Translations under genes and position numbers: made by a program
Part shown: positions 1 to 64,000 of the stretch, piece after piece
Numbering within the stretch: position 1 is the first letter of the stretch
Layout of the letters: the number at the start of each line of letters is the position of its first letter
The notes under the pieces: model-generated
Seen by the model: only the letters and a program-made list of their open reading frames with translations
Told to the model about the DNA's origin: nothing
Databases searched by the model: none
DNA from: Mytilus californianus
Lineage: Eukaryota
Direction of reading: 5' to 3'
Length of the DNA stretch: 64,000 bases
Assembly: GCF_021869535.1 (NCBI RefSeq)
Contig: NW_026262712.1
Location: forward strand, 27,218,001-27,282,000

Positions 1-83
1 CTGAACATCTTCCTCCATGTAGAGTTTGTGGAGAAAAGGCATCAGGACTCCATTATGGCGCTAATACATGTGAACCATGTAAG
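1..83 (+). CDS. NR-A coding exon 1, 3' part only (zinc finger 1: [27 protein letters not shown])
   Basis: C-X2-C-X13-C-X2-C nuclear receptor finger; phase-0 donor aag|gtaagt at 84; near-identical to NR-B 48670-48757. Confidence 0.95.
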
Positions 84-97
84 GTAAGTAACTTACA

Positions 98-166
98 CCA
101 TTTAGAGTTTGTGGAGAAAAGGCGTCAGGACTTCATTATGGCGCTAATACATGTGAACAATGTAAG
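98..166 (+). repeat. Degenerate tandem duplicate of the 3' end of the NR-A ZF1 exon, including its donor ([23 protein letters not shown]|gtaagt)
   Basis: Direct repeat of about 15-83; first Cys TGT>TTT; out of frame with exon 1. Confidence 0.9.
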
Positions 167-716
167 GTAAGTAGATGCATGAACATGAACTCAATTGTAT
201 AGTGTGACGGGATTGCTTCCCTTAGTAAATGTGTTAGATACTTAGTCAGTCGTAAGCGCTTGAGCAAAGGAAGTACTGATTTAGCGCTGTCGGTATACGC
301 GCTGCCTTGTAACACAGAGGTCCCGGTGCAAACAAGCAAGCAATCTTTTAAAGAAATTTATGCTCTCCGGTTACAATTATATAGTTTAGCATGTGGCATG
401 GATTGCGTACTGTTATATGACACTGGAACATCTAGTACTTTTTACTTAAGACTTAAGGAAAGGAGATCACATCGTCCTCATTGTTACACAAACTGAGGTT
501 TTATTAAATAAGTTAGACGGTATTCGTTAGTGGTAGACCGGGAACAAAGATCAATGTATTCTGTTGCAATTAGTTTCATTAGCTACAACTGAATGAAATG
601 CACAAAGATTATGCACTGATAAAAACAAATTATCAACTCTTACAGAACTGTTATCTATACTTTGACGTCATGAAACGGGCTTATACAAGTATACACATTT
701 TGTTATCACTACTATA

Positions 717-901
717 AAAATAAACTAACCGTTTGAATGGTTTTACACTAGTCATTTTTGTGGCTCTTTATAGCTTGTTGTTCGGCCAATTAAGGCTCCG
801 TGTTGAAGACCGTACTTTGACCTATAATGGTTTACTTTTACAAATTGTGACTTTAATGGAGAGTTGTTTCATTGGCACTCATGCCAAATCTTCTTATATC
901 T
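717..901 (-). repeat. Copy of a very abundant interspersed repeat (ggagagttgtctcattggca...cacatcttctt end); relatives at about 2186, 6230, 6820, 17462, 22620, 50650, 54190, 54935
   Basis: Reverse complement of 17470-17650; many similar copies in the window. Confidence 0.75.
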
Positions 902-1198
902 AACATACAATATTAGAAGAGAATATACAGTTACTAGGAAACCATTTCATGTCTGGGATAATTATTAATACGATTGTATTGAATGTCATTTAATTTAATG
1001 ATTAAAGAAAATACCCCTCTTTGATAAAAACGATGTCTGACGAGAGATCTTACACGCTAACCATGTTAACTCTAAGAGCCTTATGAGAAACGTGAGAAAA
1101 TGTTTTTTCTTTCGAAATTTGGTTTTTTACTTTTACAAAACATACAGTAACTATGGCTTACAATATCAATACTTCAAACAAGAAATTTATGTAATTTG

Positions 1199-4100
1199 TA
1201 TGGAACGCCACAGCTGTCTTATGTGGAACTCTGATATTACTTTATGTTGTTTTATTATTACTTGATGATATTTTGTCTTTACTTAATATGGTTTTGACAT
1301 TACGTAATGATGTTTTGATATAACTCAATATGGAATAGTCATTACTTAATGATATTTCGATATTACACGATATGGTTTCGTATTGATTTGATATAGTTTT
1401 GTCATTACTCAATATGGTTTTGTCATTACTCGATGTGGTTTCACCATTATTTAATGTGGTTGTGTCATTAGTCAATGTGGTTTTAACATTACTTGATGTG
1501 AATGTGACTTAACGTTATGTAGTTGTTTCATTACATGATGTGGTTTTGTTATTTCGTAATGATGATTTGCCTATTCTTTATATGGTTTTAACATTACGTA
1601 ATGATGTTTCAAAATTTGACGATTTTACACTACATGATGTGTTTGTTTCATTATTTGATGTGGTCCTGTCATTCTTTGATGTGGTTATCCCATTACTTGA
1701 TGAGGTAAAATCACGTGACCAATTCGGAAAAACCTGTTCTATTTTTAGATAGATTTCCATGTTGTATGTGCCTTGGATGAGTGTGGCCATCCATCGAATT
1801 AGAGTTCAAATTAAAGTTCGGGTTACTGTTTGAGTTAAATTTTGAGTTAGACTTCGATTTCGAATTAAATTTGTTATTATAATTAAAGTTTTAGTTAGCA
1901 TTGAGCTTCGAGTTGGACTTCGAGTTTGAGTCACATTTAAAGGTAGAGTTCGAGTTACAACATTAAATTTGAGTCACTTTATGAGGTAGAGTTTTAGTAA
2001 GATTCGAATTTAAGTCTCATTTAGATTAATTAAGATTTTGAGTTGAAATTCGAGCTATCTCATATGAGTTCGTAATTAAATTTTCTATCGCGGAACAAGG
2101 ACTTTTGCTCGGGCTTCCGAAAAGGTATGCGTACAAAAGATAAACAATGTTACAGTATACATAACGCAACATAGAAGTTGAAATAAAGTTAGATGTGGTG
2201 TGATTGACAATGAGACAACTATCCACCAGAGTTAAAATGCAGTGGATATAAGAAATTATATATAGGCAACCGTACAGCCTTCAACACACCGTATAGTCAG
2301 CTACAAAAGGCCACCATGCACCATGTGAAAAAATTCAAACGAAAAAACAAACGGTCTTATTTATAAATAAACAATCTACAAAAAAAATGACATACATTTA
2401 TACAACGACAACAATTGAACTTCATGCACCTCTGTTGGGGCAGGTACATAAAGAAAGTGCACGTGGCGGAGTTTAACATGTATGTGAGCGCTAAATCCTA
2501 ACCTTACATCGGACTTTTACAGTTGTGTAACAGCACAACACGAGAACAAAAATGTAAACTAGACAAAATGATGCCCCCGCACTCAACTCATTTAACCGCT
2601 TATATCCCAAAAATGACAAAAAAAAGTTCAATTATCTCCCAAAAGAGCAAAAGATAATAAAAATAAAAACCCTGACCACATGCACACCTTCAATATATGT
2701 ACAAACAGACAGTGAAGAGAAAACTTCCTAGAATTCAAACTGTGGGAGGAGTTATGCGGAATAACTATATACCCATAATGGGACGGACGGACAGACGGAC
2801 GGACAGACGGACGGACGGACGGACAGAAGTAAAACAATACGCCCCCCCTGACTTTCAGTTGCGGTGGCATACAGAACAGTTTCATTTGGCTGATTCAATA
2901 GATCGGTATGACTGGGTAATATAAATCCATCGGGGTGATCTCGGATGCTCCAGAAAGGCACCCGTCGTGTTATTCGAGAAAGTACAAACCGAGTGATTTG
3001 GTTTTATTTGGTAGTTTACATTCAAGGAAAAGATGACGGTATTATGGTTACGACCACTGGAACATGTCCGTCGTCACATGTGAAACAGATATTCCAAAAA
3101 GTTTATTTTTCAATTAGTGCGAGGTAGATCAGGGAATTCAATTGATAAATAAAAGATTGATATTCGTATAAGTTCAAATGATCATTTATGCTAAAAAAAA
3201 TTCGGAGAATTCTTATTTTATAGTATTGATGCTTTGTCGCTTAGTCCGAGCCCCCCTCCCCCCGTTTCCCCGTAACTTTAGTGTGAGTAGATTTGAAGTG
3301 TTTCATTTGTGAACAATAAAGTTCAAGTCTTTTGATTTGTGTCGAGCCTGCGACATCAATGTATCGGCAGTGAGACACAACAAACTTATATTTCGTCGTC
3401 GATAGTGGTGTCGGCGTCTCCATCTCCATTTTTTTTTTTTATTTATATTGAGTTTAACCTTTCATTTTACATGTTACTAAACATGTATGCCATCATAATT
3501 TTGTACTTTTAGAATATCATACTGTATTTGTTTACCTCGACTATTGTATCTGTATTTATATTGTATGTTTCTCTGTAAACTTGTATTTAGTTTTAGAGAA
3601 TAAAGTATCTATCTATCTATCTATAGATCGTTAGGTTTCTAGTTTTTTACATTTTTCATTTCGGGACCTTTTATAGCTTACACTATAGGGTATGGGTTTT
3701 GCTCATTGTTGAAAACCATACAGTTTTGTTTTAGTTAAATAAAACCGAATTAAACTGTTTTGACATGATAAATTTGTAAACCTGCATGAAGTGTTTTAAA
3801 ACTTGTATAGAAGTTATTCCTCAATTTCAAGAAAAAGCATCTACAGAAAAACATTTTTTTTTTCGATAAATGTATAGATAAATGTACAGCCGATCATCAT
3901 GACGCTTTTACACTTACATCAGCAATATCAGGCGAGACACAGGGTTCCGTGGAATATTTTACAAATTTATTACAAAAATACTGCTTCCGTTTGAGAACTT
4001 AGGATAAAAACAACAGGACCAAGTGGTTTGGGGATATCCCAATTATGTCCGAAATACTGTAAACTTTTTAATACTTTCTTTCTTATTATTATCTGCCGTT

Positions 4101-4770
4101 CCCTTTTTTCATACCAAATAACTCTGAACAACCACTCGAACTTTAATTTGAACTTTAACTCAATGGATAGCAATACCCATCCAAAGCACATTAAACAAAC
4201 GATATATTGAAATCTGTTTAAAAATAGAACATATTTTTTCCGAATTGGTCACGTGGTTTTACCTCATCAAGTAATGAGATAACCACATCAAAGAATGACA
4301 GGACCACATCAAATAATGAAACAAACATATCATGTAGTGTAAAATCGTCAAATTTTGAAACATAATTGCGTAATGTTAAAACCATATAAAGAATAGGCAA
4401 ATTATCATTACGAAATAACAAAACCACATCATGTAATGAAACAACTACATAACGTTAAGTCACATTCACATCAAGTAATGTTAAAACCACATTGACTAAT
4501 GACACAACCACATTAAATAATGGTGAAACCACATCGAGTAATGACAAAACCATATTGAGTAATGACAAAACTATATCAAGTCAATATATGAAACCATATC
4601 ATGTAATATCGAAATATCATTAAGTAATGACTATTCCATATTGAGTTATATCAAAACATCATTACGTAATGTTAAAACCATATTAAGTAAAGACAAAATA
4701 TCATCAAGTAATAATAAAACAACATAAAGTAATATCAGAGTTCCACATAAGACAGCTGTGGCGTTCCATA
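1199..4770. mobile_element. Non-autonomous DNA element with about 560-630-bp TIRs built of 21-bp tandem repeats; termini TATGGAACGCC...GGCGTTCCATA; 6-bp TSD AATTTG (IS3EU-like, from recalled TAY..RTA/6-bp rule)
   Basis: Arms 1199-~1830 and ~4125-4770 are reverse complements; TSD at 1193-98 and 4771-76; absent from the orthologous NR-B intron. Confidence 0.8.
2557..2872 (+). mobile_element. HINE/pearl-like element with (ggac/agac)n microsatellite, nested in the large TIR element
   Basis: Microsatellite 2781-2826 followed by a stem-loop-like end. Confidence 0.65.
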
Positions 4771-4820
4771 AATTTGAGTGAATGTTACAGGATAATACAA
4801 ATATAACTAATGTATTTCAG

Positions 4821-4977
4821 GGTTTCTTTCGTCGCAGCATAGTCAAAATAGAAAAGAAGAAGGAAAAATACGTATGTGCTAAAGGAGATGAATCATGTAA
4901 GCTTGGAACTGGAAAACGGACAATGTGTTCCTATTGTAGATATAAAAAATGTCTAGATATAGGAATGTCACACAATG
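4821..4977 (+). CDS. NR-A exon 2 (GFFRRS...zinc finger 2...GMSHN)
   Basis: tttcag acceptor, g|gtaag donor; CAKGDESC-X9-CSYC-RYKKCL; within ORF 4782-5111. Confidence 0.95.
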
Positions 4978-5139
4978 GTAAGAAAAATGTGCTTATATCG
5001 AATGTTCATGATTCATTCGTCGAGTGCTTCTTGGTTGTTGCTACAAAACATCAGGTCATCGCGAGGTTTGAAATGTCCGCTTGGTTGTACACGGGATGTA
5101 TAACTACATAGAAAACGTCAGTATGGTGACCTCTAGTCT

Positions 5140-5297
5140 CAGTGGCGGATCCAGAAATTTTCATAAGGGGGTGGGGGGCACTGACTACCTAAAAGGGGAC
5201 CCGCTCCAGTCATGCCTCAGTGTTTCCCTATATAACCAACCAAATGTTTCCCACAAAAGGGGGCCCGGGCACCCTGCCCCCCCCTTAAATCCGCCTG
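5140..5297. mobile_element. CAGTGGCGGATCC-family MITE with 5-bp TSD agtct
   Basis: TSD at 5135-39 and 5298-302; single agtct empty site at 52101-05 in NR-B; relatives at 11818-11921, 29413-29541, 59753-59927. Confidence 0.75.
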
Positions 5298-5708
5298 AGT
5301 CTACTTTTGATAAATTTTATAACAGCGCAAGACATAATGCTTGATCATCTTTTGTGTGTGTATAGGAAAAGGGGAAGGGTAGGGCATGGTTCAAAGAAAA
5401 TGACATTTTTAATGGTTGATTGTTACTTTCACGAGAACTTTTTTTTTTTATTTAGAAGGGATTTAAAAAAAAAATGTTTCCATTACGCATTAAGGGGGAA
5501 AACCAACATTGGAGTCAATAAACATTTATTATTCCTGAATATTTTTTGAAAAATGTTTTCTTGATTAAAGCAAAAAAAAAAAAAAAAAAAGTTTGATCCA
5601 AGTAAAAAACTCATACCCCAACCAACATCCTAAGATATCTGTCAGACTTTTAACTCGTAGTCATCTTTTTACAATATTTCAACTATTTCTACTATTGTCT
5701 AATTTCAG

Positions 5709-5938
5709 CTATTAAAATTGGAAGGTATACCCACGAAAAGAGAACCAAAGATATAACAGAGGTCAGAAAGTTAAAACTAAAAGAAAATCAGACAGTTGAT
5801 ACGACATCACTTGATGTAATGGAACAGGAAGTTGATGAATTAGTGGCGCGATTGATTGTTATCCAGGAAGAATTCTGTGCCGATTTTAGAACATGTTTTC
5901 AACCAGGTGGCCTTCTTGAAAAGCATAAGTTTGTTTAT
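5709..5938 (+). CDS. NR-A exon 3 (C-terminal extension/hinge AIKIGRYTHEKRTKD...)
   Basis: tttcag acceptor, phase 1 to 0, tat|gtatgt donor; paralog of 53772-54001. Confidence 0.9.
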
Positions 5939-6395
5939 GTATGTTTAGTTAAATGCGACTTATATATATATATATATAGAGCTAAATACATACTGAGAGG
6001 AGATGGGGCCATTTTTTTCTTTTTCACTCCGAGGGTTAAATTAAAAATCGTGAAAACCTATGAATATATGCTTTTTAGTAATAAGACCCGTCACGGCCAG
6101 GCTTGGGTAACTGGGTAGACAAATGCTCACATTAAATCTGTACCGGTACTGTGTGTTACATGTCCTCCTTTACACCATAACCCATGTTGGTGCTCCTACT
6201 AAGGAAGGAGGAAGATACAGAACATACATACATATAATAAGAGTCCATATAGTATTCTGTTTTTTGTCGTTTTTTTATAAAGTACCATAGTGTATTGGTT
6301 TTGCTCATTCTTGAAGGCTATACGGTGATCTATGATAGTTGCTTACATAATCCTCATCAGCGGTCTCTTGTGGATAGTTGTATCACTGGTAATCA

Positions 6396-6567
6396 GGGGC
6401 CTCGGTGGCCGATTGGTCTAAGTAGTCGATCTACTGTATCACTATGCACTGAGATTTTGAGTTCGAATCCCGCACGTTCGACTCCAATCAATATTCGCTA
6501 GGATTGTCAGTTTTTCTGTCTTCCTCCATTTTTTTTGCTGAAAGTGGAGATACAAATTAATCAATCA
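6396..6567 (+). mobile_element. Internally deleted tRNA-SINE in NR-A intron 3
   Basis: Same head (ggggcctcggtggccga, gagttcgaatccc) and same insertion site as 54318. Confidence 0.75.
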
Positions 6568-7287
6568 TTGGCAATCATATCACATCTTAATTTTCATATT
6601 GAACAATTATACCTATTCACATGAAATCAAAAAGTTATTCGTCAATATTGTTTATTTTCAATTTCATTTTTTCGAAAGATAATGCTATCAGGACTCGAAA
6701 CCGAAAACATGATTGATTAAGCCTGAATTGCATTTTCAAAGCTTTCAACTTCGTCATTTATTTTGGCCGTCCAACTGTTTTGATTTGAGCGCGTGTGACA
6801 TATTAAACTTTGATAAAAAAATGAAGTTGTGGCATGCTTGTCAATGTGACAGCTATTAGACCAAAAGACAAAGATGTGAACAGATATAGATCACCTTACG
6901 GCCTTTAACAATAAGAAAAAAAAACGTACCGTATCCGTATAGTAATCTATATTATAAGTCGCCGGTATGACAAAAGACTTGAATAATTCAAAACAGAAAG
7001 CCGACGTCACGGACCGTTTTATACAACAATAAATGAAATACAAATATTGCAGATAGCAACCTAGAACAATCACTTGGTTGCAGGTTGCTGGTTTGAGACA
7101 TACATACACACACACAATGTGTTGAGGTTTAATATTATTGAAAGTCATTATCTTTGGTGAGGTTTTAGTTACACCAATGTTATGAGTGAAAGAAAATACA
7201 ATCAAACAACTTTCAGTCTCATTTTTAAACGCTGTATATCAGTTTGTCAGTCATCAAAATACACTGTTTGTTTTTATTTATTTTCAG

Positions 7288-7516
7288 GAAAGATTCAAAC
7301 TAAAAACGGAAACATTTGGTAACCTTGCTGCAGTACCATGGAGTACTTACAATGAATTCCTATCTGCAACTGGAATGGAACTTGACGATAGAAAAAGTCG
7401 GATGAACATTATAGCAGCACGAATGGAACAAGCCGTTCGGAACATGGTTAATTTTGCAAGAAATATACCGGGTTTTTCTGATCTTCAGACGCCAGATCAG
7501 CTAGCTTTACTTAAAG
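7288..7516 (+). CDS. NR-A exon 4 (LBD H3-H4: MVNFARNIPGFSDLQTPDQLALLK)
   Basis: NR LBD signature F-X2-IPGF-X2-L-X3-DQ-X2-LLK; canonical splice sites, phase 0 to 1. Confidence 0.95.
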
Positions 7517-8391
7517 GTAACGAATAAACATATATATTTGCCATGAAAAAAAAAATACCATTCATTAAAATTTCATCCAATAATTGAAAAATATCAGAAA
7601 TAGGTCAGTTTATAAAGCTTTTTATTGTTTTTGTTTCGTCGCATTATGAATTGCTATCCAGAGGCGTCATCGGAGAAAAAATGTCTTGAAAAAAACCCAA
7701 CTTAACTCTAGAATATCGGTATAATAATAACTATAAACATCATAAATTGTGTATCATGTTGTTTGTATGAACCGCTTATAGAATCATCCAAGTACATCAC
7801 GAGTCAAGTGATTTTTGTAAGTTTCAAGCTGCCATTTTGGTGTAAAACAGTTTCATTTTTTTAATGGCCCAGGGGTTCCAAAAGGGATATACTTCATTTT
7901 CGGGGACAAATATCAAGACATGACTAATAAAAATTACTAAATGTTTGCTTTCCAACTTAATTGATGCAGGATGAAAAAATAATACCATATAAAAGTATAA
8001 TTCTAAAGTTTCATCCTTAAAACTCTAAAAGTTCAACTTGGTCTTTTATGGTTTGTTTGCTTTACTTCTTACTACGCTATATTTTGTGCGCGATTTGATA
8101 GAGTTTGGATTCCCATGGTGGTCACTGAGGAGACGCATAATTAACATGTAATAAAACACGCAATTGTGCTAAGGCTTTTTTTTTTATATTGGATGGTATA
8201 TAAAAAATGGATTAACGAGATTAATCCTGTTGCTGCTATTATAAAAGAAACTAAAATTGAACTAAAAAAAAAATAAGACTATTTTTTCTTGGTTATATTT
8301 CCTTTTTCATTAAAATATATATAACATGTTTAAAGAAAAAAATTACAAACGTAGCGTAAACGTTATAGAACTGATTAAAGAAATGTGCATA

Positions 8392-8587
8392 TAAGTAAAT
8401 CTTTTGCATATTCCATAAGTAAATCTTTCGTATATTCCATATTAAGTAAATTTTTCGTATATTTCATAAGTAAATCTTTCGTATATTCCATAAGTAAATC
8501 TTTCGTATATTCTATAAGTTAATCTTTCGTATATTCCATAAGTAAATCTTTCGTATATTCCATAAGTAAATCTTTCGTATATTCCAT
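8392..8587 (+). repeat. 24-bp minisatellite x8 (taagtaaatctttcgtatattcca) abutting the NR-A exon 5 acceptor
   Basis: Direct reading; a single unit at the same place in NR-B (56543-56564). Confidence 0.92.
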
Positions 8588-8592
8588 TTCAG

Positions 8593-8823
8593 CTGGTTAC
8601 TTGGAATACTGCCTTATTGGAGGGCATACTAGAGTTAACACAACTCTCAAAGTATTTGCAGGTGCTCTTGAAGTACCAATATTCGGATTACATTTTTCTC
8701 AGATTACACATTTGGAACCAAAAGTCTTAGACCAGATTTTAGATTTTGCCACCAGTTTTCAAAAGTGTCAGTTAACAGTCGAAGAAGTTACACTTGCACG
8801 AGCGATTGTCATTACATTTAGTG
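8593..8823 (+). CDS. NR-A exon 5 (LBD H5-H8: AGYLEYCL...LTVEEVTLARAIVITFS)
   Basis: tttcag acceptor at 8591-92, g|gtatgg donor; phases join to give LLKAGYLE and FSDR. Confidence 0.93.
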
Positions 8824-10094
8824 GTATGGATATTACAAGATCTAATTATGTTAAACCAATATGATATTATAAAGAGCACTTCACGGTTAATTTACCTCTC
8901 TGTTTCTAATTTTTCTTCCACCGTCAGTCTGTGGTTATTTTGTGCAATGTTATACGCTGTAACGAGCGAACCCATTTAGGGTTATACCGGAAACCTGTGG
9001 TAGGCGCGCACATTGTGTAAGATGCACTTTAACCTTCGCTCCGATGAGGGCTGGATAGGGGCCCTTCATTTCTGTATTTATTTATTTTGTTTATGCCATG
9101 TTGCTTTAGTCTTTATATTTTGTTCGCTCATTATTCCCTAGTCTTTATATTTTAGCACATCAACAATATATTCCTTTGTCTTTATTTTTTTAGTCCATTT
9201 ACTCTATTCTTTATATTTTTTGCTCATTATTCTCTATTCTGAACCCCCTTTCCGATTCCACAAGTCCTAGGTTAGTCATTGAAGGGACCATTGAAAAAAG
9301 ATGTTATATAGAAATAACAATGTCAAAATCGATTAATGAAAACTGCCAATTATGACGTACGACTTTTATATGGTACGGTGGCAATTCGATTATACGATAT
9401 TGTTATTTTATTAGAATCTGTTATGTTTTGAATGCTCCAAGAGATTTTAGCTTACCATATTGATCGTTATATTGTAAAAAAAAACAACTTGAGCGTACTG
9501 AAATCCTATCATAGTTTTATATATTTTAATACTATTCCATCATCCCTATCTGACCTACAAAAAACTTTACATACCAGGAGATGTTTAACGACCTTGAATA
9601 CCCATGAGTGTCTCGCTCGGCCTGCAATCTTTACATATTAACGTCTCTGTTTTATAAGGACACATTCTTAAAGGGACCCGACCACCTAATGGAATGTCGA
9701 TCAAGCAATTGAACTTGGAAATAGTTGAGAAATGCACACTAACTTTCCAAGTTTATGTAAATAAAATCAACTATATTTCCAGTGTCTATGAAAAAGCAAG
9801 ATATGGTTAATTCATTGATCATATTTCATAATTTATAATTTTGTGAATAATAAAAAAAAATAATTCCTTTTTTCAAAATCAAGGATCTTTTACAAAATCA
9901 CAGAGTTAATTGGGCACACATGATTACATTTATTGTCATAAAGTGGTCTTCATGCTGTGAAACTTAATAATGTTAATATAAACGTCTGTTCAACGGAATA
10001 AACACAAAAAATGAGGAATTGTTTAATCCTGTTTGTCCTTAATAAAGATTGTTTCTTTTCAAATTCTTTAAGTTTTGAAAAAAAGAACTATATT

Positions 10095-10896
10095 TGGTAT
10101 GTGCGTACCTTGCGAGGTCCTCATGCCCGTCATATAGTTTTCACTTGACCTCGACCTCATTTCATAGATCAGTGAACAAGGTTAAGTTTTGGTGGTCAAG
10201 TCCATATCTCAGATACTATAAGCAATAGGCCTAGGTCTAGTATATTCGGTGTATGGAAGGACTAAGATGTACACGTCCAACTGGCAGGTATCATCTGACC
10301 TTGACCTCATTTTCATAATTCATTGGTTATAGTTAAGTTTTTGTGTTTTGGTCTGTTTTTCTTATACTGTATGCAATAGGTCTACTATATTTGGTGTATG
10401 GAATGATTGTAAGGTGTACATGTCTAGCTGGCAGGTGTCATCTGACCTTGACCTCATTTTCATAGTTCAGTGGTCAAAGTTAAGTTTGTGAGTTTTGGTC
10501 TTTTTTTCTAATACTATATGCAATAGTTCAAATATATTTGGTGTATGGAAATATTTTATGATCTATATGTCAGTCACGTAGGTTTTATTTGACTTTGATC
10601 TCATTTTCAAGGTTCATTGCTCAGTGTTAGGTTTTTGTGTTTTGGTCTGTTTTTCTTAAACTATAAGCAATAGGTCAACTATATTTGTTGTATGGAAGAA
10701 TTGTCAGCTGTACATGCCTGCCTAGCATGGTTCATCTGACCTTGACCTCATTTTCATGGTTCATTGGTCAATGTTTAGTTTACTTGGTTAATGTTAAGTT
10801 TATGTGACAGTTGTAATAAAGCTTTATATTTAGGACTATCAACACAATATCAATGATTAGCAAAGAAGGCGAGACATTTCAGCGTGTGCACTCTTG
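10095..10896. mobile_element. Helentron/HINE-like non-autonomous element with about 4.5 internal 147-bp tandem repeats, in NR-A intron 5
   Basis: tgaccttgacct recurs at 10296, 10443, (10590), 10737; absent from NR-B intron 5. Confidence 0.7.
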
Positions 10897-10940
10897 TTTA
10901 TGAATAATTAATTACATTTTTTATATTTTTGTTTTGACAG

Positions 10941-11194
10941 ATAGATGTGTCTTACAAGAACCAGAAAAAGTTGACAAAATCCAGATGAATTTAGTCAATT
11001 GTTTACGCTGTATCGCTAAAAAGAATCATAAAAATCCTGACGAAAGAATATGGCAGATATTTGACAAATTTATGATACTTCGAAGTTTATCCGAGCATGG
11101 ACCTGAGATTTTTGCCAGAAGGTCAAAATGGGATGCTGTGAAAGACCGTCCTCTTCTACTAGAAATGATAAACCCTGAAAACCAACCAGCCTAA
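10941..11194 (+). CDS. NR-A terminal exon 6 (LBD H9-H12, AF-2 PLLLEMI, stop)
   Basis: gacag acceptor; DR-X2-L-X5-V-X2-IQ motif and AF-2-like helix; TAA at 11192-94. Confidence 0.95.
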
Positions 11195-13242
11195 CATGGG
11201 TTATTATTTTTTTGGAAGATTTTTATAAAAAAAATATTTATGTTATATTGAATGAATATTCACTTTTTGCATATTTCAATCGGCTATTGACAATGAAACC
11301 AGCATAATTTATTATCTACAAAACATTTTATTGATGTATCAATATTGTTCTAAAACATGACATGCATAGTCTCAGCAGTTTCAAATTGAAGCTATGTTTT
11401 CTGATATTTGCAGTTATTTTATTTTTAATTAGCAAGAGAAGAGATCCATTTTTGAATTTTATTGAAGAAATATTGAAAAAGAAAAGTAAATTTTTAGATT
11501 TCAAAGAGTAAGGAATATTTTCTAATGTTTTTTTATTCCATTTTTTTTGTTTATTGTTTGAAAAAGTGAGACAACTCGTAGTTAAGTGAGATCGTTTTTT
11601 CTGTCAATGCAAACCTTATTTAAGTAGTTTTTCATATATCTTAGCTATTAAGAATTTGCCTTTTGCAATCATCAATTTTCAATTACATTTGTTTTCATCA
11701 TAAATGTTAAATAACAAGTGACAATTATTTGCCAGGTCTCGCACAATACACGAGATTGCATTTTTATACCATTGGCAACATATTTGTTTTACCTAGTAGT
11801 TGGTATCTGAACAAAACCAGTGACGGATCCAGGGGACGAAGAGGGCGTACGCCCTTTATATCGCCAAAACAAAACATCTTTCTCACAATTTATATGATGT
11901 TTTAGCAGAGAATCGTCACTGAAAAGTGAGCTTTTGATGATAAGTAAATTATTTGTTGTTGCATCAATATCAAAATGTCGAAAGAGTTTAGAAAATTACT
12001 GTCTCATAGGACTGAAAACGGCATATTGCAGTTTTTGAAAGCATTTGTAACAATCACTACGCTTTTTACCCAAATAAATTTTAGTTGAAATAAAATTTTT
12101 AATCATTTACTATTTCTGTCTGTATATTATTGTCATTATTGTACATGTTACCCAAAGGATAATCAGTATACATGACATACTCAAAACACAAAATGTTGCC
12201 AAAGGATGACCTAAGATACATATATGTAATACTTTAAACCAGAACCATTTCCCTGGATCTTTGACATAGTTGAAAATCTTTTAATTCATCGTTTCAGAAT
12301 CTAGTGAATTTTGGGTAATGTTTTCACAAGCGTACATCAAAACGTCGTGATTCGCTTACAGCGTTCTAAACAATGGGAATTCAACCAATGACGCGTCGTA
12401 ATTTTCATTTTGGGGTATAGACAATGAAATTATCCACACTCCTTTAGGTTGTGAAACCGCGAATTGACCATAGACATATACAAAATGTATTGGTTATGCT
12501 TGATGCCAGAACCTTTTTCGTTGATCTTGGACCTTAGGAAAATATGTAGGGCATTCTCAATAATTCCAATTTGTCAATCATTATTAAAATGTAAGACAGC
12601 AAACTCTTGACACAGATATGTTTGCAATTTAAAAAATACAAAATGGCGTTACAAAATACAAGCTGCCGGTGATGTAAAGGGTGTATTTTGTCGAATGCAT
12701 TAACACGAGGAAGTTATAAATACGTCAAGCGCCACTATATGTAGCAAGGATATAGAAATAAAGACCAGTTTAACGTTAGGCAGTAATAACCTTGACTATA
12801 GGGCTAACATTTAGGATAAAGAGGAATAAGCTAGCCTTTTCCACACTTTGAAGGTTTTACTGGTAAAGCCTTTGTGTTCCGTCTTGTTTATACCATACGT
12901 CCATACGTAGCCTATTATAAGCGAAAAAAATAAAATACCCCTACTGAGAATGTAATTATTCTTCAGTGACAGTTAATGTAATTTGGTCTTTAATAAAAGG
13001 TAAATGCATTATATTTTATTAGTCTACTTTTAATTTGTGTCCCTTGAATTTAATCAATGGTGACAGTTTCAAGTCCATTGGCAAATTCTACAAGAATAGA
13101 CAGGGGAACAACATGTTTATGAAATAAACAATTGCTGCTTGTATTGGACCAAGTCGGAAATCTATATTTCACCTTTTTTTAGGGTATCAAATTTCATAGC
13201 ATCAACACGCAAAAGTAACATTATAGTTTTGAATATTATACA

Positions 13243-13249
13243 TATAAAA
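13243..13249 (+). promoter_or_regulatory. Putative TATA box of C1q-1 (homolog TATAAAAG at 27986 for C1q-3)
   Basis: TATAAAA about 45 nt upstream of the ATG in a block conserved between paralogs; altered to TTTAAAA in C1q-2. Confidence 0.4.
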
Positions 13250-13290
13250 AGCTTTTCCATTATAGATCACGTTTAAATATTGTAGTAGTA

Positions 13291-13381
13291 ATGTCTCTAA
13301 CAAGCATGTTTATTTCTGGGATTGTGGTCTTTTATATGGTAACCTTCGCAGGTGCGACGAGTTCTTGCCGAACAGCAGACG
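13291..13381 (+). CDS. C1q-1 exon 1, signal peptide (MSLTSMFISGIVVFYMVTFAGATSSCRTAD)
   Basis: Hydrophobic signal peptide; phase-1 donor g|gttagt; three paralogous exons in window. Confidence 0.85.
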
Positions 13382-14794
13382 GTTAGTAGGTAAAAAGTTT
13401 AGATGATTACCAACAATACTAATTCAAAGCAGCAACAATTCCGAAACAGCTAAGACGGACAGCACGAAATAAATTAGAAAACTAAAGCTTTACAATTTGT
13501 ATTCTGATAAAGAATCATATCGAGTGGCTCCTATAAAACTGAATTTTAAGTGCTCTCGAACTGGTTTGTCTTCATTTAGTTGAAGCACCAGTCTTCTTGA
13601 TAATCAAATCAATTGAGTCGAAATCTAAATAGATGAATGAACGGGTGTGTGACCTTCAAGTTTGTAACATTTTGCTGATGAATTCAGCTATGAAAAATAG
13701 CTAGATAAATATGATTATTTATATTTGTTGTTATTCCGACAATATTAAAGTCAAGAGTTTATCTCAATAGAAACTCTACGATAATTTAATGTATCGGTTC
13801 TCCTATATATACTCTGTTTAACAGGCTAAGACGTACAACACGAAATAAATTCGTAACTAAAGCTGTACCATTCCCAATTGCAATCTGATAGAATAATATC
13901 GAGTGGTCCTATTGAACTAATATATCGAGTGCTCTCTAACAAGTATGTCTTGCTTTATATGTGGAACCATTTAAAGTAATTGAGACAAAATCAAATCAAG
14001 ATAAATTAACGGGAGTGCGACCTGTAATTTTGTATCATATTATAAATAATGTTAAAGCTAGATTAAAATGACCATTTAGTATTATTGTTTTACCAACAAA
14101 TTGCTCAGCTAAAAATTAATCTCAGTAGAAACTCCAATGTATTTCAATTATTCGGTGTTCATACTGCCTCTATTACTCTCCTGAGTACTCCAAAACTGCA
14201 TATCAATGTGTTGTTTACGTCAAAGACTTTCATAATGTATGAACCCACTTTGATAAATTTGATTGACCCAAACTGATCAATCTATCTTCCGAATTACTGG
14301 TGCAGTAAATGTTTCTATCCAACAAAAACACAGTCAAAATCAATCAAAAAGATCGATTATCGGATTTTCATCATATTGATATTGTACAATATCAGCTAAT
14401 GGACAAAATATATCAATACTTTTTTGAACTCGTTCACTACAGTAACTTGACACAATCTTCATAAAGTGACTCGTATCTGATATTTTACTGTATCAATATG
14501 CAGGCAACTCGAAAATCGAAACTGAATAAAACGCTAATATAGTATAACCTTGACTATATACATCGGGGTCAATTACGTATAAACTTCAATAGTTTCGTAA
14601 AAAAACTTAGTAAATCACAGTTGCAACTAAAAAAATACAATATCAGTTTTAGCTTTAGTTAGGTAGCTATAAATAATTGCATGTATTCTCATATAAAAAC
14701 CTAATGTATTCGTTACAGAAAACAACCATTTATGCAGTTTGCAATTGAGGTAAATTAAAAAATAAAAATAAAAACACTTTTGAACCAATTTCAG

Positions 14795-15249
14795 GTCAAT
14801 ATGATGTCACTGTGAATTATCGTGGTAAAAATGGTCAAGAAACTTCTAAATCTACAGTAATTGTATTTTACGCCTTCATGTCAAAATCAATTAGGAGCCC
14901 GGCCGTTGGTCGCCGACTGGTATTTGATTTAATAAAGACAAACCAAGGTGGTGGATATAATCGCCACACAGTCGTGTTTACCTGTCCAAGGAATGGGACA
15001 TACGTTTTCGTGTGGGTTAGACTGGTTTCTGCATATCATTCCTTTGAGTTTATGATCAATAATTCTGTGTATGGATCAACCTACATTTATAACAAATATA
15101 CCGACGGTAGCGATAGTGGTACAGTCGTTGCGAATGTGTCTAAGGGCGATAGTGTTTATGTTCGTATGCACTCTTCCTATAAAGGTATAGGTAAATTAAA
15201 TAGTAATGAACACGGCAGACCCGCATTTTCTGGTTGGTTACTGAACTAG
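14795..15249 (+). CDS. C1q-1 exon 2, globular C1q domain (secreted C1qDC, about 181 aa total)
   Basis: tttcag acceptor; gC1q motifs FYAFM, LVFD, GGGYN, FTCP-X2-GTYVF, VYVR, FSGWLL; AATAAA at 15263. Confidence 0.93.
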
Positions 15250-15349
15250 ACAGTTTTATTTAAATAAATGCATTCTCTCAAATGTTTTTGATGTTTATAA
15301 CGTAGCATTCCAGCCCGAATATAGTGGATTACCTTAAGCTATTGCGTAG

Positions 15350-15451
15350 TACATCTTTGCTAGCCAAGATTTACCATCCAGTCCCTTCTTCGCGATCGAG
15401 AAGGACAGGTGGGATTGATGCGGATCATAATCCTTGGCCAGCAAAGATGTA
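15350..15451. mobile_element. 102-bp palindromic miniature element downstream of C1q-1
   Basis: Arms tacatctttgct(a/g)gccaag; inner palindrome; absent from the homologous C1q-3 flank (about 32150-32170). Confidence 0.7.
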
Positions 15452-17461
15452 AGTAGAACTGCTTTAAATTTAGTTCGAAAGTTGAACAGAATTCAAACAT
15501 TCAGTTTTTTTTATACAAATAAAATATCTAGTTTGAGTATTCTTTGTAATGCAAAAATTCGGCCCTATCTGTTTTTTTAATTGTTCAATCATTGAAAGTT
15601 TCAATTTGCATTTGTTAAGACAATGCCGCATAAATCTTTATTTCCATTTTAAATTCATAACTAGTTTACACATTTTATGGGACAATATATCTATTTCAAT
15701 CTGCTATTATAAAGATTACTTGTTTTGACCAGCATCAATTAACGCTATCAGGTTTTTTTTTTGTTCTACAATGCAGAACTATCTAAAAGCGACCTCCCTC
15801 TCACTGGATGAATTTTAATGATAACTACGACAATCAATTACAATAGTTTCTTGTAACACAGAAAACATGATTATCGATTGTTGTTTAGCAAAAATACAAT
15901 ACTCTTTAATCCAGAAAAATGATTCATACACCTAGTTATCATTGTATTATGTTCATTTACTAACAGTTGATAAATACCATTGCTGTAAGCGCTGTTAGTC
16001 TATGGTATCACGAGACAAGTATACGTAGTAAATACTACTAACTTCCACATACAAAGATGGCCTTAAACTGAATTCAGATAAAAATAGACCCCTTTTAGTC
16101 ATATTGCCAAAAAAGTTTTCAGGTTTTAGACATCATTGGCTTTCATATTTTTTGGTTTGAGCGTTCCTGTTGATGCTTAATCCTGAATAGTGCTTTGTAC
16201 GCAGCAAATAAATACTGTCATTTTACTTTTTTAAGATCAGAAATTAACAAACTTTTCATAAGAACCAATTGGGTATTTTCTTAAAATTAATTCAATTAAC
16301 TATATCTACGAAAAATTTACTAACACTAGAATATTAGGCGATACACAGATAAAAAAGATTGTACAAAAAGGCAATCCAAAATTTCTACAGAAACAGAGGG
16401 ACATCGTTCTATTTAGTTTGTTAATTTGCTACTTTTATGTTATACGCCCTACCTTCTCCTCAAATGTATTAACACTTTATTTTCCTGAATAACAGTCGTT
16501 ATTAGAATCTTTTCTGTCAATATAATTGTTTCTCTTAAAGATAATTAAAAATATATTAGACATTAGAACTAAAACCCGGAAACTGATATATTGAAGATCA
16601 TAAATTCTTACTGCCCTCTCCCAAATACATAATATGATAATACGACATCATGACACCTGTTAGCAGTGTTGTTTTTGATATGTTTTGAGCTCACAGTAAC
16701 CAACCAATTGAGTGCTATCTAGCTGCCTTTGCCATGATAGCTAGCTCCCTGTCGAAGCAAGCACGTCTTGGTCCTAACAAATTTAAACAAAAACTGTTCC
16801 CAAGGGATCAACTTGGATAATGATCTTAAACATACTTAAATAACTTTACATCACAACATTTTGGCTAGATCATAGATATATGTTTACGTGTTATGATTGA
16901 TATCAGAACCTTTATCGTGAATGTGGAAAAATAATTTCAAATTGTCAAACCTTATTAAAATGCAAAACAACAAACTCAAAACTTAACATGCATGTCTTTA
17001 AATGTACACTTCTGTAAAATCCATATTCTGGTAATAGTCACTTGTTTTTGTTTTTCTCATTTGACAATAGTTCGCTAAATATCGTTACTTGAAGCCTATT
17101 TATTTTGACAAAACAAGAAAACCGATGACTAGAGATGAAACATATAAAAATGTATCAAAAAAAAAATAATCATTACATCATATCAGATATAAATCTTAAC
17201 ACAGATATGTATGCAAGTTATAAATACAATGTGGCACAGCAAAACACAGCAGTCTGGTGATATACGGGTGTGTTTTGTCGAAGGCATTGTTATCAGGATG
17301 TTTTAAATACGTTAAGCGCTACTCAAGGTAGTAAGGATGCAGCCCATTTAATTTCATGCAGTAGTAACCTTAATCACAGGGCCTATATTTAGGATTTGCT
17401 AGAGGAATTAATTTGCAACCATAACTACTGAAGGTGTATATGGGTAAAAATTTGTCTAATA

Positions 17462-19229
17462 GATAAAATAAGATGAGGTATGAGTGCCAACGAGACAACT
17501 CTCCATCCAAGTCAAAATTTATAAAAGTAATTAAACCATTATAGGTCAAAGGACGGTCTTCAACACGGAGCCTTGGCTCACACCGAACAGCAAGCTATAA
17601 AGAGCCCAAAAATTACTTGTGTAAAACCATTCAAACGGGAAAACCAACGGTCTAATCTATATAAAAAACGAGAAACGAGAAATACTTATGAACCACATCA
17701 ACAAACGACAACTACTGAACATCAGATTCCTGACTTAGGACAGGGCAAACAATTGCAGCGGGTTTAAACGTTTTAATGGTACCAAACCTTCACCCTTATC
17801 TGAAACAATAGTGTAACATCACAATATAGAAAGACACACTTTAAAATATCAATTGAAATGGCTTAACTCAATCAAAAGACATATTAACACCAGTGAACAT
17901 ACACTGAACAAATAAATTTGATCTATAATACAATGCAAATACAAAATAAATCAACTAAGGGAAGAATAATTAAAGTAACATGTTATACCGCTGTGAAACA
18001 ATTTAAGAAACACAATATGCTTGAACAAAAATATCAGCCATTTGCAATTACTTTCAACACAGGTAAATGAAAATAATTTTGTTGTTAGGTATACGTGTAC
18101 AGTTCAAATGGAGAAAGCAAATATTTTTACAAAATAAATAGTTTTGATGTTCATAGTACGAAGACGTGAAAATCTATAGTAATACCAAACACATATCAAA
18201 GCTGGTATATAGACCAGATATAACCCTGAATAAGTAAACATTAAATAACAAAAAAGCATTACAATTAGTATCAACAGGTCAAATAAACAAGAAAGTACGA
18301 TTTGAGAGTACTCGCAGTTTCTGACAGCTAGTTAAAAGCCAAAAACAATTTATAATAAAAAATCATGCATCAGAGACTAAAATCAACTAAAACACATCCC
18401 AGGGATTTAGTATTTTAACGTCATGGACAGTCAAAGAAGACAGTGCAATGCCAAAAATAAAAGTATCGACAGGCAGTAGGATAGCTAGGAGTTAACCTCT
18501 TAATAGATCAAAATGAACGTGGGTGTGTCTTTATACATCCCGTTTGAAAAGAATACAAATTTAGTTATGTTTTAATTTGCTGATGACAAAATTGATATTA
18601 GTGCCAATGTAAACTATATGCAAAGATCTAATTACAACATTGGTAAGATAACATTTACTAATAAGTTTGTTTAAAGGTTCGATGAGTTTACACGGATCAC
18701 ATAGTGATTTCCGAGCTTTAAGTACAATATAACCGTAAAATTTAGGATGTGAAATACCGTTTTAATCAGTTTTCTACAGGTACAGCCAAATTTACTAATC
18801 AAATCTTTGTATTTATGAAAGAATTTAGTAAAAGTTTTACGTAATTTATGGTAACGAAATCCCTGACTTAATAATTTACCAGTGATGCATTGATTACGTT
18901 CGTTAAAATATGTGACATCACTACACACGCGGGCATAACGAGTTGGGATATATAAACACCGTATGATGGAACCAAAGGAACATCGCCGTCTAAAAAAGGA
19001 AAATTAACAATAGGGAATGAAAAGTCGTATCTTTTGTCGTAAATTATAGTATGGAGTTTTCCTTTAGAGATTGAAATGTCCAAATCTAGAAAAGGACAAC
19101 TACTGCTGTTTATGTTAGATTTAGTTAAAGAAAGTTCGTTTGGGTAAATTTCGGTAGTATATTCAGAGAACTCTGGATTTTTTAACGCAAAAATATCATC
19201 CAGATAACGGAAGGTAACTCTACATAGAG
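17462..19229 (-). mobile_element. Penelope-like retroelement fragment (RT C-terminal half plus 3' region) inserted in the C1q-2 upstream region
   Basis: FRYLDDIF...FLDLDI...YDKRYDFSFPIVNFPFLD...YGVYISQL; frameshift at about 18930; interrupts promoter sequence that is contiguous in paralogs. Confidence 0.75.
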
Positions 19230-19536
19230 TTTTCTTATTTTCAGTGACAGTTAATATCCTTTGGTCTTTGGTAGCTAGCTACTTTTTGGCTCCTTGAATT
19301 TGATTAATTGGGGATATTTTCAAGTTCATTGGCAAGTATTACAAGAATAGTCAGGGGCACAACGTGTTTATGAAATATACAATCGGTGTGTGTGCTAAAA
19401 CAAGAATATATTTTGCCCACGTTTTCTCGATATCAAATTTCATATCATAAACACGCAAAAGTAACATTATAGTTTTGAATATCATACGTTTAAAAAGCTG
19501 TCTCGTTGTAGATCACGCTAGAATATTTCAGTCGGT

Positions 19537-19630
19537 ATGTCTCTAACAAGCATTTTGATTTCTGGGATTGTGGCCTTTTATATGGTTAACTTCGCAAGTG
19601 CGACGACGAGTTCTTGTCGGACAGCAGACG
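19537..19630 (+). CDS. C1q-2 exon 1, signal peptide
   Basis: MSLTSILISGIVAFYMVNFASATTSSCRTAD, g|gtaagt donor. Confidence 0.85.
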
Positions 19631-20559
19631 GTAAGTACATTAAGTCTAGATGATCACAAACAATACTCATTCAAAACAGAAACCACTCAGAATATGCTAA
19701 GACGAACATCTCGAAATAAATTGGACAACTAAAGCTTTACAATCCGCAATCTGATCATATCGAGTTCTCCGATTAAACTGGTATATCCAGTGCTCTCGAA
19801 CTAGTATGTCTTACTTCATATGTAGCACCAGTCAATAATTAATTAAGACGAAATCAAAACCAGATGAATTAACGCAACTTCAATTTATAGCATAATGAAA
19901 GCTCTATAAATGGCAAAATAAAAATGATTATTTTGTATTGTTTTTATACAAGTAACTTGCAATATCTAAATAGAAACTCCATGGGTATACACTTAATCGG
20001 CTCTCTGCCTCTATTACTCTGGCGCTCAGCTTCTAAAAAAACTGCATTGCAGGGGTTATATTTTTTCAACAGGTTACCTAGTCTTTGGTACACGGTCACT
20101 GAAGTATGAGCAATTTAAAGAAGTAAAATCAAGCTTATAATCGGTACAATTTTGGGAGAAAACGTTTTGTTTTATGTTTTCTATACACGACACAAGTCGT
20201 CGGAAAACAGTACACTTTTCCCCCTAATTGCACCGATTATATGGTTTATTTAACTTCTTAAAGATACTCCTTTCTGACAGGCTACGAGGAGGTCCTACCA
20301 CAGAGTAGGTAACCTGTCGAAAAATTACAAAATCATGAATCATAAGTCGGTAACATGAAATTAGTCTAATGATAACATTTTACGATCACAAAAAATACAT
20401 AGTCAAATATAATCGAATAATCGACAAAATATTTGCATTAATTTATTTTTATATGAAAGTCTTACGTAATGCGTTTATCAGAGAAAACAACCATGTTTGC
20501 AGATTTCAAATTGATGTGAATTAAAATTAAAAAAAAAACAAACTTTTAAACAATTTCAG

Positions 20560-21022
20560 GTCAGTATGATGTCACCGTAAATTATCGTGGTAAAATTGGT
20601 CAGGAAACTTCGGATTCTAAATCGACAGTAATAGCATTTTATGCCTTTATGTCAAAATCAATCACGAACCCGGGAGTTGGTCGACGATTGATATTTGATG
20701 TAGTAAAGACAAACCAGGGTAGTGGATATAACAGCCATACAGGTGTGTTTACCTGTCCAAAGACCGGGATTTATGTTTTGTTTGGGTTCTTAGATTGTAT
20801 TCTGCATACCATTCAACTGAATTAATGATCAATAATTCCGTATATGGATCAACCTATCTTAATAACATCAATCGCGATAGCAGCGTCAGTGGAACAGTTG
20901 TTGCACATGTGTCGGAGGGCGATAGTGTTTATGTTCGTATACACTCTTCCTACAAAGGAGCGGGTTTATTAATCAGTGATAAACACGGCAGACCAGCATT
21001 TTCTGGATGGTTACTAAACTAG
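20560..21022 (+). pseudogene. C1q-2 exon 2, gC1q domain with a -1 frameshift at about 20776-20779 (premature TAA 20823-25)
   Basis: tat gtt tt- gtt tgg: T-run one base short; downstream frame resumes as ORF 20795-21022; could be a homopolymer sequencing error. Confidence 0.8.
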
Positions 21023-23396
21023 ACAGTTTGTTTTGAATAAATGCATTTCAAAATATTTACAAGAGTTTCTTTTAGCTCAGATTACGATATTGTCTATTAT
21101 TATTCAGCAAATATGTCAAGCTTTTTAATCCAGAAAAGTGTCACGGCCACCAACATATTTATTTTATTATTTTGATTTTAATAGCACCGGATAGATACCG
21201 CTGCTGGCAGACTGTTATTTTCGAAGGTATCATACGCTCAGTAGTTATAATCAAGAAACTAAGGCTCCAACTGCCATATAAAAAAATGACCTTTAAAGAG
21301 TAAATATAAATGTAAATAGGTCCCTTTCGGTCATAAAGCTACTCTAGTTTTAAAGTTTTTATACATCCCTGGCTTTCATGTTTTTTGGTTTGACTATTCC
21401 TGTTGATGGTGAATCAAGATAGCGCTTTTAACCCACCACATATATATAGTGCAATCTTTTTAGACCGTGAATTTACAAGTTTCAAAATGAACCAATTGGG
21501 TATATTCTTAAAGGTAATTCAATTGACTAGATTTACGAACAATGACTGCCCCTAAATTATGAGGCCATGCAAGGTAAAACAGTAACAGTGCCTTGCAATA
21601 GTCGATGCACGGAGATTTCTGGTTAATTGTTGTAAATGTTGAAAACACTTAATTGGTATCTATGATGAGTTTATTTAAAGACATGACGAACGGAGTTATC
21701 GTCGTTCCTGATTATATCTTTAACAATTTAGATCAACTATCTATATTACCATATCTATTATGTTCTTGACAAACTTATACAAAACAAAATTTCAGGGTAA
21801 ACATGAACTTGATCAATGCAAAGAAATATACACTAAAACATACGCTTCTGTTCGCAATTCTACGGACAGTTACATAGAGGACCTCAGTAGTTTCACATTT
21901 TCTATAGATACAAGGTTTAATAATTTTCTGATGTTTGGGGAAATTCATCATCTCGAACTTATAATATAGTTTTATTCTTAATGTTTTTGTTAATATTAGA
22001 TCGAAGGAAGAATTTGTTCCTCGTTTTCACGTATACATTGTCGGATATTGTTTGAAAGGCCTGGCTTCTCTAGAAACTATATATTATCAACCCTGTTGTA
22101 TCTCGTGGTTTTAATCATTCATACAGAGTTTTATGAAGCACTTTCCAATAAAATTCAAATCATTATACATTAAGTTAAATCGTTCATTTTGTAGGCTATT
22201 TTAATATTCAATCTACAATGCTAATTTTCTGTTTGGGGAAATTCGTCATCTTCAACAAACTTATTAAATTGTTTTATCCTGAATTTCTTCTTAATATTAC
22301 ATTTAAGGAAGAATTGTTCCTCGTCACCCCTTTTGTATTTCAAGGTTGTGATAGTTTTATGAAGCACTTTCAAGGAAAAATCAAATCCTTGTACAGTAAG
22401 TAAAATCCTTTATTTTGTAGGACATTTAAACATTTTTGAGGTAAAAATGAATCATTGATAGTACTTAATCTACTATGATCAAGATATTCTATGGCTTAAA
22501 ATCCAAAATATAAGAAAAATCATAATGAACATAAACGATTGGAAAGAAGGAAAAAAAAAAGGAAAACAAATCAAATAAAAACAAAATTTCGCTATTATTG
22601 AATCGTAATCGCATATGTCGTGAACAAAAGAAGGCCGTACGTGACCTGTGGTTGCTTACATCTACGTCATTTGGTCTCTTGTGGATTGATATCTCATTGG
22701 CAACTACACCACATATCATTTAATATTAAAATTATGTACAAAACATTTAGGTTGACCTAAGAATAATAATATGACGAAGAAGCAAAATGAGTGTTTTAAA
22801 TTTCAGTATACATACCAAAAGAAATCGGAGATTGCGAATTATCAATCGGCTACAGAATGTACCATAAGAGGATTTAATTATCATTTCTTTAAATATACTG
22901 TTTCTCTCGAAAAAAAATGATATATAGGTATTTATCATCCTTTCCCTTTATTGAAATATTGCAAAGCGTACAGGCTTGATATACCCTGAACTATTTAAAA
23001 TTGTTCTTTCTTTTCATGATGAGACGATTTTACATATTTACTGGCCTCACACAAATAATGCCAATATCAATTGAATTTTATAAGACTTCATGAAACCTGT
23101 TAGGAGTGTTGTTCTGATTTTTTCAATGGGCGGCAGTAACCAACCAACAGTTTAAGCTGCCTTAGCCATGTTATTTGATTTCCTGTAGAAGCAAGCACAT
23201 TTTGGTCCCGCTTTCTAATAATGGGTTGTATCTTTTTCCTTGCTCAAGAGTGTGCTCCTATTAGTATTTACACAATACAGGTTTTGCATATATAGTGGTT
23301 CTGTAGATGTTTATAATCATTTTGTTTATGTGTTATATTCCCTCCCAAGGCCCTTATTTTGTGAATAAAATAACATAAATAGTACTAATTAAAAAT

Positions 23397-23440
23397 CACC
23401 AGATGCGCATTTCGGCAATTAATGTCTCTTCAGAGATGCT
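23397..23440 (-). ncRNA. Type I hammerhead-ribozyme-like motif
   Basis: Minus strand CTGAAGA-gac-attaatt-gcc-GAAA-tgcgca-TC-tggtg; palindromic stem III. Confidence 0.55.
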
Positions 23441-26400
23441 CCTAGGCCACAATTTTGAATATCCAAAATTTAATACAAATGTGCAAACTAAAAACGAAAA
23501 AAATCCATTTCATTCTATTATATTATGAGTTTTAGTTTTACGACATACTTTACCGTATGTCGTAAACTTAAACACACAATAAACCTTCAAAAGAAAAAGG
23601 GATGTTTTTGCGCACGTACCACTGATTTAATTAATCCCACCACATTGCATGCCTGCACCGAACCAAACGACCTGGATCATGTGTTATTCGTTGATGTTTG
23701 TCTTTGTTTGTACCTCATGTTTTTTTTCTGATTGAGTCGTATTCTGGTAGATGGTGGGGTCTGTTGTGCTTTCAAGTCTGATTGGCAATTCCCGTTATAA
23801 GTTTTTTTATTCGAGTGTCTCTAATGAGTCTTTTGTAGATGAAAAGCGCAAGATTAAACGATGTCTTATTTGATGCAAACCGAGATTACTATAGGATTGA
23901 ACGCCTTTCTAAAGAAATTTATTGGTGTATAAACTGGACTAATTCACTCACAAACAAATAAAATTCCGACGGGTTCTTATAACAATTTTTTGATAAGTGC
24001 CAATCTAAAAAAGATTAATAGGGAAAAACAATTGTGTTATCACTCCTCCAACAGTTACAGACTTTGCATAGAGATTTTTTCAACCCGAAATAGGTTAATA
24101 GATGTATTGATATGCATTTGCATATAAGGTCCGAAGAAATTTTATGATATGTTTGTTAGTAACATGGTCTAGTTTATACCCCAATAAATTCGTTTAAAAA
24201 GGCGTTTAATCCTAACAATTCTTTAGTTTCCCCATCCGTAACCTCTAACACGCGTAAATTGTATATTTGTGTCATTTAACTGGCCTAGCGCATACATATA
24301 TTTTTTTTGTTAACGCAATTAATGTATTCTATGAAATTTGCTTTCTGATAAAAAAAAATAAAAAATATCTTATTATTATTCAAATGGATGTTTTGTGTTT
24401 ATTATGTAATGTAACGACAAACGCGAAGTGAAAATACATATTTTTAAAGTCGAGCTGGTTTGTGTTTTCATCGCCGCCTTCTTATTCACATAGGTTACCA
24501 AAAGTAGTTCCGTCAATGACGTCTATCGAAAAATAAATAACTTTAAGAGCAACTACCGGTAGCTCTCTCGACCAATCATATAAACGTATTCCCTAATAGG
24601 CAAATTATACAAGAATTATTGCAGAATAACTGATTTCAGTACTGCACAGGTATAAATTATATTCCCAATCGTTTTATTTTATTTTTAAATAAATCTTAAT
24701 TTAGCTAACGCAAACCGCGAGATGATCTTAAAATGAAGAGGGATGTTAACAGTTGAGCTACGTCGGATAGAAACAGACCTTATGCAAGTGCACGTAAACA
24801 TGTACATGTATAAGACTTTGATTGATTTTGGAACATTGAAATAGGAAATAAAAGATGAATTTTTGTCTGTTTTGTAGGGTTCTTATAACAATTTTTTGAA
24901 AAGTGCCAATTTAACAAAGACTAATGGGGAAAACAATAGTGGTATCACTCCTCAAACAGTTACAGACTTTGCATAGAGATTTTTCAACCCGAAATAGGTT
25001 AATAGATGTATTGATATCCATTATTTGCATATAAGGTCAATTTCTATCCGACGCAGCTCATATAATGATTTTTTTTTTTGAAACATAATCGTATATAAGA
25101 TAATGAAATTATATATCCATGCAGAGGAAGGCGCATACACGCCCACTTCACTGTACATAATCGATCCATCAAATCCAATTATAATCAGGGGAGGGCTTGT
25201 TGTATTAATATGACTGATAACGTTAAACTTTCATATATATGTTACATTAACTATTAGATAATGTACGTATGCATTCGTTTTGCATATAGATTCATATAGA
25301 ATGATATATTTCATAAAAATATTTCTGTGTGCATCCGTAATTTTGATTTTTAATCATGAGGCCTTTATGGTTTTAATTTTAAATCCAATTCAAATTTCCT
25401 AAAACAATCTCATAACTCAAATTACCATCTTTGGCTCATAATATTATATTACTAATACATTTAGTCGACAATATGCTTATGTGAATTACATCTTTCGCTA
25501 AAAACAAATCATTCAGACAAATAAAACAATTATTATTATAAACATTTTATAAAATGCCTATTGCATTAATCATCGTATCATTGATCACAGCGAGATTAAG
25601 GAAGAAGATGGTGTCTTGCTTTGCAATGAGAACAATTCAAAACAAGGCAAACAACCATAAACGATACTGGACGTGAGAAAAATGCTAGACACTTCTAGCA
25701 GTCTTCGGGAAGATGAAACACGTATAATTAATTCGCTAGCTACTAGTATCAGATCTTGGGTTTATCCGAGTAAACAGTACATCAGCACATTGCATATACA
25801 TTACTTCAAAGTTTAACTGAAAGGTATTATTAAGTCAATATACAATGGTCGCGGCCAAATCCAATTGTTTTCGGTTGATGATTTTGCCATTACAATAACC
25901 TTGCAGTAGCAATTTTTGTCAATTAAAATTTTCGTTTTCAAAACTATTTACTGAAATTTTGAAATTTGACATCCCGACCCGCACCTTTGTCGCTGGCAAG
26001 TGTCTGACATTGTATATTCTTAAGGATAGCTAAGTTCGATTAGTTAACTATGTAACGGTATGTTAGAAAGTGATTAAAAAGTAAATTAACAAAAATACCG
26101 AACTCCAAGGGAAATTAAAAACGGAAAGTCCTTTATAAAATGGCAAAATAAAAGGTCAAACACATTTAACGAATGGAAAACAACTGTCATATTCCTGACT
26201 TGGTACAGGGATTTCCTTATGTAGAAAATGGTGGATTAAACCTGGTTTTATAGCTAGCTAAACCTCTCACTTGTATGACAGTCGCATTAAATTCCATTAT
26301 ATTGGCAATAATTTGTGAGCCAAACAAACAGACATAATAGGTAAAAACGTCAAAATTTGTGGTACAGCAGTCAACATTGTAATATAATCTTAATCACTGT

Positions 26401-28031
26401 AAAACAAATAACTGTTTCAACAAAAAAAACACAAAATGGCATATAGACAAAGTACATAAGCAAACATGAAAGACAAGAATTCAAAATTGACCATAGCACA
26501 ATAACACAATGGCGGGATGTATAAGTACCGAGCCACGTCATGGGTATTAAAAAAAATAGAATGGTTTTTCCTCCTTGTGATATGAGTATTAGCCTTAGCC
26601 TTTTTACGAATGAACCGTGTACTAAATTTTTTACTGGTTTAATGAGGGTGTGGATGGGGGTTTACAGAATAGAGAATAATGGGCAAAAAATATAAAGAAT
26701 AGGGGAAAATGGACAAAAAAAAAAAGAATTGAGGATAAAGAGTTGCTAGAATACAAACAATAGAGAACAATGGACAAAAAGTATAGAGAATAGAGAAAAA
26801 TGGCCTAGAAAATTAATGAATACTGAAATGGAGGACCCTAACCAGACCCTCTTTAATGTGTTCTTACTCTTATTCAAGTGATTGATTATTGATTATTCAA
26901 TAATAGTAGTTTAAATATGCTACTTATAACAACTGTTATTTCGGATATATCGAGGCGGTCATTTTGTAACGACGGATGAAGCCGGAGAGACGGGAGAGAT
27001 CCACCGAATATATCAGAATTTCATTCATTTAACATTACCTTTTACCCAAAAGCATAATACAGTATAACTGTAATGCTAAAAACTGTTGCCAAAGGATGTT
27101 TTGCTGAATCATAGATAAATATATGTACGTATTATGAGAGTTGACGCCAGAACCTTTTCCTTGATCTTTTCAACTTTAGAAAAATATGTAGGGCATTATC
27201 AATAATTTCAATTTGTCAAACCTTATCAAAATGTAACTAACAAAGAAAGAAAAACCTAAAATTGAGGTTTTAAACTTCAAAAATGGTTCTCCAAACCAAA
27301 TATCATTTAATGTATATCAGACTAGTTAATATTGACAGAAATGTATGAAAGATAAGAATACAAAATGGTAATAAGAAGCACAACAAGCTGATGCTGTAAA
27401 GAAACGTCTGTTGTTGAAGGCATTGACAAACGGAAGTGTTAAATACATAGAAATGCAACATATTCTAACTTCAGGCAGTATTAACCTTGGTTTGCATTTA
27501 GGTCTTGCAAGAGGAATAAATTTGCAATCGCTTCCACTCTATGAAGGTTTCTATAGGCTAATCCTAGGGTTTCCGCGTAGTATTTGCAGGAGGGATGCAT
27601 TTGTAGCCACTTTACTCTTTGAAGGTGTCCGTAGGTAGCCTATTGGAAACGAAAATGACCAACCCTATCCAGTATGACCTTATTTTTCAGTTAAAGACTT
27701 TTGCTGTTTGGTAGATAGTTGTGTTATTGGCAATTTCATCATCTTGATTTAATAAACATTTAAGATGAATACATATGTCTACTTTTTGGCCCTTCAATTC
27801 AATCAATTTAGACAATTTCAAGTCCGTTGGCAAATATTACAAGAATAGTCATGTTTACGAAAAACTAGTATACAACATGCTGCTTATACTAGACCAAGAT
27901 GGAAATATTTTTTTACTATTTTCGCAGATTCAAATTTCATAGCATAAAAACGCAAAAGTCACATTACAGGTTTGAATATCATACGTATAAAAGCTGCTCC
28001 ATTGTAGATCACGACGAATATTTCAGTCGTT

Positions 28032-28122
28032 ATGTCTCTAACAAGCATGTTGATTTCTTGGATTGTGGTCTTTTATATGATTACCTTTGCAGGTGCGACG
28101 ACCTCGTGCAGAACAGCGGACG
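28032..28122 (+). CDS. C1q-3 exon 1, signal peptide
   Basis: MSLTSMLISWIVVFYMITFAGATTSCRTAD, g|gtatgt donor. Confidence 0.85.
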
Positions 28123-28296
28123 GTATGTTGGTAAAGTCTACAAAGTAACATAATAACAAATAAAAAACCTTTTCAAAAAGGTATGGGGTGCTTCGCCGCA
28201 AAATAAAATTTACGTGAGCTTTTGATTTTGTATTTTTGTGATTTCATGGTTATTATCTAATGGCTGATATAATGATAATATTATACACATTATATA

Positions 28297-28854
28297 TCTA
28301 TACTACTAAAATAACGAGGTATAATTTGTTAGCCGGCATGACGTGAAAACAACGAAACAAAGAATTCAACTTTATATGTAACTAATATAGGACAATAGTG
28401 TTGATTAAAAAAACACCATTCCAGACCCTATTGTTGTCCACATAATTAATATTACCAATAATAAACACGTTCCTGGTCGAATCCGATACCAATACCAATA
28501 GTACCTGTTACCTGTTACCTAATATGTACATCTGTCAAGCGCACCACTAAATGGTGTGTTTAGGATTTTCTATATACACGGGTCATAATAACACCTGAAC
28601 TTCGTCATTATAAGGGATTGACACTATTAAATTCAACCATTGACTAAACAAATCTACAAGTAGTTTCCGGTTGTTGTAAGAAAATCAGGACGGATTCATA
28701 CATGAGAAAGATTTTGAAAGCAGAGAAAACTTTGCACCTTATAATCAGCATGACTTTATCAAATGGCACTGCGAATACTAAAAATCCAGGCTGAAAATAA
28801 GGCGTATGTACTTAAATTCAGTCACAGACCCGCGATGTCACTGGTGTGTTCTAG
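28297..28854 (+). mobile_element. Non-autonomous Helitron in the C1q-3 intron
   Basis: A|TCTATACTACTAAA...degenerate GC hairpin (acccgcgatgtcactggt)...CTAG|T; no TSD. Confidence 0.8.
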
Positions 28855-29046
28855 TAGGTTATATTAAACTAATCGTGTTTTGCAGATTTTGCAAAGGGAA
28901 AGCATTATAATAAATGTATCAATTTTGACTCTCAGCGCTTATCCAACTATATGTAATACCCGATAGCAACATATTCATCGTTACACCCCAGTTCTATTGT
29001 TATACTCCATAGTTTCTATTTCTGAAACAAGTGTAAATTGAATAGA

Positions 29047-29160
29047 TCTATTGTTACGAATAACAATGGATTTTGACCACAGGGTGTGACGAGCGGGGTT
29101 TCTGGAAACCCCTGCTTCTACATCCAGCAAACAAAGTCCATTGTTATTCGTAACAATAGA
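29047..29160. mobile_element. Palindromic miniature element, 28-bp TIR tctattgttacgaataacaatgga
   Basis: Near-perfect inverted arms with an inner GC palindrome. Confidence 0.75.
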
Positions 29161-30128
29161 AATTGATTATTTTTTAAATAGCATGAACATAAGAAATTAC
29201 TAATAGTGTTCACTACAAATTATTTCATGATATTAAAAAAACACATTTTAGGAAATTCCAATAAGCATCTATATGGAATACAAAAATAATCCTTTAAATA
29301 CTCTTTTGCTTGAAGGCATTTTTTTTTATCCTAGTCATATGTCTCCATTCTAAGCATTGGTCTTTTAAAAAATGGGGATTCTTACTCCCGGACCACCCTC
29401 CCCCCGGTTACCCAGTGGCCGATCCGGGGTTGGGGGTTCTGCGGGTTTGACCCGACTTTTATTTAAAAGATCAATGCATTTGAATGGTTGGACCCCCTTT
29501 TTTTCTCTCGAGTTTGGAACCCCCGGCTGGATCAGCCCCTGATTGCCCCCAAAAAGGGAGTTTCTCCATATTAAATATTATATGTTGAGCGTGTCTGGTA
29601 GTCGGGTTTCTAATGCAGACACACCTATCCCTTAGTATGTTCGAATATGAATGTTTGTTTATTCTCGAGAAGAGGGATGGGGCTTTTGTTTTTGATAAAA
29701 TCGTAAGATATAAAATACAGTTATGATTACCTTTATTAAACTCTTCTATCAAATCCAACGCTTGCAACAAGGTGTCGTCCGTCTTATACCCGTCCATATT
29801 GACAACTGTATACCAGGAGCATGACCCTTTTTTTTGTTTTTAATAAGAATACACGAAACAGTCAACCTTGACCTGCTTATCCATATTAGCACATGGATTT
29901 AACGGGAATATGCAAAACAACTTGACATTTGTAAAATATACTCACTTGTCAAAGTTTGAACGAAGATAACCAAAGAAAGGTTACTAGTGGGGTTTCATGT
30001 AATAAAAACATATTCTTATAAATCTTGGTTTGATATTGTCAATAAATATGCTATCGTTTTTTTGTTTGTTTTTTTTTTCATTTAATAATCAATGTTTACA
30101 AATATAGGGTTCAGAATGGGGTGTAAGT

Positions 30129-30232
30129 TAGTTATACACCTCGGGATACGGCGTGTCTGGATAAGAAACCCCTCCGACCTCCGGCCGACGGGGTTTCTTA
30201 TCCAGACGCACCTATCCCTCGGTGTATAACTA
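30129..30232. mobile_element. Palindromic miniature element, about 43-bp arms (tagttatacacc...ggtgtataacta)
   Basis: Inverted arms with few mismatches, about 18-nt loop. Confidence 0.75.
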
Positions 30233-31612
30233 TTACATTGGGTTTAGAAAAGCCATACTGTTAAGACGAAAGACGAAATTAAAACAAGATAAATGAACGG
30301 GAAAGTGCCTTCAATTTTATAGTTTATTGAAGATAATGTCGTCAATAGAAACCAGCATGTAAAAAAATATAATTGAGCGTTGTTGTTATACCGTCAAATA
30401 GGGAGGTTCAGTCAAGAATTTATCACAATAGAAACTCCACGATAATCCCATTTGTCGGTGGTCCCTCTTCCTCCGTTACTCTAATGAGTTCTTTGTTAAA
30501 CGCATTTCAAGGCTGTGTGACGTCCAATCTAATTAAAATATATCTCTCTGATTTCGTTATACGCAAGTTAATAAAGGTCAGAATTTTAATCAGATTGTGT
30601 GAAGTCCAATACGTTGGTTCTGTATTGATAACTTTGACCGTCAATTATCATAACGTTAAAACTCACTTTGATAAGTTTGACTGACCCAAACTAAAAACCT
30701 TTTCCCCCGTTTGCTGATGAGAAAAAAACAAACTTTCTATAATAAAAATCACAGAGTCAAATGCAATCAAATCGATCGATCATCTGACTTTCATCATATT
30801 AATATTGTACAATGCTGCTCGACAAAATATTTCAAAGCATTTTTGAACTCGTTCGATACGATAACTCGAAACAATTTTCATATTGTGACTCGCAGCTGAT
30901 ATTTTGCAGTATTAATATGTAGATAATCGATACTTACTTAAGTGTCAATCTGCCTACGAATCAGGCAGTGGTGAAACATGACAAAAACCCACTCATGTTT
31001 ACATTAATTGTAAGTTCAAAATGTTTAATGGTGCACGAAAATAACATTCGTTTCCTTTTTCTGTTCTAGTATTTCAAGATATAATTTGGTTGAAATGCAC
31101 TATAAATTAACAAATAAGGTGAGGTAACTCCTTTTTTGCTATCATTCTAACAACAAGTTATTCAGAGATTTCTCGAATTACCAGACACACAGAAACGAAA
31201 GACCTACCATTTCTAACTAATGAGGAAGGTGACTTCAAAAAATGATGGTTAGAACGGCGGGTTTTTTTTCAGTCATGTTTTAAAATTCCTCTAAATTGCT
31301 TGTTTCTTACAAAGATTGGCACTTAAACGGACAATGTAATTTAACATTACCTATATTCATCGAGATCAATTTATGTGTATCAAACTGAACCATTATAATT
31401 AATTGATTAAATGACAGTTGCGAATGAAAAAAATACAGTACTAGTATCAGGGTTTGCTTCTGTTAGCTTACTTTAACTATTTGCATCAATTTTTATACGA
31501 AAGTCTTGAGCGGTGAACGTGATGCATGCATTAAAGACAAATACCATGTTTGCAGTTTACATTTGATCTAAATTTAAACAAATCAAACTAAAACAGTTTT
31601 GAACAATTTCAG

Positions 31613-32070
31613 GTCAGTATGATGTCATTGTCAATTACCGTGGTAAAACTGGTCCAGAAACTCCTAAATCGAGAGTAATTGCATTTTACGCCTTCATGTC
31701 AAAATCAATCACGAGCCCGGGCGTTGGTCGCCGACTGGTATTTGATGTAATGAAAACAAACCAAGGTGGTGGATATAACAGCCATACGGGCGTTTTTACC
31801 TGTCCAAAGACTGGAACATACGTTTTCGTGTGGGTTGTAAGACTGGGTTCTGCATATCATTCTTTTGAGTTGATGATCAATAATTCCGTGTATGGATCCA
31901 CCCATCTTTATAACAATGGTACCGGAGGCAGTGTCAGTGGTACAGTTGTTGCGCATGTGTCGAAGGGCGAGAGTGTTTACGTTCGTGCGCACTCTTCCTA
32001 CAAAGGTTCGGGTGTAATAAATAGTGATACAAACGGTAGAACAGCATTTTCTGGATGGTTACTGAACTAG
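31613..32070 (+). CDS. C1q-3 exon 2, intact gC1q domain (about 182 aa total)
   Basis: tttcag acceptor; GYNSHTGVFTCPKTGTYVF; AATAAA at 32080. Confidence 0.95.
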
Positions 32071-34505
32071 TTTGATACTAATAAATGCATTCTCTCAAAA
32101 CTGTTTTAGGCTTATTACATAGTATTATCGCCAAAATATAGTGGACTACCCTCAGCTATACAGTAAAACTGCTTTTCATTTATTTTGGCAGCTCAATACA
32201 ATTAAAACGTTAAGTGTTTTATCGGACTAAAGTAAAACTTGTTTTGATTTTCTGTTAATGCAAAAATACTGCCACTTTTTTAAATTGTAAATTCATTGAA
32301 AGGTTCATTTTAATTATTCTAGACAATGCCGCATAAAAAATTAATTTCCATCTCTCATGCAAAACCAGTTGACACATTTTGTGGTTGAGGATATTTATTT
32401 CAAGCTGCTTTTGTAAAGATTATTTATTTACACTTACTGCAACCCACTTCAGATTGTTTATTTTCAAACCCAACCCACAACTTATAATGTAAATAATGCA
32501 TGGTTCTATAAAAGAGACATCTCCATCGATGAATTATAATAACAATTACAACAAATATTTTAACCATAATATTCACAACAGTTTCTTATAGCCAAGAAAA
32601 CAAGATTATTGATTATTGTTCAGCAAATATGCCATGCTCTTTAATCCTGAAAATGTTTCGGACACACCATATCTATTGTGTTATTTTCATGCTGGGTCGA
32701 TATACGTGGCTGAAAAACGATTAGTCTCCGGAGGGAATCGTGAACTCTGTAGTTATTATCTAAAAGAAATGCAAGGTTTCAAACTTCCACATGCAAAGAT
32801 GACTTTAGAGTAAATATAGATTTGAATAGGTCCCTTTTGGTTATGTAGCTCCACCAGTGTACAGGCGTTTATACATCCTTGGCTTACATATATTTAGGTT
32901 TGATAAATCTAGAAAACAGAAATTTTGCCTTGTAACAGTCGAACTACGGACACTTGCGGTGAATTGTTGCAAATCTTCAAGACACTTTTAAGTGATATTA
33001 AAAAAGGAGTTACCGTTCCTGGTGATATCGTTAACAAATCAGATCAAAATTTTTAATTTACCATATAAACAATGTTTTAGACAAATTAATACAAAACAAA
33101 ACAAACTGTCAAAGCATACACGAATCAATATTAATGTCAAGAAAAGTACAAAGAACAAAACATACGCTTCAACCCTAATTTCTATGGACAATTTCAAAGA
33201 TAATACATCAGTTTAATATGTATCATGGATACGGCGTATTCGTCATTTCTGTAAAAATGATTATCGTAAAAGAATACATTAGATATTAGGGATTTCTCAT
33301 CATACCCTTTATTAAAATGTATGAAATAAAACAAAATCTGTAAATGACATATTCAAGTTCGTAGCTTCTTACATCTTTTAACAGCAAGGCATATACAGGC
33401 GTTATATATACATTTATTTTCTCAAAATTGTTCTGTTTTTTTAATAATCTGACGATTTCAAGTACTCACTAGCCTCTCATAAATACTGTCTATTTCAAGT
33501 AAATCTTTAACGAGACTTCTTGAAACCTGTTAAAAGTGTTGTTTTCTTATCTTTTTTATTTAGCTCTGTAACCAACAGTGGTAGCTGCCTTTGCTATGTT
33601 GATTGTCTTCCTATAGAAGCAAACATATGTTGCTCCACTTTCCAAATATAACATGCCGTATTTGCTCAAGTTAGTGGTCATTTTATTGGTAGATACACAC
33701 TGTTTTCTATTGTGTTTTGCAGTTTTACGACATACTAGACCAAATGCCTAATTATAAACCGGCAAAAAAAGGGTGAGTGTATGCGCAAGTTAACGTAATT
33801 CAATTAACAGAACCACATTGTGTACATGCCTACACCTAGTTAGACTATCTGAACCATGTGTTGTTCGTTGTTGCTTTTTTGTGTACGCAAGATATTTTTA
33901 GGTTGAGTTGGTTGTAAGTTGTTGCTGTGGTCTGTTAATTGTACTTTCCTGTATGTTTGGTAAATCCCGTTTATATTCTGTTTACAGAGGATGCTTTACA
34001 GAGTTTTATGCACTTCTTTTTTGGTATTAAAACGGTTTTACAGCCGATAAAATAGGGTTACGCTTCTGCAAACTCATTGCTAGATTAAACGATGTCTTAT
34101 CTATCATACAAATCAAGAATACTACAGAATAATAATTTAAATACTGAAAGATGATAATTTGTATAACTAAATTATTGAAACAATAATCATACAACGATCA
34201 TGAAATTTAGTAAGCATGCGGAGGAAGGCGCATATATGCATCATCGATCCATTAAATACCCTTATTATTAGAGACTTGACGTATTAACATTACTGATAAC
34301 GTTAAAACCTCATTCAGTTTCATTAACTTCTAAGTAGATTCAAATAGAATGATATTTTTGTATTTGTCATCAACATCTTCTATGTGCATTTTTAAATTTT
34401 TCAATAAAGAACCAAATATAATCGACTGTTCATTTATACTATGGACATTTTTTTATAAAGTTTTCGATTTTTAAATTCAAGTTCGTTGGAGATGAAAACC
34501 AACAT

Positions 34506-36374
34506 ACTTACTTACTTACTTAGTCCTTGCTATGCCTTATGGCACATAGGGCAAGGACAAGTTTCCTCCATTCTTCTCGGTTGTTTGCTTTTCTTTCCAC
34601 TGTGCCCCAGGTATATCCTCTTTCCTTTAATTCATTTTCTATGGTGCGTCACCATGTTGTTTTAGGTCGTCCTCTTTTTCTTTTTCCCTCTGGTGTCCAT
34701 CTAAGCGCTACCTTGGTCATGTCTTCAGATGGTTTGCGTAAAACATGACCAAGCCAACTCCATCTCTTTTGTATCAGCAAAGTCTCCATGTCCTTGGTGT
34801 TGGTAATCTCATATAGGTCTTTGTTGGAGATTTTGTTTGGCCAGAATATTTTCATTATCTTCCTCAGACATGTGTTATGGAAGCTGGAGAGTCTGTTGAT
34901 ATCTTTCTCAGTTATTCTCCAGCACTCTGAGCCATATATAAGTACAGATAATACACAGCATTTATAGAGTCTGAGCTTGGTCTTCTTTGAAAAGGCTGTT
35001 GTGTTCCAGATGTTGCCTAATCTAATGAATGCTTATCTAGCTTTTCCTATTCTGATCTTTATATCTCTTTCAGCACCACCTTCTGTTGTTATACAACTTC
35101 CTAGGTAATTAAATGAGTCTACTGTTTCCAGCTGTTTTCCTTCTACAAATATGACAGGGTGTCTCTCTGTGCTGAAGTACATTAACTTTGTCTTTTTGGC
35201 ATTGATCTTAAGTCCAATTATTTTAGCATTTTCTCCTAGCTTTTTGGTCTTCTCCTGCATATGGTCTTCGGTATGCGATAAAAGTGCTAAATCATCAGCA
35301 TAGTCTGTGTCCTCAAGCTTGGTTCAAAGTGTCCATCTCAGTCCGGTTTTACTTTCTGCTAGGGTCGTTCTCATCACCCAATCAAAGCCAATTATAAAAA
35401 GCACAGATGACATAACACATCTTGCTTTACTCCTGATTTTATAAGGAAACTAGTGTCAGCTACAGAATTGATGGTACATGAGAAGTTTGTATAGAACTGC
35501 TTGATGAGTTGCACTATCTTACTTGGTATTCCATAGTTTCTTAAAGTTTCCCAAAGACTTTCCCGGTGTAAGCTGTCAAAGGCTTTTTCGAAGTCCACAA
35601 AATTTACAAGTAGTTTTTTCTGCCACTCATGGCACTGTTCAAAGATGTTTCGTAGGACAACTATGTGGTCTATGCAACCTCTACCTTTTCTGAAACCAGC
35701 TTGTTCTTGTCGTAGTTTCTTATCAACAGCGTCTATAATTCTTGATATAGAAATTATGCAGAAGACCTTACTTGGAATGGATAGTAAGGTGATTCCTCTT
35801 CAGTTGTTGCAGTTAGTTATGTCTCCTAATTTTGGTATTGTTATGATCTTGCCTTCAGACCAACTGTTAGGAATAACAGCTTGTTCCCATATTTTCTGGG
35901 ATACTGGGTGTAAAGTATCAGCTGCCTGCACTGGATCTATCTTAAAAAGTTCTGCATTTAGTTGGTCTATCATGTCTATGCCAGGTGCCTTTTTGTTTTT
36001 CAAGTTTTTAATGGCTTTCTGTATTTCTTGTTTTGAAGGTGGATCTGTATCTATTTCTAGGTCTATGGGTGCTTCAGGAATAATTGCTAGCTTGTCTGGA
36101 TCTTTTCGGTTAAGAACCTCTTGAACATGTCCCTGCCATCTTAAGTATTGATCTCGTTCTGTTGTTAGTATATTGTTGTTTTTGTCTTTGATTGGCATAC
36201 TTACCGTAGCTTTTTTACCACTTAGTTGTTTAGTTACTTGGTAAATCTGTCCCATTCTCTGATTTGAAGCTGCACTTTCTGCTTCTCTTGCTAGGTTTCC
36301 ATAAAATCTCTCTTGTTCTTACGTGTTGCTGTCTTTACCTTCTTGTTGCATTCTGTATATTTTGTTCTTGAAGT
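34506..36374 (-). mobile_element. 5'-truncated, frameshifted RTE-clade LINE
   Basis: RT fragments KAPGID, DFEKAFDS, LEDTDYADDLAL, WLGHVLR, RKRGRPKTTW; (TAAG)n 3' tail; candidate TSD caacat at 34500-05 and 36375-80. Confidence 0.92.
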
Positions 36375-37307
36375 CAACATGCTTGGATAAAATATGTCGT
36401 TTGTATTTGTTAATGAAATCTTTTTAGTTTAACAGTTCTGAGAGTATATTGCAATCTGGACTTTTTATTTACGAAGAGAGACTGTTCTTCTAATTCCAAA
36501 TTTTCTTCACCCCAAGTATGACTAAAGTATAAAAACAATGTTAACTTTTTGTTTGCAATAAAGGAAACCCCTTGCCAAGTGGGGCGTCCTTTGGTTATAC
36601 TGAATGTATGAATACGCAGCCACGTTCGATCCGAAAAAAGACATTAAATCCGATGTCTCGTGTAGAGAGAGAGTGGCACGCTTGCAACAATATTGTAGGG
36701 GTGTAGGTGTTACCCACACTTGTTTACTTATATATTTGTTCCTCTTAACAGAAGTTCCTCTGGAAACTTTGTTATAAACAATGATCTAATATGAACAAAT
36801 ATTATATCTACCTTTTATTACGTCAGGATCAAGTACCGTAATATTTTTTTTCCAGTGGACACAATATTCCATATTAAGAACATATATTATAAAAGAATGT
36901 CTATTCTATGACAGTATGTTGACAGGCCAAATTTCTATGTTTATCCAATATATCCTCATTGACAGTACAAATTTTCCGCTCTCAATCCCGGTCGATTCCT
37001 TGAATACAGGAGATACCTTTGGTATTAATTATTAATTTGTTTTCGTCCTTAACATGCATGAATTATTTGACTGGAAGTACAGAAAACAGCAATCAATCAA
37101 TCACATTCCTTTTTAGCAAAGTGTTTGTTTATGATAGAGCGAGGCCACACATTTTATTTGTAAAGCAAAATATTGTAAGGTTGTTGATTGCCTTATATTT
37201 ATAGGATAATGATATTTATTATATACATGTACCAGTTTGGAAGCCGGTTATCTTTTCCATTTCTTTGTATGAAGTAGATTTTCGATTACAGCTTGTGTCG
37301 GCCTGTT

Positions 37308-37380
37308 TAGGTGTCGGACTAATGGGATGTCGGGTCAATCGGGTGTCGGACTAATGGGGTGTCGGACCAATGGGGTGTCG
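37308..37380 (+). repeat. About 20-bp tandem repeat (ggtgtcggactaatgg...) x4
   Basis: Direct reading. Confidence 0.8.
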
Positions 37381-37545
37381 GAATAGCGGGGCGACCCTGG
37401 TTATTACCACAAAACTCGGATCAAGTTTGAATTTGGCTGGCGTCACTTTTACGGTTCTTGAATTTGTTCCCTCATAACGTTATATGCTAGCGAGGGCATC
37501 ATCTGTGTCTCATGAACACATTCTCCATTTATTACTGATTGTCAG

Positions 37546-37766
37546 GTTTCAGTGGATTCACCAACCCTCCAAACTGGAATAACAAAATGGTAGACCAGCT
37601 TGACGCATCTGACTCATCAAACAATGGTTATGAGAATGAAGACTTGATTGTTTGGATAAGAACCGCTGCTTTGCCTAACTTCAGGAAGTTACATAGACGT
37701 GTATATCACTATGGTACATTTACAAATGGTCTACCGAAAGGACAAATACCATGGAGATTGATTATT
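37546..37766 (+). pseudogene. CDC50A: CDC50A/TMEM30A (P4-ATPase flippase beta subunit) internal exon, frameshifted
   Basis: GFTNPPNW...NEDLIVWIRTAALPNFRKL matches the CDC50 motif NEDFIVWMRTAALPxFRKL; exon is 221 nt, 1 nt short (ggacaa[t]ataccatggag). Confidence 0.88.
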
Positions 37767-38550
37767 GTAAGTAAACATAAATATATAAAACTTGACACTT
37801 TTTGAAATAGCCACTTTAACAAGCTGCACCAAAATCTTTTCCAACTACTAGTTAGAAGACCAATAGTCCAAAAAATTTTCTTATGTGTCTAAACAAGTAT
37901 TTTCAAATACTTACTGGGACATCGGACTAGTAACAAATGGTGCAGACTGCTTTAAGATCATAAGGACTAAGGGCAATTTAATCGTACATACCTCAAAATG
38001 AATATAATGGCATGTCTTTGGTTGAATTGTCATTGTTTATTAGGAGGTATGATAAAAATGTTTTGGTGTACACTTTTAAAAATATTACCCAACATGCAAT
38101 ATATTCTAAAACGGTGAATTGATTATTTATCATAATATAACATCATATTGTCAAATATTGGGTGACATAAGCTTAATCTTAAAAATGTCAATAGATTCTG
38201 ACATTTAACTCGACAAACTGTTACAAATATTTTTGTAAATAACTTTTGGATTAGTATTAAAGATTTTTAAATGTTCCGATTTTACAGGGTGACAACAATA
38301 TTTTAAAACTGCCTTTTCTGTCTAAAGTGACAAAACACTACATAATTGGTGTGCATCTGAAGCGCTATTCTGGAACACTCGAACCCAAAAGATTGAAAGC
38401 ATTTGATATATAAATACCTGAATAAGAAAGGAGCAATATGAAGAAAAAGGACCTAAAAAGAAATAGCAAATTCCTAAAAGATCAACTTTGCCTCAGGGAG
38501 TAAACCCAGTTGGAACTGTACATTTGCACATGTTGATTTTCTATTTTTAG

Positions 38551-38716
38551 CTTACCCAGGGACATCATTCGATGGAAAGAAGCTGTTTATCTTGTCAACA
38601 ACATCATGGTTAGGAGGGAAGAATCCGTTCCTAGGAATAGCCTACATGGTAGTTGGAAGTATCTGTATACTCCTTGGTGTCGTATTCCTAGTCATACACA
38701 TCAAATACAGCAAACA
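38551..38716 (+). pseudogene. CDC50A: CDC50A penultimate exon with second TM helix ([55 protein letters not shown])
   Basis: Conserved [13 protein letters not shown] motif; ttttag acceptor, ca|gtaaat donor. Confidence 0.9.
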
Positions 38717-38761
38717 GTAAATTAATTGTGTTTCTACAATTATGGAAAAGAAAGTTGATGC

Positions 38762-38910
38762 ATCAGTACATGACACAAAATCACCACATGCACTTGACAC
38801 AAAATCACTAAATGCATTTGACACAAAATCACTACATGCATTTGGCACAAAATCACATTATGCACTTGACAAAATATCACTACATGCATTTGACACAAAA
38901 TCACATCATG
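38762..38910 (+). repeat. About 25-bp minisatellite x6 (tgacacaaaatcactacatgcattt) in a CDC50A-fragment intron
   Basis: Direct reading. Confidence 0.85.
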
Positions 38911-39694
38911 CTTGAAAAATACACAGAGCAAAGAAACCTCATTATAAGGTCACAGTAAGGTCCTTAAGCAAAGATTCTCATCATGCTAGCACTGCGATTT
39001 CAATACAACACCTAACTCCAGTTTTAGCTGAATATTTTGACTGGACGATTGAGTCATCAGCCCAGTTTACATATAAATAATCTTGAGGAAGAAATGTATT
39101 TTATCCCAATCATTCTCAACCCAGACATTTGTTATTTTTAAGTCCCCACCGCTAGGATGTAACTTCAAAAAATGTCAAAATATTTTGGTAATTTTAGTAT
39201 GAGAAAAGCTTAAGGACCTGGGATAACTATTTAATCCTTGCTTCATTTTGAGATACAAAAATTGTATGAAATTGAAATAGAAAGACATATTTTTTTTGCT
39301 TGTTTCTAAGATTAGAATTAAGTACCTGTTTTTGCACTTCTAAACTTCAGGGAATCAGTGAATTTTTCATTTAAGGGCTATTCCATTTGAAATAATGTAG
39401 GATGTTAAGAATATAAGTGACTTCAAAATTTTTTAAATATTGCAAACCTGAACTACAGGCTCCTAACTTGGGTCAGGCACGTAAAGAATGTGACTGGGTT
39501 AAACATGTTTGTGAGTGCTAAACCCTACTCCTAATCATTTTATTTGTAGGTATGATAAAAATGTTTTGGTGTACACTTATTTGTTTTTTGAGAAACTAAT
39601 CACTACTTACTAGACCAATCCCATTCATGGAAGATATGCAAACCATATAAGAATTAATGTACGACGATGTTATGATATATATTTTATATTTCAG

Positions 39695-39737
39695 ACCAAC
39701 TGATATAATTAACGTGAGCAGTAGAACACAATTTTAA
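39695..39737 (+). pseudogene. CDC50A: Probable CDC50A terminal exon (QPTDIINVSSRTQF*) followed by a long AT-rich 3'UTR-like tract to about 43200
   Basis: tttcag acceptor, phase-2 join to the previous exon, TAA; AATAAA cluster near 43185. Confidence 0.6.
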
Positions 39738-42419
39738 AAGACACCATTGTTACAAGACCATCAAGTTGAGCGGGCCTCAGACTGTGTATTATAGAAGACA
39801 TTTATTATGGGATTGGGAAATACAATTTGGTGGCAGTTATTAAATTTATGAAAATTAAAAAAAAAATGTGGGAAAATCATTTAATCATGTTTGTACATTA
39901 TCATTTAATGGATCAGAAATCCAAGTTTGCAATGTCTGTAAAAATATTCATTATTGTCTATAAATTGTCTGGTTTTGAACTTTGAGTGGCAAGTGAAATA
40001 AGCTTTCTTCTATTTAAGAGCTATATCATTTAAATTAATGTGGGAGGTTAAGAATCTAAGTGACTCCACCCACAACCAAATTGCTTGAAGTCACTTGCAT
40101 ACATCAATTGGACATACAACCATAAATGACCTTCAATCTATGTCCAAAAATAAAACTTTCCTTCTTGCCCTCCCCCATTCATTCTATTGGAATAACCCAA
40201 ATCATTTTCTGCCCTATGACAAGACAATTGCATTGGTGTTTTCAGGTAGATGTCTATATATTCTTTGAAGATTAATAGTGAGCAATGTAAAAATTACTGT
40301 TGAAGGTTTGCACTCCAGTTTTATATTGGCTTGCCTTGGTATAATTTAATGGAACAGTCGCAGAACTTTATGTATGTATAATCTGAACAAAAGTAACATG
40401 ATCAAAATTATTTTTTCAAAATTCCATGTCCTCTCCAGAAATAAGAAAAGTGTTTAAAGATGAAAACTAAACACAATACGTTTATAAAAATTTAATACAT
40501 GCAGAAAACTTTGTTATCTGTTCAATATGATCTAAGCTTTATTCAGTTATGTTGACTTGTTGATAGATGATGATTTTCAATGGTATAATTACACAGTGTA
40601 TAAATTGTTAAGATGTAGATTTTAGGAAATTTCTTTTGCATTTATACATGTACAAATATAAAAAAAAAATACTCATTTCCATGAGTGTTCACAAACTTAA
40701 AGATTTTTTGTTGTCGTAGCATGTGTATAAAGTTTAACTTCTATGTGATTTTAATTAATGATAGTCTTTACATTTCTTAAACTGTTAAGAAAATGCTTGT
40801 TCAGGTTAAGATGTTTTACTGATTCTCATAACATGCATAATGTTTGTACAAAAATAATGTTTTAGCTGACACAAATTTTGAATGATTTCTGTAGAAGTCT
40901 TTTAGACTGTTAAAAATTGTGGTTATATATTGCAGTTAAAAACAACACATGCATTTACTCAGTCATGCTATTCTGTGATTCATAGGTTTCATTTTATACA
41001 ATAATACATGTTTTAAATTTGAGCTTTAAATTTTTGATGTTGTATAACTATATGCAATAGAAATTACTTTTAAATCTTTTGATTTTAATGTGTATTTGAT
41101 AATTATTATTGCTTTTAAGTCATCTCTCCATTGTTAAAATTCTTAAATCACATTGAAGGTTTGGTATTATTACAAGTCAGTATGCCTGTATTTCATATGA
41201 TACAACAAGAAAGCTATAAATGACAAAAATTAAATATTTTAAGATTCTGTTGTACCTGGTTTATTTCTCTTCTTTACAAACAATTTTTATCTGCAGGACT
41301 CCCAAAATTGTTATGTATGTTTGACAATGTAATTTTTGATAAATAATAATTCGTTTCAAAATATATAGTCTAAATGTTTTATTTTGTTGTGCATAAATTG
41401 TAAATTGAAGTGGTCAGTTGATTTGTTTACAACATTTACTAGACCCATTTTAACATTTCAAGAATCTCTGTACTTACCAAAACCTTGCATGTTTTTGCAA
41501 TTAAAAACATTTTATCATTGAGTTTTTGACATAATAATTTTCGGAAATGATTATTATCATGCAAAACTAACTATTGCTTAAATATCATAGCACGTAGTAC
41601 ATAGCTTTTGTACATAAATAGTCCAGTTTTCAAAACTAATTCTTTCTTTGCTTGTGTTCAAAGCTAAAAAGAAGATATTTTGGAGGGAAAAAGATACCTC
41701 AAGATTTTTCATTTGAAATGTATGGAATGAATTTGTGTTCAACTGTATAACAAATATATAATTAAGAAATAACAAAAAGTTTCAAAATATTTTAACTAAG
41801 TTTATTTGAAATGCAAGTTTTTAGAAAACACTTAAGAAATATAGAGGTTATTGAGCAAAATTTTGTAATGCAATGTTTAGGAAAACACCAGAGGGGTAAA
41901 GAAATGTTCAAAAATAGGCAGTCAAATACCCTTATATATTCAGCCATGCAGATTTTGTTAAAGATTTTGTGTTAAACTGTAGACCATATGTATTAGTGAA
42001 CGTCAAAATGTTTGACTAAAAGTGTTTTTGAGAGTCATGGTTGTAGAAAACATTGAGCTAAGTTTTGTAATGCTTAGCTTAGGAATCCAAGGGGTGGCCA
42101 AGGAAAGTTGAAATCGTATATTGAGCAAGATTTTCAAAATTGGGGAGGGAAACTGAAACAAAATATAATAGTAATTAATGTTCGCTGAATGAAAGTTACA
42201 TGATAAATGTTAGCAATAGTGACTTGTAAATCAGGTTAAATCTAGTACATTTTTAAAGATAAAAACAATATCTAAAATATGTCACTTCATAATGTTGATG
42301 GTAACCAATATATCATTTTATTGTATATTTATCAGTTTGAATACTGTAAATTCAGAAATTATTACATGCATTTATTATTGCAATTGTTTAAACAATCGAC
42401 ACAAATTCGAGTTTAATTA

Positions 42420-42992
42420 AAGAACCTTTGTGAGGACGTTCACATACTCCACGCCCCCACATTGTCACTGGACAAACAAAATCTCACCTAACTTCTAAGT
42501 TCAAAGACTCATAACTCTACAAAAGTCAACTGATAAAAATTTTCTTGTGGATATGCACATGAGTTGCGATGACAAACTGTTGCAGTAGTATATTGAGGCC
42601 AATAAGTTCAAAGGGCATAACTCCAAGAAAAAAATTGAATCATAATTTCCTGTCGATATGCACATCTACATAGTCTGTCCATATTATCTACAAAGTTTCA
42701 TGAAATTCTGTTGTGTGGTTACAGAGAAGTTGCGACGACAAACTGTTGCAGTAGTATATTGAGGCCAATAAGTTCAAAGGGGCATAACTTCTAGAAAAAA
42801 AAATTGAATCATAATTTCCTGTCGATATGCACATCTACATAGTATGTCATTATCTACAAAGTTTCATGAAATTCTGTTGTGTGGTTTCAGAGGAGTTGCG
42901 ATGACAAAAACAGGACTGACGGACGGACAGACGGACGGACGGACGGGTCAAAAACATTATACCCTTCGCAACTTTGTTGCGTGGGGTATAAT
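42420..42992 (+). mobile_element. HINE/pearl-like element: about 166-bp tandem repeats, (gacg/gaca)n microsatellite, terminal palindrome tataccc...ggggtata
   Basis: Repeat units at 42563, 42729, 42895; microsatellite at 42915-42945. Confidence 0.75.
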
Positions 42993-44702
42993 AATTGCTA
43001 TTACAGGAAATACTGCATACCAATAATGCTATCAAAATTTAGAATATGAGTTTTTATTTTAGCGACACCTTAGTTGCAATTTTTGCAATAATAAAACACC
43101 GCAAAAATTTCTGAATTAACAGTTTATAAAGCTTACATTTGATTAATTTATTTCTGTTATGATTGTTGATAATTTTCAATTTTCAATAAAATAAAAGAAT
43201 TCTTACAAGTTTGTTTATTTCCATTATGAAACATTATATTAACTAGCAACTCATCCTACTGTGTAACAAATAGTGTATACCTTAGCAGCAATAACATAAT
43301 AAAAAAGTGGACGTAGGACATTATAGACAAAGGTGAAATAGTTGAAAAGACAGTTTATTGAATTTTTGACATAAAAAGTCCACAAACACTTAAAGACTCG
43401 ACAACGTCTATCCAACAAAAATAAAGGCGCTTCTGATTAGTAACCTAATACAGCTCTTTAGAGGATTTTTTTTTTTTACACCTTAACTACTTAAGTTTCT
43501 AAAGTGAGTGGCTTTTGTGCAGAGCCGAAAAGTCATCATGCTTAGTGAGTGGAGAAGCAAGAAATATCAAATTTTCTCAAAATATTAAGGAAAATGTTTT
43601 CATAAATATGTATAGCGTTTAATTAAAAAAAAAATCACAGTCATCAGTACGACCAATTACCAGGTAAACTTGTAATAGGCTACCATCTTCTAGAGGTGCC
43701 ACTCTGACTTAATTTGTCAAATGATAATTTATGTACAAAAGAAACACATTAAGGGTCAAAAACTGTTCCTTGTGGAACTGAGTTGTGTTTCCAAAAGTTT
43801 CATCTCCATTTGTTACGCATTGTTGACGTTGCTTTAGCCACGCATTTACTCCAGTTTTTATATTTGTATTCCATAATGCTCTAGTGAACAAAAGGCACCG
43901 TGTTTGGTATAACATCCATAGGCACTTTCCTTTGATTTTTTTTTTTTTTTTACCTATATACCTTTGCATTAGAGACATGCGCCTGTGATTACATGAATAC
44001 TTTGCTTAAGTTTAACATTCAATAGGTTGGTTCCTATCATAAAATATTCAGTATTGTCAAACCAGTCCCGCCGGGTACCAGTCTAAATATTCAGTGTCAT
44101 ATTTGCTAGCACTTTGTAACCAAGATTTTTGGCTATATCATCATTTGTTATAACAAATTGAGGGAAAGACTTCCATTTGACGCAACAAGAATAAGCTTAG
44201 ACATACACGAACGGGGATTCAAAAGGAAATCTTGTCGACAAATGGTATGCGTCTCTTTATGCTAACACATTTTTACTATCCTTAGTTTTCCAGTGACTAA
44301 AAAATACCGTCCACTTGGTTCCCTTTGAGACCTATTCTAAGGTCCATTTTGATCATATAGCTTGCCATTTGTTCGTGTCTCATACATCCTTAGCTTTCAA
44401 ATGTGTAATGGACCTAAACTTTTCTGACATGTTTTATTCAAAACTTTCCTTATATTAGTATTTACTAGCACTTGTTCGTTACAACTGCTGGTGGACTGAA
44501 AATGACTCCTTAGGGTATCATCAACTCAAACGGTAAGTTGTGCTACGGTATACCGACATGATTTATAACAAACATTCGTAAATTCTTTGTTGATAAATTT
44601 TTAGAAATTATTAAGAAATTAAGGTTCCAACTCCCGCAGGCAAAGTTGACCTTAGATAAATCTGGCTAATTTTCGAGTCCCTTTTGGTCTTTTGGCTTTC
44701 GA

Positions 44703-44744
44703 GCGTTCCTGATGAACGAATATTCAGAAAAACGCTTCGGACGC
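44703..44744 (+). ncRNA. Type I hammerhead-ribozyme-like motif within a retrozyme/PLE-type repeat (about 44330-44760)
   Basis: gcgttc-CTGATGA-...-GAAA-aacgctTC-ggacgc: core boxes present, stem I pairs with one G-U. Confidence 0.55.
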
Positions 44745-47700
44745 ACGAAATTAATAATAGAACAAGTATAATTATTATCATAAAGTGTTATTTTCATTTG
44801 AGTTATTGTTGACCTGCTTTTTTATAGTCCTTAAAAGGAACGAAATATTTGCCACTGGACGTACCAACTTTCTTCAGATACTTGCTGCTGGACGTTAACT
44901 TTCATCACATACTATAACTATACCTAAATATACATGTATTTCATTATCAAATGCTTCGTACGGTATAGTAAGCTCAGTCAATGAATGAAATAGTTGACTA
45001 AATGGAACGTCCAAGGCGTAATGGAAATTATTATTTATTGTTTAGTTGTTAATCATAAAATACATAATTTATGAAATCATTTATCCTACGTCATAACAAG
45101 CTTCGATACACATTCAATCTACCTGTATGTGTATTTGTTTATATATGATGAGAGCCATTTAAAAATCTTTCGATAGGAGTATAACAGTTTGACCGTATTA
45201 AGCAATAACTTGGTCAAATGAGGTCAGTAAACAAATTATTCACTATTCTGTGGCATTTATTTCCTTGAGCCAGTTGAGGACGTCAAGTTAAAGTTATTTT
45301 GTTATAAATTATGTTTTTAGGTTGATATTTTACAATGTCCATTTGAGACATCGTTCGTCCTAGTTTACGACTTGTTGTGATCAATGCAGTCACATTGCGA
45401 AATGTAATATATTTTTTTATCTTTTATTCTACAAATGCTAAATGCTTTAGCAATATATGTTTTATATCAAGGATCGTTGTCATACATTTTGCAGCATTCG
45501 GGTGGCTTTGGACATGTAATATAACGAGGTCTATATATATATTTATTATGTTAATTGTAATATTGATCTGTCCGTAACATAGCGACTCTGCAAAGTACAT
45601 GTATACTAAATAATCTAAAAATGTAATTACTTTGTATTGCTTGTTGCAGTTGTACCTGGGTACACGTTGATCTAAAAATAATTTCTCACATGCTTGTTAA
45701 TCACAAAAAAGCTCTTGAATTTAAAGAAGGGGAAAAGCCCTTCTTGATGTCTTTATGTCGGAGTATTGTTTTACTGTATATAAATATTTTTTTATTATAT
45801 AATAGAGTGGACATTTCTTATCTCTGAATACATATACCTCCTGAAAACAAATCAACCGAAAACTTTGTAAGATGGAATATAATTATTTCCTGTGAATCCA
45901 GAACAAACGAAAAGTAAAAAGAAGACCATGTTTTGTTTATCGGGTAACCATGCTATTTACATATCTTAATTATTTAAAATGTTAATGTTATGGTTTCTTG
46001 CGGACTGTTGTCTTGCGAACTAGCACGTTACAAAACCGGCTCAGCGTATTAGTCTGGTAGAAAGCAGGGTTCATATTCATATTACATTAACATGTTCTCG
46101 TCCTGAATATCCATTTAATTTGCCGCTGGACGTTAAACAACAATTTATCCACCATCTTACTTATGGTGCGTTTAAAAATGACAGTGAAAGTTAATTGAAT
46201 AATTTACCAGGATTACCATAACTAGACAAACATTTCGACTACATGTTTTCAAGGATATTAGCCAGGTTTAAGTAGATTCTAGTGTATAATAATGCAGCTA
46301 CGTGATATTGTTATGAAACTATTTATTTTCTTTCTATATATGTTCCTAGAAAATCACTATGATATTCCTTTTAGTACATGTTTTCCTATAGAAAACTATT
46401 GTTTCCTTGCAGTAGGTGTTCCTAGAAAGATATTATTTTCCCTTTGGAGGTATTTTATGTTTTGATTGTTTAACCTTTCAAACTTTGGTGGTTATTTATA
46501 TCCATATTTTCTGATCACTGCAAACGATATTTAATAAATTCAACAGCAAAGCAAATGTTTGTTTTTTATTTAATATCAAAGAACTGTTTGCACAAACTAC
46601 GAATTTCAAATTTTAGACATGGAAGATTCACCAAAATGTTTTTATGATTTTTGCTAAGTGACTATAAACAAAAATGCACAAAAGTCAGATTTATATTATA
46701 TATTATTACATGCATGAAATATTTACCACTGGACGTTAAACATCCAACAATCAATCAATCAATCATGTGTATGAATACTGCAAGGTTTGTCTTATATGCA
46801 GTTCAGACACGTATTTCAATTCGAACTGAACTGTTACATCAATGTTGTAGATGCAAATATTTGGTAACAAAATGTAACATGACAAACAGAGAGTATAACA
46901 AACGAAAAGTACATTCGTCAATTCCGTAATTGACCCTGTAATTAGAGAACCATTTGTAAGAGTTGTTTCCCTTAGGAGGTATATACATTTTCATTGACAA
47001 ATGAAGAGTTTGCAAAAAGAGAAAATATATCTGTGCGAAATGTGTGTAATCTTTGTTTTTGTTTCTTCAAATCTTTCAATTACTTTTAATCATTTGTTAA
47101 GCTAAACACTTTTGGTATCAATAGTTATTTTTATTTAAGTATTGGTTAAAGCGCCTACATATCATTTTTAACATATCAGGTTTTTCTTGAGCAGCAGCCA
47201 TTTTAAAACCAGTTTAAAATTGAAAAAGGGAAACAACCTGTGTGCGAAGTGTGTTATAACAGAATCAATCGATAATTGTAAATAGACAATTGAAAAATAT
47301 CAACATTTATTTAGTCGATGTAAACAATGTTCTTTTTTTGTGATTTTGGCACTTTTTATGATCACGCTGTCACCGGATGGGGCAATAGATGGGCAATAAG
47401 TGTTACCCTTGTCCGTCTGTACGTACGTCCCAAAATTGGGTTTAGTTCTCTAACTTTAGTTTGCCTCAACTAAATGTTATGAAACTTATACACAATGCTT
47501 ATTACCACAAAACACAGATCAAAGTCGACTTTGAGTGGAGTCACTTTTACCGTACTCGAGTTATGCCCCTTTATAACGTTAAATGCAAGCGGGGGCATCA
47601 TCTGTGTCCTATGGACACATTCTCCATTTAGTTCCTTTTTTATATTCCACTATCTGAAGTACCACCATTTTTGTATTGTAGTACGGATAAACAACTGCGT

Positions 47701-48340
47701 GCATTTAAAGGATAGCACATTTCGCTAGCCAAGGGTTTTGATCCAGTCCCCTCGAGGACAATGCCTGGCGACCACTGCACCAACAAAAAAATCTCATTAT
47801 CAGAATGTCATAACACATATAAACTAAGGATTTTATCCAAGGATATAATGCTAAGTTCACAACACGACATAAACATCTATGTATACACTTTTTCTATGTA
47901 TGCGAAGATCAGTTCCATCACCACAGCCATATATACACCGAAACGGTTCATGCAAACCACAAACCACGACCCATATAATGTTAATAATAAATCACTACGT
48001 AGATCACTGTATAAGTCTTTGCATTGCAGAAGTCCACTTTGGTAGAAGTATAAAAAAGCCTCCAAATGATAAATTTTACAACATATGATCAGAAATCAAT
48101 GATTCAAAGTCGGAAAGTCATGAAAAAATAATAATGTTTTGAAATTACACAAGTAAAACCATCCAAATTCCCACAAAAACATTTTGTGCGATTCACGTGA
48201 CTCTCTATTTACGTATATCATTGATGTAATTCATAACTTAAGTAGAGAATGGTGTCTAAGCGAATCTCGAGTGTTTATTTTACGAAAGTCGAAATTTGAT
48301 TATTAGATATAATTTTCAGATTGAGTGTACAGATATTATC

Positions 48341-48757
48341 ATGGATAGCCAGAATATGGATTTTTTAGATTCATCATTGCTAACTCCCGACCTAACATCT
48401 GACACAGACTTATTCTTTGGTATTGCTGACTTAGCGCTATCTGATAGCTCACCAAATCACTTATCATTTAATTCAATATGTATGTCAGTGTTAGACAAAG
48501 AGCTATCCTGTAGTTCTTCCGCAGATAGTGGTAAAGGGGAATCGGAAGATTCGGAAACAATACATAGAGGAGAATCGGAAGATTCGGAACCGGTACATGA
48601 AGAAAAATCGAAAGATTCGAAAGTGGCACAGAAACCGCCAAAGAAAAAGCATCACAAAAATCAACCGCCTGATGCTGAACATCTTCCGCCATGTAGAGTT
48701 TGTGGAGAAAAGGCATCGGGACTTCATTACGGCGCTAATACATGTGAACCATGCAAG
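48341..48757 (+). CDS. NR-B coding exon 1, copy a (A/B region + zinc finger 1); exon acceptor at 48319, exon 48320-48757
   Basis: MDSQNMDF...[22 protein letters not shown]; tttcag acceptor; aag|gtaagt donor. Confidence 0.9.
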
Positions 48758-49818
48758 GTAAGTAGATGAAACATTAACTCAATTGTATTATACAGTTTAC
48801 CATGTGGTATGGATTGCAAACTATTTTATGAGATTGGGACTACTGAAGTCTTTAACTCATTTTTTTGTGAAAAGTAGTATAACATCAGCCTCATTGTAAG
48901 AAAAACTTACTAATAGTTTATTTGAAATAAGTTTGCAGGTATTCCGAGAGGATTCACATTATATTTCAATTGAAGATCTCTGTAAAATATTTAGGGTAAA
49001 TGATGCATTTTCACATTTGTACTAAATTGACATTTACGCTTCACGAGAATTAACCATATTGTGGTTATAACTGATTCAAATCTTTCAATTACTTTTAATC
49101 ATTTGTTAAGCTAAACACTTTTGGTATCAATAGTTATTTTTATTTAAGTATTGGTTAAAGCGCCTATATATCATTTTTAACATATCAGGTTTTTCTTGAG
49201 CAGCAGCCATTTTAAAACCAGTATAAAATTGAAAAAAAAATGCCTGGCGACCACTGCACCAACAAAAAAATCTCATTATCAGAATGTCATAACACATATA
49301 AACTAAGGATTTTATCCAAGGATATAATGCTAAGTTCACAACACGACATAAACATCTATGTATACACTTTTTCTATGTATGCGAAGATCAGTTCCATCAC
49401 CACAGCCATATATACACCGAAACGGTTCATGCAAACCACAAACCACGACCCATATAATGTTAATAATAAATCACTACGTAGATCACTGTATAAGTCTTTG
49501 CATTGCAGAAGTCCACTTTGGTAGAAGTATAAAAAAGCCTCCAAATGATAAATTTTACAACATATGATCAGAAATCAATGATTCAAAGTCGGAAAGTCAT
49601 GAAAAAATAATAATGTTTTGAAATTACACAAGTAAAACCATCCAAATTCCCACAAAAACATTTTGTGCGATTCACGTGACTCTCTATTTACGTATATCAT
49701 TGATGTAATTCATAACTTAAGTAGAGAATGGTGTCTAAGCGAATCTCGAGTGTTTATTTTACGATGTCGAAATTTGATTATAAGATATAATTTTCAGATT
49801 GAGTGTACAGATATTATC

Positions 49819-50235
49819 ATGGATAGCCAGAATATGGATTTTTTGGATTCATCATTGCCAACTCCCGACCTAACATCTGACACAGACTTATTCTTTGGTA
49901 TTGCTGACTTAGCGCTATCTGATAGCTCACCAAATCACTTATCATTTAATTCAATATGTATGTCAGTGTTAGACAAAGAGCTATCCTGTAGTTCTTCCGC
50001 AGATAGTGGTAAAGGGGAATCGGAAGATTCGGAATCAATACATAGAGGAGAATCGGAAGATTCGGAACCGGTACATGAAGAAAAATCGAAAGATTTGAAA
50101 GTGGCACAGAAACCGCCAAAGAAAAAGCATCACAAAAATCAACCGCCTGATGCTGAACATCTTCCGCCATGTAGAGTTTGTGGAGAAAAGGCATCGGGAC
50201 TTCATTACGGCGCTAATACATGTGAACCATGCAAG
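49819..50235 (+). CDS. NR-B coding exon 1, copy b (exon 49798-50235)
   Basis: Near-identical tandem copy, open frame, intact splice sites; L>P, T>S and S>L relative to copy a. Confidence 0.9.
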
Positions 50236-51539
50236 GTAAGTAGATGAAACATTAACTCAATTGTATTATACAGTTTACCATGTGGTATGGATTGCAAACT
50301 ATTTTATGAGATTGGGACTACTGAAGTCTTTAACTCATTTTTTTGTGAAAAGTAGTATAACATCAGCCTCATTGTAAGAAAAACTTACTAATAGTTTATT
50401 TGAAATAAGTTTGCAGGTATTCCGAGAGGATTCACATTATATTTCAATTGAAGATCTCTGTAAAATATTTAGGGTAAATGATGCATTTTCACATTCGTAC
50501 TAAATTGACATTTACGCTTCACGAGAATTAACCATATTGTGGTTATAACTGATTCAACGCTCATATAGTCAACTACTGCACAATGTTCTGTTTGGACTCT
50601 CGATATTAATTTCCACCTTTATTTAGTTTCGCAATAATTATTTAAAGAAGAAGATGTGGTATAATTGCCAACAAGACAACTCTGCACAAGAGAACAAAAT
50701 GACACAGAAATTAACAACTATAGGTCACCGTACGTCCTTCAACAATGAGCAAACTCATATCGCATAGTCAGCTATAAAAGGTCCCGAAATGACAAATGTA
50801 AAACAATTCAAACGAAAAAAACTAACGGCCTAATTTATGTACAAAATAATGAAAAACAAATATGATACACAGAAATAAACGACAACCATGCACTGAATTA
50901 CAGGCTCGTGACCTTGTGTGGTTATTCTAAAAGAGTTCATGAATGCTAAATTAAAGTATAAACTCTGCAGACTCATTTACAAATCAAAGGACTTGTTAAA
51001 TTTGTTAGTGGTAGACCGGGAACAAACATCAATTAATTCCATCAAAAAAACTTTCATTACCTACAATTGAAATGCACTAAAGTTATGCACTCTTACAGAA
51101 CCGTTATCTATACTTTTGACGTCATGAAATGAGCTTATTCATGTATAAATGTTTTGTTGCCATTCATGTAAAAAGACCTAACATACACTATTGGAATAGT
51201 ACATTATGGATATACAGTTACTAGGCAACCATTCTCAGATTAGGCTAATGTTTGATTCCTATTGTTTTGAATATCATTTAATTCAATGATTAAAGAAAAA
51301 AATACTTTTAACACTGACATCTCACCCCTCCAAAATTTGCTCTTAGTGGTGTCTGACGAGAGATCTGACATACAGATGACCATAGTTTTATAACCAAGTT
51401 AACTCTGGGAGTCTTATGAAAAACGCGAGAAAACGTAAATATGGCTTTCAATATCTATTACTGCAACAGCACATTTCAGGAAACGGTATATGATTTTGGT
51501 GAATGTTACAGGAAAATGCAAATAAAGCTATTTTTTCAG

Positions 51540-51696
51540 GGTTTCTTTCGTCGCAGCATAGTCAAGATAGAAAAGAAAAATGAGAAATACGTTTGTGCTA
51601 AAGGAGATGAATCATGCAAACTTGGGACTGGAAAACGGACAATGTGTTCCTATTGTAGATATAAAAAATGTCTAGATGTAGGAATGTCACACGGAG
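51540..51696 (+). CDS. NR-B exon 2 (zinc finger 2)
   Basis: 157 nt as in NR-A exon 2; GFFRRSIVKIEKKNEKYVCAKGDESC...CLDVGMSHG. Confidence 0.95.
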
Positions 51697-53327
51697 GTAA
51701 GATAAATGTGCTTATATCGAATGTTTAAGTGAAGCAGGATCTACTTAATCTGCTGGAGCACATTCCGTGGGATTCGTGTTGCTCAGTCTTTAGTTTTCCA
51801 TGCTGTGTTGTGTATGCTGTTGTTTGTCTGTTTGTCGTTTATCGTTTTTTTTTGCCATGGCATTGTCAATGTGTTTTCGACTTCTGAGTTTTTCTATCCC
51901 TTTGGTATCCTTTGCCGCTCTTTTCTGATTTAGTTGAGGGCCTACTGCCTTGGTTGTTGCTATGTGACCTCAGTGATAAATTAGGTATAACAAAATATAT
52001 ATATTTGGGTTTCGTATCCTTTATTATTTCTGGCAGCATTATTCGAGCTTACGAGATGTACGATTGGTTGTACGGGATGTATAATTACATAGACACCTCC
52101 AGTCTAAATTTTGACTTTAAGGATGTAGTTAGGTGAAATTAAAAAAGCTAGAATTTAAAATTGATACTATAAGTCAGAAGAGCATTAGTAAAGGAACAAA
52201 TTAAGCTAAAAATATTGATAGGTTGAGCTCCTTCTTGCGATATTTGATTTTTTTTACATGGCGGGAAGAGGCTTACTCGGACTTTAACCTTATATTTAGC
52301 ATTGGCATTATTTGGGTCTCAAATCGTAAGAAAAAAAAACAAACTAGAATCTGCTAAAATTTTGGTAAAGACCTTTTTATGAACTATTGAAGTCTTCTGT
52401 GAAAAGAATAGTGGGTTATATGGGGCAAAATATTTTACCCTGTATCAAAGGAAAAAACCCAAGAAGTCCAAACATCTGACAAAAATTCATAAACCTATTC
52501 TTAAATCCGATGTCGCATTTTGACGTGGTATACATTTCTTACACGTATCATTTTGTTAACATATATTACCTTATAATTCTGAAAATGAACTGAACATCAT
52601 AAAGTTCCATACCAAATATAAAATCACACCTTAAAACCGAATTTGAGTAATATGTAGAAACCTCTCGGAATTTTGGGTCCGCAATGCTCGACAACCTCGC
52701 ACTTTATTGGGTCTTTTTTTTAAACTTTTTTGATTGCAGCGTCATTGATGAGTCTTTTGTAGATGAAACGTCATTATGCAGCATACCATCAACTCCCCTG
52801 TGTGGGGAAATGACAAAAGAAAACGCAAGGCTTATTTCATGACATCTACCTAACAATCTACACCTAGTAAAAAAAAATACAGATGAAAGATCATTATTTG
52901 ATTGAGACCAACATAGAAGATATTTTTGTTATTGTCTGTTTGATTTATTTACGGACGTGTGTCGAACCACGTGTTATCGACCGTCATAGAAAATACGCCA
53001 ATCATTTCATTCTAAATTCAGTTGATTGCGACTCGTTAGCGCCTGCTGGTAACCTTCATAATAGAATTAGCATCAACCATCCATCTTTTGTGTGTGAATG
53101 AGAAAGAAGGAAAAGGGAGGGGGGCTTTTTATTAAAAAAATAATGTTTTGATTGTGGAAATGTGCGATACAAAGTATAATTTTCATTTTTTTTTTCGTTT
53201 TAAAAATGTAAAGTTTGCAAAGGTTATATTCTGAAAATTAAAAAGCTCTGAAAATTGCTAGAAATCTTAGATGTATGCATATTCTAAAAATTCTTCAAAA
53301 TGTCAGAACGATTGGTCAACTTCAAAA

Positions 53328-53565
53328 GGGGCCTCGATGGCCGAGTGTTCTAAGATGTTCAACTACTGTATCACTAGCCTGACACGTGTGGCAGCCTGCG
53401 CTCGACTCCAATCTTAGGTTACATGGATTGTCAGTTTTCCTGCCGAATATCGGTGGTTCTCTCAGAGTACTCCTGCTTTCTCCACCAAGAAGACTGACCG
53501 CCACGAAATAGCCAATAGTGATGAAAGTGGCGTTAAACACCAATCAGTCGACCAATCAATCAATT
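53328..53565 (+). mobile_element. tRNA-derived SINE, same family, in NR-B intron 2
   Basis: 10-bp TSD aacttcaaaa at 53318-27 and 53566-75; (aatc)n tail. Confidence 0.85.
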
Positions 53566-53771
53566 AACTTCAAAAGACTATATGTCGGTGGATATTTTGA
53601 TTTAATGTACAATCATGTACATGATGTAGGGGTTGCGTTTCTGTTTGTCCCGAGTAAAAAACTCATACCCACAACCAACACAAAAAAGATGAATAGTCTG
53701 ACTTTTGTCTGACGTTTAACCCTGTCTGTAGTCTACATTTTATGCTATTTCTACTATCGTCTTAATTTCAG

Positions 53772-54001
53772 CTATTAAAATTGGAAGGTATACCCACGAA
53801 AAGAGAACCAAAGATATAACAGAGGTCAACAAATTAAAACTAAAAGAAAATCAGACAGTTGATACGACATCAGTTGATGTAACGGAACAGGAAGTTGATG
53901 AATTAGTGGCGCGTTTGATTGTTATCCAGGAAGAATTCTGTGCTGATTTTAGAACATGTTTTCAACCAGGTGGCCTTCTTGAAAGGCAGACGTCTATTTA
54001 T
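53772..54001 (+). CDS. NR-B exon 3 (CTE/hinge)
   Basis: 230 nt, canonical AG/GT; AIKIGRYTHEKRT...LLERQTSIY. Confidence 0.92.
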
Positions 54002-54317
54002 GTAAGTTGAGTTAAATGAGAATTATATATTTATTTAGGGGTTTATACATACTGAAAGGAGATAGGGCCAGTTTTTCCATTTCACTCAGAGGGTTAAAAT
54101 TAAAAATTGTGAAAACCTACTAGCATTTGAATATTATAAGAGTCTATATAGTATACTTTTTTTTGTTTGAATTGTTTTAACTTTTTTATGTCGTGTTTTT
54201 AATAATGTACCATAGTGTATCGATTTTGCTCATTCTTGAAGGCTATACGACGACCTAATATAGTTGCTTACAACAACGTCATTTGGTCTCTGGTGGATAG
54301 TTGTCTCACTGGCAATC

Positions 54318-54545
54318 GGGGCCTCGGTGCCCGAGTGGTCTAAGTAGTCGAACTACTGTATCACTAGCCTGCATACACTGAGGTTGTGAGTTCGAATCTA
54401 GCACGTTCGACTCCAATCAATATTCACTAGGATTGTCAGTTTTCCTACCGGGCACTCCGGCTTCCTCCACCAATAAAAACTGACCGCCAAAAAATATCAC
54501 AATAGTGCTGAAAGTGGAGTTAAACATCAATCAACCAATCAATCA
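54318..54545 (+). mobile_element. tRNA-derived SINE in NR-B intron 3
   Basis: A/B boxes and aatc tail; flanked by tca(c/t)tg(g/a)caatc duplication; orthologous to 6396-6567. Confidence 0.82.
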
Positions 54546-55401
54546 ATCATTGACAATCATATCACATCTTATTTTCAACAAACTGAACAAACTATGAACA
54601 ATTTTACCTATTCGCATGAAATCAAATATTATTCGTCAACTTTGTTTATTGTTAATTTCATTTTTGGAAAGATAATGATATCAGGATTCGGTTTGAAACC
54701 GAAAACATGATCGACAAAGCGTGAATTGCATTTTCCCCGTTTTTAAGCCTTTTACAATTAAAGCCTATGTATGAGGTCGATACGAAGATATATCAACTTG
54801 AATGAAGTAAATCGACTGATATACATAGTAATTTTTTTTTTAATTTTCAATGCTTTTCAACTTCGTCATTTATTTTGGCCGTCCAACTGTTTTGATTCTA
54901 GCGCGTGTGGCATATTAAACTTTGAAAAAAAACAAAGATGTGGCATGATTGCCAATGAGACAACTATTCATAGATCAAAAGACAAAGATGTGAACAGTTA
55001 CAGGTCACCGTACGGCCTTTAACAATGAGCAAAAACCGTACCGTATAGTCATCTATATAAGGCGCCGGTATGAAAAAAGACGTAAACGATTCAAAAGAGA
55101 AAACCGACGTCATGGAATGCTTTATACTACAACAATGAACGAAAAACAAATAGGCAGACAGCAACCTAGAACAACCACTTGATTGCAGGTTCCTGGCTTG
55201 AGACAGGCACACACACACAATGTGTTGTAGTTTAATATTGTTAAAAAGCCAGGTATCTTTGGTGAGGTTTTAGTTATACCAATATTATGAATGAAAGAAA
55301 ATACAACCAAACAATCGTAATAAATTTTCAGTCTCATTTTTAAACGCTTCAATCAGTTTGACAGTCATCAAAATGCACTGTTTGTTTTTATTTATTTCCA
55401 G

Positions 55402-55630
55402 GAAAGATTCAAAGAAAAAATTGAAACATTTGGTAATCTTGTCGCATTACCATGGAGTGTTTACAATGAATTTCTATCTACAACTGGAATGGAACTTGAC
55501 GATAGAAAAAGTCATATGAACATCATAGCAGCACGAATGGAAGAAGCCGTTCGAAACATGGTTAGTTTTGCAAGACATATACCGGGTTTTTCTGATCTTC
55601 AGACGCCAGATCAACTAGCTTTACTGAAAG
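55402..55630 (+). CDS. NR-B exon 4 (LBD H3-H4)
   Basis: 229 nt; ERFKEKIETF...FARHIPGFSDLQTPDQLALLK. Confidence 0.95.
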
Positions 55631-56570
55631 GTAACAAATGAACACATATATTTGCCCTGAAACAAAAAATACCATTCATCAAATGATCATCCAAAAATTG
55701 AAAAATACCAGAAATAGGTCAGTTCATAAAGGGATTATATTTTCAAAACAATTGATATTTTGATAGATGGTTACTAAGAATGCTTCTGTATGTTTTTGTT
55801 TTGTTGTTTTATTCCTATCGTTTTTGTCTCGTCACAGTGTGCGAGACATAGGAATTACTACCCAGAGGCGACGCGGAGTAAATATGTCTTGAAAAAAAAC
55901 CACTTAACTCTATACTATCGGTATAATATATAACTAAAAATCATAAATTGTATAAGTACCATGTAATTTGTATGAACCACTAAGGTGTAAAACAGTTACA
56001 AATGTTTTTTAATGGGGTTCCAAAAGGGATATACTGCATTTTTGGCGCCAAATATCAAGAAATAATTAATGAAGATTACTAAATGTTTGTTTTCCAACTA
56101 AATTGTTGCACGATGAAAAAATAATAACATATAAAAGACTAAATTTAAAGTTTCTTCTTTAAAACTCTAAAAGTTAAAATCAAAACTTGATCGAAATGAC
56201 TTCTAGGTCGTGTTTGTTATACTTCCTACTGCGCTATATTTCGTGAGCGATTTGACGGAGTTTGTATTCACATGATGGCCAGGAGACGCATAATTAACCT
56301 GTCAAAGAACACGCGATTATGCTTAGGCTTTTTATATTGGTTGGTTTATTACAAATGGATTAATAAGATAAAAAACATGATCAAACATGTTGCTGCTATT
56401 ATAGAAGAAATTGAAATAAAAAAAAAGACTATTTCTACTTGGTTATAATTATCTCCTATTTCATCTAAATTTAAATTACATGTTTGAAAAACAAATTTGC
56501 AAACGACATATAATCGTTGTAGAACTGATTGAAGAAATGTCCAGTAAATCTTTCGTATATTCCATTTCAG

Positions 56571-56804
56571 CTGGTTACATGGAATATTGCCTTCTTGGAG
56601 CGCATACTAGAATCAACCCAATTCTCAAAGTATTTTCAGCTGCTCGTGAAGTACCAATACTCGGAACACATTTTTCTGAAATTACACATTTATTGGAACC
56701 AAAAGTCATAGACCAGGTGTTAGATTTTGCAACCAGTATTCAGAAGTGTCGGTTAACAGTCGAAGAAGTAACACTTGCACGAGCGATTGTCATTACATTT
56801 AGTG
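56571..56804 (+). CDS. NR-B exon 5 (LBD H5-H8)
   Basis: 234 nt, one codon longer than NR-A; canonical splice sites. Confidence 0.93.
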
Positions 56805-57343
56805 GTATGAATATTACAAGATTTAATTATATATTATACCAATAGGATAAGAACACTTCGGTGTTAAATGTCCTATCTGTATCTAATACAATTTGTTATA
56901 TGACTGTGGTTATTTTTGGCAATGTTTCACGTTGTTTTTGTAACGAGTGAACCCAGTTAAGGATATTCCGGAAACTACGTGGTGTGTGCGCACATTGCTT
57001 CTGTTTTACAGTTTTACAGTTTATACAGCTGATAAATGGGAATTTACTGGCATGACTTAAATATTACATTTTAAAAGGGGATAGTCATTTTGTGAAATCT
57101 GTAGTTGATATTTTTTAATTATATTAAGATTATACGTAAGGAAACATTTCTTCGTCTATGCTAAGAAAATGTTTCAGGCCTAACACAATTCAAACGGTTT
57201 ATTTTTTAAGGAATGTGTCTGTATAAGGTGCAGTTAAGCTTCGCTCCTATTTATCAGTTCCTCGGTTAGCCATTAAAGGGACCGTTCAAACAGGGTGTAA
57301 TATAAAACAAAGTCAAAATCGGTTTATGGAAACTGCCAATTGT

Positions 57344-57808
57344 AGGTGTCAGACCACCAATTCACCCACTTCAATTTAGAACGTATGTAAAAATAGCCCT
57401 CCCCTGAAAAAAATAGTGCCTTTGATGTCATTGTTCACTTAAACTAACAAACACATTTGCAGAAACGAAACTTTGGTGAAAGAGAAATATATGTAGACCA
57501 TTTTGAGCCAAAATTTACTTGTCCATGAGTTTGCATTAACAATTGAGGATTAATGCGCTCCATAGTACACTTATTAAAGATTTCCAGAAAACCAGGGGTT
57601 ATTTTAAAAGCAATTGACTTCCGAACGGCAGTATTTACAAGATTTTAAACATTGGTTGAAAATTGGCTTTTAGAAAGGTAATACATGTACAATTCGGGAT
57701 ATACCTGGTTTCTATGAAGTTAAACTTAAAGTAAAATATTTAGAAAGGTGTGAAAATTGCTAAATTTGTTTGAATAGATAGGGATTTTAAATTGGTGGTC
57801 TGACACCT
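57344..57808. mobile_element. MITE with perfect 19-bp TIR aggtgtcagaccaccaatt in NR-B intron 5
   Basis: TIRs 57344-62 and 57790-808; absent from NR-A intron 5. Confidence 0.8.
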
Positions 57809-58447
57809 GTACTAAAACTATTGTTACGTACGACTTTCACAGGCAAAGTTGGCAATTCAATTATACAATATTGGTATTTGGAATGCTCCAAAAGTTTATA
57901 GCTTATCATATTGTTCGTTATATTGTAAAAAACAACGTTGAGCACGGTGAAATCGGATCTAAGTTTTTTATATTGCAGTACTAATCATCTCTATCTGAAC
58001 TATAAAAACATCTTTACATAATCTTACCTTTTTATATTTTATAGAGGCAAATTCTTGAAGGAACCCGCCAACAAAGCAAGATAAAGTTAATGCATTGATA
58101 TTTCTTTATTTATAATTTTGTGAATAAAAAAAAATGTCACTCCTTTTTCAAAATCAACGAACTGCTACAAACGTACAGAGATAATTGAGCACAAATGATA
58201 ACATTATTTTCATAAAATGGTCTTCGTGTTGAGAATCTTGTTAAAATCAATAAAGAAACGCCTTTTCAATAGAATAAACACAAAAATGAGGAAAGTTTTA
58301 ATCCTATTTGTCCTCAATCAAGTTAATAAAGTTAGAACATATCTTTTCAAATTCTATAAGTTTGAAAAATGTTCACAACGACCCGCCATTTTTTTTTTTC
58401 ATTTTTTTTATGAATAAATAACTGTTTTTATATTTTTGTGTTGACAG

Positions 58448-58713
58448 ATCGATGTGTCTTACAAGAACCAGAAAAAGTTGACAAAATCCAGATGAATTTA
58501 GTCAATTGTTTACGCTGCATTGCTAAAAAGAATCATAAAAATCCTGATGAAAGAATATGGCAGATATTTGACAAATTTATGATACTCCGAAGTTTATCCG
58601 AGCATGGGCCTGAGATTTATGCAAGAAGGTCAAAATGGGATGCTGTGAAAGACCGTCCTCTTCTACTAGAAATGATAAACCCTGAAAACCAACCAGCATC
58701 AAATGGGATATAA
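58448..58713 (+). CDS. NR-B terminal exon 6; the spliced CDS (one exon-1 copy) is 1533 nt, about 510 aa, NR1-like
   Basis: Exon lengths sum to an open frame; AF-2 PLLLEMI; ends ASNGI*. Confidence 0.95.
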
Positions 58714-59164
58714 TTTTTGTGGAAGATTTTTATAGAGAAAAACATTGATGCAATATTGAAGGGGTATTCGCTTATTCTACGTACTGTTCTCTGATTTCAA
58801 TTGTATTTTTGCAAATTTCAAACGGCTATTCACAAATTTATGAAACAAGCATAATTTATTATATACAAAACATTTTATTGATGTATGCATAATGTTCTAA
58901 AACATGACACGCGTAGTTTCAAACTGAAGCTATGTTTTCTGATATTTGTAGTTATTTTATTTTGAAATAGAAAGGGAAGAGAGAAAGAAATGAGATGCAT
59001 TTTTGAATTTTTTTGAAGAAATATTGGAAAAGAAAAGTCAATCTTTAGATTTCAAAGAGTTAGGAATTTTTTCTAATGGCGGACCTTGTTTCCAATTCTT
59101 TTATGTTTTTGATAAAGTGAGACAACTCATACTTAAGACAGATCGTTTTTCTTTAGATGCTTTT

Positions 59165-59505
59165 GTGCTTTTTTGTAAATAATTGTTTGTTTTGATATTG
59201 TAACACAGTGATGACTGCTGTACCCATATTTCGACTATTTTATTTATAATGTCTGTTTTGTTCACGCATCGTTGTAAATATAACGGAATTTGATGAGACT
59301 GTCGTACAAGTGAGAGGTTTAGCGCTATAAAACCAGGTTCAATCCACCATTTTCTACATTTGAAAATGCCTGTACCAAGTCAGGAATATGACAGTTGTTG
59401 TCCATTCGTTTGATGTGTTTTGTCATTTGATTTTGCCATGTGAGAAGGGACTTTCCGATTGAATTTTCCTCGGAGTTCAGTATTTTTGTGATTTTACTTT
59501 TTTTC
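59165..59505 (+). repeat. Abundant interspersed element (aaaaccaggttcaatccacc core) inserted in a T-run; inverted relative at about 26070-26540
   Basis: Absent from the paralogous NR-A 3' flank at 11590-11605. Confidence 0.7.
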
Positions 59506-60392
59506 TGTCAATGCAAACCTTATTAAAGTATTGCATTTTTATATATCTTAACTAATAAGAAGTTGCCTTTCGTAACCACCAATTTTCAATACCATGACCA
59601 TTTGTTTTCATCATAAATGTTCCTAAAAGTCACAATTATTTACCAGGTCTCACACAATACACGAGACTTGCACTACTTGTTTTGTATTACCATGGGCAAC
59701 AATTTTGTTTTACTTAGTAGTCGGTATCTTGCAGACTAAAATTAAACAAAATCAGTGACGAATCCGGGGGTGGGGTGAAGAGGGCGTACGCCTTTTAAGT
59801 CGGCAAAACAAATCTCATCTTTCTCACGATTTATATGAGTTTTTTTTATCATAAAATCGTCCATTCTTTTTATAGATTTCGTTTTCTGGAATAACACAGC
59901 CTTTCAAAAATCATGGATCCGCTCCTGAAAATGACCTTTAGATGATAAGGAAATTGTTTGCTATTGCATCAATATTAAGATGTCGAAACAGTTCATCAAA
60001 TTAAATTACGGTCTCATTTATAAGATTAATTGAAAACAGCATATTGCAGATCTTGAGAGCATTTGTAACAATCACTACGCTTTTTACAAAATAAATTTTA
60101 TTTGAAATAAGATTGTTATTCATTTACCATTTCTGTCTGTATATTATTAAGTCATTATCGTACCTGTTACCCAAAGAATAATCAGTATACATGAAATACT
60201 TAAATCCAGAACGTTTGCCAAAGGAAGACCTAAGATACACATATATGTTATACTTTGAACCAGAACCTTTTCCCTGGATCTTTGACATAGTTGAATATCT
60301 TTTAATTCGCCGTTTCAGAATCTAGTGAATTTTAGGTAATATTTTCACAAGCGTATACCAAAACGTGTTGATTCTATTACAACGTTCTTTAA

Positions 60393-60769
60393 GATGTTCG
60401 CTACTCTGTTTCAAAATAACAAGCTTTTTAAAAGACTGTAATAAATTAAAAGTATATACATAAAGGAACTTAAAAAGCAGATAAAAACTAAGGGTCCATG
60501 TGCTTGTTTTCGAGAAATAAGCCATTGAAAATATGGCGGGAAATGATTCTATCTAGATTTTTCATACATTGAACATTAGCACCTTTTTTTTTTCAAAAAC
60601 AATGAAAAAATAACAAAGATTTTGAAATATTGCTTTTTGAACTATATTTAACAATATTATGAAAAGAAAAGTAAGGGTTCGTGATCAAAATTTTTTAATG
60701 GCACTACATGTATAAAACCAGAGGATTCCGAATATCTGGCAACAATTCAAAAATAAGAGAAGCGAACAT
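60393..60769. mobile_element. Kolobok-like MITE
   Basis: TTAA|GATGTTCGCT...AGCGAACATCC|TTAA; empty site at about 12360-12372 in the paralogous block. Confidence 0.75.
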
Positions 60770-61075
60770 CCTTAACAATGGAAGTTCAACCAATGACGCA
60801 TCGTAGTTTTCATTTTGGGGTACAGACAATGAAACTATACACAATCCTTTAGATACTGAAACGGCGAATTGAATCATAGACATATACAAAATGTATACGT
60901 TATGCTTGATTTCAGAACCTTTTTCGTTGATCTGGAACCTTAGGAAAATATGTAGGGCATTATCAATAATTCCAATTTGTCAAACCTTATCAAAATGTAA
61001 GACAACAAACTAAAAACAATTAACATATCTTATTGTCAAAACTAGAAAAATAAAAATGGAAGTTCTTTTAACATA

Positions 61076-61340
61076 GGGGCCTCGGTGGCCGAGTGGTGTA
61101 AGTAGTTACTACTGTAATCACTAGCCAGTCAACACTGAGGTTGTGAGTTCGAACCCCGCTCGTGCGGGTGCACTCGACTCCAATCTTAATTGACTAGGAT
61201 TGTCAGTTTTCCTATCGAAGGTCGGAGGTTTTCTCCGGGCACTCCGGCTTCCTCCACCAATAAAAACTGGCCGCCACGAAATAGCCCAAAAGTGGTGCTT
61301 AAAAGTGGCGTTAAAACACAAAAAAATCAAAAAATCAAAT
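61076..61340 (+). mobile_element. tRNA-derived SINE, intact-looking
   Basis: A box ggtggccgagtgg, B box gttcgaacc, ctccgggcactccggcttcctcc core, aatc-type tail; 11-bp TSD cttttaacata. Confidence 0.88.
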
Positions 61341-61564
61341 CTTTTAACATAAAAAAGTGTCTCCTCCAAAACAAAATAATCATTACATCAGACAAGTTAT
61401 AAATCTTGACACAGATATGTTTGAATTTAAAAATACAAAATGGCGTTACAAAGAACAAGATGTTGGTGATGTAAAAGGTGTATTTTGTCGAAGGCACTGA
61501 CTTGAGGATGTGTTAAAAACGTTGAACGCTACAACAGATAGCAATGATTCACTAATTCACTAAT

Positions 61565-63244
61565 TATACGACCGCAAAAAAATTTTGTGGTCGTATATTG
61601 GTATGACGTTGGCGTCGTCGTCGTGGTCGTCGTGGTCGTCGTCGTCATCCGGCGTCGTCGTCGTCGTCCGAAGACACATTGGTTTTCGCACTCTAACTTT
61701 AGTTAAAGTAAATGGATCTCTTTGAAATTTTACCATAAGGTTCAATACCACAAAAGAAAGGTTGGGCTTGACTTTGGGGGTTATGGTACTAACAGTTAAG
61801 GAATTAGGGGCCAAAAGGGGCCAAAAATAAGCATTTTTGTAACTTTCAGACATAACTTATGTGTTACAGTATGGATCTCTCTGACATTGTACCACAAGGA
61901 TCCATATTACAAAGGGAATGCTGGGATTGATTTTGGGGTAATTGTCTCAAAATTATAGGAATTAGGGGCCAAAAAAGGGGAAAAACAAGCATTTTTCTAT
62001 CCATGACAATAACGTGTGTGTAAGTGTATGGATCTTTCTGAAATTGTACTACAAGGTTCCATATCACAAAGGAAAAGCTGAAATTGAGTTTAGGGGTAAT
62101 TGCACAAAAAGTTTAGGAATAAGGGGCCAAAAATGAGCATTTTTCTAGTTTCAAGACAATAACTTGTGTTCAAGTGTATGGATCTCTCTGAAATTGTACT
62201 GCAAGGTACCATACCACAAAGGGAAGGCTGGGATTGAGGTTGGGGGTGATAAATCATACGAGGGTTTTAAAAAATTAGGGGGGGGGATTTTTTTCCCTTT
62301 TTTTCCTTTTTTTTTCTTTAAAATTTTCCATTTAAATTGGTTATTTCTGATTTATATATAAAAGCAAATAATAATGATATGGTTTGTATAGGTAAATTAA
62401 AAAAAAATAAGTTCTTAGACCACATTCATTTTGTGTCAGAAACCTATGCTGTGTCAAATATTTAAGCACAATCCAAATTCAGTGCTGTATCGAGCTTCCG
62501 TTTTTATTCTGTAGTTAGTCCCACTTTGGTTTTATCAAGTATATCTATGATATAGTCATTTTATAAAATTTACTGTTTTGCAAAATTATAAGTTATTATG
62601 GTTATAAGGATGTTCTTGTCCCAGGCAGAAAATCCTGGCCGTGTTAGGCGCAACTTTTTGGAAGTTTTGGTCCTCGGTGCTTTTCAGCCTTGTACTTGTT
62701 TTGGCTTTCAAACTTTTTTCATCTGAGCTTCACTGGTTGGTCTTGTGTGGACGAGACGCACGTCTGGCGTATTGAATTTTAAGCCTAAGCTATTATTCGT
62801 GTGTTTCTTTGTCCTATATGTTCTCCCATTTATTTGTATTGTGGTCCTGTCATGTGATGTTGTCGTTTTGGTGTTGTGTTTGACGTTGCCATAAAAGCAG
62901 GAGGTTTGGCATGCCACAAAACCAGGTTCAACCCACCATTTTTTTTTTCTTAAAATGTCTTGTACAAAGTCAGGAAAATGGCCATTGTTATATTATAGTT
63001 CGTTTCTGTGTGTGTTACATTTTAATGTTGTGTTTTTGTTGTGTCGTTGTTCTCCTCTTATATTTGATGCGTTTCCCTCAGTTTTGGTTTGTAACCCGGA
63101 TTTGTTTTTATCTCTATCGATTTATGAGTTTTCGAACAGCGGTATACTACTGTTGCCTTTATTGAATGTTGTGTCCATACTTGCCCCAACTGTTCAGGGT
63201 TCGACCTCTGCGGTCGTATAAAGCTGCGCCCAGAGGAGCATTTT
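61565..63244 (+). mobile_element. Helentron/HINE-like element (tatacgaccgca subTIRs, (gtc)n, about 150-158-bp tandem repeats) with nested repeats at about 62530-63170
   Basis: 5' tatacgaccgc and 3' gcggtcgtata plus terminal stem-loop; absent from paralogous C1q promoters. Confidence 0.7.
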
Positions 63245-63813
63245 ATTCACTAATGCAGCCGATTTTACTTCAGGCAGTAATAACATTGATTAAAGGGTCT
63301 CATTTGGTTTTGCAAAAGTAATGAATGTGTAACCGCTTCCATACTTTGAAAGTTTCTATAGGTAACAAGAGGTAACGTCTAGTTTAGCAAGAGGAATGAA
63401 TTATCAGCCACTAAACTCTTTGAAAGTACCCATGAGAAGTCTTTTTCAAGCGAAAAGTTTCCAAGAATGTCCTTATTATTCAGTGACAGTTAATGTCCTT
63501 TGGTCTTTGGAAGATAGTGGTCTCATTGGAAATCATACCTCACGACCATTCTTTAACAAATGTAAATACATTATAGGTATACTTTTAATTTGTGCCCCTT
63601 GAATTTAATTAATTGTTGACAGTTTCAATTCCATTGACAAATTCTACCAGAATAGTCGGGGACACAACATGTTTATAACATGTACAATCGCGGTTTGTGT
63701 TAAACCATGTCTGAAATCTATATTTCAACTTTTTAGGGCATCAAATTTCATAGCATCAACACGCAAAAGTAACATTATAGTTTTGAATATCATACATAAA
63801 TTTTTCAGTCGTT

Positions 63814-63907
63814 ATGTCTCTAACAAGCATTTTGATTTCTTGGATTGTGGTCTTTTATATGGTGAACTTTGCAAGTGCGACGACGAGTTCTTGTCGAACA
63901 GCAGACG
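63814..63907 (+). CDS. C1q-4 exon 1, signal peptide (gene continues beyond window)
   Basis: MSLTSILISWIVVFYMVNFASATTSSCRTAD, g|gtaagt donor. Confidence 0.85.
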
Positions 63908-64000
63908 GTAAGTAGTTAAAGTCTAGATGATTAAAAACAATACTAATTCAAAACAGAAACCACTCAGAATATGCTAAGACGGACATCACGAAATAAATCG

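Follow-up and report, generated by a model that had tools for sequence, protein, structure and literature searches.

Mussels and oysters serve as sentinels of pollution by endocrine disruptors, and NR1P is a large bivalve expansion of nuclear receptors (NRs) for which we know of no ligand, target or DNA site. The NR1P clade of Vogeler et al. (2014) includes CgNR1P1-9 and MgNR1G (ABU89802), CgNR1P10 and CgNR1P11 correspond to EKC35895 and EKC35897, and the paper gives no description of the P-box, linker or D-box of NR1P (PMC4070562). Our literature search on NR1P and Mytilus returned only the 2014 paper and one review, and a paper on the NRs of Biomphalaria and Lottia mentions neither NR1P nor the P-boxes treated here. 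A full-text literature search for CEPCKG found no paper describing this P-box. Searches on EPCKG, CEPCK and EPCK gave mostly PEPCK noise, the sole relevant match being the P-box region CEPCKVFFKR of a Gyrodactylus receptor (PMC8363021), and for CEACKG the full-text literature gave a single paper, on rotifer 2DBD receptors. Separate true PPAR orthologs exist in molluscs (PMC4388693).

The present analysis concerns a stretch of Mytilus californianus DNA of 64 kb (the window), which has no assembly gaps (N) and holds two neighbouring receptor genes on the + strand: copy A, whose 5' exon is cut by the window start, and copy B. The explanation preferred as a whole, with a probability of roughly 0.78, is that these are expressed, tandem-duplicated orphan receptors of the NR1P11-like branch with an intact DNA-binding domain (DBD), whose unusual DBD features were inherited stepwise.

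Results

The exons of both genes are listed in Table 1. The spliced translation of copy A is an exact substring of P0151 (XP_052065230.1), and that of copy B is P0160 at full length; the matching M. californianus RefSeq proteins are mislabelled "NR1D2-like" and "NR1D1-like". Exon 1 of copy A ends at position 83 with TGT GAA CCA TGT AAG, followed by the phase-0 donor GTAAGT, and exon 2 opens with GGT TTC TTT after the acceptor TTTCAG, yields the product GFFRRSIVKIEKKKEKYVCAKGDESCKLGTGKRTMCSYCRYKKCLDIGMSHN and ends in a phase-1 donor. The junction of exons 4 and 5 of copy A produces LLKAGYLE, and exon 5 is the exon with the lowest likeness between the two copies. The pseudo-exon in intron 1 of copy A lacks the first Cys (PFRVC), carries CEQCK at the P-box and is out of frame because of its 89-nt offset from the real copy.

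Table 1. Receptor gene features in the window
Feature	Positions	Strand	Evidence
Copy A exon 1, 3' part (A/B domain and zinc finger 1; start outside window)	3..83	+	zf-C4 E 3.7e-9
Degenerate tandem copy of the finger-1 exon end in copy A intron 1 (pseudo-exon)	92..166	+	
Copy A exon 2: GFFRRS, four-residue insert IVKIEKKKEKYV, finger 2, D-box CAKGDESC, GMSHN	4821..4977	+	zf-C4 E 1.8e-11
Copy A exon 3: C-terminal extension AIKIGRYTHEKRT (GRIP-box-like; AIKIGRY at start) and hinge	5709..5938	+	
Copy A exon 4: LBD start (...NIPGFSDLQTPDQLALLK)	7288..7516	+	Pfam Hormone_recep
Copy A exon 5: LBD core (AGYLEYCLIGG...)	8593..8823	+	
Copy A last exon: LBD C-terminus, AF-2-like PLLLEMI, stop codon	10941..11194	+	
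Copy B exon 1, first tandem copy: acceptor 48320, ATG at 48341, A/B domain, zinc finger 1 (CEPCK)	48320..48757	+	
Copy B exon 1, second tandem copy	49798..50235	+	
Copy B exon 2 (GFFRRSIVKIEKKNEKYVCAKGDESC...GMSHG)	51540..51696	+	Junction reads
Copy B exon 3 (AIKIGRYTHEKRT and hinge)	53772..54001	+	Junction reads
Copy B exon 4 (LBD)	55402..55630	+	
Copy B exon 5 (LBD core)	56571..56804	+	
Copy B last exon: LBD C-terminus, AF-2-like helix, stop codon	58448..58713	+	

Copy B carries its first exon twice. The second copy starts 1478 bp after the first and is 438 nt long, in frame and with intact splice sites; identity across the 1058-bp repeat is 99.2%, with 4 base differences between the exon copies. 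In-frame reads joining exon 1 to exon 1 are present among the RNA reads, which may reflect either linear inclusion of both copies or a circular RNA; the two sources are inseparable in the reads because the exon copies are near-identical and only one haplotype is present at the diagnostic sites of the individuals sampled for RNA. Membership in the 2DBD-NR group (NR7) was considered for the window genes and rejected: it needs two complete DBDs, the RefSeq-identical models have one, and joining both exon-1 copies would add a second first finger only.

In a stranded RNA run (X21), the GT..AG junction from 50235 to 51540 is covered by 3 reads, which may originate from copy A or copy B. When the reads across the junction of exons 2 and 3 in the same run were typed by paralog differences, 19 were of the copy-B type and 14 of the copy-A type. 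Both copies are thus transcribed.

Pfam zf-C4 matches both DBD exons and the eight Cys are invariant in the alignment, which identifies a two-zinc-finger DBD, and none of the residues with which the recognition helix contacts bases (E, K, R, R) has changed. The LBD is identified by Pfam Hormone_recep, above the cut-off on exon 4 and weakly on exon 6. Residues 250-530 gave 576 NR LBD matches among the PDB sequences, and an AF-2-like helix, PLLLEMI, can be read from the sequence. In the Pfam scan, the hinge on exon 3 had no match and exon 5 had a sub-threshold chance match only. The AlphaFold model of the DBD has a pLDDT of 84, with helix 1 at residues 25-40 (pLDDT about 91-92), and lies within 1.5-2.5 Å of the DBDs of ROR, RXR, RAR, PPAR and Rev-erb. 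In the model the DBD takes the canonical fold, and its recognition helix is predicted to be longer by about one turn.

The three DBD features reported in the first-pass annotation are found in both paralogs. The P-box CEPCK/GFFRR is split by the conserved zinc-finger intron, as seen in the sequence; 19 residues separate Cys4 from Cys5 in the lengthened inter-finger linker, against 15-16 in the comparison proteins (E75, Rev-erb-like, E78 and HR3); and the D-box is C-X6-C. The spacing of Cys5 and Cys6 is five residues in all comparison rows except the two HR3-like ones, where it is six. The proline P-box, the 19-residue stretch and the six-residue D-box occur together in 14 distinct Mytilus proteins, with M. 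californianus, M. coruscus and M. galloprovincialis as named sources, and contigs of transcript size (1.5-2.2 kb, encoding about 500 aa) and the annotations of three further species also contain CEPCKG. Between copy A and copy B, dN/dS is 0.09 in the DBD, 0.93 in the hinge and 0.32 in the LBD. The recurrence in 14 proteins and the low DBD value indicate that the three motifs are not due to chance, and a DBD held under such strong purifying selection speaks for a functional modified head.

Relatives were collected in a representative search with the 52-residue exon 2 alone as the query, in which 215 proteins passed E 0.001. In a tree of the LBD, with DBD columns excluded, the window genes fall in a clade of 78 rows (SH-aLRT 100) comprising molluscs, a brachiopod, annelids, nemerteans and a bryozoan, apart from E75, Rev-erb, E78 and HR3. 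Within this family, a long-linker clade of 27 rows has a support of 98 and the Mytilus CEPCKG clade one of 96. Both CgNR1P10 primers translate to peptides of P0187 that lie 84 aa apart, which fits the published amplicon of 256 bp. Both CgNR1P11 primers match P0175, where they span about 620 nt against a published amplicon of 751 bp; the mismatch may be an isoform or gene-model difference. P0187 and P0175 both lie inside the 78-row clade, and P0175 also lies in the 27-row subclade. Since the clade includes these primer-matched proteins, the lineage of the window genes is NR1P, named in 2014 (PMC4070562); the test covered the P10/P11 branch only, and the primer peptide pairs of CgNR1P1-9 had no match among the 332 proteins compared.

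Both genes are therefore members of the invertebrate-only NR1P group, which gives a name to the divergent lophotrochozoan NR1 lineage proposed at first. No ortholog of the NR1P branch in ecdysozoans or vertebrates was among the matches listed. Neither CgNR1P1-9 nor the human NR1A/B/C/H/I references are in the tree, so the family's place within NR1 is taken from Vogeler et al. (2014) and from similarity to PDB sequences. Among solved sequences, PPAR-delta comes closest for the DBD and Rev-erb-beta and ROR-beta for the LBD, in agreement with the expected NR1C/D/F neighbourhood.

The unusual features are distributed over this tree in three layers. The family as a whole, which spans the Lophotrochozoa and includes the oyster CgNR1P10 and CgNR1P11, has CEACKG and the extension AIKTGRYTHEKRT; a pteriomorph bivalve subclade has gained four residues after the recognition helix; and in the Mytilus clade Ala has become Pro (CEPCKG) and AIKTGRY has become AIKIGRY. 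A P-box other than EGCKG is thus not special to the two genes. The long linker is real in both but also occurs in members from scallop, oyster and ark shell, and the C-X6-C D-box, although present here, is one state of a labile element with 5, 6, 7 or 8 residues. On the tree, P-box residue 2 needs at least 6 state changes, the long linker at least 2 and D-box length at least 10. In the proposed survey of EPCKG, the change of Ala to Pro proved to be the only Mytilus-specific step, but it recurs: the AU test rejects the grouping of all CEPCKG rows in one clade (p 5e-5), and CEPCKG arose separately in Tegillarca, inside the same long-linker clade. Pro at P-box position 2 is found elsewhere in rotifer CEPCKG and 2DBD CLPCKS, as well as in CMPCKI and CSPCKG.

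Discussion

The stepwise origin of the DBD head can be described as follows. Gly would have been replaced by Ala at P-box position 2, giving CEACKG in the whole family; four residues (SIVKxxxxKE) would then have been added in the pteriomorph subclade, which in the model lengthen the recognition helix by about one turn; and Ala would have been replaced by Pro in the Mytilus clade, for which a single base change (GCN to CCN) would be enough. The length of the D-box drifts freely across the family. Because the eight Cys and the base-contacting Glu, Lys and Arg-Arg are retained, the receptors most likely still bind AGGTCA-like half-sites, as far as can be judged from sequence. By analogy with Rev-erb, ROR and PPAR, minor-groove contacts with the 5' flank would be made by the extension AIK(T/I)GRYTHEKRT, which is strongly conserved. 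The position-2 residue and the longer helix may in addition tune half-site or spacing preference, for which we see roughly even odds.

The alternative that the proline, the four extra residues and the six-residue D-box are all neutral, the same AGGTCA-type elements and arrangements being used as in CEACKG and CEGCKG relatives, has a little less than an even chance. It agrees with the invariance of the base-contacting residues, with the unchanged fold in the model and with the D-box, which looks unconstrained because its length changed at least 10 times on the tree. Proline at position 2 has also appeared in several unrelated NR lineages (rotifer, 2DBD, Gyrodactylus). However, once gained, it was retained in all 14 Mytilus rows and was gained again in Tegillarca within the long-linker clade, and mutagenesis of steroid receptors indicates that P-box position 2 contributes to half-site discrimination.

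A further-reaching reading, which we consider unlikely, is that the changes of the head shifted half-site or spacing preference in a series from EGCKG through EACKG and the extra helical turn to EPCKG, the last step being independent in mussels and ark shells, and that the expanding tandem family thereby split its target genes. This reading also sees in copy B a possible snapshot of the origin of multi-DBD receptors; if the duplicated exon is included, copy B would possess a second P-box-bearing first finger.

It is highly improbable that the altered head has given up sequence-specific DNA binding and serves a DNA-independent or dominant-negative dimer partner of other receptors. Pro does cost the recognition helix a backbone NH where it begins, but Pro is tolerated in a first helical turn, the model retains this helix at high confidence, and the low dN/dS together with intact Cys and base contacts would be unexpected in a non-binding DBD. 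That the proline P-box marks pseudogenes, assembly errors or mis-spliced models can practically be dismissed, since the degenerate finger-1 pseudo-exon and the near-identical exon duplicate of copy B, which could come from assembly, stand against open reading frames that match RefSeq models exactly in both copies, spliced RNA reads for both paralogs, the constraint on the DBD and the occurrence of CEPCKG in transcript-sized contigs and in the annotations of other species.

The whole P10/P11 branch is non-EGCKG, to which mussels add a Pro variant under strong constraint. Response elements of Rev-erb, ROR or PPAR cannot safely be assumed for these receptors, and public annotation is inconsistent, with family members named NR1D-like, VDR-like, RAR-alpha-like, ROR-beta-like, PPAR-like and mucin-5AC-like. 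Specialists would be little surprised, since atypical P-boxes are familiar in lineage-specific receptors of nematodes, flatworms and rotifers.

Comparison with known receptors

The first DBDs of 2DBD receptors (CEACKK, CLPCKS) resemble the family of the window genes in having Ala or Pro in place of Gly at position 2 and a lengthened inter-finger stretch, of 16-21 residues in their case, and the rotifer Brachionus (CEPCKG-FFKR) and Gyrodactylus (CEPCKVFFKR) share the Pro. They belong to unrelated lineages with other following residues (K/S, FFIR/FFKR), and the likeness is convergence, not kinship.

PPAR (NR1C) provides the best solved DBD match (PPAR-delta, 2env), and the DBD of copy A ends in GMSHNAI as in PPAR. 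Assignment to NR1C was rejected: the P-box of PPAR is CEGCKG and its D-box is much shorter than the six residues found here, the alignment with PPAR-delta needing a 6-residue deletion relative to this protein.

Rev-erb/E75 (NR1D) has in common with the window genes an NR1-type DBD with FFRR and a GRIP-box-like extension after GMS, and Rev-erb-beta is the best solved-sequence match of the LBD (E 4e-17). NR1D differs in having the P-box CEGCKG and the extension AVRFGR instead of CEPCKG and AIKIGRY, 16 inter-finger residues and a D-box of 5. The AF-2-like helix of the window genes is a further difference, as vertebrate Rev-erbs lack helix 12. The NR1D label of RefSeq was rejected, with the E75, Rev-erb-like, E78 and HR3 rows lying across a branch with a support of 100.

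The closest likeness is to the NR1P receptors of C. gigas, which fall in the same LBD-tree clade and, like the Mytilus genes, form tandem arrays. CgNR1P11 (P0175) shares with the window genes the 19-residue inter-finger stretch, the six-residue D-box and the AIKxGRYT extension, whereas the oyster members have CEACKG with AIKTGRY and the Mytilus clade has CEPCKG with AIKIGRY.

Gene Models and DNA-Binding Domains of the Two Paralogs

The window is AT-rich (GC 31–36%) with an N count of 0, and a six-frame motif scan with self-comparison shows two tandem paralogs, copies A and B, both on the + strand. The exons were modelled with GT..AG introns on the condition that the spliced translation occur unbroken within a database protein. 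The copy A translation is contained exactly in P0151 (XP_052065230.1, M. californianus, "nuclear receptor subfamily 1 group D member 2-like", 530 aa), and copy B translates to the whole of P0160 ("NR1D1-like isoform X2", 510 residues). Both genes are already in RefSeq as predictions, and their names are misleading. Pfam assigns zf-C4 to both exons of the DNA-binding domain (DBD), with Hormone_recep in the ligand-binding domain (LBD).

Window-relative coordinates of the two receptor genes and their repeated elements
Feature	Position	Strand	Remarks
Copy A	window start to ~11.2 kb	+	motif scan, self-comparison
Copy A exon 1 end	83	+	TGT GAA CCA TGT AAG, then GTAAGT donor
Copy A intron 1 pseudo-exon	92–166		degraded tandem copy of the end of the finger-1 exon, 89 nt beyond the real one
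Copy A intron 1 inverted repeat	1199–1732 vs 4235–4770		~540 nt per arm, 98% complementary
Copy A exon 2	4821–4977	+	starts GGT TTC TTT; product GFFRRSIVKIEKKKEKYVCAKGDESCKLGTGKRTMCSYCRYKKCLDIGMSHN
LBD exon 5, copy A vs copy B	8593–8823 vs 56571–56804		least similar shared exon (tblastn)
Copy B	~48.3–58.7 kb	+	motif scan, self-comparison
Tandem repeat carrying the copy B exon copies	48022–50557		99.2% identity over 1058 bp
Copy B start-codon exon (A/B domain and zinc finger 1), first copy	48320–48757	+	duplicated in tandem
Copy B start-codon exon, second copy	49798–50235	+	1478 bp downstream; splice sites intact
Copy B intron segments	50582–50875, 52052–52492		high contig depth

The copy A P-box reads CEPCKG and is split by an intron after CK, a position widely conserved among nuclear receptor genes. 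There are 19 residues between Cys4 and Cys5 and six between Cys5 and Cys6, exon 3 starts with AIKIGRYTHEKRT, and LLKAGYLE is encoded across the exon 4/5 junction; copy B has the same elements. The first-pass annotation had described CEPCKG, a C-X6-C D-box and a lengthened linker in both paralogs, and the exon sequences and residue counts bear this out in every detail.

In the stranded RNA run X21, the copy B exons are covered at a depth of 6–17, exclusively in the orientation of the + strand transcript. The CEPCK/GFFRR junction (50235>51540, GT..AG) is crossed by 3 reads, and 51696>53772 by 19 reads. At the exon 2>exon 3 junction, 14 more reads carry AAT together with the copy A letters at 51617, 51620, 51626 and 51678, which indicates copy A mRNA as their source. 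The junction reads of both types therefore indicate that both paralogs are transcribed and spliced as modelled.

Duplicated Exon and Intron Elements

The reads show a single haplotype at the sites distinguishing the two copies of the copy B start-codon exon. In five X21 reads, and in contigs from three other runs, position 50235 is connected back to 49798, and this junction is in frame (...CEPCK-IECTDIIMDSQ...), the exon length of 438 nt being a multiple of three. The junction represents either both exon copies in one linear mRNA or a one-exon circular RNA. If both copies are included linearly, the protein would gain one more A/B region as well as an additional first finger carrying its own CEPCK.

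In the copy A pseudo-exon, the first Cys is lost (PFRVC), the P-box is CEQCK, its own AAG/GTAAGT donor is kept, and the frame differs from that of the true exon. The inverted repeat is made up of two neighbouring pairs, 352 and 185 nt long and both 98% complementary, with the arms about 2.5 kb apart. It occupies much of the 4.7 kb intron 1 of copy A, stops some 50 nt short of the exon 2 acceptor, is absent from the 1.3 kb intron of copy B, and resembles a foldback or TIR-type insertion. The two copy B intron segments, where contig depths reach thousands across all runs with many loose ends, are high-copy repeats (transposable-element fragments) outside the gene proper.

Distribution and History of the DBD States

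Relatives were sought with the 52-residue exon 2 product among 1.84 billion representative proteins and, in a word search, with the full-length relative P0004 of M. coruscus; DBDs were taken from every match, and 46 were aligned. The family signature in this alignment is a 17-residue stretch followed by (V/A)NTCEACKGFFRRSL...Y.C.....C.I.PGKR..C..CRY.KC..VGMSK.AIKTGRYTHEKRT, and it is carried by bivalves, gastropods, Octopus, the brachiopod Lingula, the annelids Capitella and Owenia, the nemerteans Lineus and Tubulanus, and the bryozoan Watersipora. CEACKG occurs throughout this taxon range, which indicates that the loss of CEGCKG is old and family-wide. A four-residue insertion behind FFRRSIVK is common to the scallop, oyster, ark-shell and mussel members, giving an inter-finger stretch of 18–20 residues, and D-box lengths of 5, 6, 7 (scallops) or 8 (pulmonate snails) are scattered across the family. 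Within this family, CEPCKG was found in a Mytilus subclade, all 14 members of which combine it with AIKIGRY, and in Tegillarca granosa in two lineages, represented by P0208 and by P0059 (its cluster includes KAJ8298662.1).

One M. coruscus DBD reads CEPCKD. A sister pair within the family clade, P0226 (Pinctada) and P0250, P0251 and P0257 (Mytilus), including Mytilus proteins annotated NR1F1 or ROR-gamma, has CESCKG as a further P-box state nearby, with the extension AIQMGRV, and may correspond to other NR1P members. Two DBDs are present in each of the public models P0159 (M. coruscus, 695 aa) and P0005 (Tegillarca granosa, 955 aa), and P0316 (Tegillarca granosa) has 798 aa compared with 505–521 aa in its cluster mates; these three look like fusions of adjacent tandem paralogs. 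RefSeq names within the one family range over NR1D-like, VDR-like, RAR-alpha-like, ROR-beta-like, PPAR-like and mucin-5AC-like.

The tree, with SH-aLRT support, was built from the LBD alone, to keep the DBD traits from influencing it. The whole family (78 rows) is separated from E75, Rev-erb-like, E78 and HR3 proteins with a support of 100, the long-linker clade (27 rows) has a support of 98, and the Mytilus CEPCKG clade (14 rows), sister to a Mytilus CEACKG clade, has a support of 96. On this tree, P-box residue 2 needs a minimum of 6 state changes, the long linker 2 and D-box length 10. Constraining all CEPCKG rows to a single clade, a group named after the tree had been seen, lowers the log-likelihood by 47 units (AU p 5e-5), which indicates that the Ala>Pro change arose more than once or, alternatively, spread among tandem copies through conversion affecting the DBD exon. 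One base change suffices for Ala>Pro in the P-box.

Constraint, Predicted Structure and DNA Specificity

Nei-Gojobori estimates between the paralogs give a dN/dS of 0.09 for the DBD and GRIP box (3/81 amino-acid differences, none in the P-box or D-box), 0.93 for the hinge (10/79) and 0.32 for the LBD (25/228). The eight Cys and the recognition-helix E, K, R and R are invariant in the 46 DBDs. Copies A and B encode an intact, constrained and expressed nuclear receptor DBD and LBD. LBD exon 5 matches at 76% between the paralogs by tblastn, compared with 83–93% for the other shared exons, and together with the hinge differences this points to divergence of the ligand pocket or hinge after the duplication.

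An AlphaFold model of P0151 residues 137–235, computed from the 46-sequence alignment, has a mean pLDDT of 84. It contains an unbroken helix at model residues 25–40 (16 long, pLDDT about 91–92) that begins with the P-box Glu and takes in the four inserted residues, which would correspond to roughly one extra helical turn. The predicted DBD matches those of ROR, RXR, RAR, PPAR-gamma and Rev-erb at 1.5–2.5 Å (Foldseek).

By analogy with solved Rev-erb, ROR and PPAR complexes, AGGTCA-like half-sites would be bound with the AIKIGRYTHEKRT extension in the adjoining minor groove. We put roughly even odds on an influence of P-box position 2 and of the extended, Lys-rich helix on the preferred half-site, flank or spacing. 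Classical P-box swap experiments gave position 2 a role in discrimination; against a role in specificity, Pro or Ala at this position also occurs in several unrelated divergent receptors, which indicates that it is at least tolerated. DNA-binding data for any NR1P protein were not found in the searchable literature, and the change in DNA specificity put forward in the first-pass annotation stays a hypothesis. The DBD signature is a conserved variant, apparently undescribed, and the receptor group that carries it is known, if uncharacterised.

Assignment to NR1P

PPAR identity is excluded, since the D-box here has six residues and the PPAR-delta alignment requires a six-residue deletion relative to the mussel protein. 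The RefSeq label NR1D is also unsupported, as the family stands apart from the E75 and Rev-erb-like rows in the LBD tree. The solved proteins closest in sequence, which are PPAR-delta for the DBD and, for the LBD, Rev-erb-beta, ROR-beta and ROR-alpha (E about 1e-17), agree with the NR1C/D/F neighbourhood proposed earlier.

A bivalve NR1 expansion comprising eleven genes in oyster, several of which have accession numbers in consecutive order, was named NR1P (Vogeler et al. 2014, PMC4070562) and placed beside NR1C/D/E/F, with NR1P10 and NR1P11 as a distinct subgroup (PMC4070562). CgNR1P10 and CgNR1P11 were identified by translating the published PCR primers and seeking the peptides in the collected proteins. 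P0187 and its cluster match both CgNR1P10 primers, 84 residues apart, which agrees with the 256 bp amplicon; C. gigas P0175 (XP_011431632) matches both CgNR1P11 primers over a span of ~620 nt compared with the published 751 bp. The claim of a divergent NR1 lineage was therefore right, and the lineage can be named: from the primer matches and the LBD tree, copies A and B are NR1P members of the NR1P11-like branch, where CgNR1P11 (P0175), with CEACKG, 19 inter-finger residues and a six-residue D-box, lies within the long-linker clade and CgNR1P10 (P0187) in a neighbouring clade.

Follow-up and report, generated by a model that had tools for sequence, protein, structure and literature searches.

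An apparent tandem duplication of the first coding exon of an NR1-type orphan nuclear receptor gene in Mytilus californianus, probably a young structural polymorphism

Introduction

In-frame tandem duplications of exons are known from human genetics, for example in DMD and BRCA1. The duplication described here, in which the first coding exon of an orphan nuclear receptor gene of the California mussel Mytilus californianus occurs twice in succession, resembles these human duplications in being kilobase-scale, joined at a microhomology and probably polymorphic, and in enclosing a whole internal exon with its splice sites while the reading frame is kept. It departs from them in the kind of gene affected, a mussel orphan receptor, and in the content of the doubled exon, which holds a start codon and half of a DNA-binding domain (DBD).

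Among the nuclear receptors themselves, the 2DBD receptors (NR7) are monophyletic across many phyla and carry two complete DBDs, i.e., four zinc fingers (PMC1810520, PMC10497141). The P-box pair that characterizes them is EACKK-EGCKG or LPCKS-EGCKK, and in Mytilus they are represented by separate 2DBD-NRA and 2DBD-NRB1 genes elsewhere (PMC10497141). The longest protein predicted from the locus studied here (isoform X1) shares with these receptors, which are found in molluscs including Mytilus, the presence of more than two zinc modules N-terminal to a single ligand-binding domain (LBD), but the gene is NR1-type and doubles one finger together with the A/B region. The NR1P group of mollusc receptors (PMC4070562) offers a further likeness, in that the DBDs have PPAR, ROR and Rev-erb as their nearest solved relatives and the genes of this locus form a mollusc-specific tandem paralog family; the difference is that exon duplication is not described for NR1P genes.

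Results and discussion

Receptor genes in the window

The window, i.e., the whole 64-kb stretch of DNA that was analyzed, lies on M. californianus scaffold JAKFGE010000006.1 at ~27.26 Mb and contains two paralogous, collinear receptor genes, for which the RefSeq naming is 'NR1D1/2-like'. Gene A extends from position 1 to ~11600 and encodes XP_052065230.1 (P0163), and gene B, with the RefSeq name 'NR1D1-like', extends from 48320 to ~59150. Gene B is an NR1-type orphan nuclear receptor gene. Its products have the C4 zinc-finger DBD followed by an LBD by which members of the nuclear receptor superfamily are recognized; P0167 and P0255 match the Pfam profile zf-C4 (PF00105) at 84 and 104 bits and Hormone_recep (PF00104) at 64 bits, and single exons of gene B each match Pfam profiles too. 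The DBD is NR1-like, with PPAR-delta, PPAR-gamma, ROR-gamma and Rev-erb as its best solved relatives.

Downstream of the duplicated exon, two further exons were placed on the forward strand. Exon 2 (51540..51696), which is covered by RNA contigs, encodes the remainder of the recognition helix (GFFRR...) and zinc finger 2 and matches zf-C4 positions 25-69. Exon 3 (53772..54001), which encodes the hinge, was placed by tblastn of P0255 and by an RNA contig of run X15 that joins 51694 to 53770 with a 2-nt ambiguity. Two C1q-domain open reading frames (14812-15249 and 31696-32070; PF00386, E 1e-16 to 1e-18) occur in the stretch that separates genes A and B, and on the reverse strand at 35800-36255 there is a 151-aa open reading frame resembling a retroelement protein fragment.

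Structure of the duplication

The first coding exon of gene B is present twice on the forward strand, as exon 1a (48320..48757) and exon 1b (49798..50235), each 438 nt in length. Exon 1a comprises a 21-nt leader, an ATG at 48341, the A/B region and the four cysteines of zinc finger 1, ending after CEPCK; exon 1b is its duplicate, with the ATG at 49819. Both copies are open and in phase 0 at both ends, with the acceptor ...aattttcag and the donor TGCAAG/gtaagtagat, and each matches zf-C4 profile positions 2-24. The interval between them (48758..49797, forward strand) measures 1040 nt, has GT-AG ends and is an intron in the RefSeq isoform X1 model. Four nucleotides differ between the two exons, namely 48367 A/G, which is synonymous, 48381 T/C (L21P), 48557 A/T (T80S) and 48618 C/T (S100L). 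Within the exon, a forward-strand 33-nt tandem repeat (48532-48619, with its twin at 50010-50095) encodes an 11-residue acidic repeat (GESEDSExIHR), with ~2.7 units in gene B and one or two extra units in paralog A and M. galloprovincialis; the copy number of this acidic repeat varies across paralogs and species.

The exon copies lie within two duplication units arranged head-to-tail on the forward strand. Unit 1 (47066..49074, 2009 bp), as delimited by pairwise alignment with unit 2, contains intron sequence and exon 1a and extends 317 nt into the downstream intron. Unit 2 (49075..50552, 1478 bp) is followed by a shared TTCAA that carries the homology to 50557, in agreement with the contig ends of run X1 described below. 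This 5-nt TTCAA microhomology is found on the forward strand at all three breakpoints (47066-47070, 49075-49079 and 50553-50557), which fall 1254 nt upstream and 317 nt downstream of the exon, none of them at a splice junction. Over 1483 aligned bases, there are 10 substitutions and one 1-nt indel between the two units, i.e., ~0.7% (99.3% identity), and on such a comparison a chance origin of two 1.5-kb units would be impossible. No further copies of the duplicated unit occur elsewhere in the 64-kb window. Only unit 1 contains a 530-bp segment (47228-47757, forward strand), which includes a 135-nt repeat that is found also at 37398-37531.

Much of this had been described in an earlier sequence-only reading, and its account of two open, phase-0 438-nt copies with intact splice sites around a 1040-nt GT-AG interval, of three differing codons (L/P, T/S, S/L) and of TTCAA at the duplication junction agrees with the sequence in each respect. 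The upstream deletion that it placed in copy 2 is likewise present as a segment absent from unit 2, although its size is 530 bp and not the 531 bp given. To the right of the units, very-high-copy transcribed repeats occupy ~50650-50923, 51700-52760, 53500-53680 and 54236-54400, with summed contig depths of 10^4 to 10^6 in the DNA runs; the first of these starts ~100 nt past the right duplication breakpoint.

Evidence for the duplication in genomic reads

Reads and contigs were aligned to 48900-54400, a region that takes in the junction, unit 2 and the right flank, so that the reads of both units pile on one copy. Run X1 is probably the reference animal, as three flank contigs together show 0 differences to the reference over 688+311+143 nt. 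In this run, one contig begins at exactly 49075 and another stops at exactly 50557, and a 31-mer map of the window identifies these two positions as the first and last bases common to the 'flank' and 'unit-to-unit' paths. Contig ends at both positions therefore indicate that both paths exist in the reads, as at a fork in a de Bruijn graph.

The depths of the contigs are in keeping with this, with the limit that the DNA runs are Logan contigs, in which minor alleles are dropped and which give no true copy number. Unit contigs of run X1 had depths of 85.7, 99.7 and 104.7, flank contigs had depths of 49.4, 55.8 and 44.5, and one reference-identical contig stood at 25.1, haplotype-specific contigs having ~25. 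The M. californianus assembly was made with hifiasm from 81.4 Gb (about 49x) of 13-kb HiFi reads for a 1.65-Gb genome (PMC9710001), and this amount of data, together with the two peaks of the k-mer spectrum of the species (PMC9710001), fits depth classes of ~25 for one haplotype, 50 for the diploid state and 100 for four units. The depth classes thus imply approximately four units in the run X1 diploid, with the duplication probably on both haplotypes. None of the listed run X1 contigs bridges 49074 and 49080; the presence of the junction in the reads follows from the contig ends, from the depth and from a residual of ~18x in the first bin (48900-49083), which is roughly what a short junction-specific contig would add. 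Run X1 is possibly the assembly's own data and in that case not independent, yet it excludes a junction without read support.

These measurements bear directly on the alternative that assembly concatenated the two haplotypes of a highly heterozygous animal, of which only one had the 530-bp segment, each chromosome having a single unit. Heterozygosity in the species is 2.73% (PMC9710001), the copies differ by 0.7% and an indel as alleles could, run X1 contigs show a single allele at each differing site and a second animal (run X2, below) is apparently single-copy, all of which would suit such an artefact. In contrast, the contig ends at exactly 49075 and 50557 require a second continuation at both boundaries, and the unit depth of ~100 stands against ~50 for the reference-identical flanks and ~25 for haplotype-specific contigs. 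In addition, the window has 0 N runs, i.e., it is one contig without a gap, the entire 3.5-kb duplicated structure is fully spanned by 13-kb HiFi reads (read length from PMC9710001), and a clean 5-nt microhomology junction is not expected from an arbitrary concatenation. Read depth had been proposed beforehand as the check on this artefact, and with the unit at ~2x flank depth in run X1 we consider the artefact improbable; the duplicated sequence seems to exist as such in the genome of the probable reference animal and not to be two concatenated haplotypes.

Run X2 represents another animal from another study. One of its contigs passes from 329 unlike bases into 49075-49236 and then into 200 unlike bases, and a second extends from 50357 to 50693, crossing the right boundary uninterrupted. 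Unit depth in this run was 8.6-16, a ratio of ~1:1 to the diploid depth of ~11.6 at a site where two haplotype contigs of 5.8 each overlap. With the identity of the unlike contig flanks in runs X1 and X2 (left flank and 530-bp segment) taken from their geometry, the run X2 animal seems to be single-unit, with the 530-bp segment present in that unit. A polymorphic duplication, absent from at least one other animal, is the probable reading, as run X2 contigs with single-copy depth pass both boundaries. The comparison of presence and absence across individuals that had been suggested for this locus points to both states, duplicated in run X1 by depth and contig ends and single-copy in run X2.

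Two local irregularities were seen in the contigs of both animals. At 49084-49267 and 49820-50003, the summed contig depth of runs X1 and X2 was ~1.3 to 2 times that of the listed contigs, an excess that probably comes from 31-mers common to exon 1 of paralog A, outside the window. Contigs of both runs also break at 49937-49957, a stretch that encodes NHLSFNSICMS and is common to paralog A, and this break is probably a paralog k-mer fork.

Age and polarity of the changes

The residues L21, S80 and S100 are found in the M. coruscus ortholog (inside P0166), in M. coruscus P0038, in M. galloprovincialis P0168 and in paralog A, and the ancestral bases at 49859, 50035 and 50096 are present in DNA runs X1 and X2 as well as in RNA runs X15 and X21. 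From the outgroups and the run alleles together, S80T is derived in exon 1a, and L21P and S100L are derived in exon 1b, i.e., one private amino-acid change in the first copy and two in the second. When exon and intron sites are both counted, ~four private changes fall in unit 1 and four or five in unit 2, with the 530-bp deletion counted among the latter. The run X1 contigs carry neither copy's private alleles, a point against a real duplication; minor alleles are dropped from Logan contigs. The private derived changes in each copy, together with a third, ancestral-type unit in run X1, also argue against a concatenation of two haplotypes.

At 49236/49239, the contigs of runs X1 and X2 depart from the copy-2 reference for 125-200 unlike bases, and the 530-bp segment is therefore probably ancestral, with its absence from unit 2 a deletion. 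Insertion of a transposable element into unit 1 was also considered for this 530-bp difference and was rejected, as contigs of both runs carry unlike sequence at the site.

Divergence between the exon copies (4/438, 0.9%) is not below that of the intron (6-7/1045, ~0.6%), and three of the four exon changes alter residues; taken together, these give no sign of constraint. The unit copies are closer to each other than two random alleles of the species, and by such sequence comparison the duplication event is judged young. The M. coruscus ortholog model does not contain the duplication. That model lies within P0166 (695 aa), in which an upstream receptor DBD and a CDC50-like piece are fused to the gene B ortholog via the IECTDII acceptor; P0166 probably represents fused gene models rather than a receptor with two DBDs.

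Transcripts and splicing

RefSeq contains three forms of the gene B product. Isoform X1 has 656 aa and includes both copies (XP_052065221.1, XP_052065222.1), and isoforms X2 and X3 have 510 aa each, with copy 1a only in X2 and copy 1b only in X3. The three hypothetical splice forms of the sequence-only reading are thus already in RefSeq, as computational models; its in-frame joining of 1a to 1b to exon 2 holds and is identical to the 656-aa isoform X1 model, for which tblastn gives the order exon 1a, exon 1b, exon 2 and onward. The joined exon forms analyzed here are the stored RefSeq proteins.

Expression of gene B is documented by raw RNA reads (run X21) and RNA contigs (run X15), both from other animals. 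A 468-nt contig of run X15 has 28 nt unmatched to the genome at its upstream end, followed by 49796-50235, which indicates that the tttcag acceptor is in use and that an untranslated exon lies upstream. In further contigs of this run, exon 1 continues directly into exon 2 at 51540, and exon 2 into exon 3 at ~53772. In run X21, no RNA reads were found at 49084-49797, the part of the unit upstream of the exon, which places the upstream exon outside the shared part of the unit and leaves copy 1b without a visible leader or promoter of its own. Given an untranslated exon upstream, the duplicated exon is internal and the copies are consecutive internal exons. The earlier suggestion that they act as alternative first exons runs counter to both observations, the exon spliced onto the acceptor in the RNA contig and the lack of RNA upstream of the exon in the unit.

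The RNA of runs X15 and X21 carries ancestral alleles only, and hence bears on other animals and not on the reference allele. In run X21, the ancestral allele was found in 21/21 reads at 49859 and 11/11 at 50096, with A at the polymorphic synonymous site 49845 in 21/21. Per-base depth over exons 1, 2 and 3 in this run was ~15, 16 and 18 (~1:1:1), so that exon 1 is not doubled and there is one exon 1 per transcript in that animal, which has neither copy's private variants.

An alternative account takes the duplication as real but allows one copy per mRNA, through mutually exclusive use or constitutive skipping, with the 656-aa isoform X1 as an annotation by-product of reads mapping to both copies. 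It predicts carriers with 510-aa receptors only, differing at no more than three A/B residues. Alternative use of tandemly duplicated exons is common, isoforms X2 and X3 are also present in RefSeq, and exon 1b has a proline at an otherwise invariant leucine, all of which lend this account some weight. Protein comparisons point the same way, as among the best 150 of 412 matches in an exhaustive search with exon 1a, only P0038 (518 aa) and P0001 (189 aa) fell below 1e-30, neither with a doubled exon for the A/B region and zinc finger 1, and P0255 was the sole form with this doubling among the 256 proteins compared. Within the same best 150 of 412 matches, the family representative was a 518-aa single-copy protein, and the other multi-stretch matches were unrelated multi-DBD or fused models. 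Yet no mechanism for exclusivity is visible, the intron being 1040 nt long with near-identical acceptors and the same donor, and joint inclusion is in frame and hence not removed by nonsense-mediated decay. Moreover, in known disease alleles with tandem exon duplications, both copies are usually included. Overall, we regard one copy per mRNA as rather unlikely, while still deserving serious weight.

Several other searches touched the exon and its junctions. When exon 1a (139 aa) was used in a word search, the matches were to relatives at no more than 70% identity, with none to M. californianus fragments, and an exact-protein look-up with the exon-1 open reading frame and the intronic open reading frame of the unit returned no record. 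Patterns for the 1a-to-1b RNA junction and for the DNA junction gave 0 matches in the metagenome collection, as expected for that collection. The splice-joint and loose-end tables were swamped by the high-copy repeats at ~50650-54400, with transposon joints.

The predicted long form

We give slightly better than even credence to an explanation in which the duplication is real, young and segregating, ~2.0 kb in size and joined at TTCAA, with both exons included by default and with neutral or mildly deleterious consequences. By this explanation, a ~2.0-kb tandem duplication joined at the 5-nt microhomology would have doubled the first coding exon of gene B, and the pre-mRNA of carriers would contain two near-identical consecutive internal exons, 1040 nt apart, each with its own acceptor and donor. 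As with tandem exon duplications known from other cases, inclusion of both would be the default outcome, yielding the 656-aa isoform X1 with the order A/B region, lone four-cysteine module, A/B region, full DBD and LBD; skipping of either copy would yield the normal-length 510-aa isoform X2 or X3. Only through the second copy, which continues into GFFRR and finger 2, would a working DBD be formed, and the first copy would be a 146-residue N-terminal appendage on an otherwise normal receptor.

The sequence of isoform X1 is consistent with such an appendage. Its first CEPCK runs into IECTDIIMDSQ... and not into GFFRR and finger 2. The recognition helix, which in the alignment to 2ENV (PPAR-delta) is continuous as CEGCKGFFRR, is interrupted by the exon boundary. 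The first module accordingly keeps its four cysteines but is missing that half of the helix which contacts DNA, along with the second finger, and Pfam finds in isoform X1 one complete zf-C4 (263-335) and a 23-residue fragment that corresponds to profile positions 2-24. A three-finger protein, as predicted by RefSeq, is possible.

This arrangement differs from that of the 2DBD receptors, in which both DBDs are complete, since isoform X1 has one full zf-C4 and a fragment. Neither of the P-box pairs of those receptors is found in isoform X1, where CEPCK is present in both copies and is followed by GFFRR after the second only. The proposal that the locus captures an early step toward a multi-DBD receptor is overstated, and its link to the 2DBD receptors is weak, as only the first zinc module is doubled, cut in the middle of the recognition helix, and the 2DBD receptors are an old clade.

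In line with that proposal, carriers would produce the long form, and its extra zinc module or doubled A/B region would confer a new function, in DNA binding, dimerisation or activation, for which the allele is kept by selection as a step toward a multi-DBD receptor. The long form is indeed in frame with its cysteine pattern intact, and, judging by depth, both haplotypes of the reference animal may carry the duplication. Against this, without GFFRR and finger 2 the first module has no two-helix domain core, as judged from the alignment to 2ENV and others and from the Pfam fragment. The residue-changing nature of three of the four exon differences, at 0.9% in the exon compared with ~0.6% in the intron, gives no sign of constraint, the duplication is missing from run X2 and from the M. 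coruscus ortholog model, and 2DBD receptors are an old clade and not recurrent products of such events. A new function maintained by selection is for these reasons very hard to credit. We consider it highly improbable, too, that the allele is common in California mussels, with both exons spliced in and a stable 656-aa receptor whose target choice or partner binding is altered through its extra zinc module or doubled activation region; should a common allele yield such a receptor, it would be a living example of zinc-module gain by exon duplication.

The evidence instead fits a copy-number variant that is neutral or mildly deleterious and does not constitute a new kind of receptor, probably an ordinary young structural polymorphism that is neutral. 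If carriers make the 656-aa form, the locus would be a natural segregating experiment on a half-duplicated DBD in a nuclear receptor, and a case of domain gain by exon duplication caught early; unless the long form is expressed in carriers, the duplication is of modest interest. At present its weight is mainly for annotation, as isoform X1 rests on a variant missing in at least one other animal, and in surveys of mollusc nuclear receptors this isoform is not to be counted as a new receptor architecture.

Finally, a smaller duplication of the same exon was observed in paralog A, where window positions 1-200 contain a 91-nt tandem copy of the last ~70 bases of the exon and its donor. The first copy has CEPCK with the donor after position 84, and the second (92-166) has CEQCK with the donor at 167. 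This second copy precedes sequence orthologous to the gene B intron and is 82 nt out of register, so that use of its donor would shift the reading frame.

Follow-up and report, generated by a model that had tools for sequence, protein, structure and literature searches.

The window, meaning the whole stretch of 64,000 nucleotides of Mytilus californianus DNA that was analysed, has the base composition of AT-rich animal DNA and harbors two nuclear-receptor genes, NR-A and NR-B, which are intact, expressed tandem paralogs of six exons each on the + strand, spaced about 48 kb apart (Table 1). All of their introns are of the GT-AG type, and both reading frames are open. Comparison of the window with itself reveals a collinear segmental duplication, in which positions about 90-13,500 pair with 48,700-64,000 at 72-90% identity, introns included. 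The coding sequence of NR-B with the proximal copy of exon 1 translates exactly into XP_052065224 (P0143); the model with the distal copy corresponds to XP_052065223 (P0030) and the in-window part of NR-A to XP_052065230 (P0144, 530 aa), both compared by eye. The stretch 56571-56804, on which a first-pass annotation had focused, is exactly exon 5 of NR-B, and its counterpart in NR-A lies at 8593-8823.

Table 1. Features of the two receptor genes and their surroundings (window positions; H, helix)
Feature	Position	Strand	Remark
NR-A exon 1, 3′ end only (zinc finger 1)	3..83	+	Gene start precedes the window; full protein XP_052065230
NR-A exon 2 (zinc finger 2, start of T-box)	4821..4977	+	NR-B equivalent matches Pfam zf-C4
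NR-A exon 3 (hinge, H1)	5709..5938	+	NR-A-specific letters present in RNA reads
NR-A exon 4 (H2-H4)	7288..7516	+	Gene model
NR-A exon 5 (C-terminal half of H5, beta hairpin, H6, H7, H8)	8593..8823	+	Fast-evolving copy
NR-A exon 6 (H9-H12/AF-2, stop codon)	10941..11194	+	Gene model
CDC50A-like fragment, two exons	37542..38717	+	94% identical to XP_052065237; upstream of NR-B
NR-B exon 1, distal copy (A/B domain and zinc finger 1)	48341..48757	+	RefSeq isoform X2
NR-B exon 1, proximal copy (A/B domain and zinc finger 1)	49819..50235	+	Isoform X3
NR-B exon 2 (zinc finger 2)	51540..51696	+	Gene model, Pfam zf-C4
NR-B exon 3 (hinge, H1)	53772..54001	+	RNA junction 54001>55402
NR-B exon 4 (H2-H4)	55402..55630	+	Pfam Hormone_recep match, RNA junctions
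NR-B exon 5 (C-terminal half of H5 to H8)	56571..56804	+	RNA junctions on both sides; AlphaFold residues 131-208
NR-B exon 6 (H9-H12/AF-2; four-residue tail in the reference genome)	58448..58713	+	RNA junction 56804>58448

About 10 kb 5′ of NR-B, the two CDC50A-like exons (37542-37742 and 38550-38717, + strand) match residues 219-349 of XP_052065237, and a gene model of M. coruscus (P0029) joins exons resembling a third paralog, NR-C, and a CDC50 piece to NR-B in one fused gene. This remnant and the M. coruscus fusion suggest that the duplicated block originally took in neighbouring genes. Between NR-A and NR-B, three segments (13000-16400, 19280-21900 and 27450-33200) are similar to one another at 66-80% identity; they may represent a C1q gene array, because NR-A of M. 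edulis and of M. galloprovincialis is closely followed by genes with C1q domains. A tandem repeat of 1.3 kb at 47760-50557, whose units are 99.4% identical, doubles exon 1 of NR-B with its A/B domain and zinc finger 1, and may reflect either a recent duplication or an assembly artefact. RefSeq isoform X1 (P0142, 656 aa) has both copies spliced in frame, and X2 and X3 have one each. Immediately after the exon-1 donor of NR-A, positions 84-175 hold a degenerate second copy of the last ~75 bases of that exon, in which the first zinc-finger Cys is replaced by Phe and which carries a GTAAGT of its own; this copy could conceivably act as a decoy or an alternative donor.

Transcription was assessed with raw stranded RNA reads and RNA contigs of M. 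californianus. Reads from this same species join NR-B exons 3 and 4 (54001>55402, nine reads), 4 and 5 (55630>56571, 11 reads) and 5 and 6 (56804>58448, 15 reads), and thereby confirm these boundaries to the base. One contig of 909 nt runs through exons 3, 4 and 5 into exon 6 and begins with 76 letters upstream of exon 3, presumably derived from exon 2. No junction from exon 4 to exon 6, which would indicate skipping of exon 5, occurs among the NR-B RNA reads. About half of the reads over exon 3 depart from the NR-B reference, and 13 of the 15 exonic letters at which reads do so are the NR-A base at the homologous position; NR-A is therefore transcribed at a level similar to NR-B. At position 58700 in exon 6, the codon that follows ...QPA is TCA (Ser) in the reference and opens a tail of four residues (SNGI), whereas all eight RNA reads of run X21 and one X9 contig have the stop codon TAA there while keeping the neighbouring NR-B-specific letters. 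Because NR-B of M. coruscus also stops at this codon, the C-terminal tail does not separate the paralogs as a fixed difference but is polymorphic or peculiar to the reference genome. At 54213-55067 within NR-B intron 3 and at 57462-57803 within intron 5, RNA contig depth reaches hundreds to thousands, with many loose ends and joins on the opposite strand, which probably reflects transcribed interspersed repeats. The stretches 53327-53575, 54315-54546 and 61073-61355 are copies of one another.

The DNA-binding domain of NR-B is recognized by Pfam zf-C4 in exon 1 (E=9e-8) and exon 2 (E=5e-12), PF00105 being also precomputed on P0030, and the ligand-binding domain (LBD) by Hormone_recep (PF00104) in exon 4; scanned singly, exons 5 and 6 gave no Hormone_recep match, an outcome that is uninformative for those exons. 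A search with exon 6 against 1.8 billion representative proteins yields only 28 relatives at E<=0.001, and the family is therefore narrow. In a quick LG+G4 tree with SH-aLRT support, built from 32 protein sequences in which MgNR1G represents the NR1P group, NR-A and NR-B group with the older paralog NR-C (XP_052065233/235). The clade of these three with P0034 and P0039 is sister to MgNR1G (SH-aLRT 98), and the family falls outside the E75/Rev-erb/HR3/E78 and ROR clades. Two relatives from Magallana gigas lie inside the wider clade. MgNR1G (ABU89802.2, identical to P0204) belongs to the 90% cluster of P0041, and its M. californianus ortholog is XP_052065231, whose accession lies between those of NR-A and NR-C and so suggests membership of the same gene cluster. 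MgNR1G (ABU89802) is the mussel member of the mollusc group NR1P, which comprises eleven CgNR1P receptors in oyster, five of them encoded in tandem with the consecutive accessions EKC19740, EKC19742, EKC19743, EKC19744 and EKC19745 (Vogeler et al., 2014; PMC4070562). NR-A and NR-B resemble this group in being of NR1 type with weak, non-specific similarity to NR1C-NR1F members, and in their tandem arrangement, which is typical of it. On these sequence relationships they are filed here as putative NR1P-type mollusc orphan receptors, a membership that runs through MgNR1G alone. To our knowledge, neither a ligand nor a function has been established for an NR1P member.

RefSeq calls the two proteins 'NR1D1-like' and 'NR1D2-like'. 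These names, like 'LXR-alpha-like', are automatic and are not evidence of orthology. Rev-erb receptors lack an AF-2 helix; NR-A and NR-B differ from Rev-erb/NR1D in possessing H12 with the motif PLLLEMI, and since the tree also places them away from E75 and NR1D2-like proteins, orthology to Rev-erb/NR1D is not supported. By sequence, the nearest solved structures are ROR-beta (1e-16) and Rev-erb-beta (4e-16), followed by ROR-alpha, LXR, VDR and RAR (about 1e-16 to 1e-14). NR-A and NR-B have the canonical helix order of the ROR, Rev-erb, E75, RAR, LXR and VDR LBDs together with an AF-2 helix, but their family shares only about 20-25% identity with the LBDs of ROR, Rev-erb, RAR, LXR and VDR. Most NR1 receptors have the P-box CEGCKG. 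The majority form in the wider family is CEACKG, whereas NR-A, NR-B and NR-C have CEPCKG, which is encoded in zinc finger 1 at 63-83 for NR-A and 50215-50235 for NR-B; receptors with this box may prefer an unusual DNA half-site.

Substitutions between NR-A and NR-B were counted exon by exon by the Nei-Gojobori method (Table 2). The counts agree with those made by hand in the first-pass annotation for replacements in exons 2, 4 and 5 and for both kinds of change in exon 6; the "about 4-5" synonymous changes given there for exon 5 were too few. Its central claim, that divergence is concentrated in the core of the LBD, is borne out, since exon 5 exceeds the rest in residues changed (Fisher p=0.0008) and a likelihood-ratio test on six sequences favours exon-specific omega (p=0.0003). 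The ratio of nonsynonymous to synonymous changes in exon 5 also differs from that in exon 6 (p=0.0015) and in all other exons together (p=0.03).

Table 2. Divergence between NR-A and NR-B by exon
Exon	Residues changed	Nonsynonymous/synonymous changes	dN/dS
1 (zinc-finger-1 part)	0/27	0/5	0
2	3/52	4.7/7.3	0.14
3	8/77	9/3	0.80 (on only 3 synonymous changes)
4	10/76	13/8	0.42
5	16/77 and one codon indel	17.5/6.5	0.80
6	1/84	1/8	0.03

With exon-specific synonymous rates, omega of exon 5 is 0.56 under F3x4, 0.78 under equal frequencies and 0.46 under F61. Under all three, the other exons have lower values, so exon-5 dN/dS does stand above the background, and the corresponding tests of omega=1 give p=0.07, 0.41 and 0.02. 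A single synonymous rate for all exons yields an exon-5 omega of 0.35 with omega=1 rejected; this model was dropped, because synonymous rates differ two- to three-fold between exons. The dN of exon 5 (0.106) is below its dS (0.132) and also below the divergence of introns between the two copies (0.11-0.23, about 0.15), which was taken from chains of collinear BLAST matches, global MAFFT alignment of 200-base exon flanks being unreliable because of indels.

To place these changes in time, coding sequences rebuilt exon by exon from genomic loci were used for NR-A of M. coruscus, M. edulis and M. galloprovincialis, for NR-B of M. coruscus, which is buried in the fused gene model, and for NR-C of three species, with the longer isoform P0159 taken in place of P0157. 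The NR-A reading frame and all of its splice sites are intact in four species. Introns group by orthology, at distances of 0.07-0.12 between NR-A of M. californianus and M. coruscus, 0.05-0.15 between NR-B of the same two species and 0.13-0.17 between NR-A of M. californianus and M. galloprovincialis. Codon data favour a topology with the duplication before the split of the edulis complex by 8.4 lnL, and the protein tree agrees (SH-aLRT 97). These data show that the duplication predates the separation of M. californianus, M. coruscus and the M. edulis complex. The annotations of M. edulis and M. galloprovincialis contain no NR-B, and the tree predicts a loss of the gene in the edulis complex.

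Divergence after the duplication is asymmetric: NR-A has changed and NR-B has stayed near the ancestral state. Ancestral reconstruction of exon 5 assigns 7.5 nonsynonymous and 1.5 synonymous changes to the NR-A stem, 7 and 2 to the NR-A branch of M. californianus, 4 and 2 to that of M. coruscus and 11 and 2 to the NR-A stem of the edulis complex (M. galloprovincialis and M. edulis), as against 1 and 0 for the NR-B stem, 2 and 3 for NR-B of M. californianus and 6 and 5 for NR-B of M. coruscus. About 14.5 of the 17.5 exon-5 replacements between the two copies in the window thus originated in the NR-A lineage, and states that the outgroup marks as ancestral, such as the Pro after H5 and the undeleted codon, are kept by NR-B. 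The NR-A stem also bears 8 nonsynonymous and 3 synonymous changes in exon 4. By lineage, omega of exon 5 is 0.78 for NR-A, 0.33 for NR-B and 0.066 for NR-C; equality of all three is rejected (p=1e-4), as is that of NR-B and NR-C (p=0.011), while neither omega=1 for NR-A (p=0.58) nor equality of NR-A and NR-B (p=0.18) is rejected. The values for NR-A, NR-B and NR-C, in this order, are 0.06, 0.03 and 0.04 in the DNA-binding domain, 0.38, 0.11 and 0.07 in exon 3, 0.18, 0.14 and 0.01 in exon 4, and 0.38, 0.11 and 0.14 in exon 6. Those of exons 3, 4 and 6 were obtained in two independent fits, those of the DNA-binding domain in one. Only in exon 5 is NR-A indistinguishable from neutrality, omega=1 being rejected for its exons 3, 4 and 6 and its DNA-binding domain. 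Because NR-A orthologs also diverge fast from one another in exon 5 (dN/dS 0.97 between M. californianus and M. coruscus, about 0.7 between NR-A and its M. galloprovincialis ortholog), the high rate has persisted in NR-A and was not confined to the time of the duplication. Exon 6 is conserved in NR-B as well as in NR-A of M. californianus, and has accumulated numerous replacements in M. coruscus and edulis-complex NR-A, where the AF-2 motif PLLLEMI is nevertheless unchanged. The conservation of DNA binding and of AF-2 proposed from the sequence of the two copies thus holds, with omega of 0.03-0.06 in the DNA-binding domain and an identical AF-2 motif in both.

The AlphaFold model of the NR-B LBD (pLDDT 91.4, pTM 0.89) has the canonical NR1 fold with helices H1-H12, and the top 50 Foldseek matches are all nuclear-receptor LBDs; the best of them, to LXR, VDR, ROR-gamma and RAR, reach TM-scores of up to 0.78. 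Residues 131-208 of this model, which exon 5 encodes, make up the C-terminal half of H5, the beta hairpin, H6, H7 and H8, in accordance with the H5-H8 assignment of the first-pass annotation. The differences, written from NR-B to NR-A, fall in H5 (M134L, L139I, A141G) and just after it (I145V), in the following loop (P147T, I148T), in the first strand (S153A), the turn (A154G, R156L, L161F) and the second strand (T163L) of the hairpin, in H6 (E167Q) and at its end (deletion of L171 or L172), in H7 (I177L, V180I, I187F) and in the H7-H8 loop (R191Q); H8 has none. S153A, V180I and the codon deletion, which arose on the NR-A stem, are kept in all four NR-A orthologs. In an alignment of 86 family sequences, at least 75% of distant relatives have a hydrophobic residue at nine of the 17 sites, and the changes are therefore not surface noise.

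Pocket positions were mapped through a HMMER alignment to ROR-beta, with the ROR-gamma register confirmed by eleven residue identities and the ROR-gamma contact residues taken from the literature (PMC8080595, PMC10145393). Differing sites occupy seven of the 16 pocket-equivalent positions in exon 5 and ten of the other 62 (p=0.036), a comparison by sequence alignment only, which is gapped in the hairpin. The seven, M134, A141, S153, R156, L171, I177 and V180, all arose in NR-A, and the serine lost at position 153 aligns with ROR-gamma Phe377 in the first beta strand. The five H3 pocket-equivalent positions, encoded in exon 4, are the same in both copies. The idea that the divergence lines the ligand pocket is tentatively supported for H5, the beta hairpin, H6 and H7, but not for H3, which the exon-4 changes avoid; scattering over the surface, which would have spoken against it, is not what is found. 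Adaptive retuning would enrich changes at pocket positions, and so would a released constraint on ligand binding.

The first of these, an adaptive diversification in which the NR-A pocket was remodelled by positive selection and NR-A and NR-B came to respond to different ligands in the manner of xenobiotic sensors, had been raised as a possibility in the first-pass annotation and is judged unlikely, although it has more in its favour than the other alternatives considered below. The seven pocket-equivalent changes on the NR-A side, the excess of replacements on the NR-A stem in exons 5 and 4, and the persistence of both genes as intact and expressed loci in several species are all compatible with it. 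A branch-site test with the NR-A stem as foreground adds a nominal signal (2dlnL 4.5, p about 0.02-0.03 uncorrected, three foreground sets having been tried). The sites that carry this signal, however, though retained by every NR-A ortholog, are for the most part encoded in exon 4 ahead of H3 and outside the H3 pocket positions, and the best of them is a two-base change (GTT to ACT). Branch-site tests are known to yield false positives at codons altered by two-base changes. With NR-A of M. californianus alone as foreground, 2dlnL is 3.7, driven by one two-base site in exon 2, and with all NR-A branches it falls to 0.14; the branch-site signals are suggestive at most. Site models detect no positively selected class (M1a versus M2a, 2dlnL=0.2, p=0.90), the six NR-A and NR-B sequences available giving low power, and M1a assigns an omega of 0.07 to 80% of sites and of 1 to the other 20%. 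Omega of exon 5 does not exceed 0.8 between the copies, under the codon models and in the NR-A lineage, and never exceeds 1, and its dN lies below intron divergence. The fast rate persists on the terminal branches of all NR-A orthologs, as the ratio of 0.97 between NR-A of M. californianus and M. coruscus illustrates and as relaxed constraint predicts, an outcome that the first-pass annotation had itself named as one that would refute its reading, and the replacements are mostly conservative. Per-exon ratios and site and branch models with orthologs thus fail to bear out positive selection on exon 5.

The reading that we prefer, at a probability of roughly 65%, is an asymmetric divergence after an old tandem duplication, in which NR-B has been conservative and the exon-5 region of NR-A has evolved near the neutral rate. 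A segmental duplication of about 14 kb or more would have given rise to NR-A and NR-B, copying part of the neighbouring CDC50A as well, before the Mytilus species compared here diverged. Strong purifying selection has been maintained on the DNA-binding domain of both copies, with the AF-2 motif left unchanged, and NR-B has retained a near-ancestral ligand domain. In NR-A the constraint on the lower half of the LBD, which exon 5 encodes from the end of H5 through the beta hairpin to H6 and H7, would have been largely released; in all species compared, this region of NR-A evolves at nearly the neutral rate. The NR-A replacements would consist mostly of conservative swaps at buried, pocket-equivalent positions plus the one-codon deletion at the end of H6, and they probably change the shape of the pocket or the dependence on ligand while leaving the fold unbroken. 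The cause would be relaxed constraint or a mild retuning of ligand binding rather than adaptation. Three points call for caution here: the pocket enrichment and the NR-A-stem changes kept in four orthologs also fit a functional shift, an omega near 1 over the whole exon can hide a mixture of constrained and positively selected sites, and the difference between omega of NR-A and NR-B in exon 5 is by itself not significant.

A release of constraint might also mean that NR-A has lost its LBD function and is becoming a pseudogene. Such a decay could account for an exon-5 omega indistinguishable from 1, for the raised omega of exons 6 and 3 in NR-A of other species and for the degenerate partial copy of the end of exon 1 next to its donor, but it is very improbable, since the frame and every splice site have remained intact in four species since before their divergence, transcription is at a level similar to that of NR-B, the DNA-binding domain has an omega of only 0.06, neutrality is rejected for exons 3, 4 and 6, and H8 and the AF-2 motif are unchanged. 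Least probable of all is uneven gene conversion that homogenised exons 2, 3 and 6 between the copies and let exons 4 and 5 escape: although exon 3 has a low dS (0.064), NR-A of M. californianus shares three residues with NR-B (alignment columns 48, 153 and 156) that other NR-A orthologs lack, and its exon 6 differs from the NR-B of its own species at 9 positions and from NR-A of M. coruscus at 17, the last pattern is explained by many replacements specific to M. coruscus NR-A, the 8 synonymous changes against 1 replacement in exon 6 are a mark of purifying selection rather than of recent conversion, NR-A of M. coruscus and of M. californianus are about equally distant from M. californianus NR-B in exon 3 (13 versus 12 differences) and intron 3 (0.112 versus 0.113), and introns group by orthology throughout, so that conversion is rejected as the cause of the exon pattern on these exon and intron distances and on branch reconstruction.

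Asymmetric divergence with relaxed constraint on the LBD is the usual fate of nuclear-receptor duplicates. NR-A and NR-B, on the preferred reading of an asymmetric divergence, are thus a new and well-resolved example of a common pattern in a poorly known group, and not a new kind of system. PXR/CAR (NR1I) and the bivalve NR1J1 (PMC13467592) similarly show lineage-specific duplication with greater divergence in the LBD than in the DNA-binding domain, and belong to a different NR1 group from NR-A and NR-B. Xenobiotic sensors have fast-evolving pockets, a feature that the mussel pair has in exon 5 without a detected class of positively selected sites. That NR-A acquired a remodelled pocket after the duplication and now responds to a different small molecule from NR-B is unlikely; the remodelling would include the lost Ser153, the codon deletion at the end of H6 and the swaps in H5 and H7. 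If it were true, mussels of the californianus/coruscus lineage would possess a pair of receptors acting as sensors. NR1P is a large, mollusc-specific orphan group of relevance to endocrine disruption and xenobiotic sensing in bivalves, and the pair constitutes a natural experiment within it, with the same DNA-binding domain and AF-2 helix, 17 defined changes in H5, the beta hairpin, H6 and H7 and one copy near the ancestral state, as well as a compact target for ligand screens and residue-swap tests.

At the three alignment columns mentioned above (window positions about 4893 and 5886-5897), NR-A of M. californianus has the NR-B residues Glu, Thr and Gln in place of the Gly, Lys and Glu that occur in NR-A of the other three species; the residues common to M. 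californianus NR-A and NR-B could stem from homoplasy, lineage sorting or a short conversion tract.
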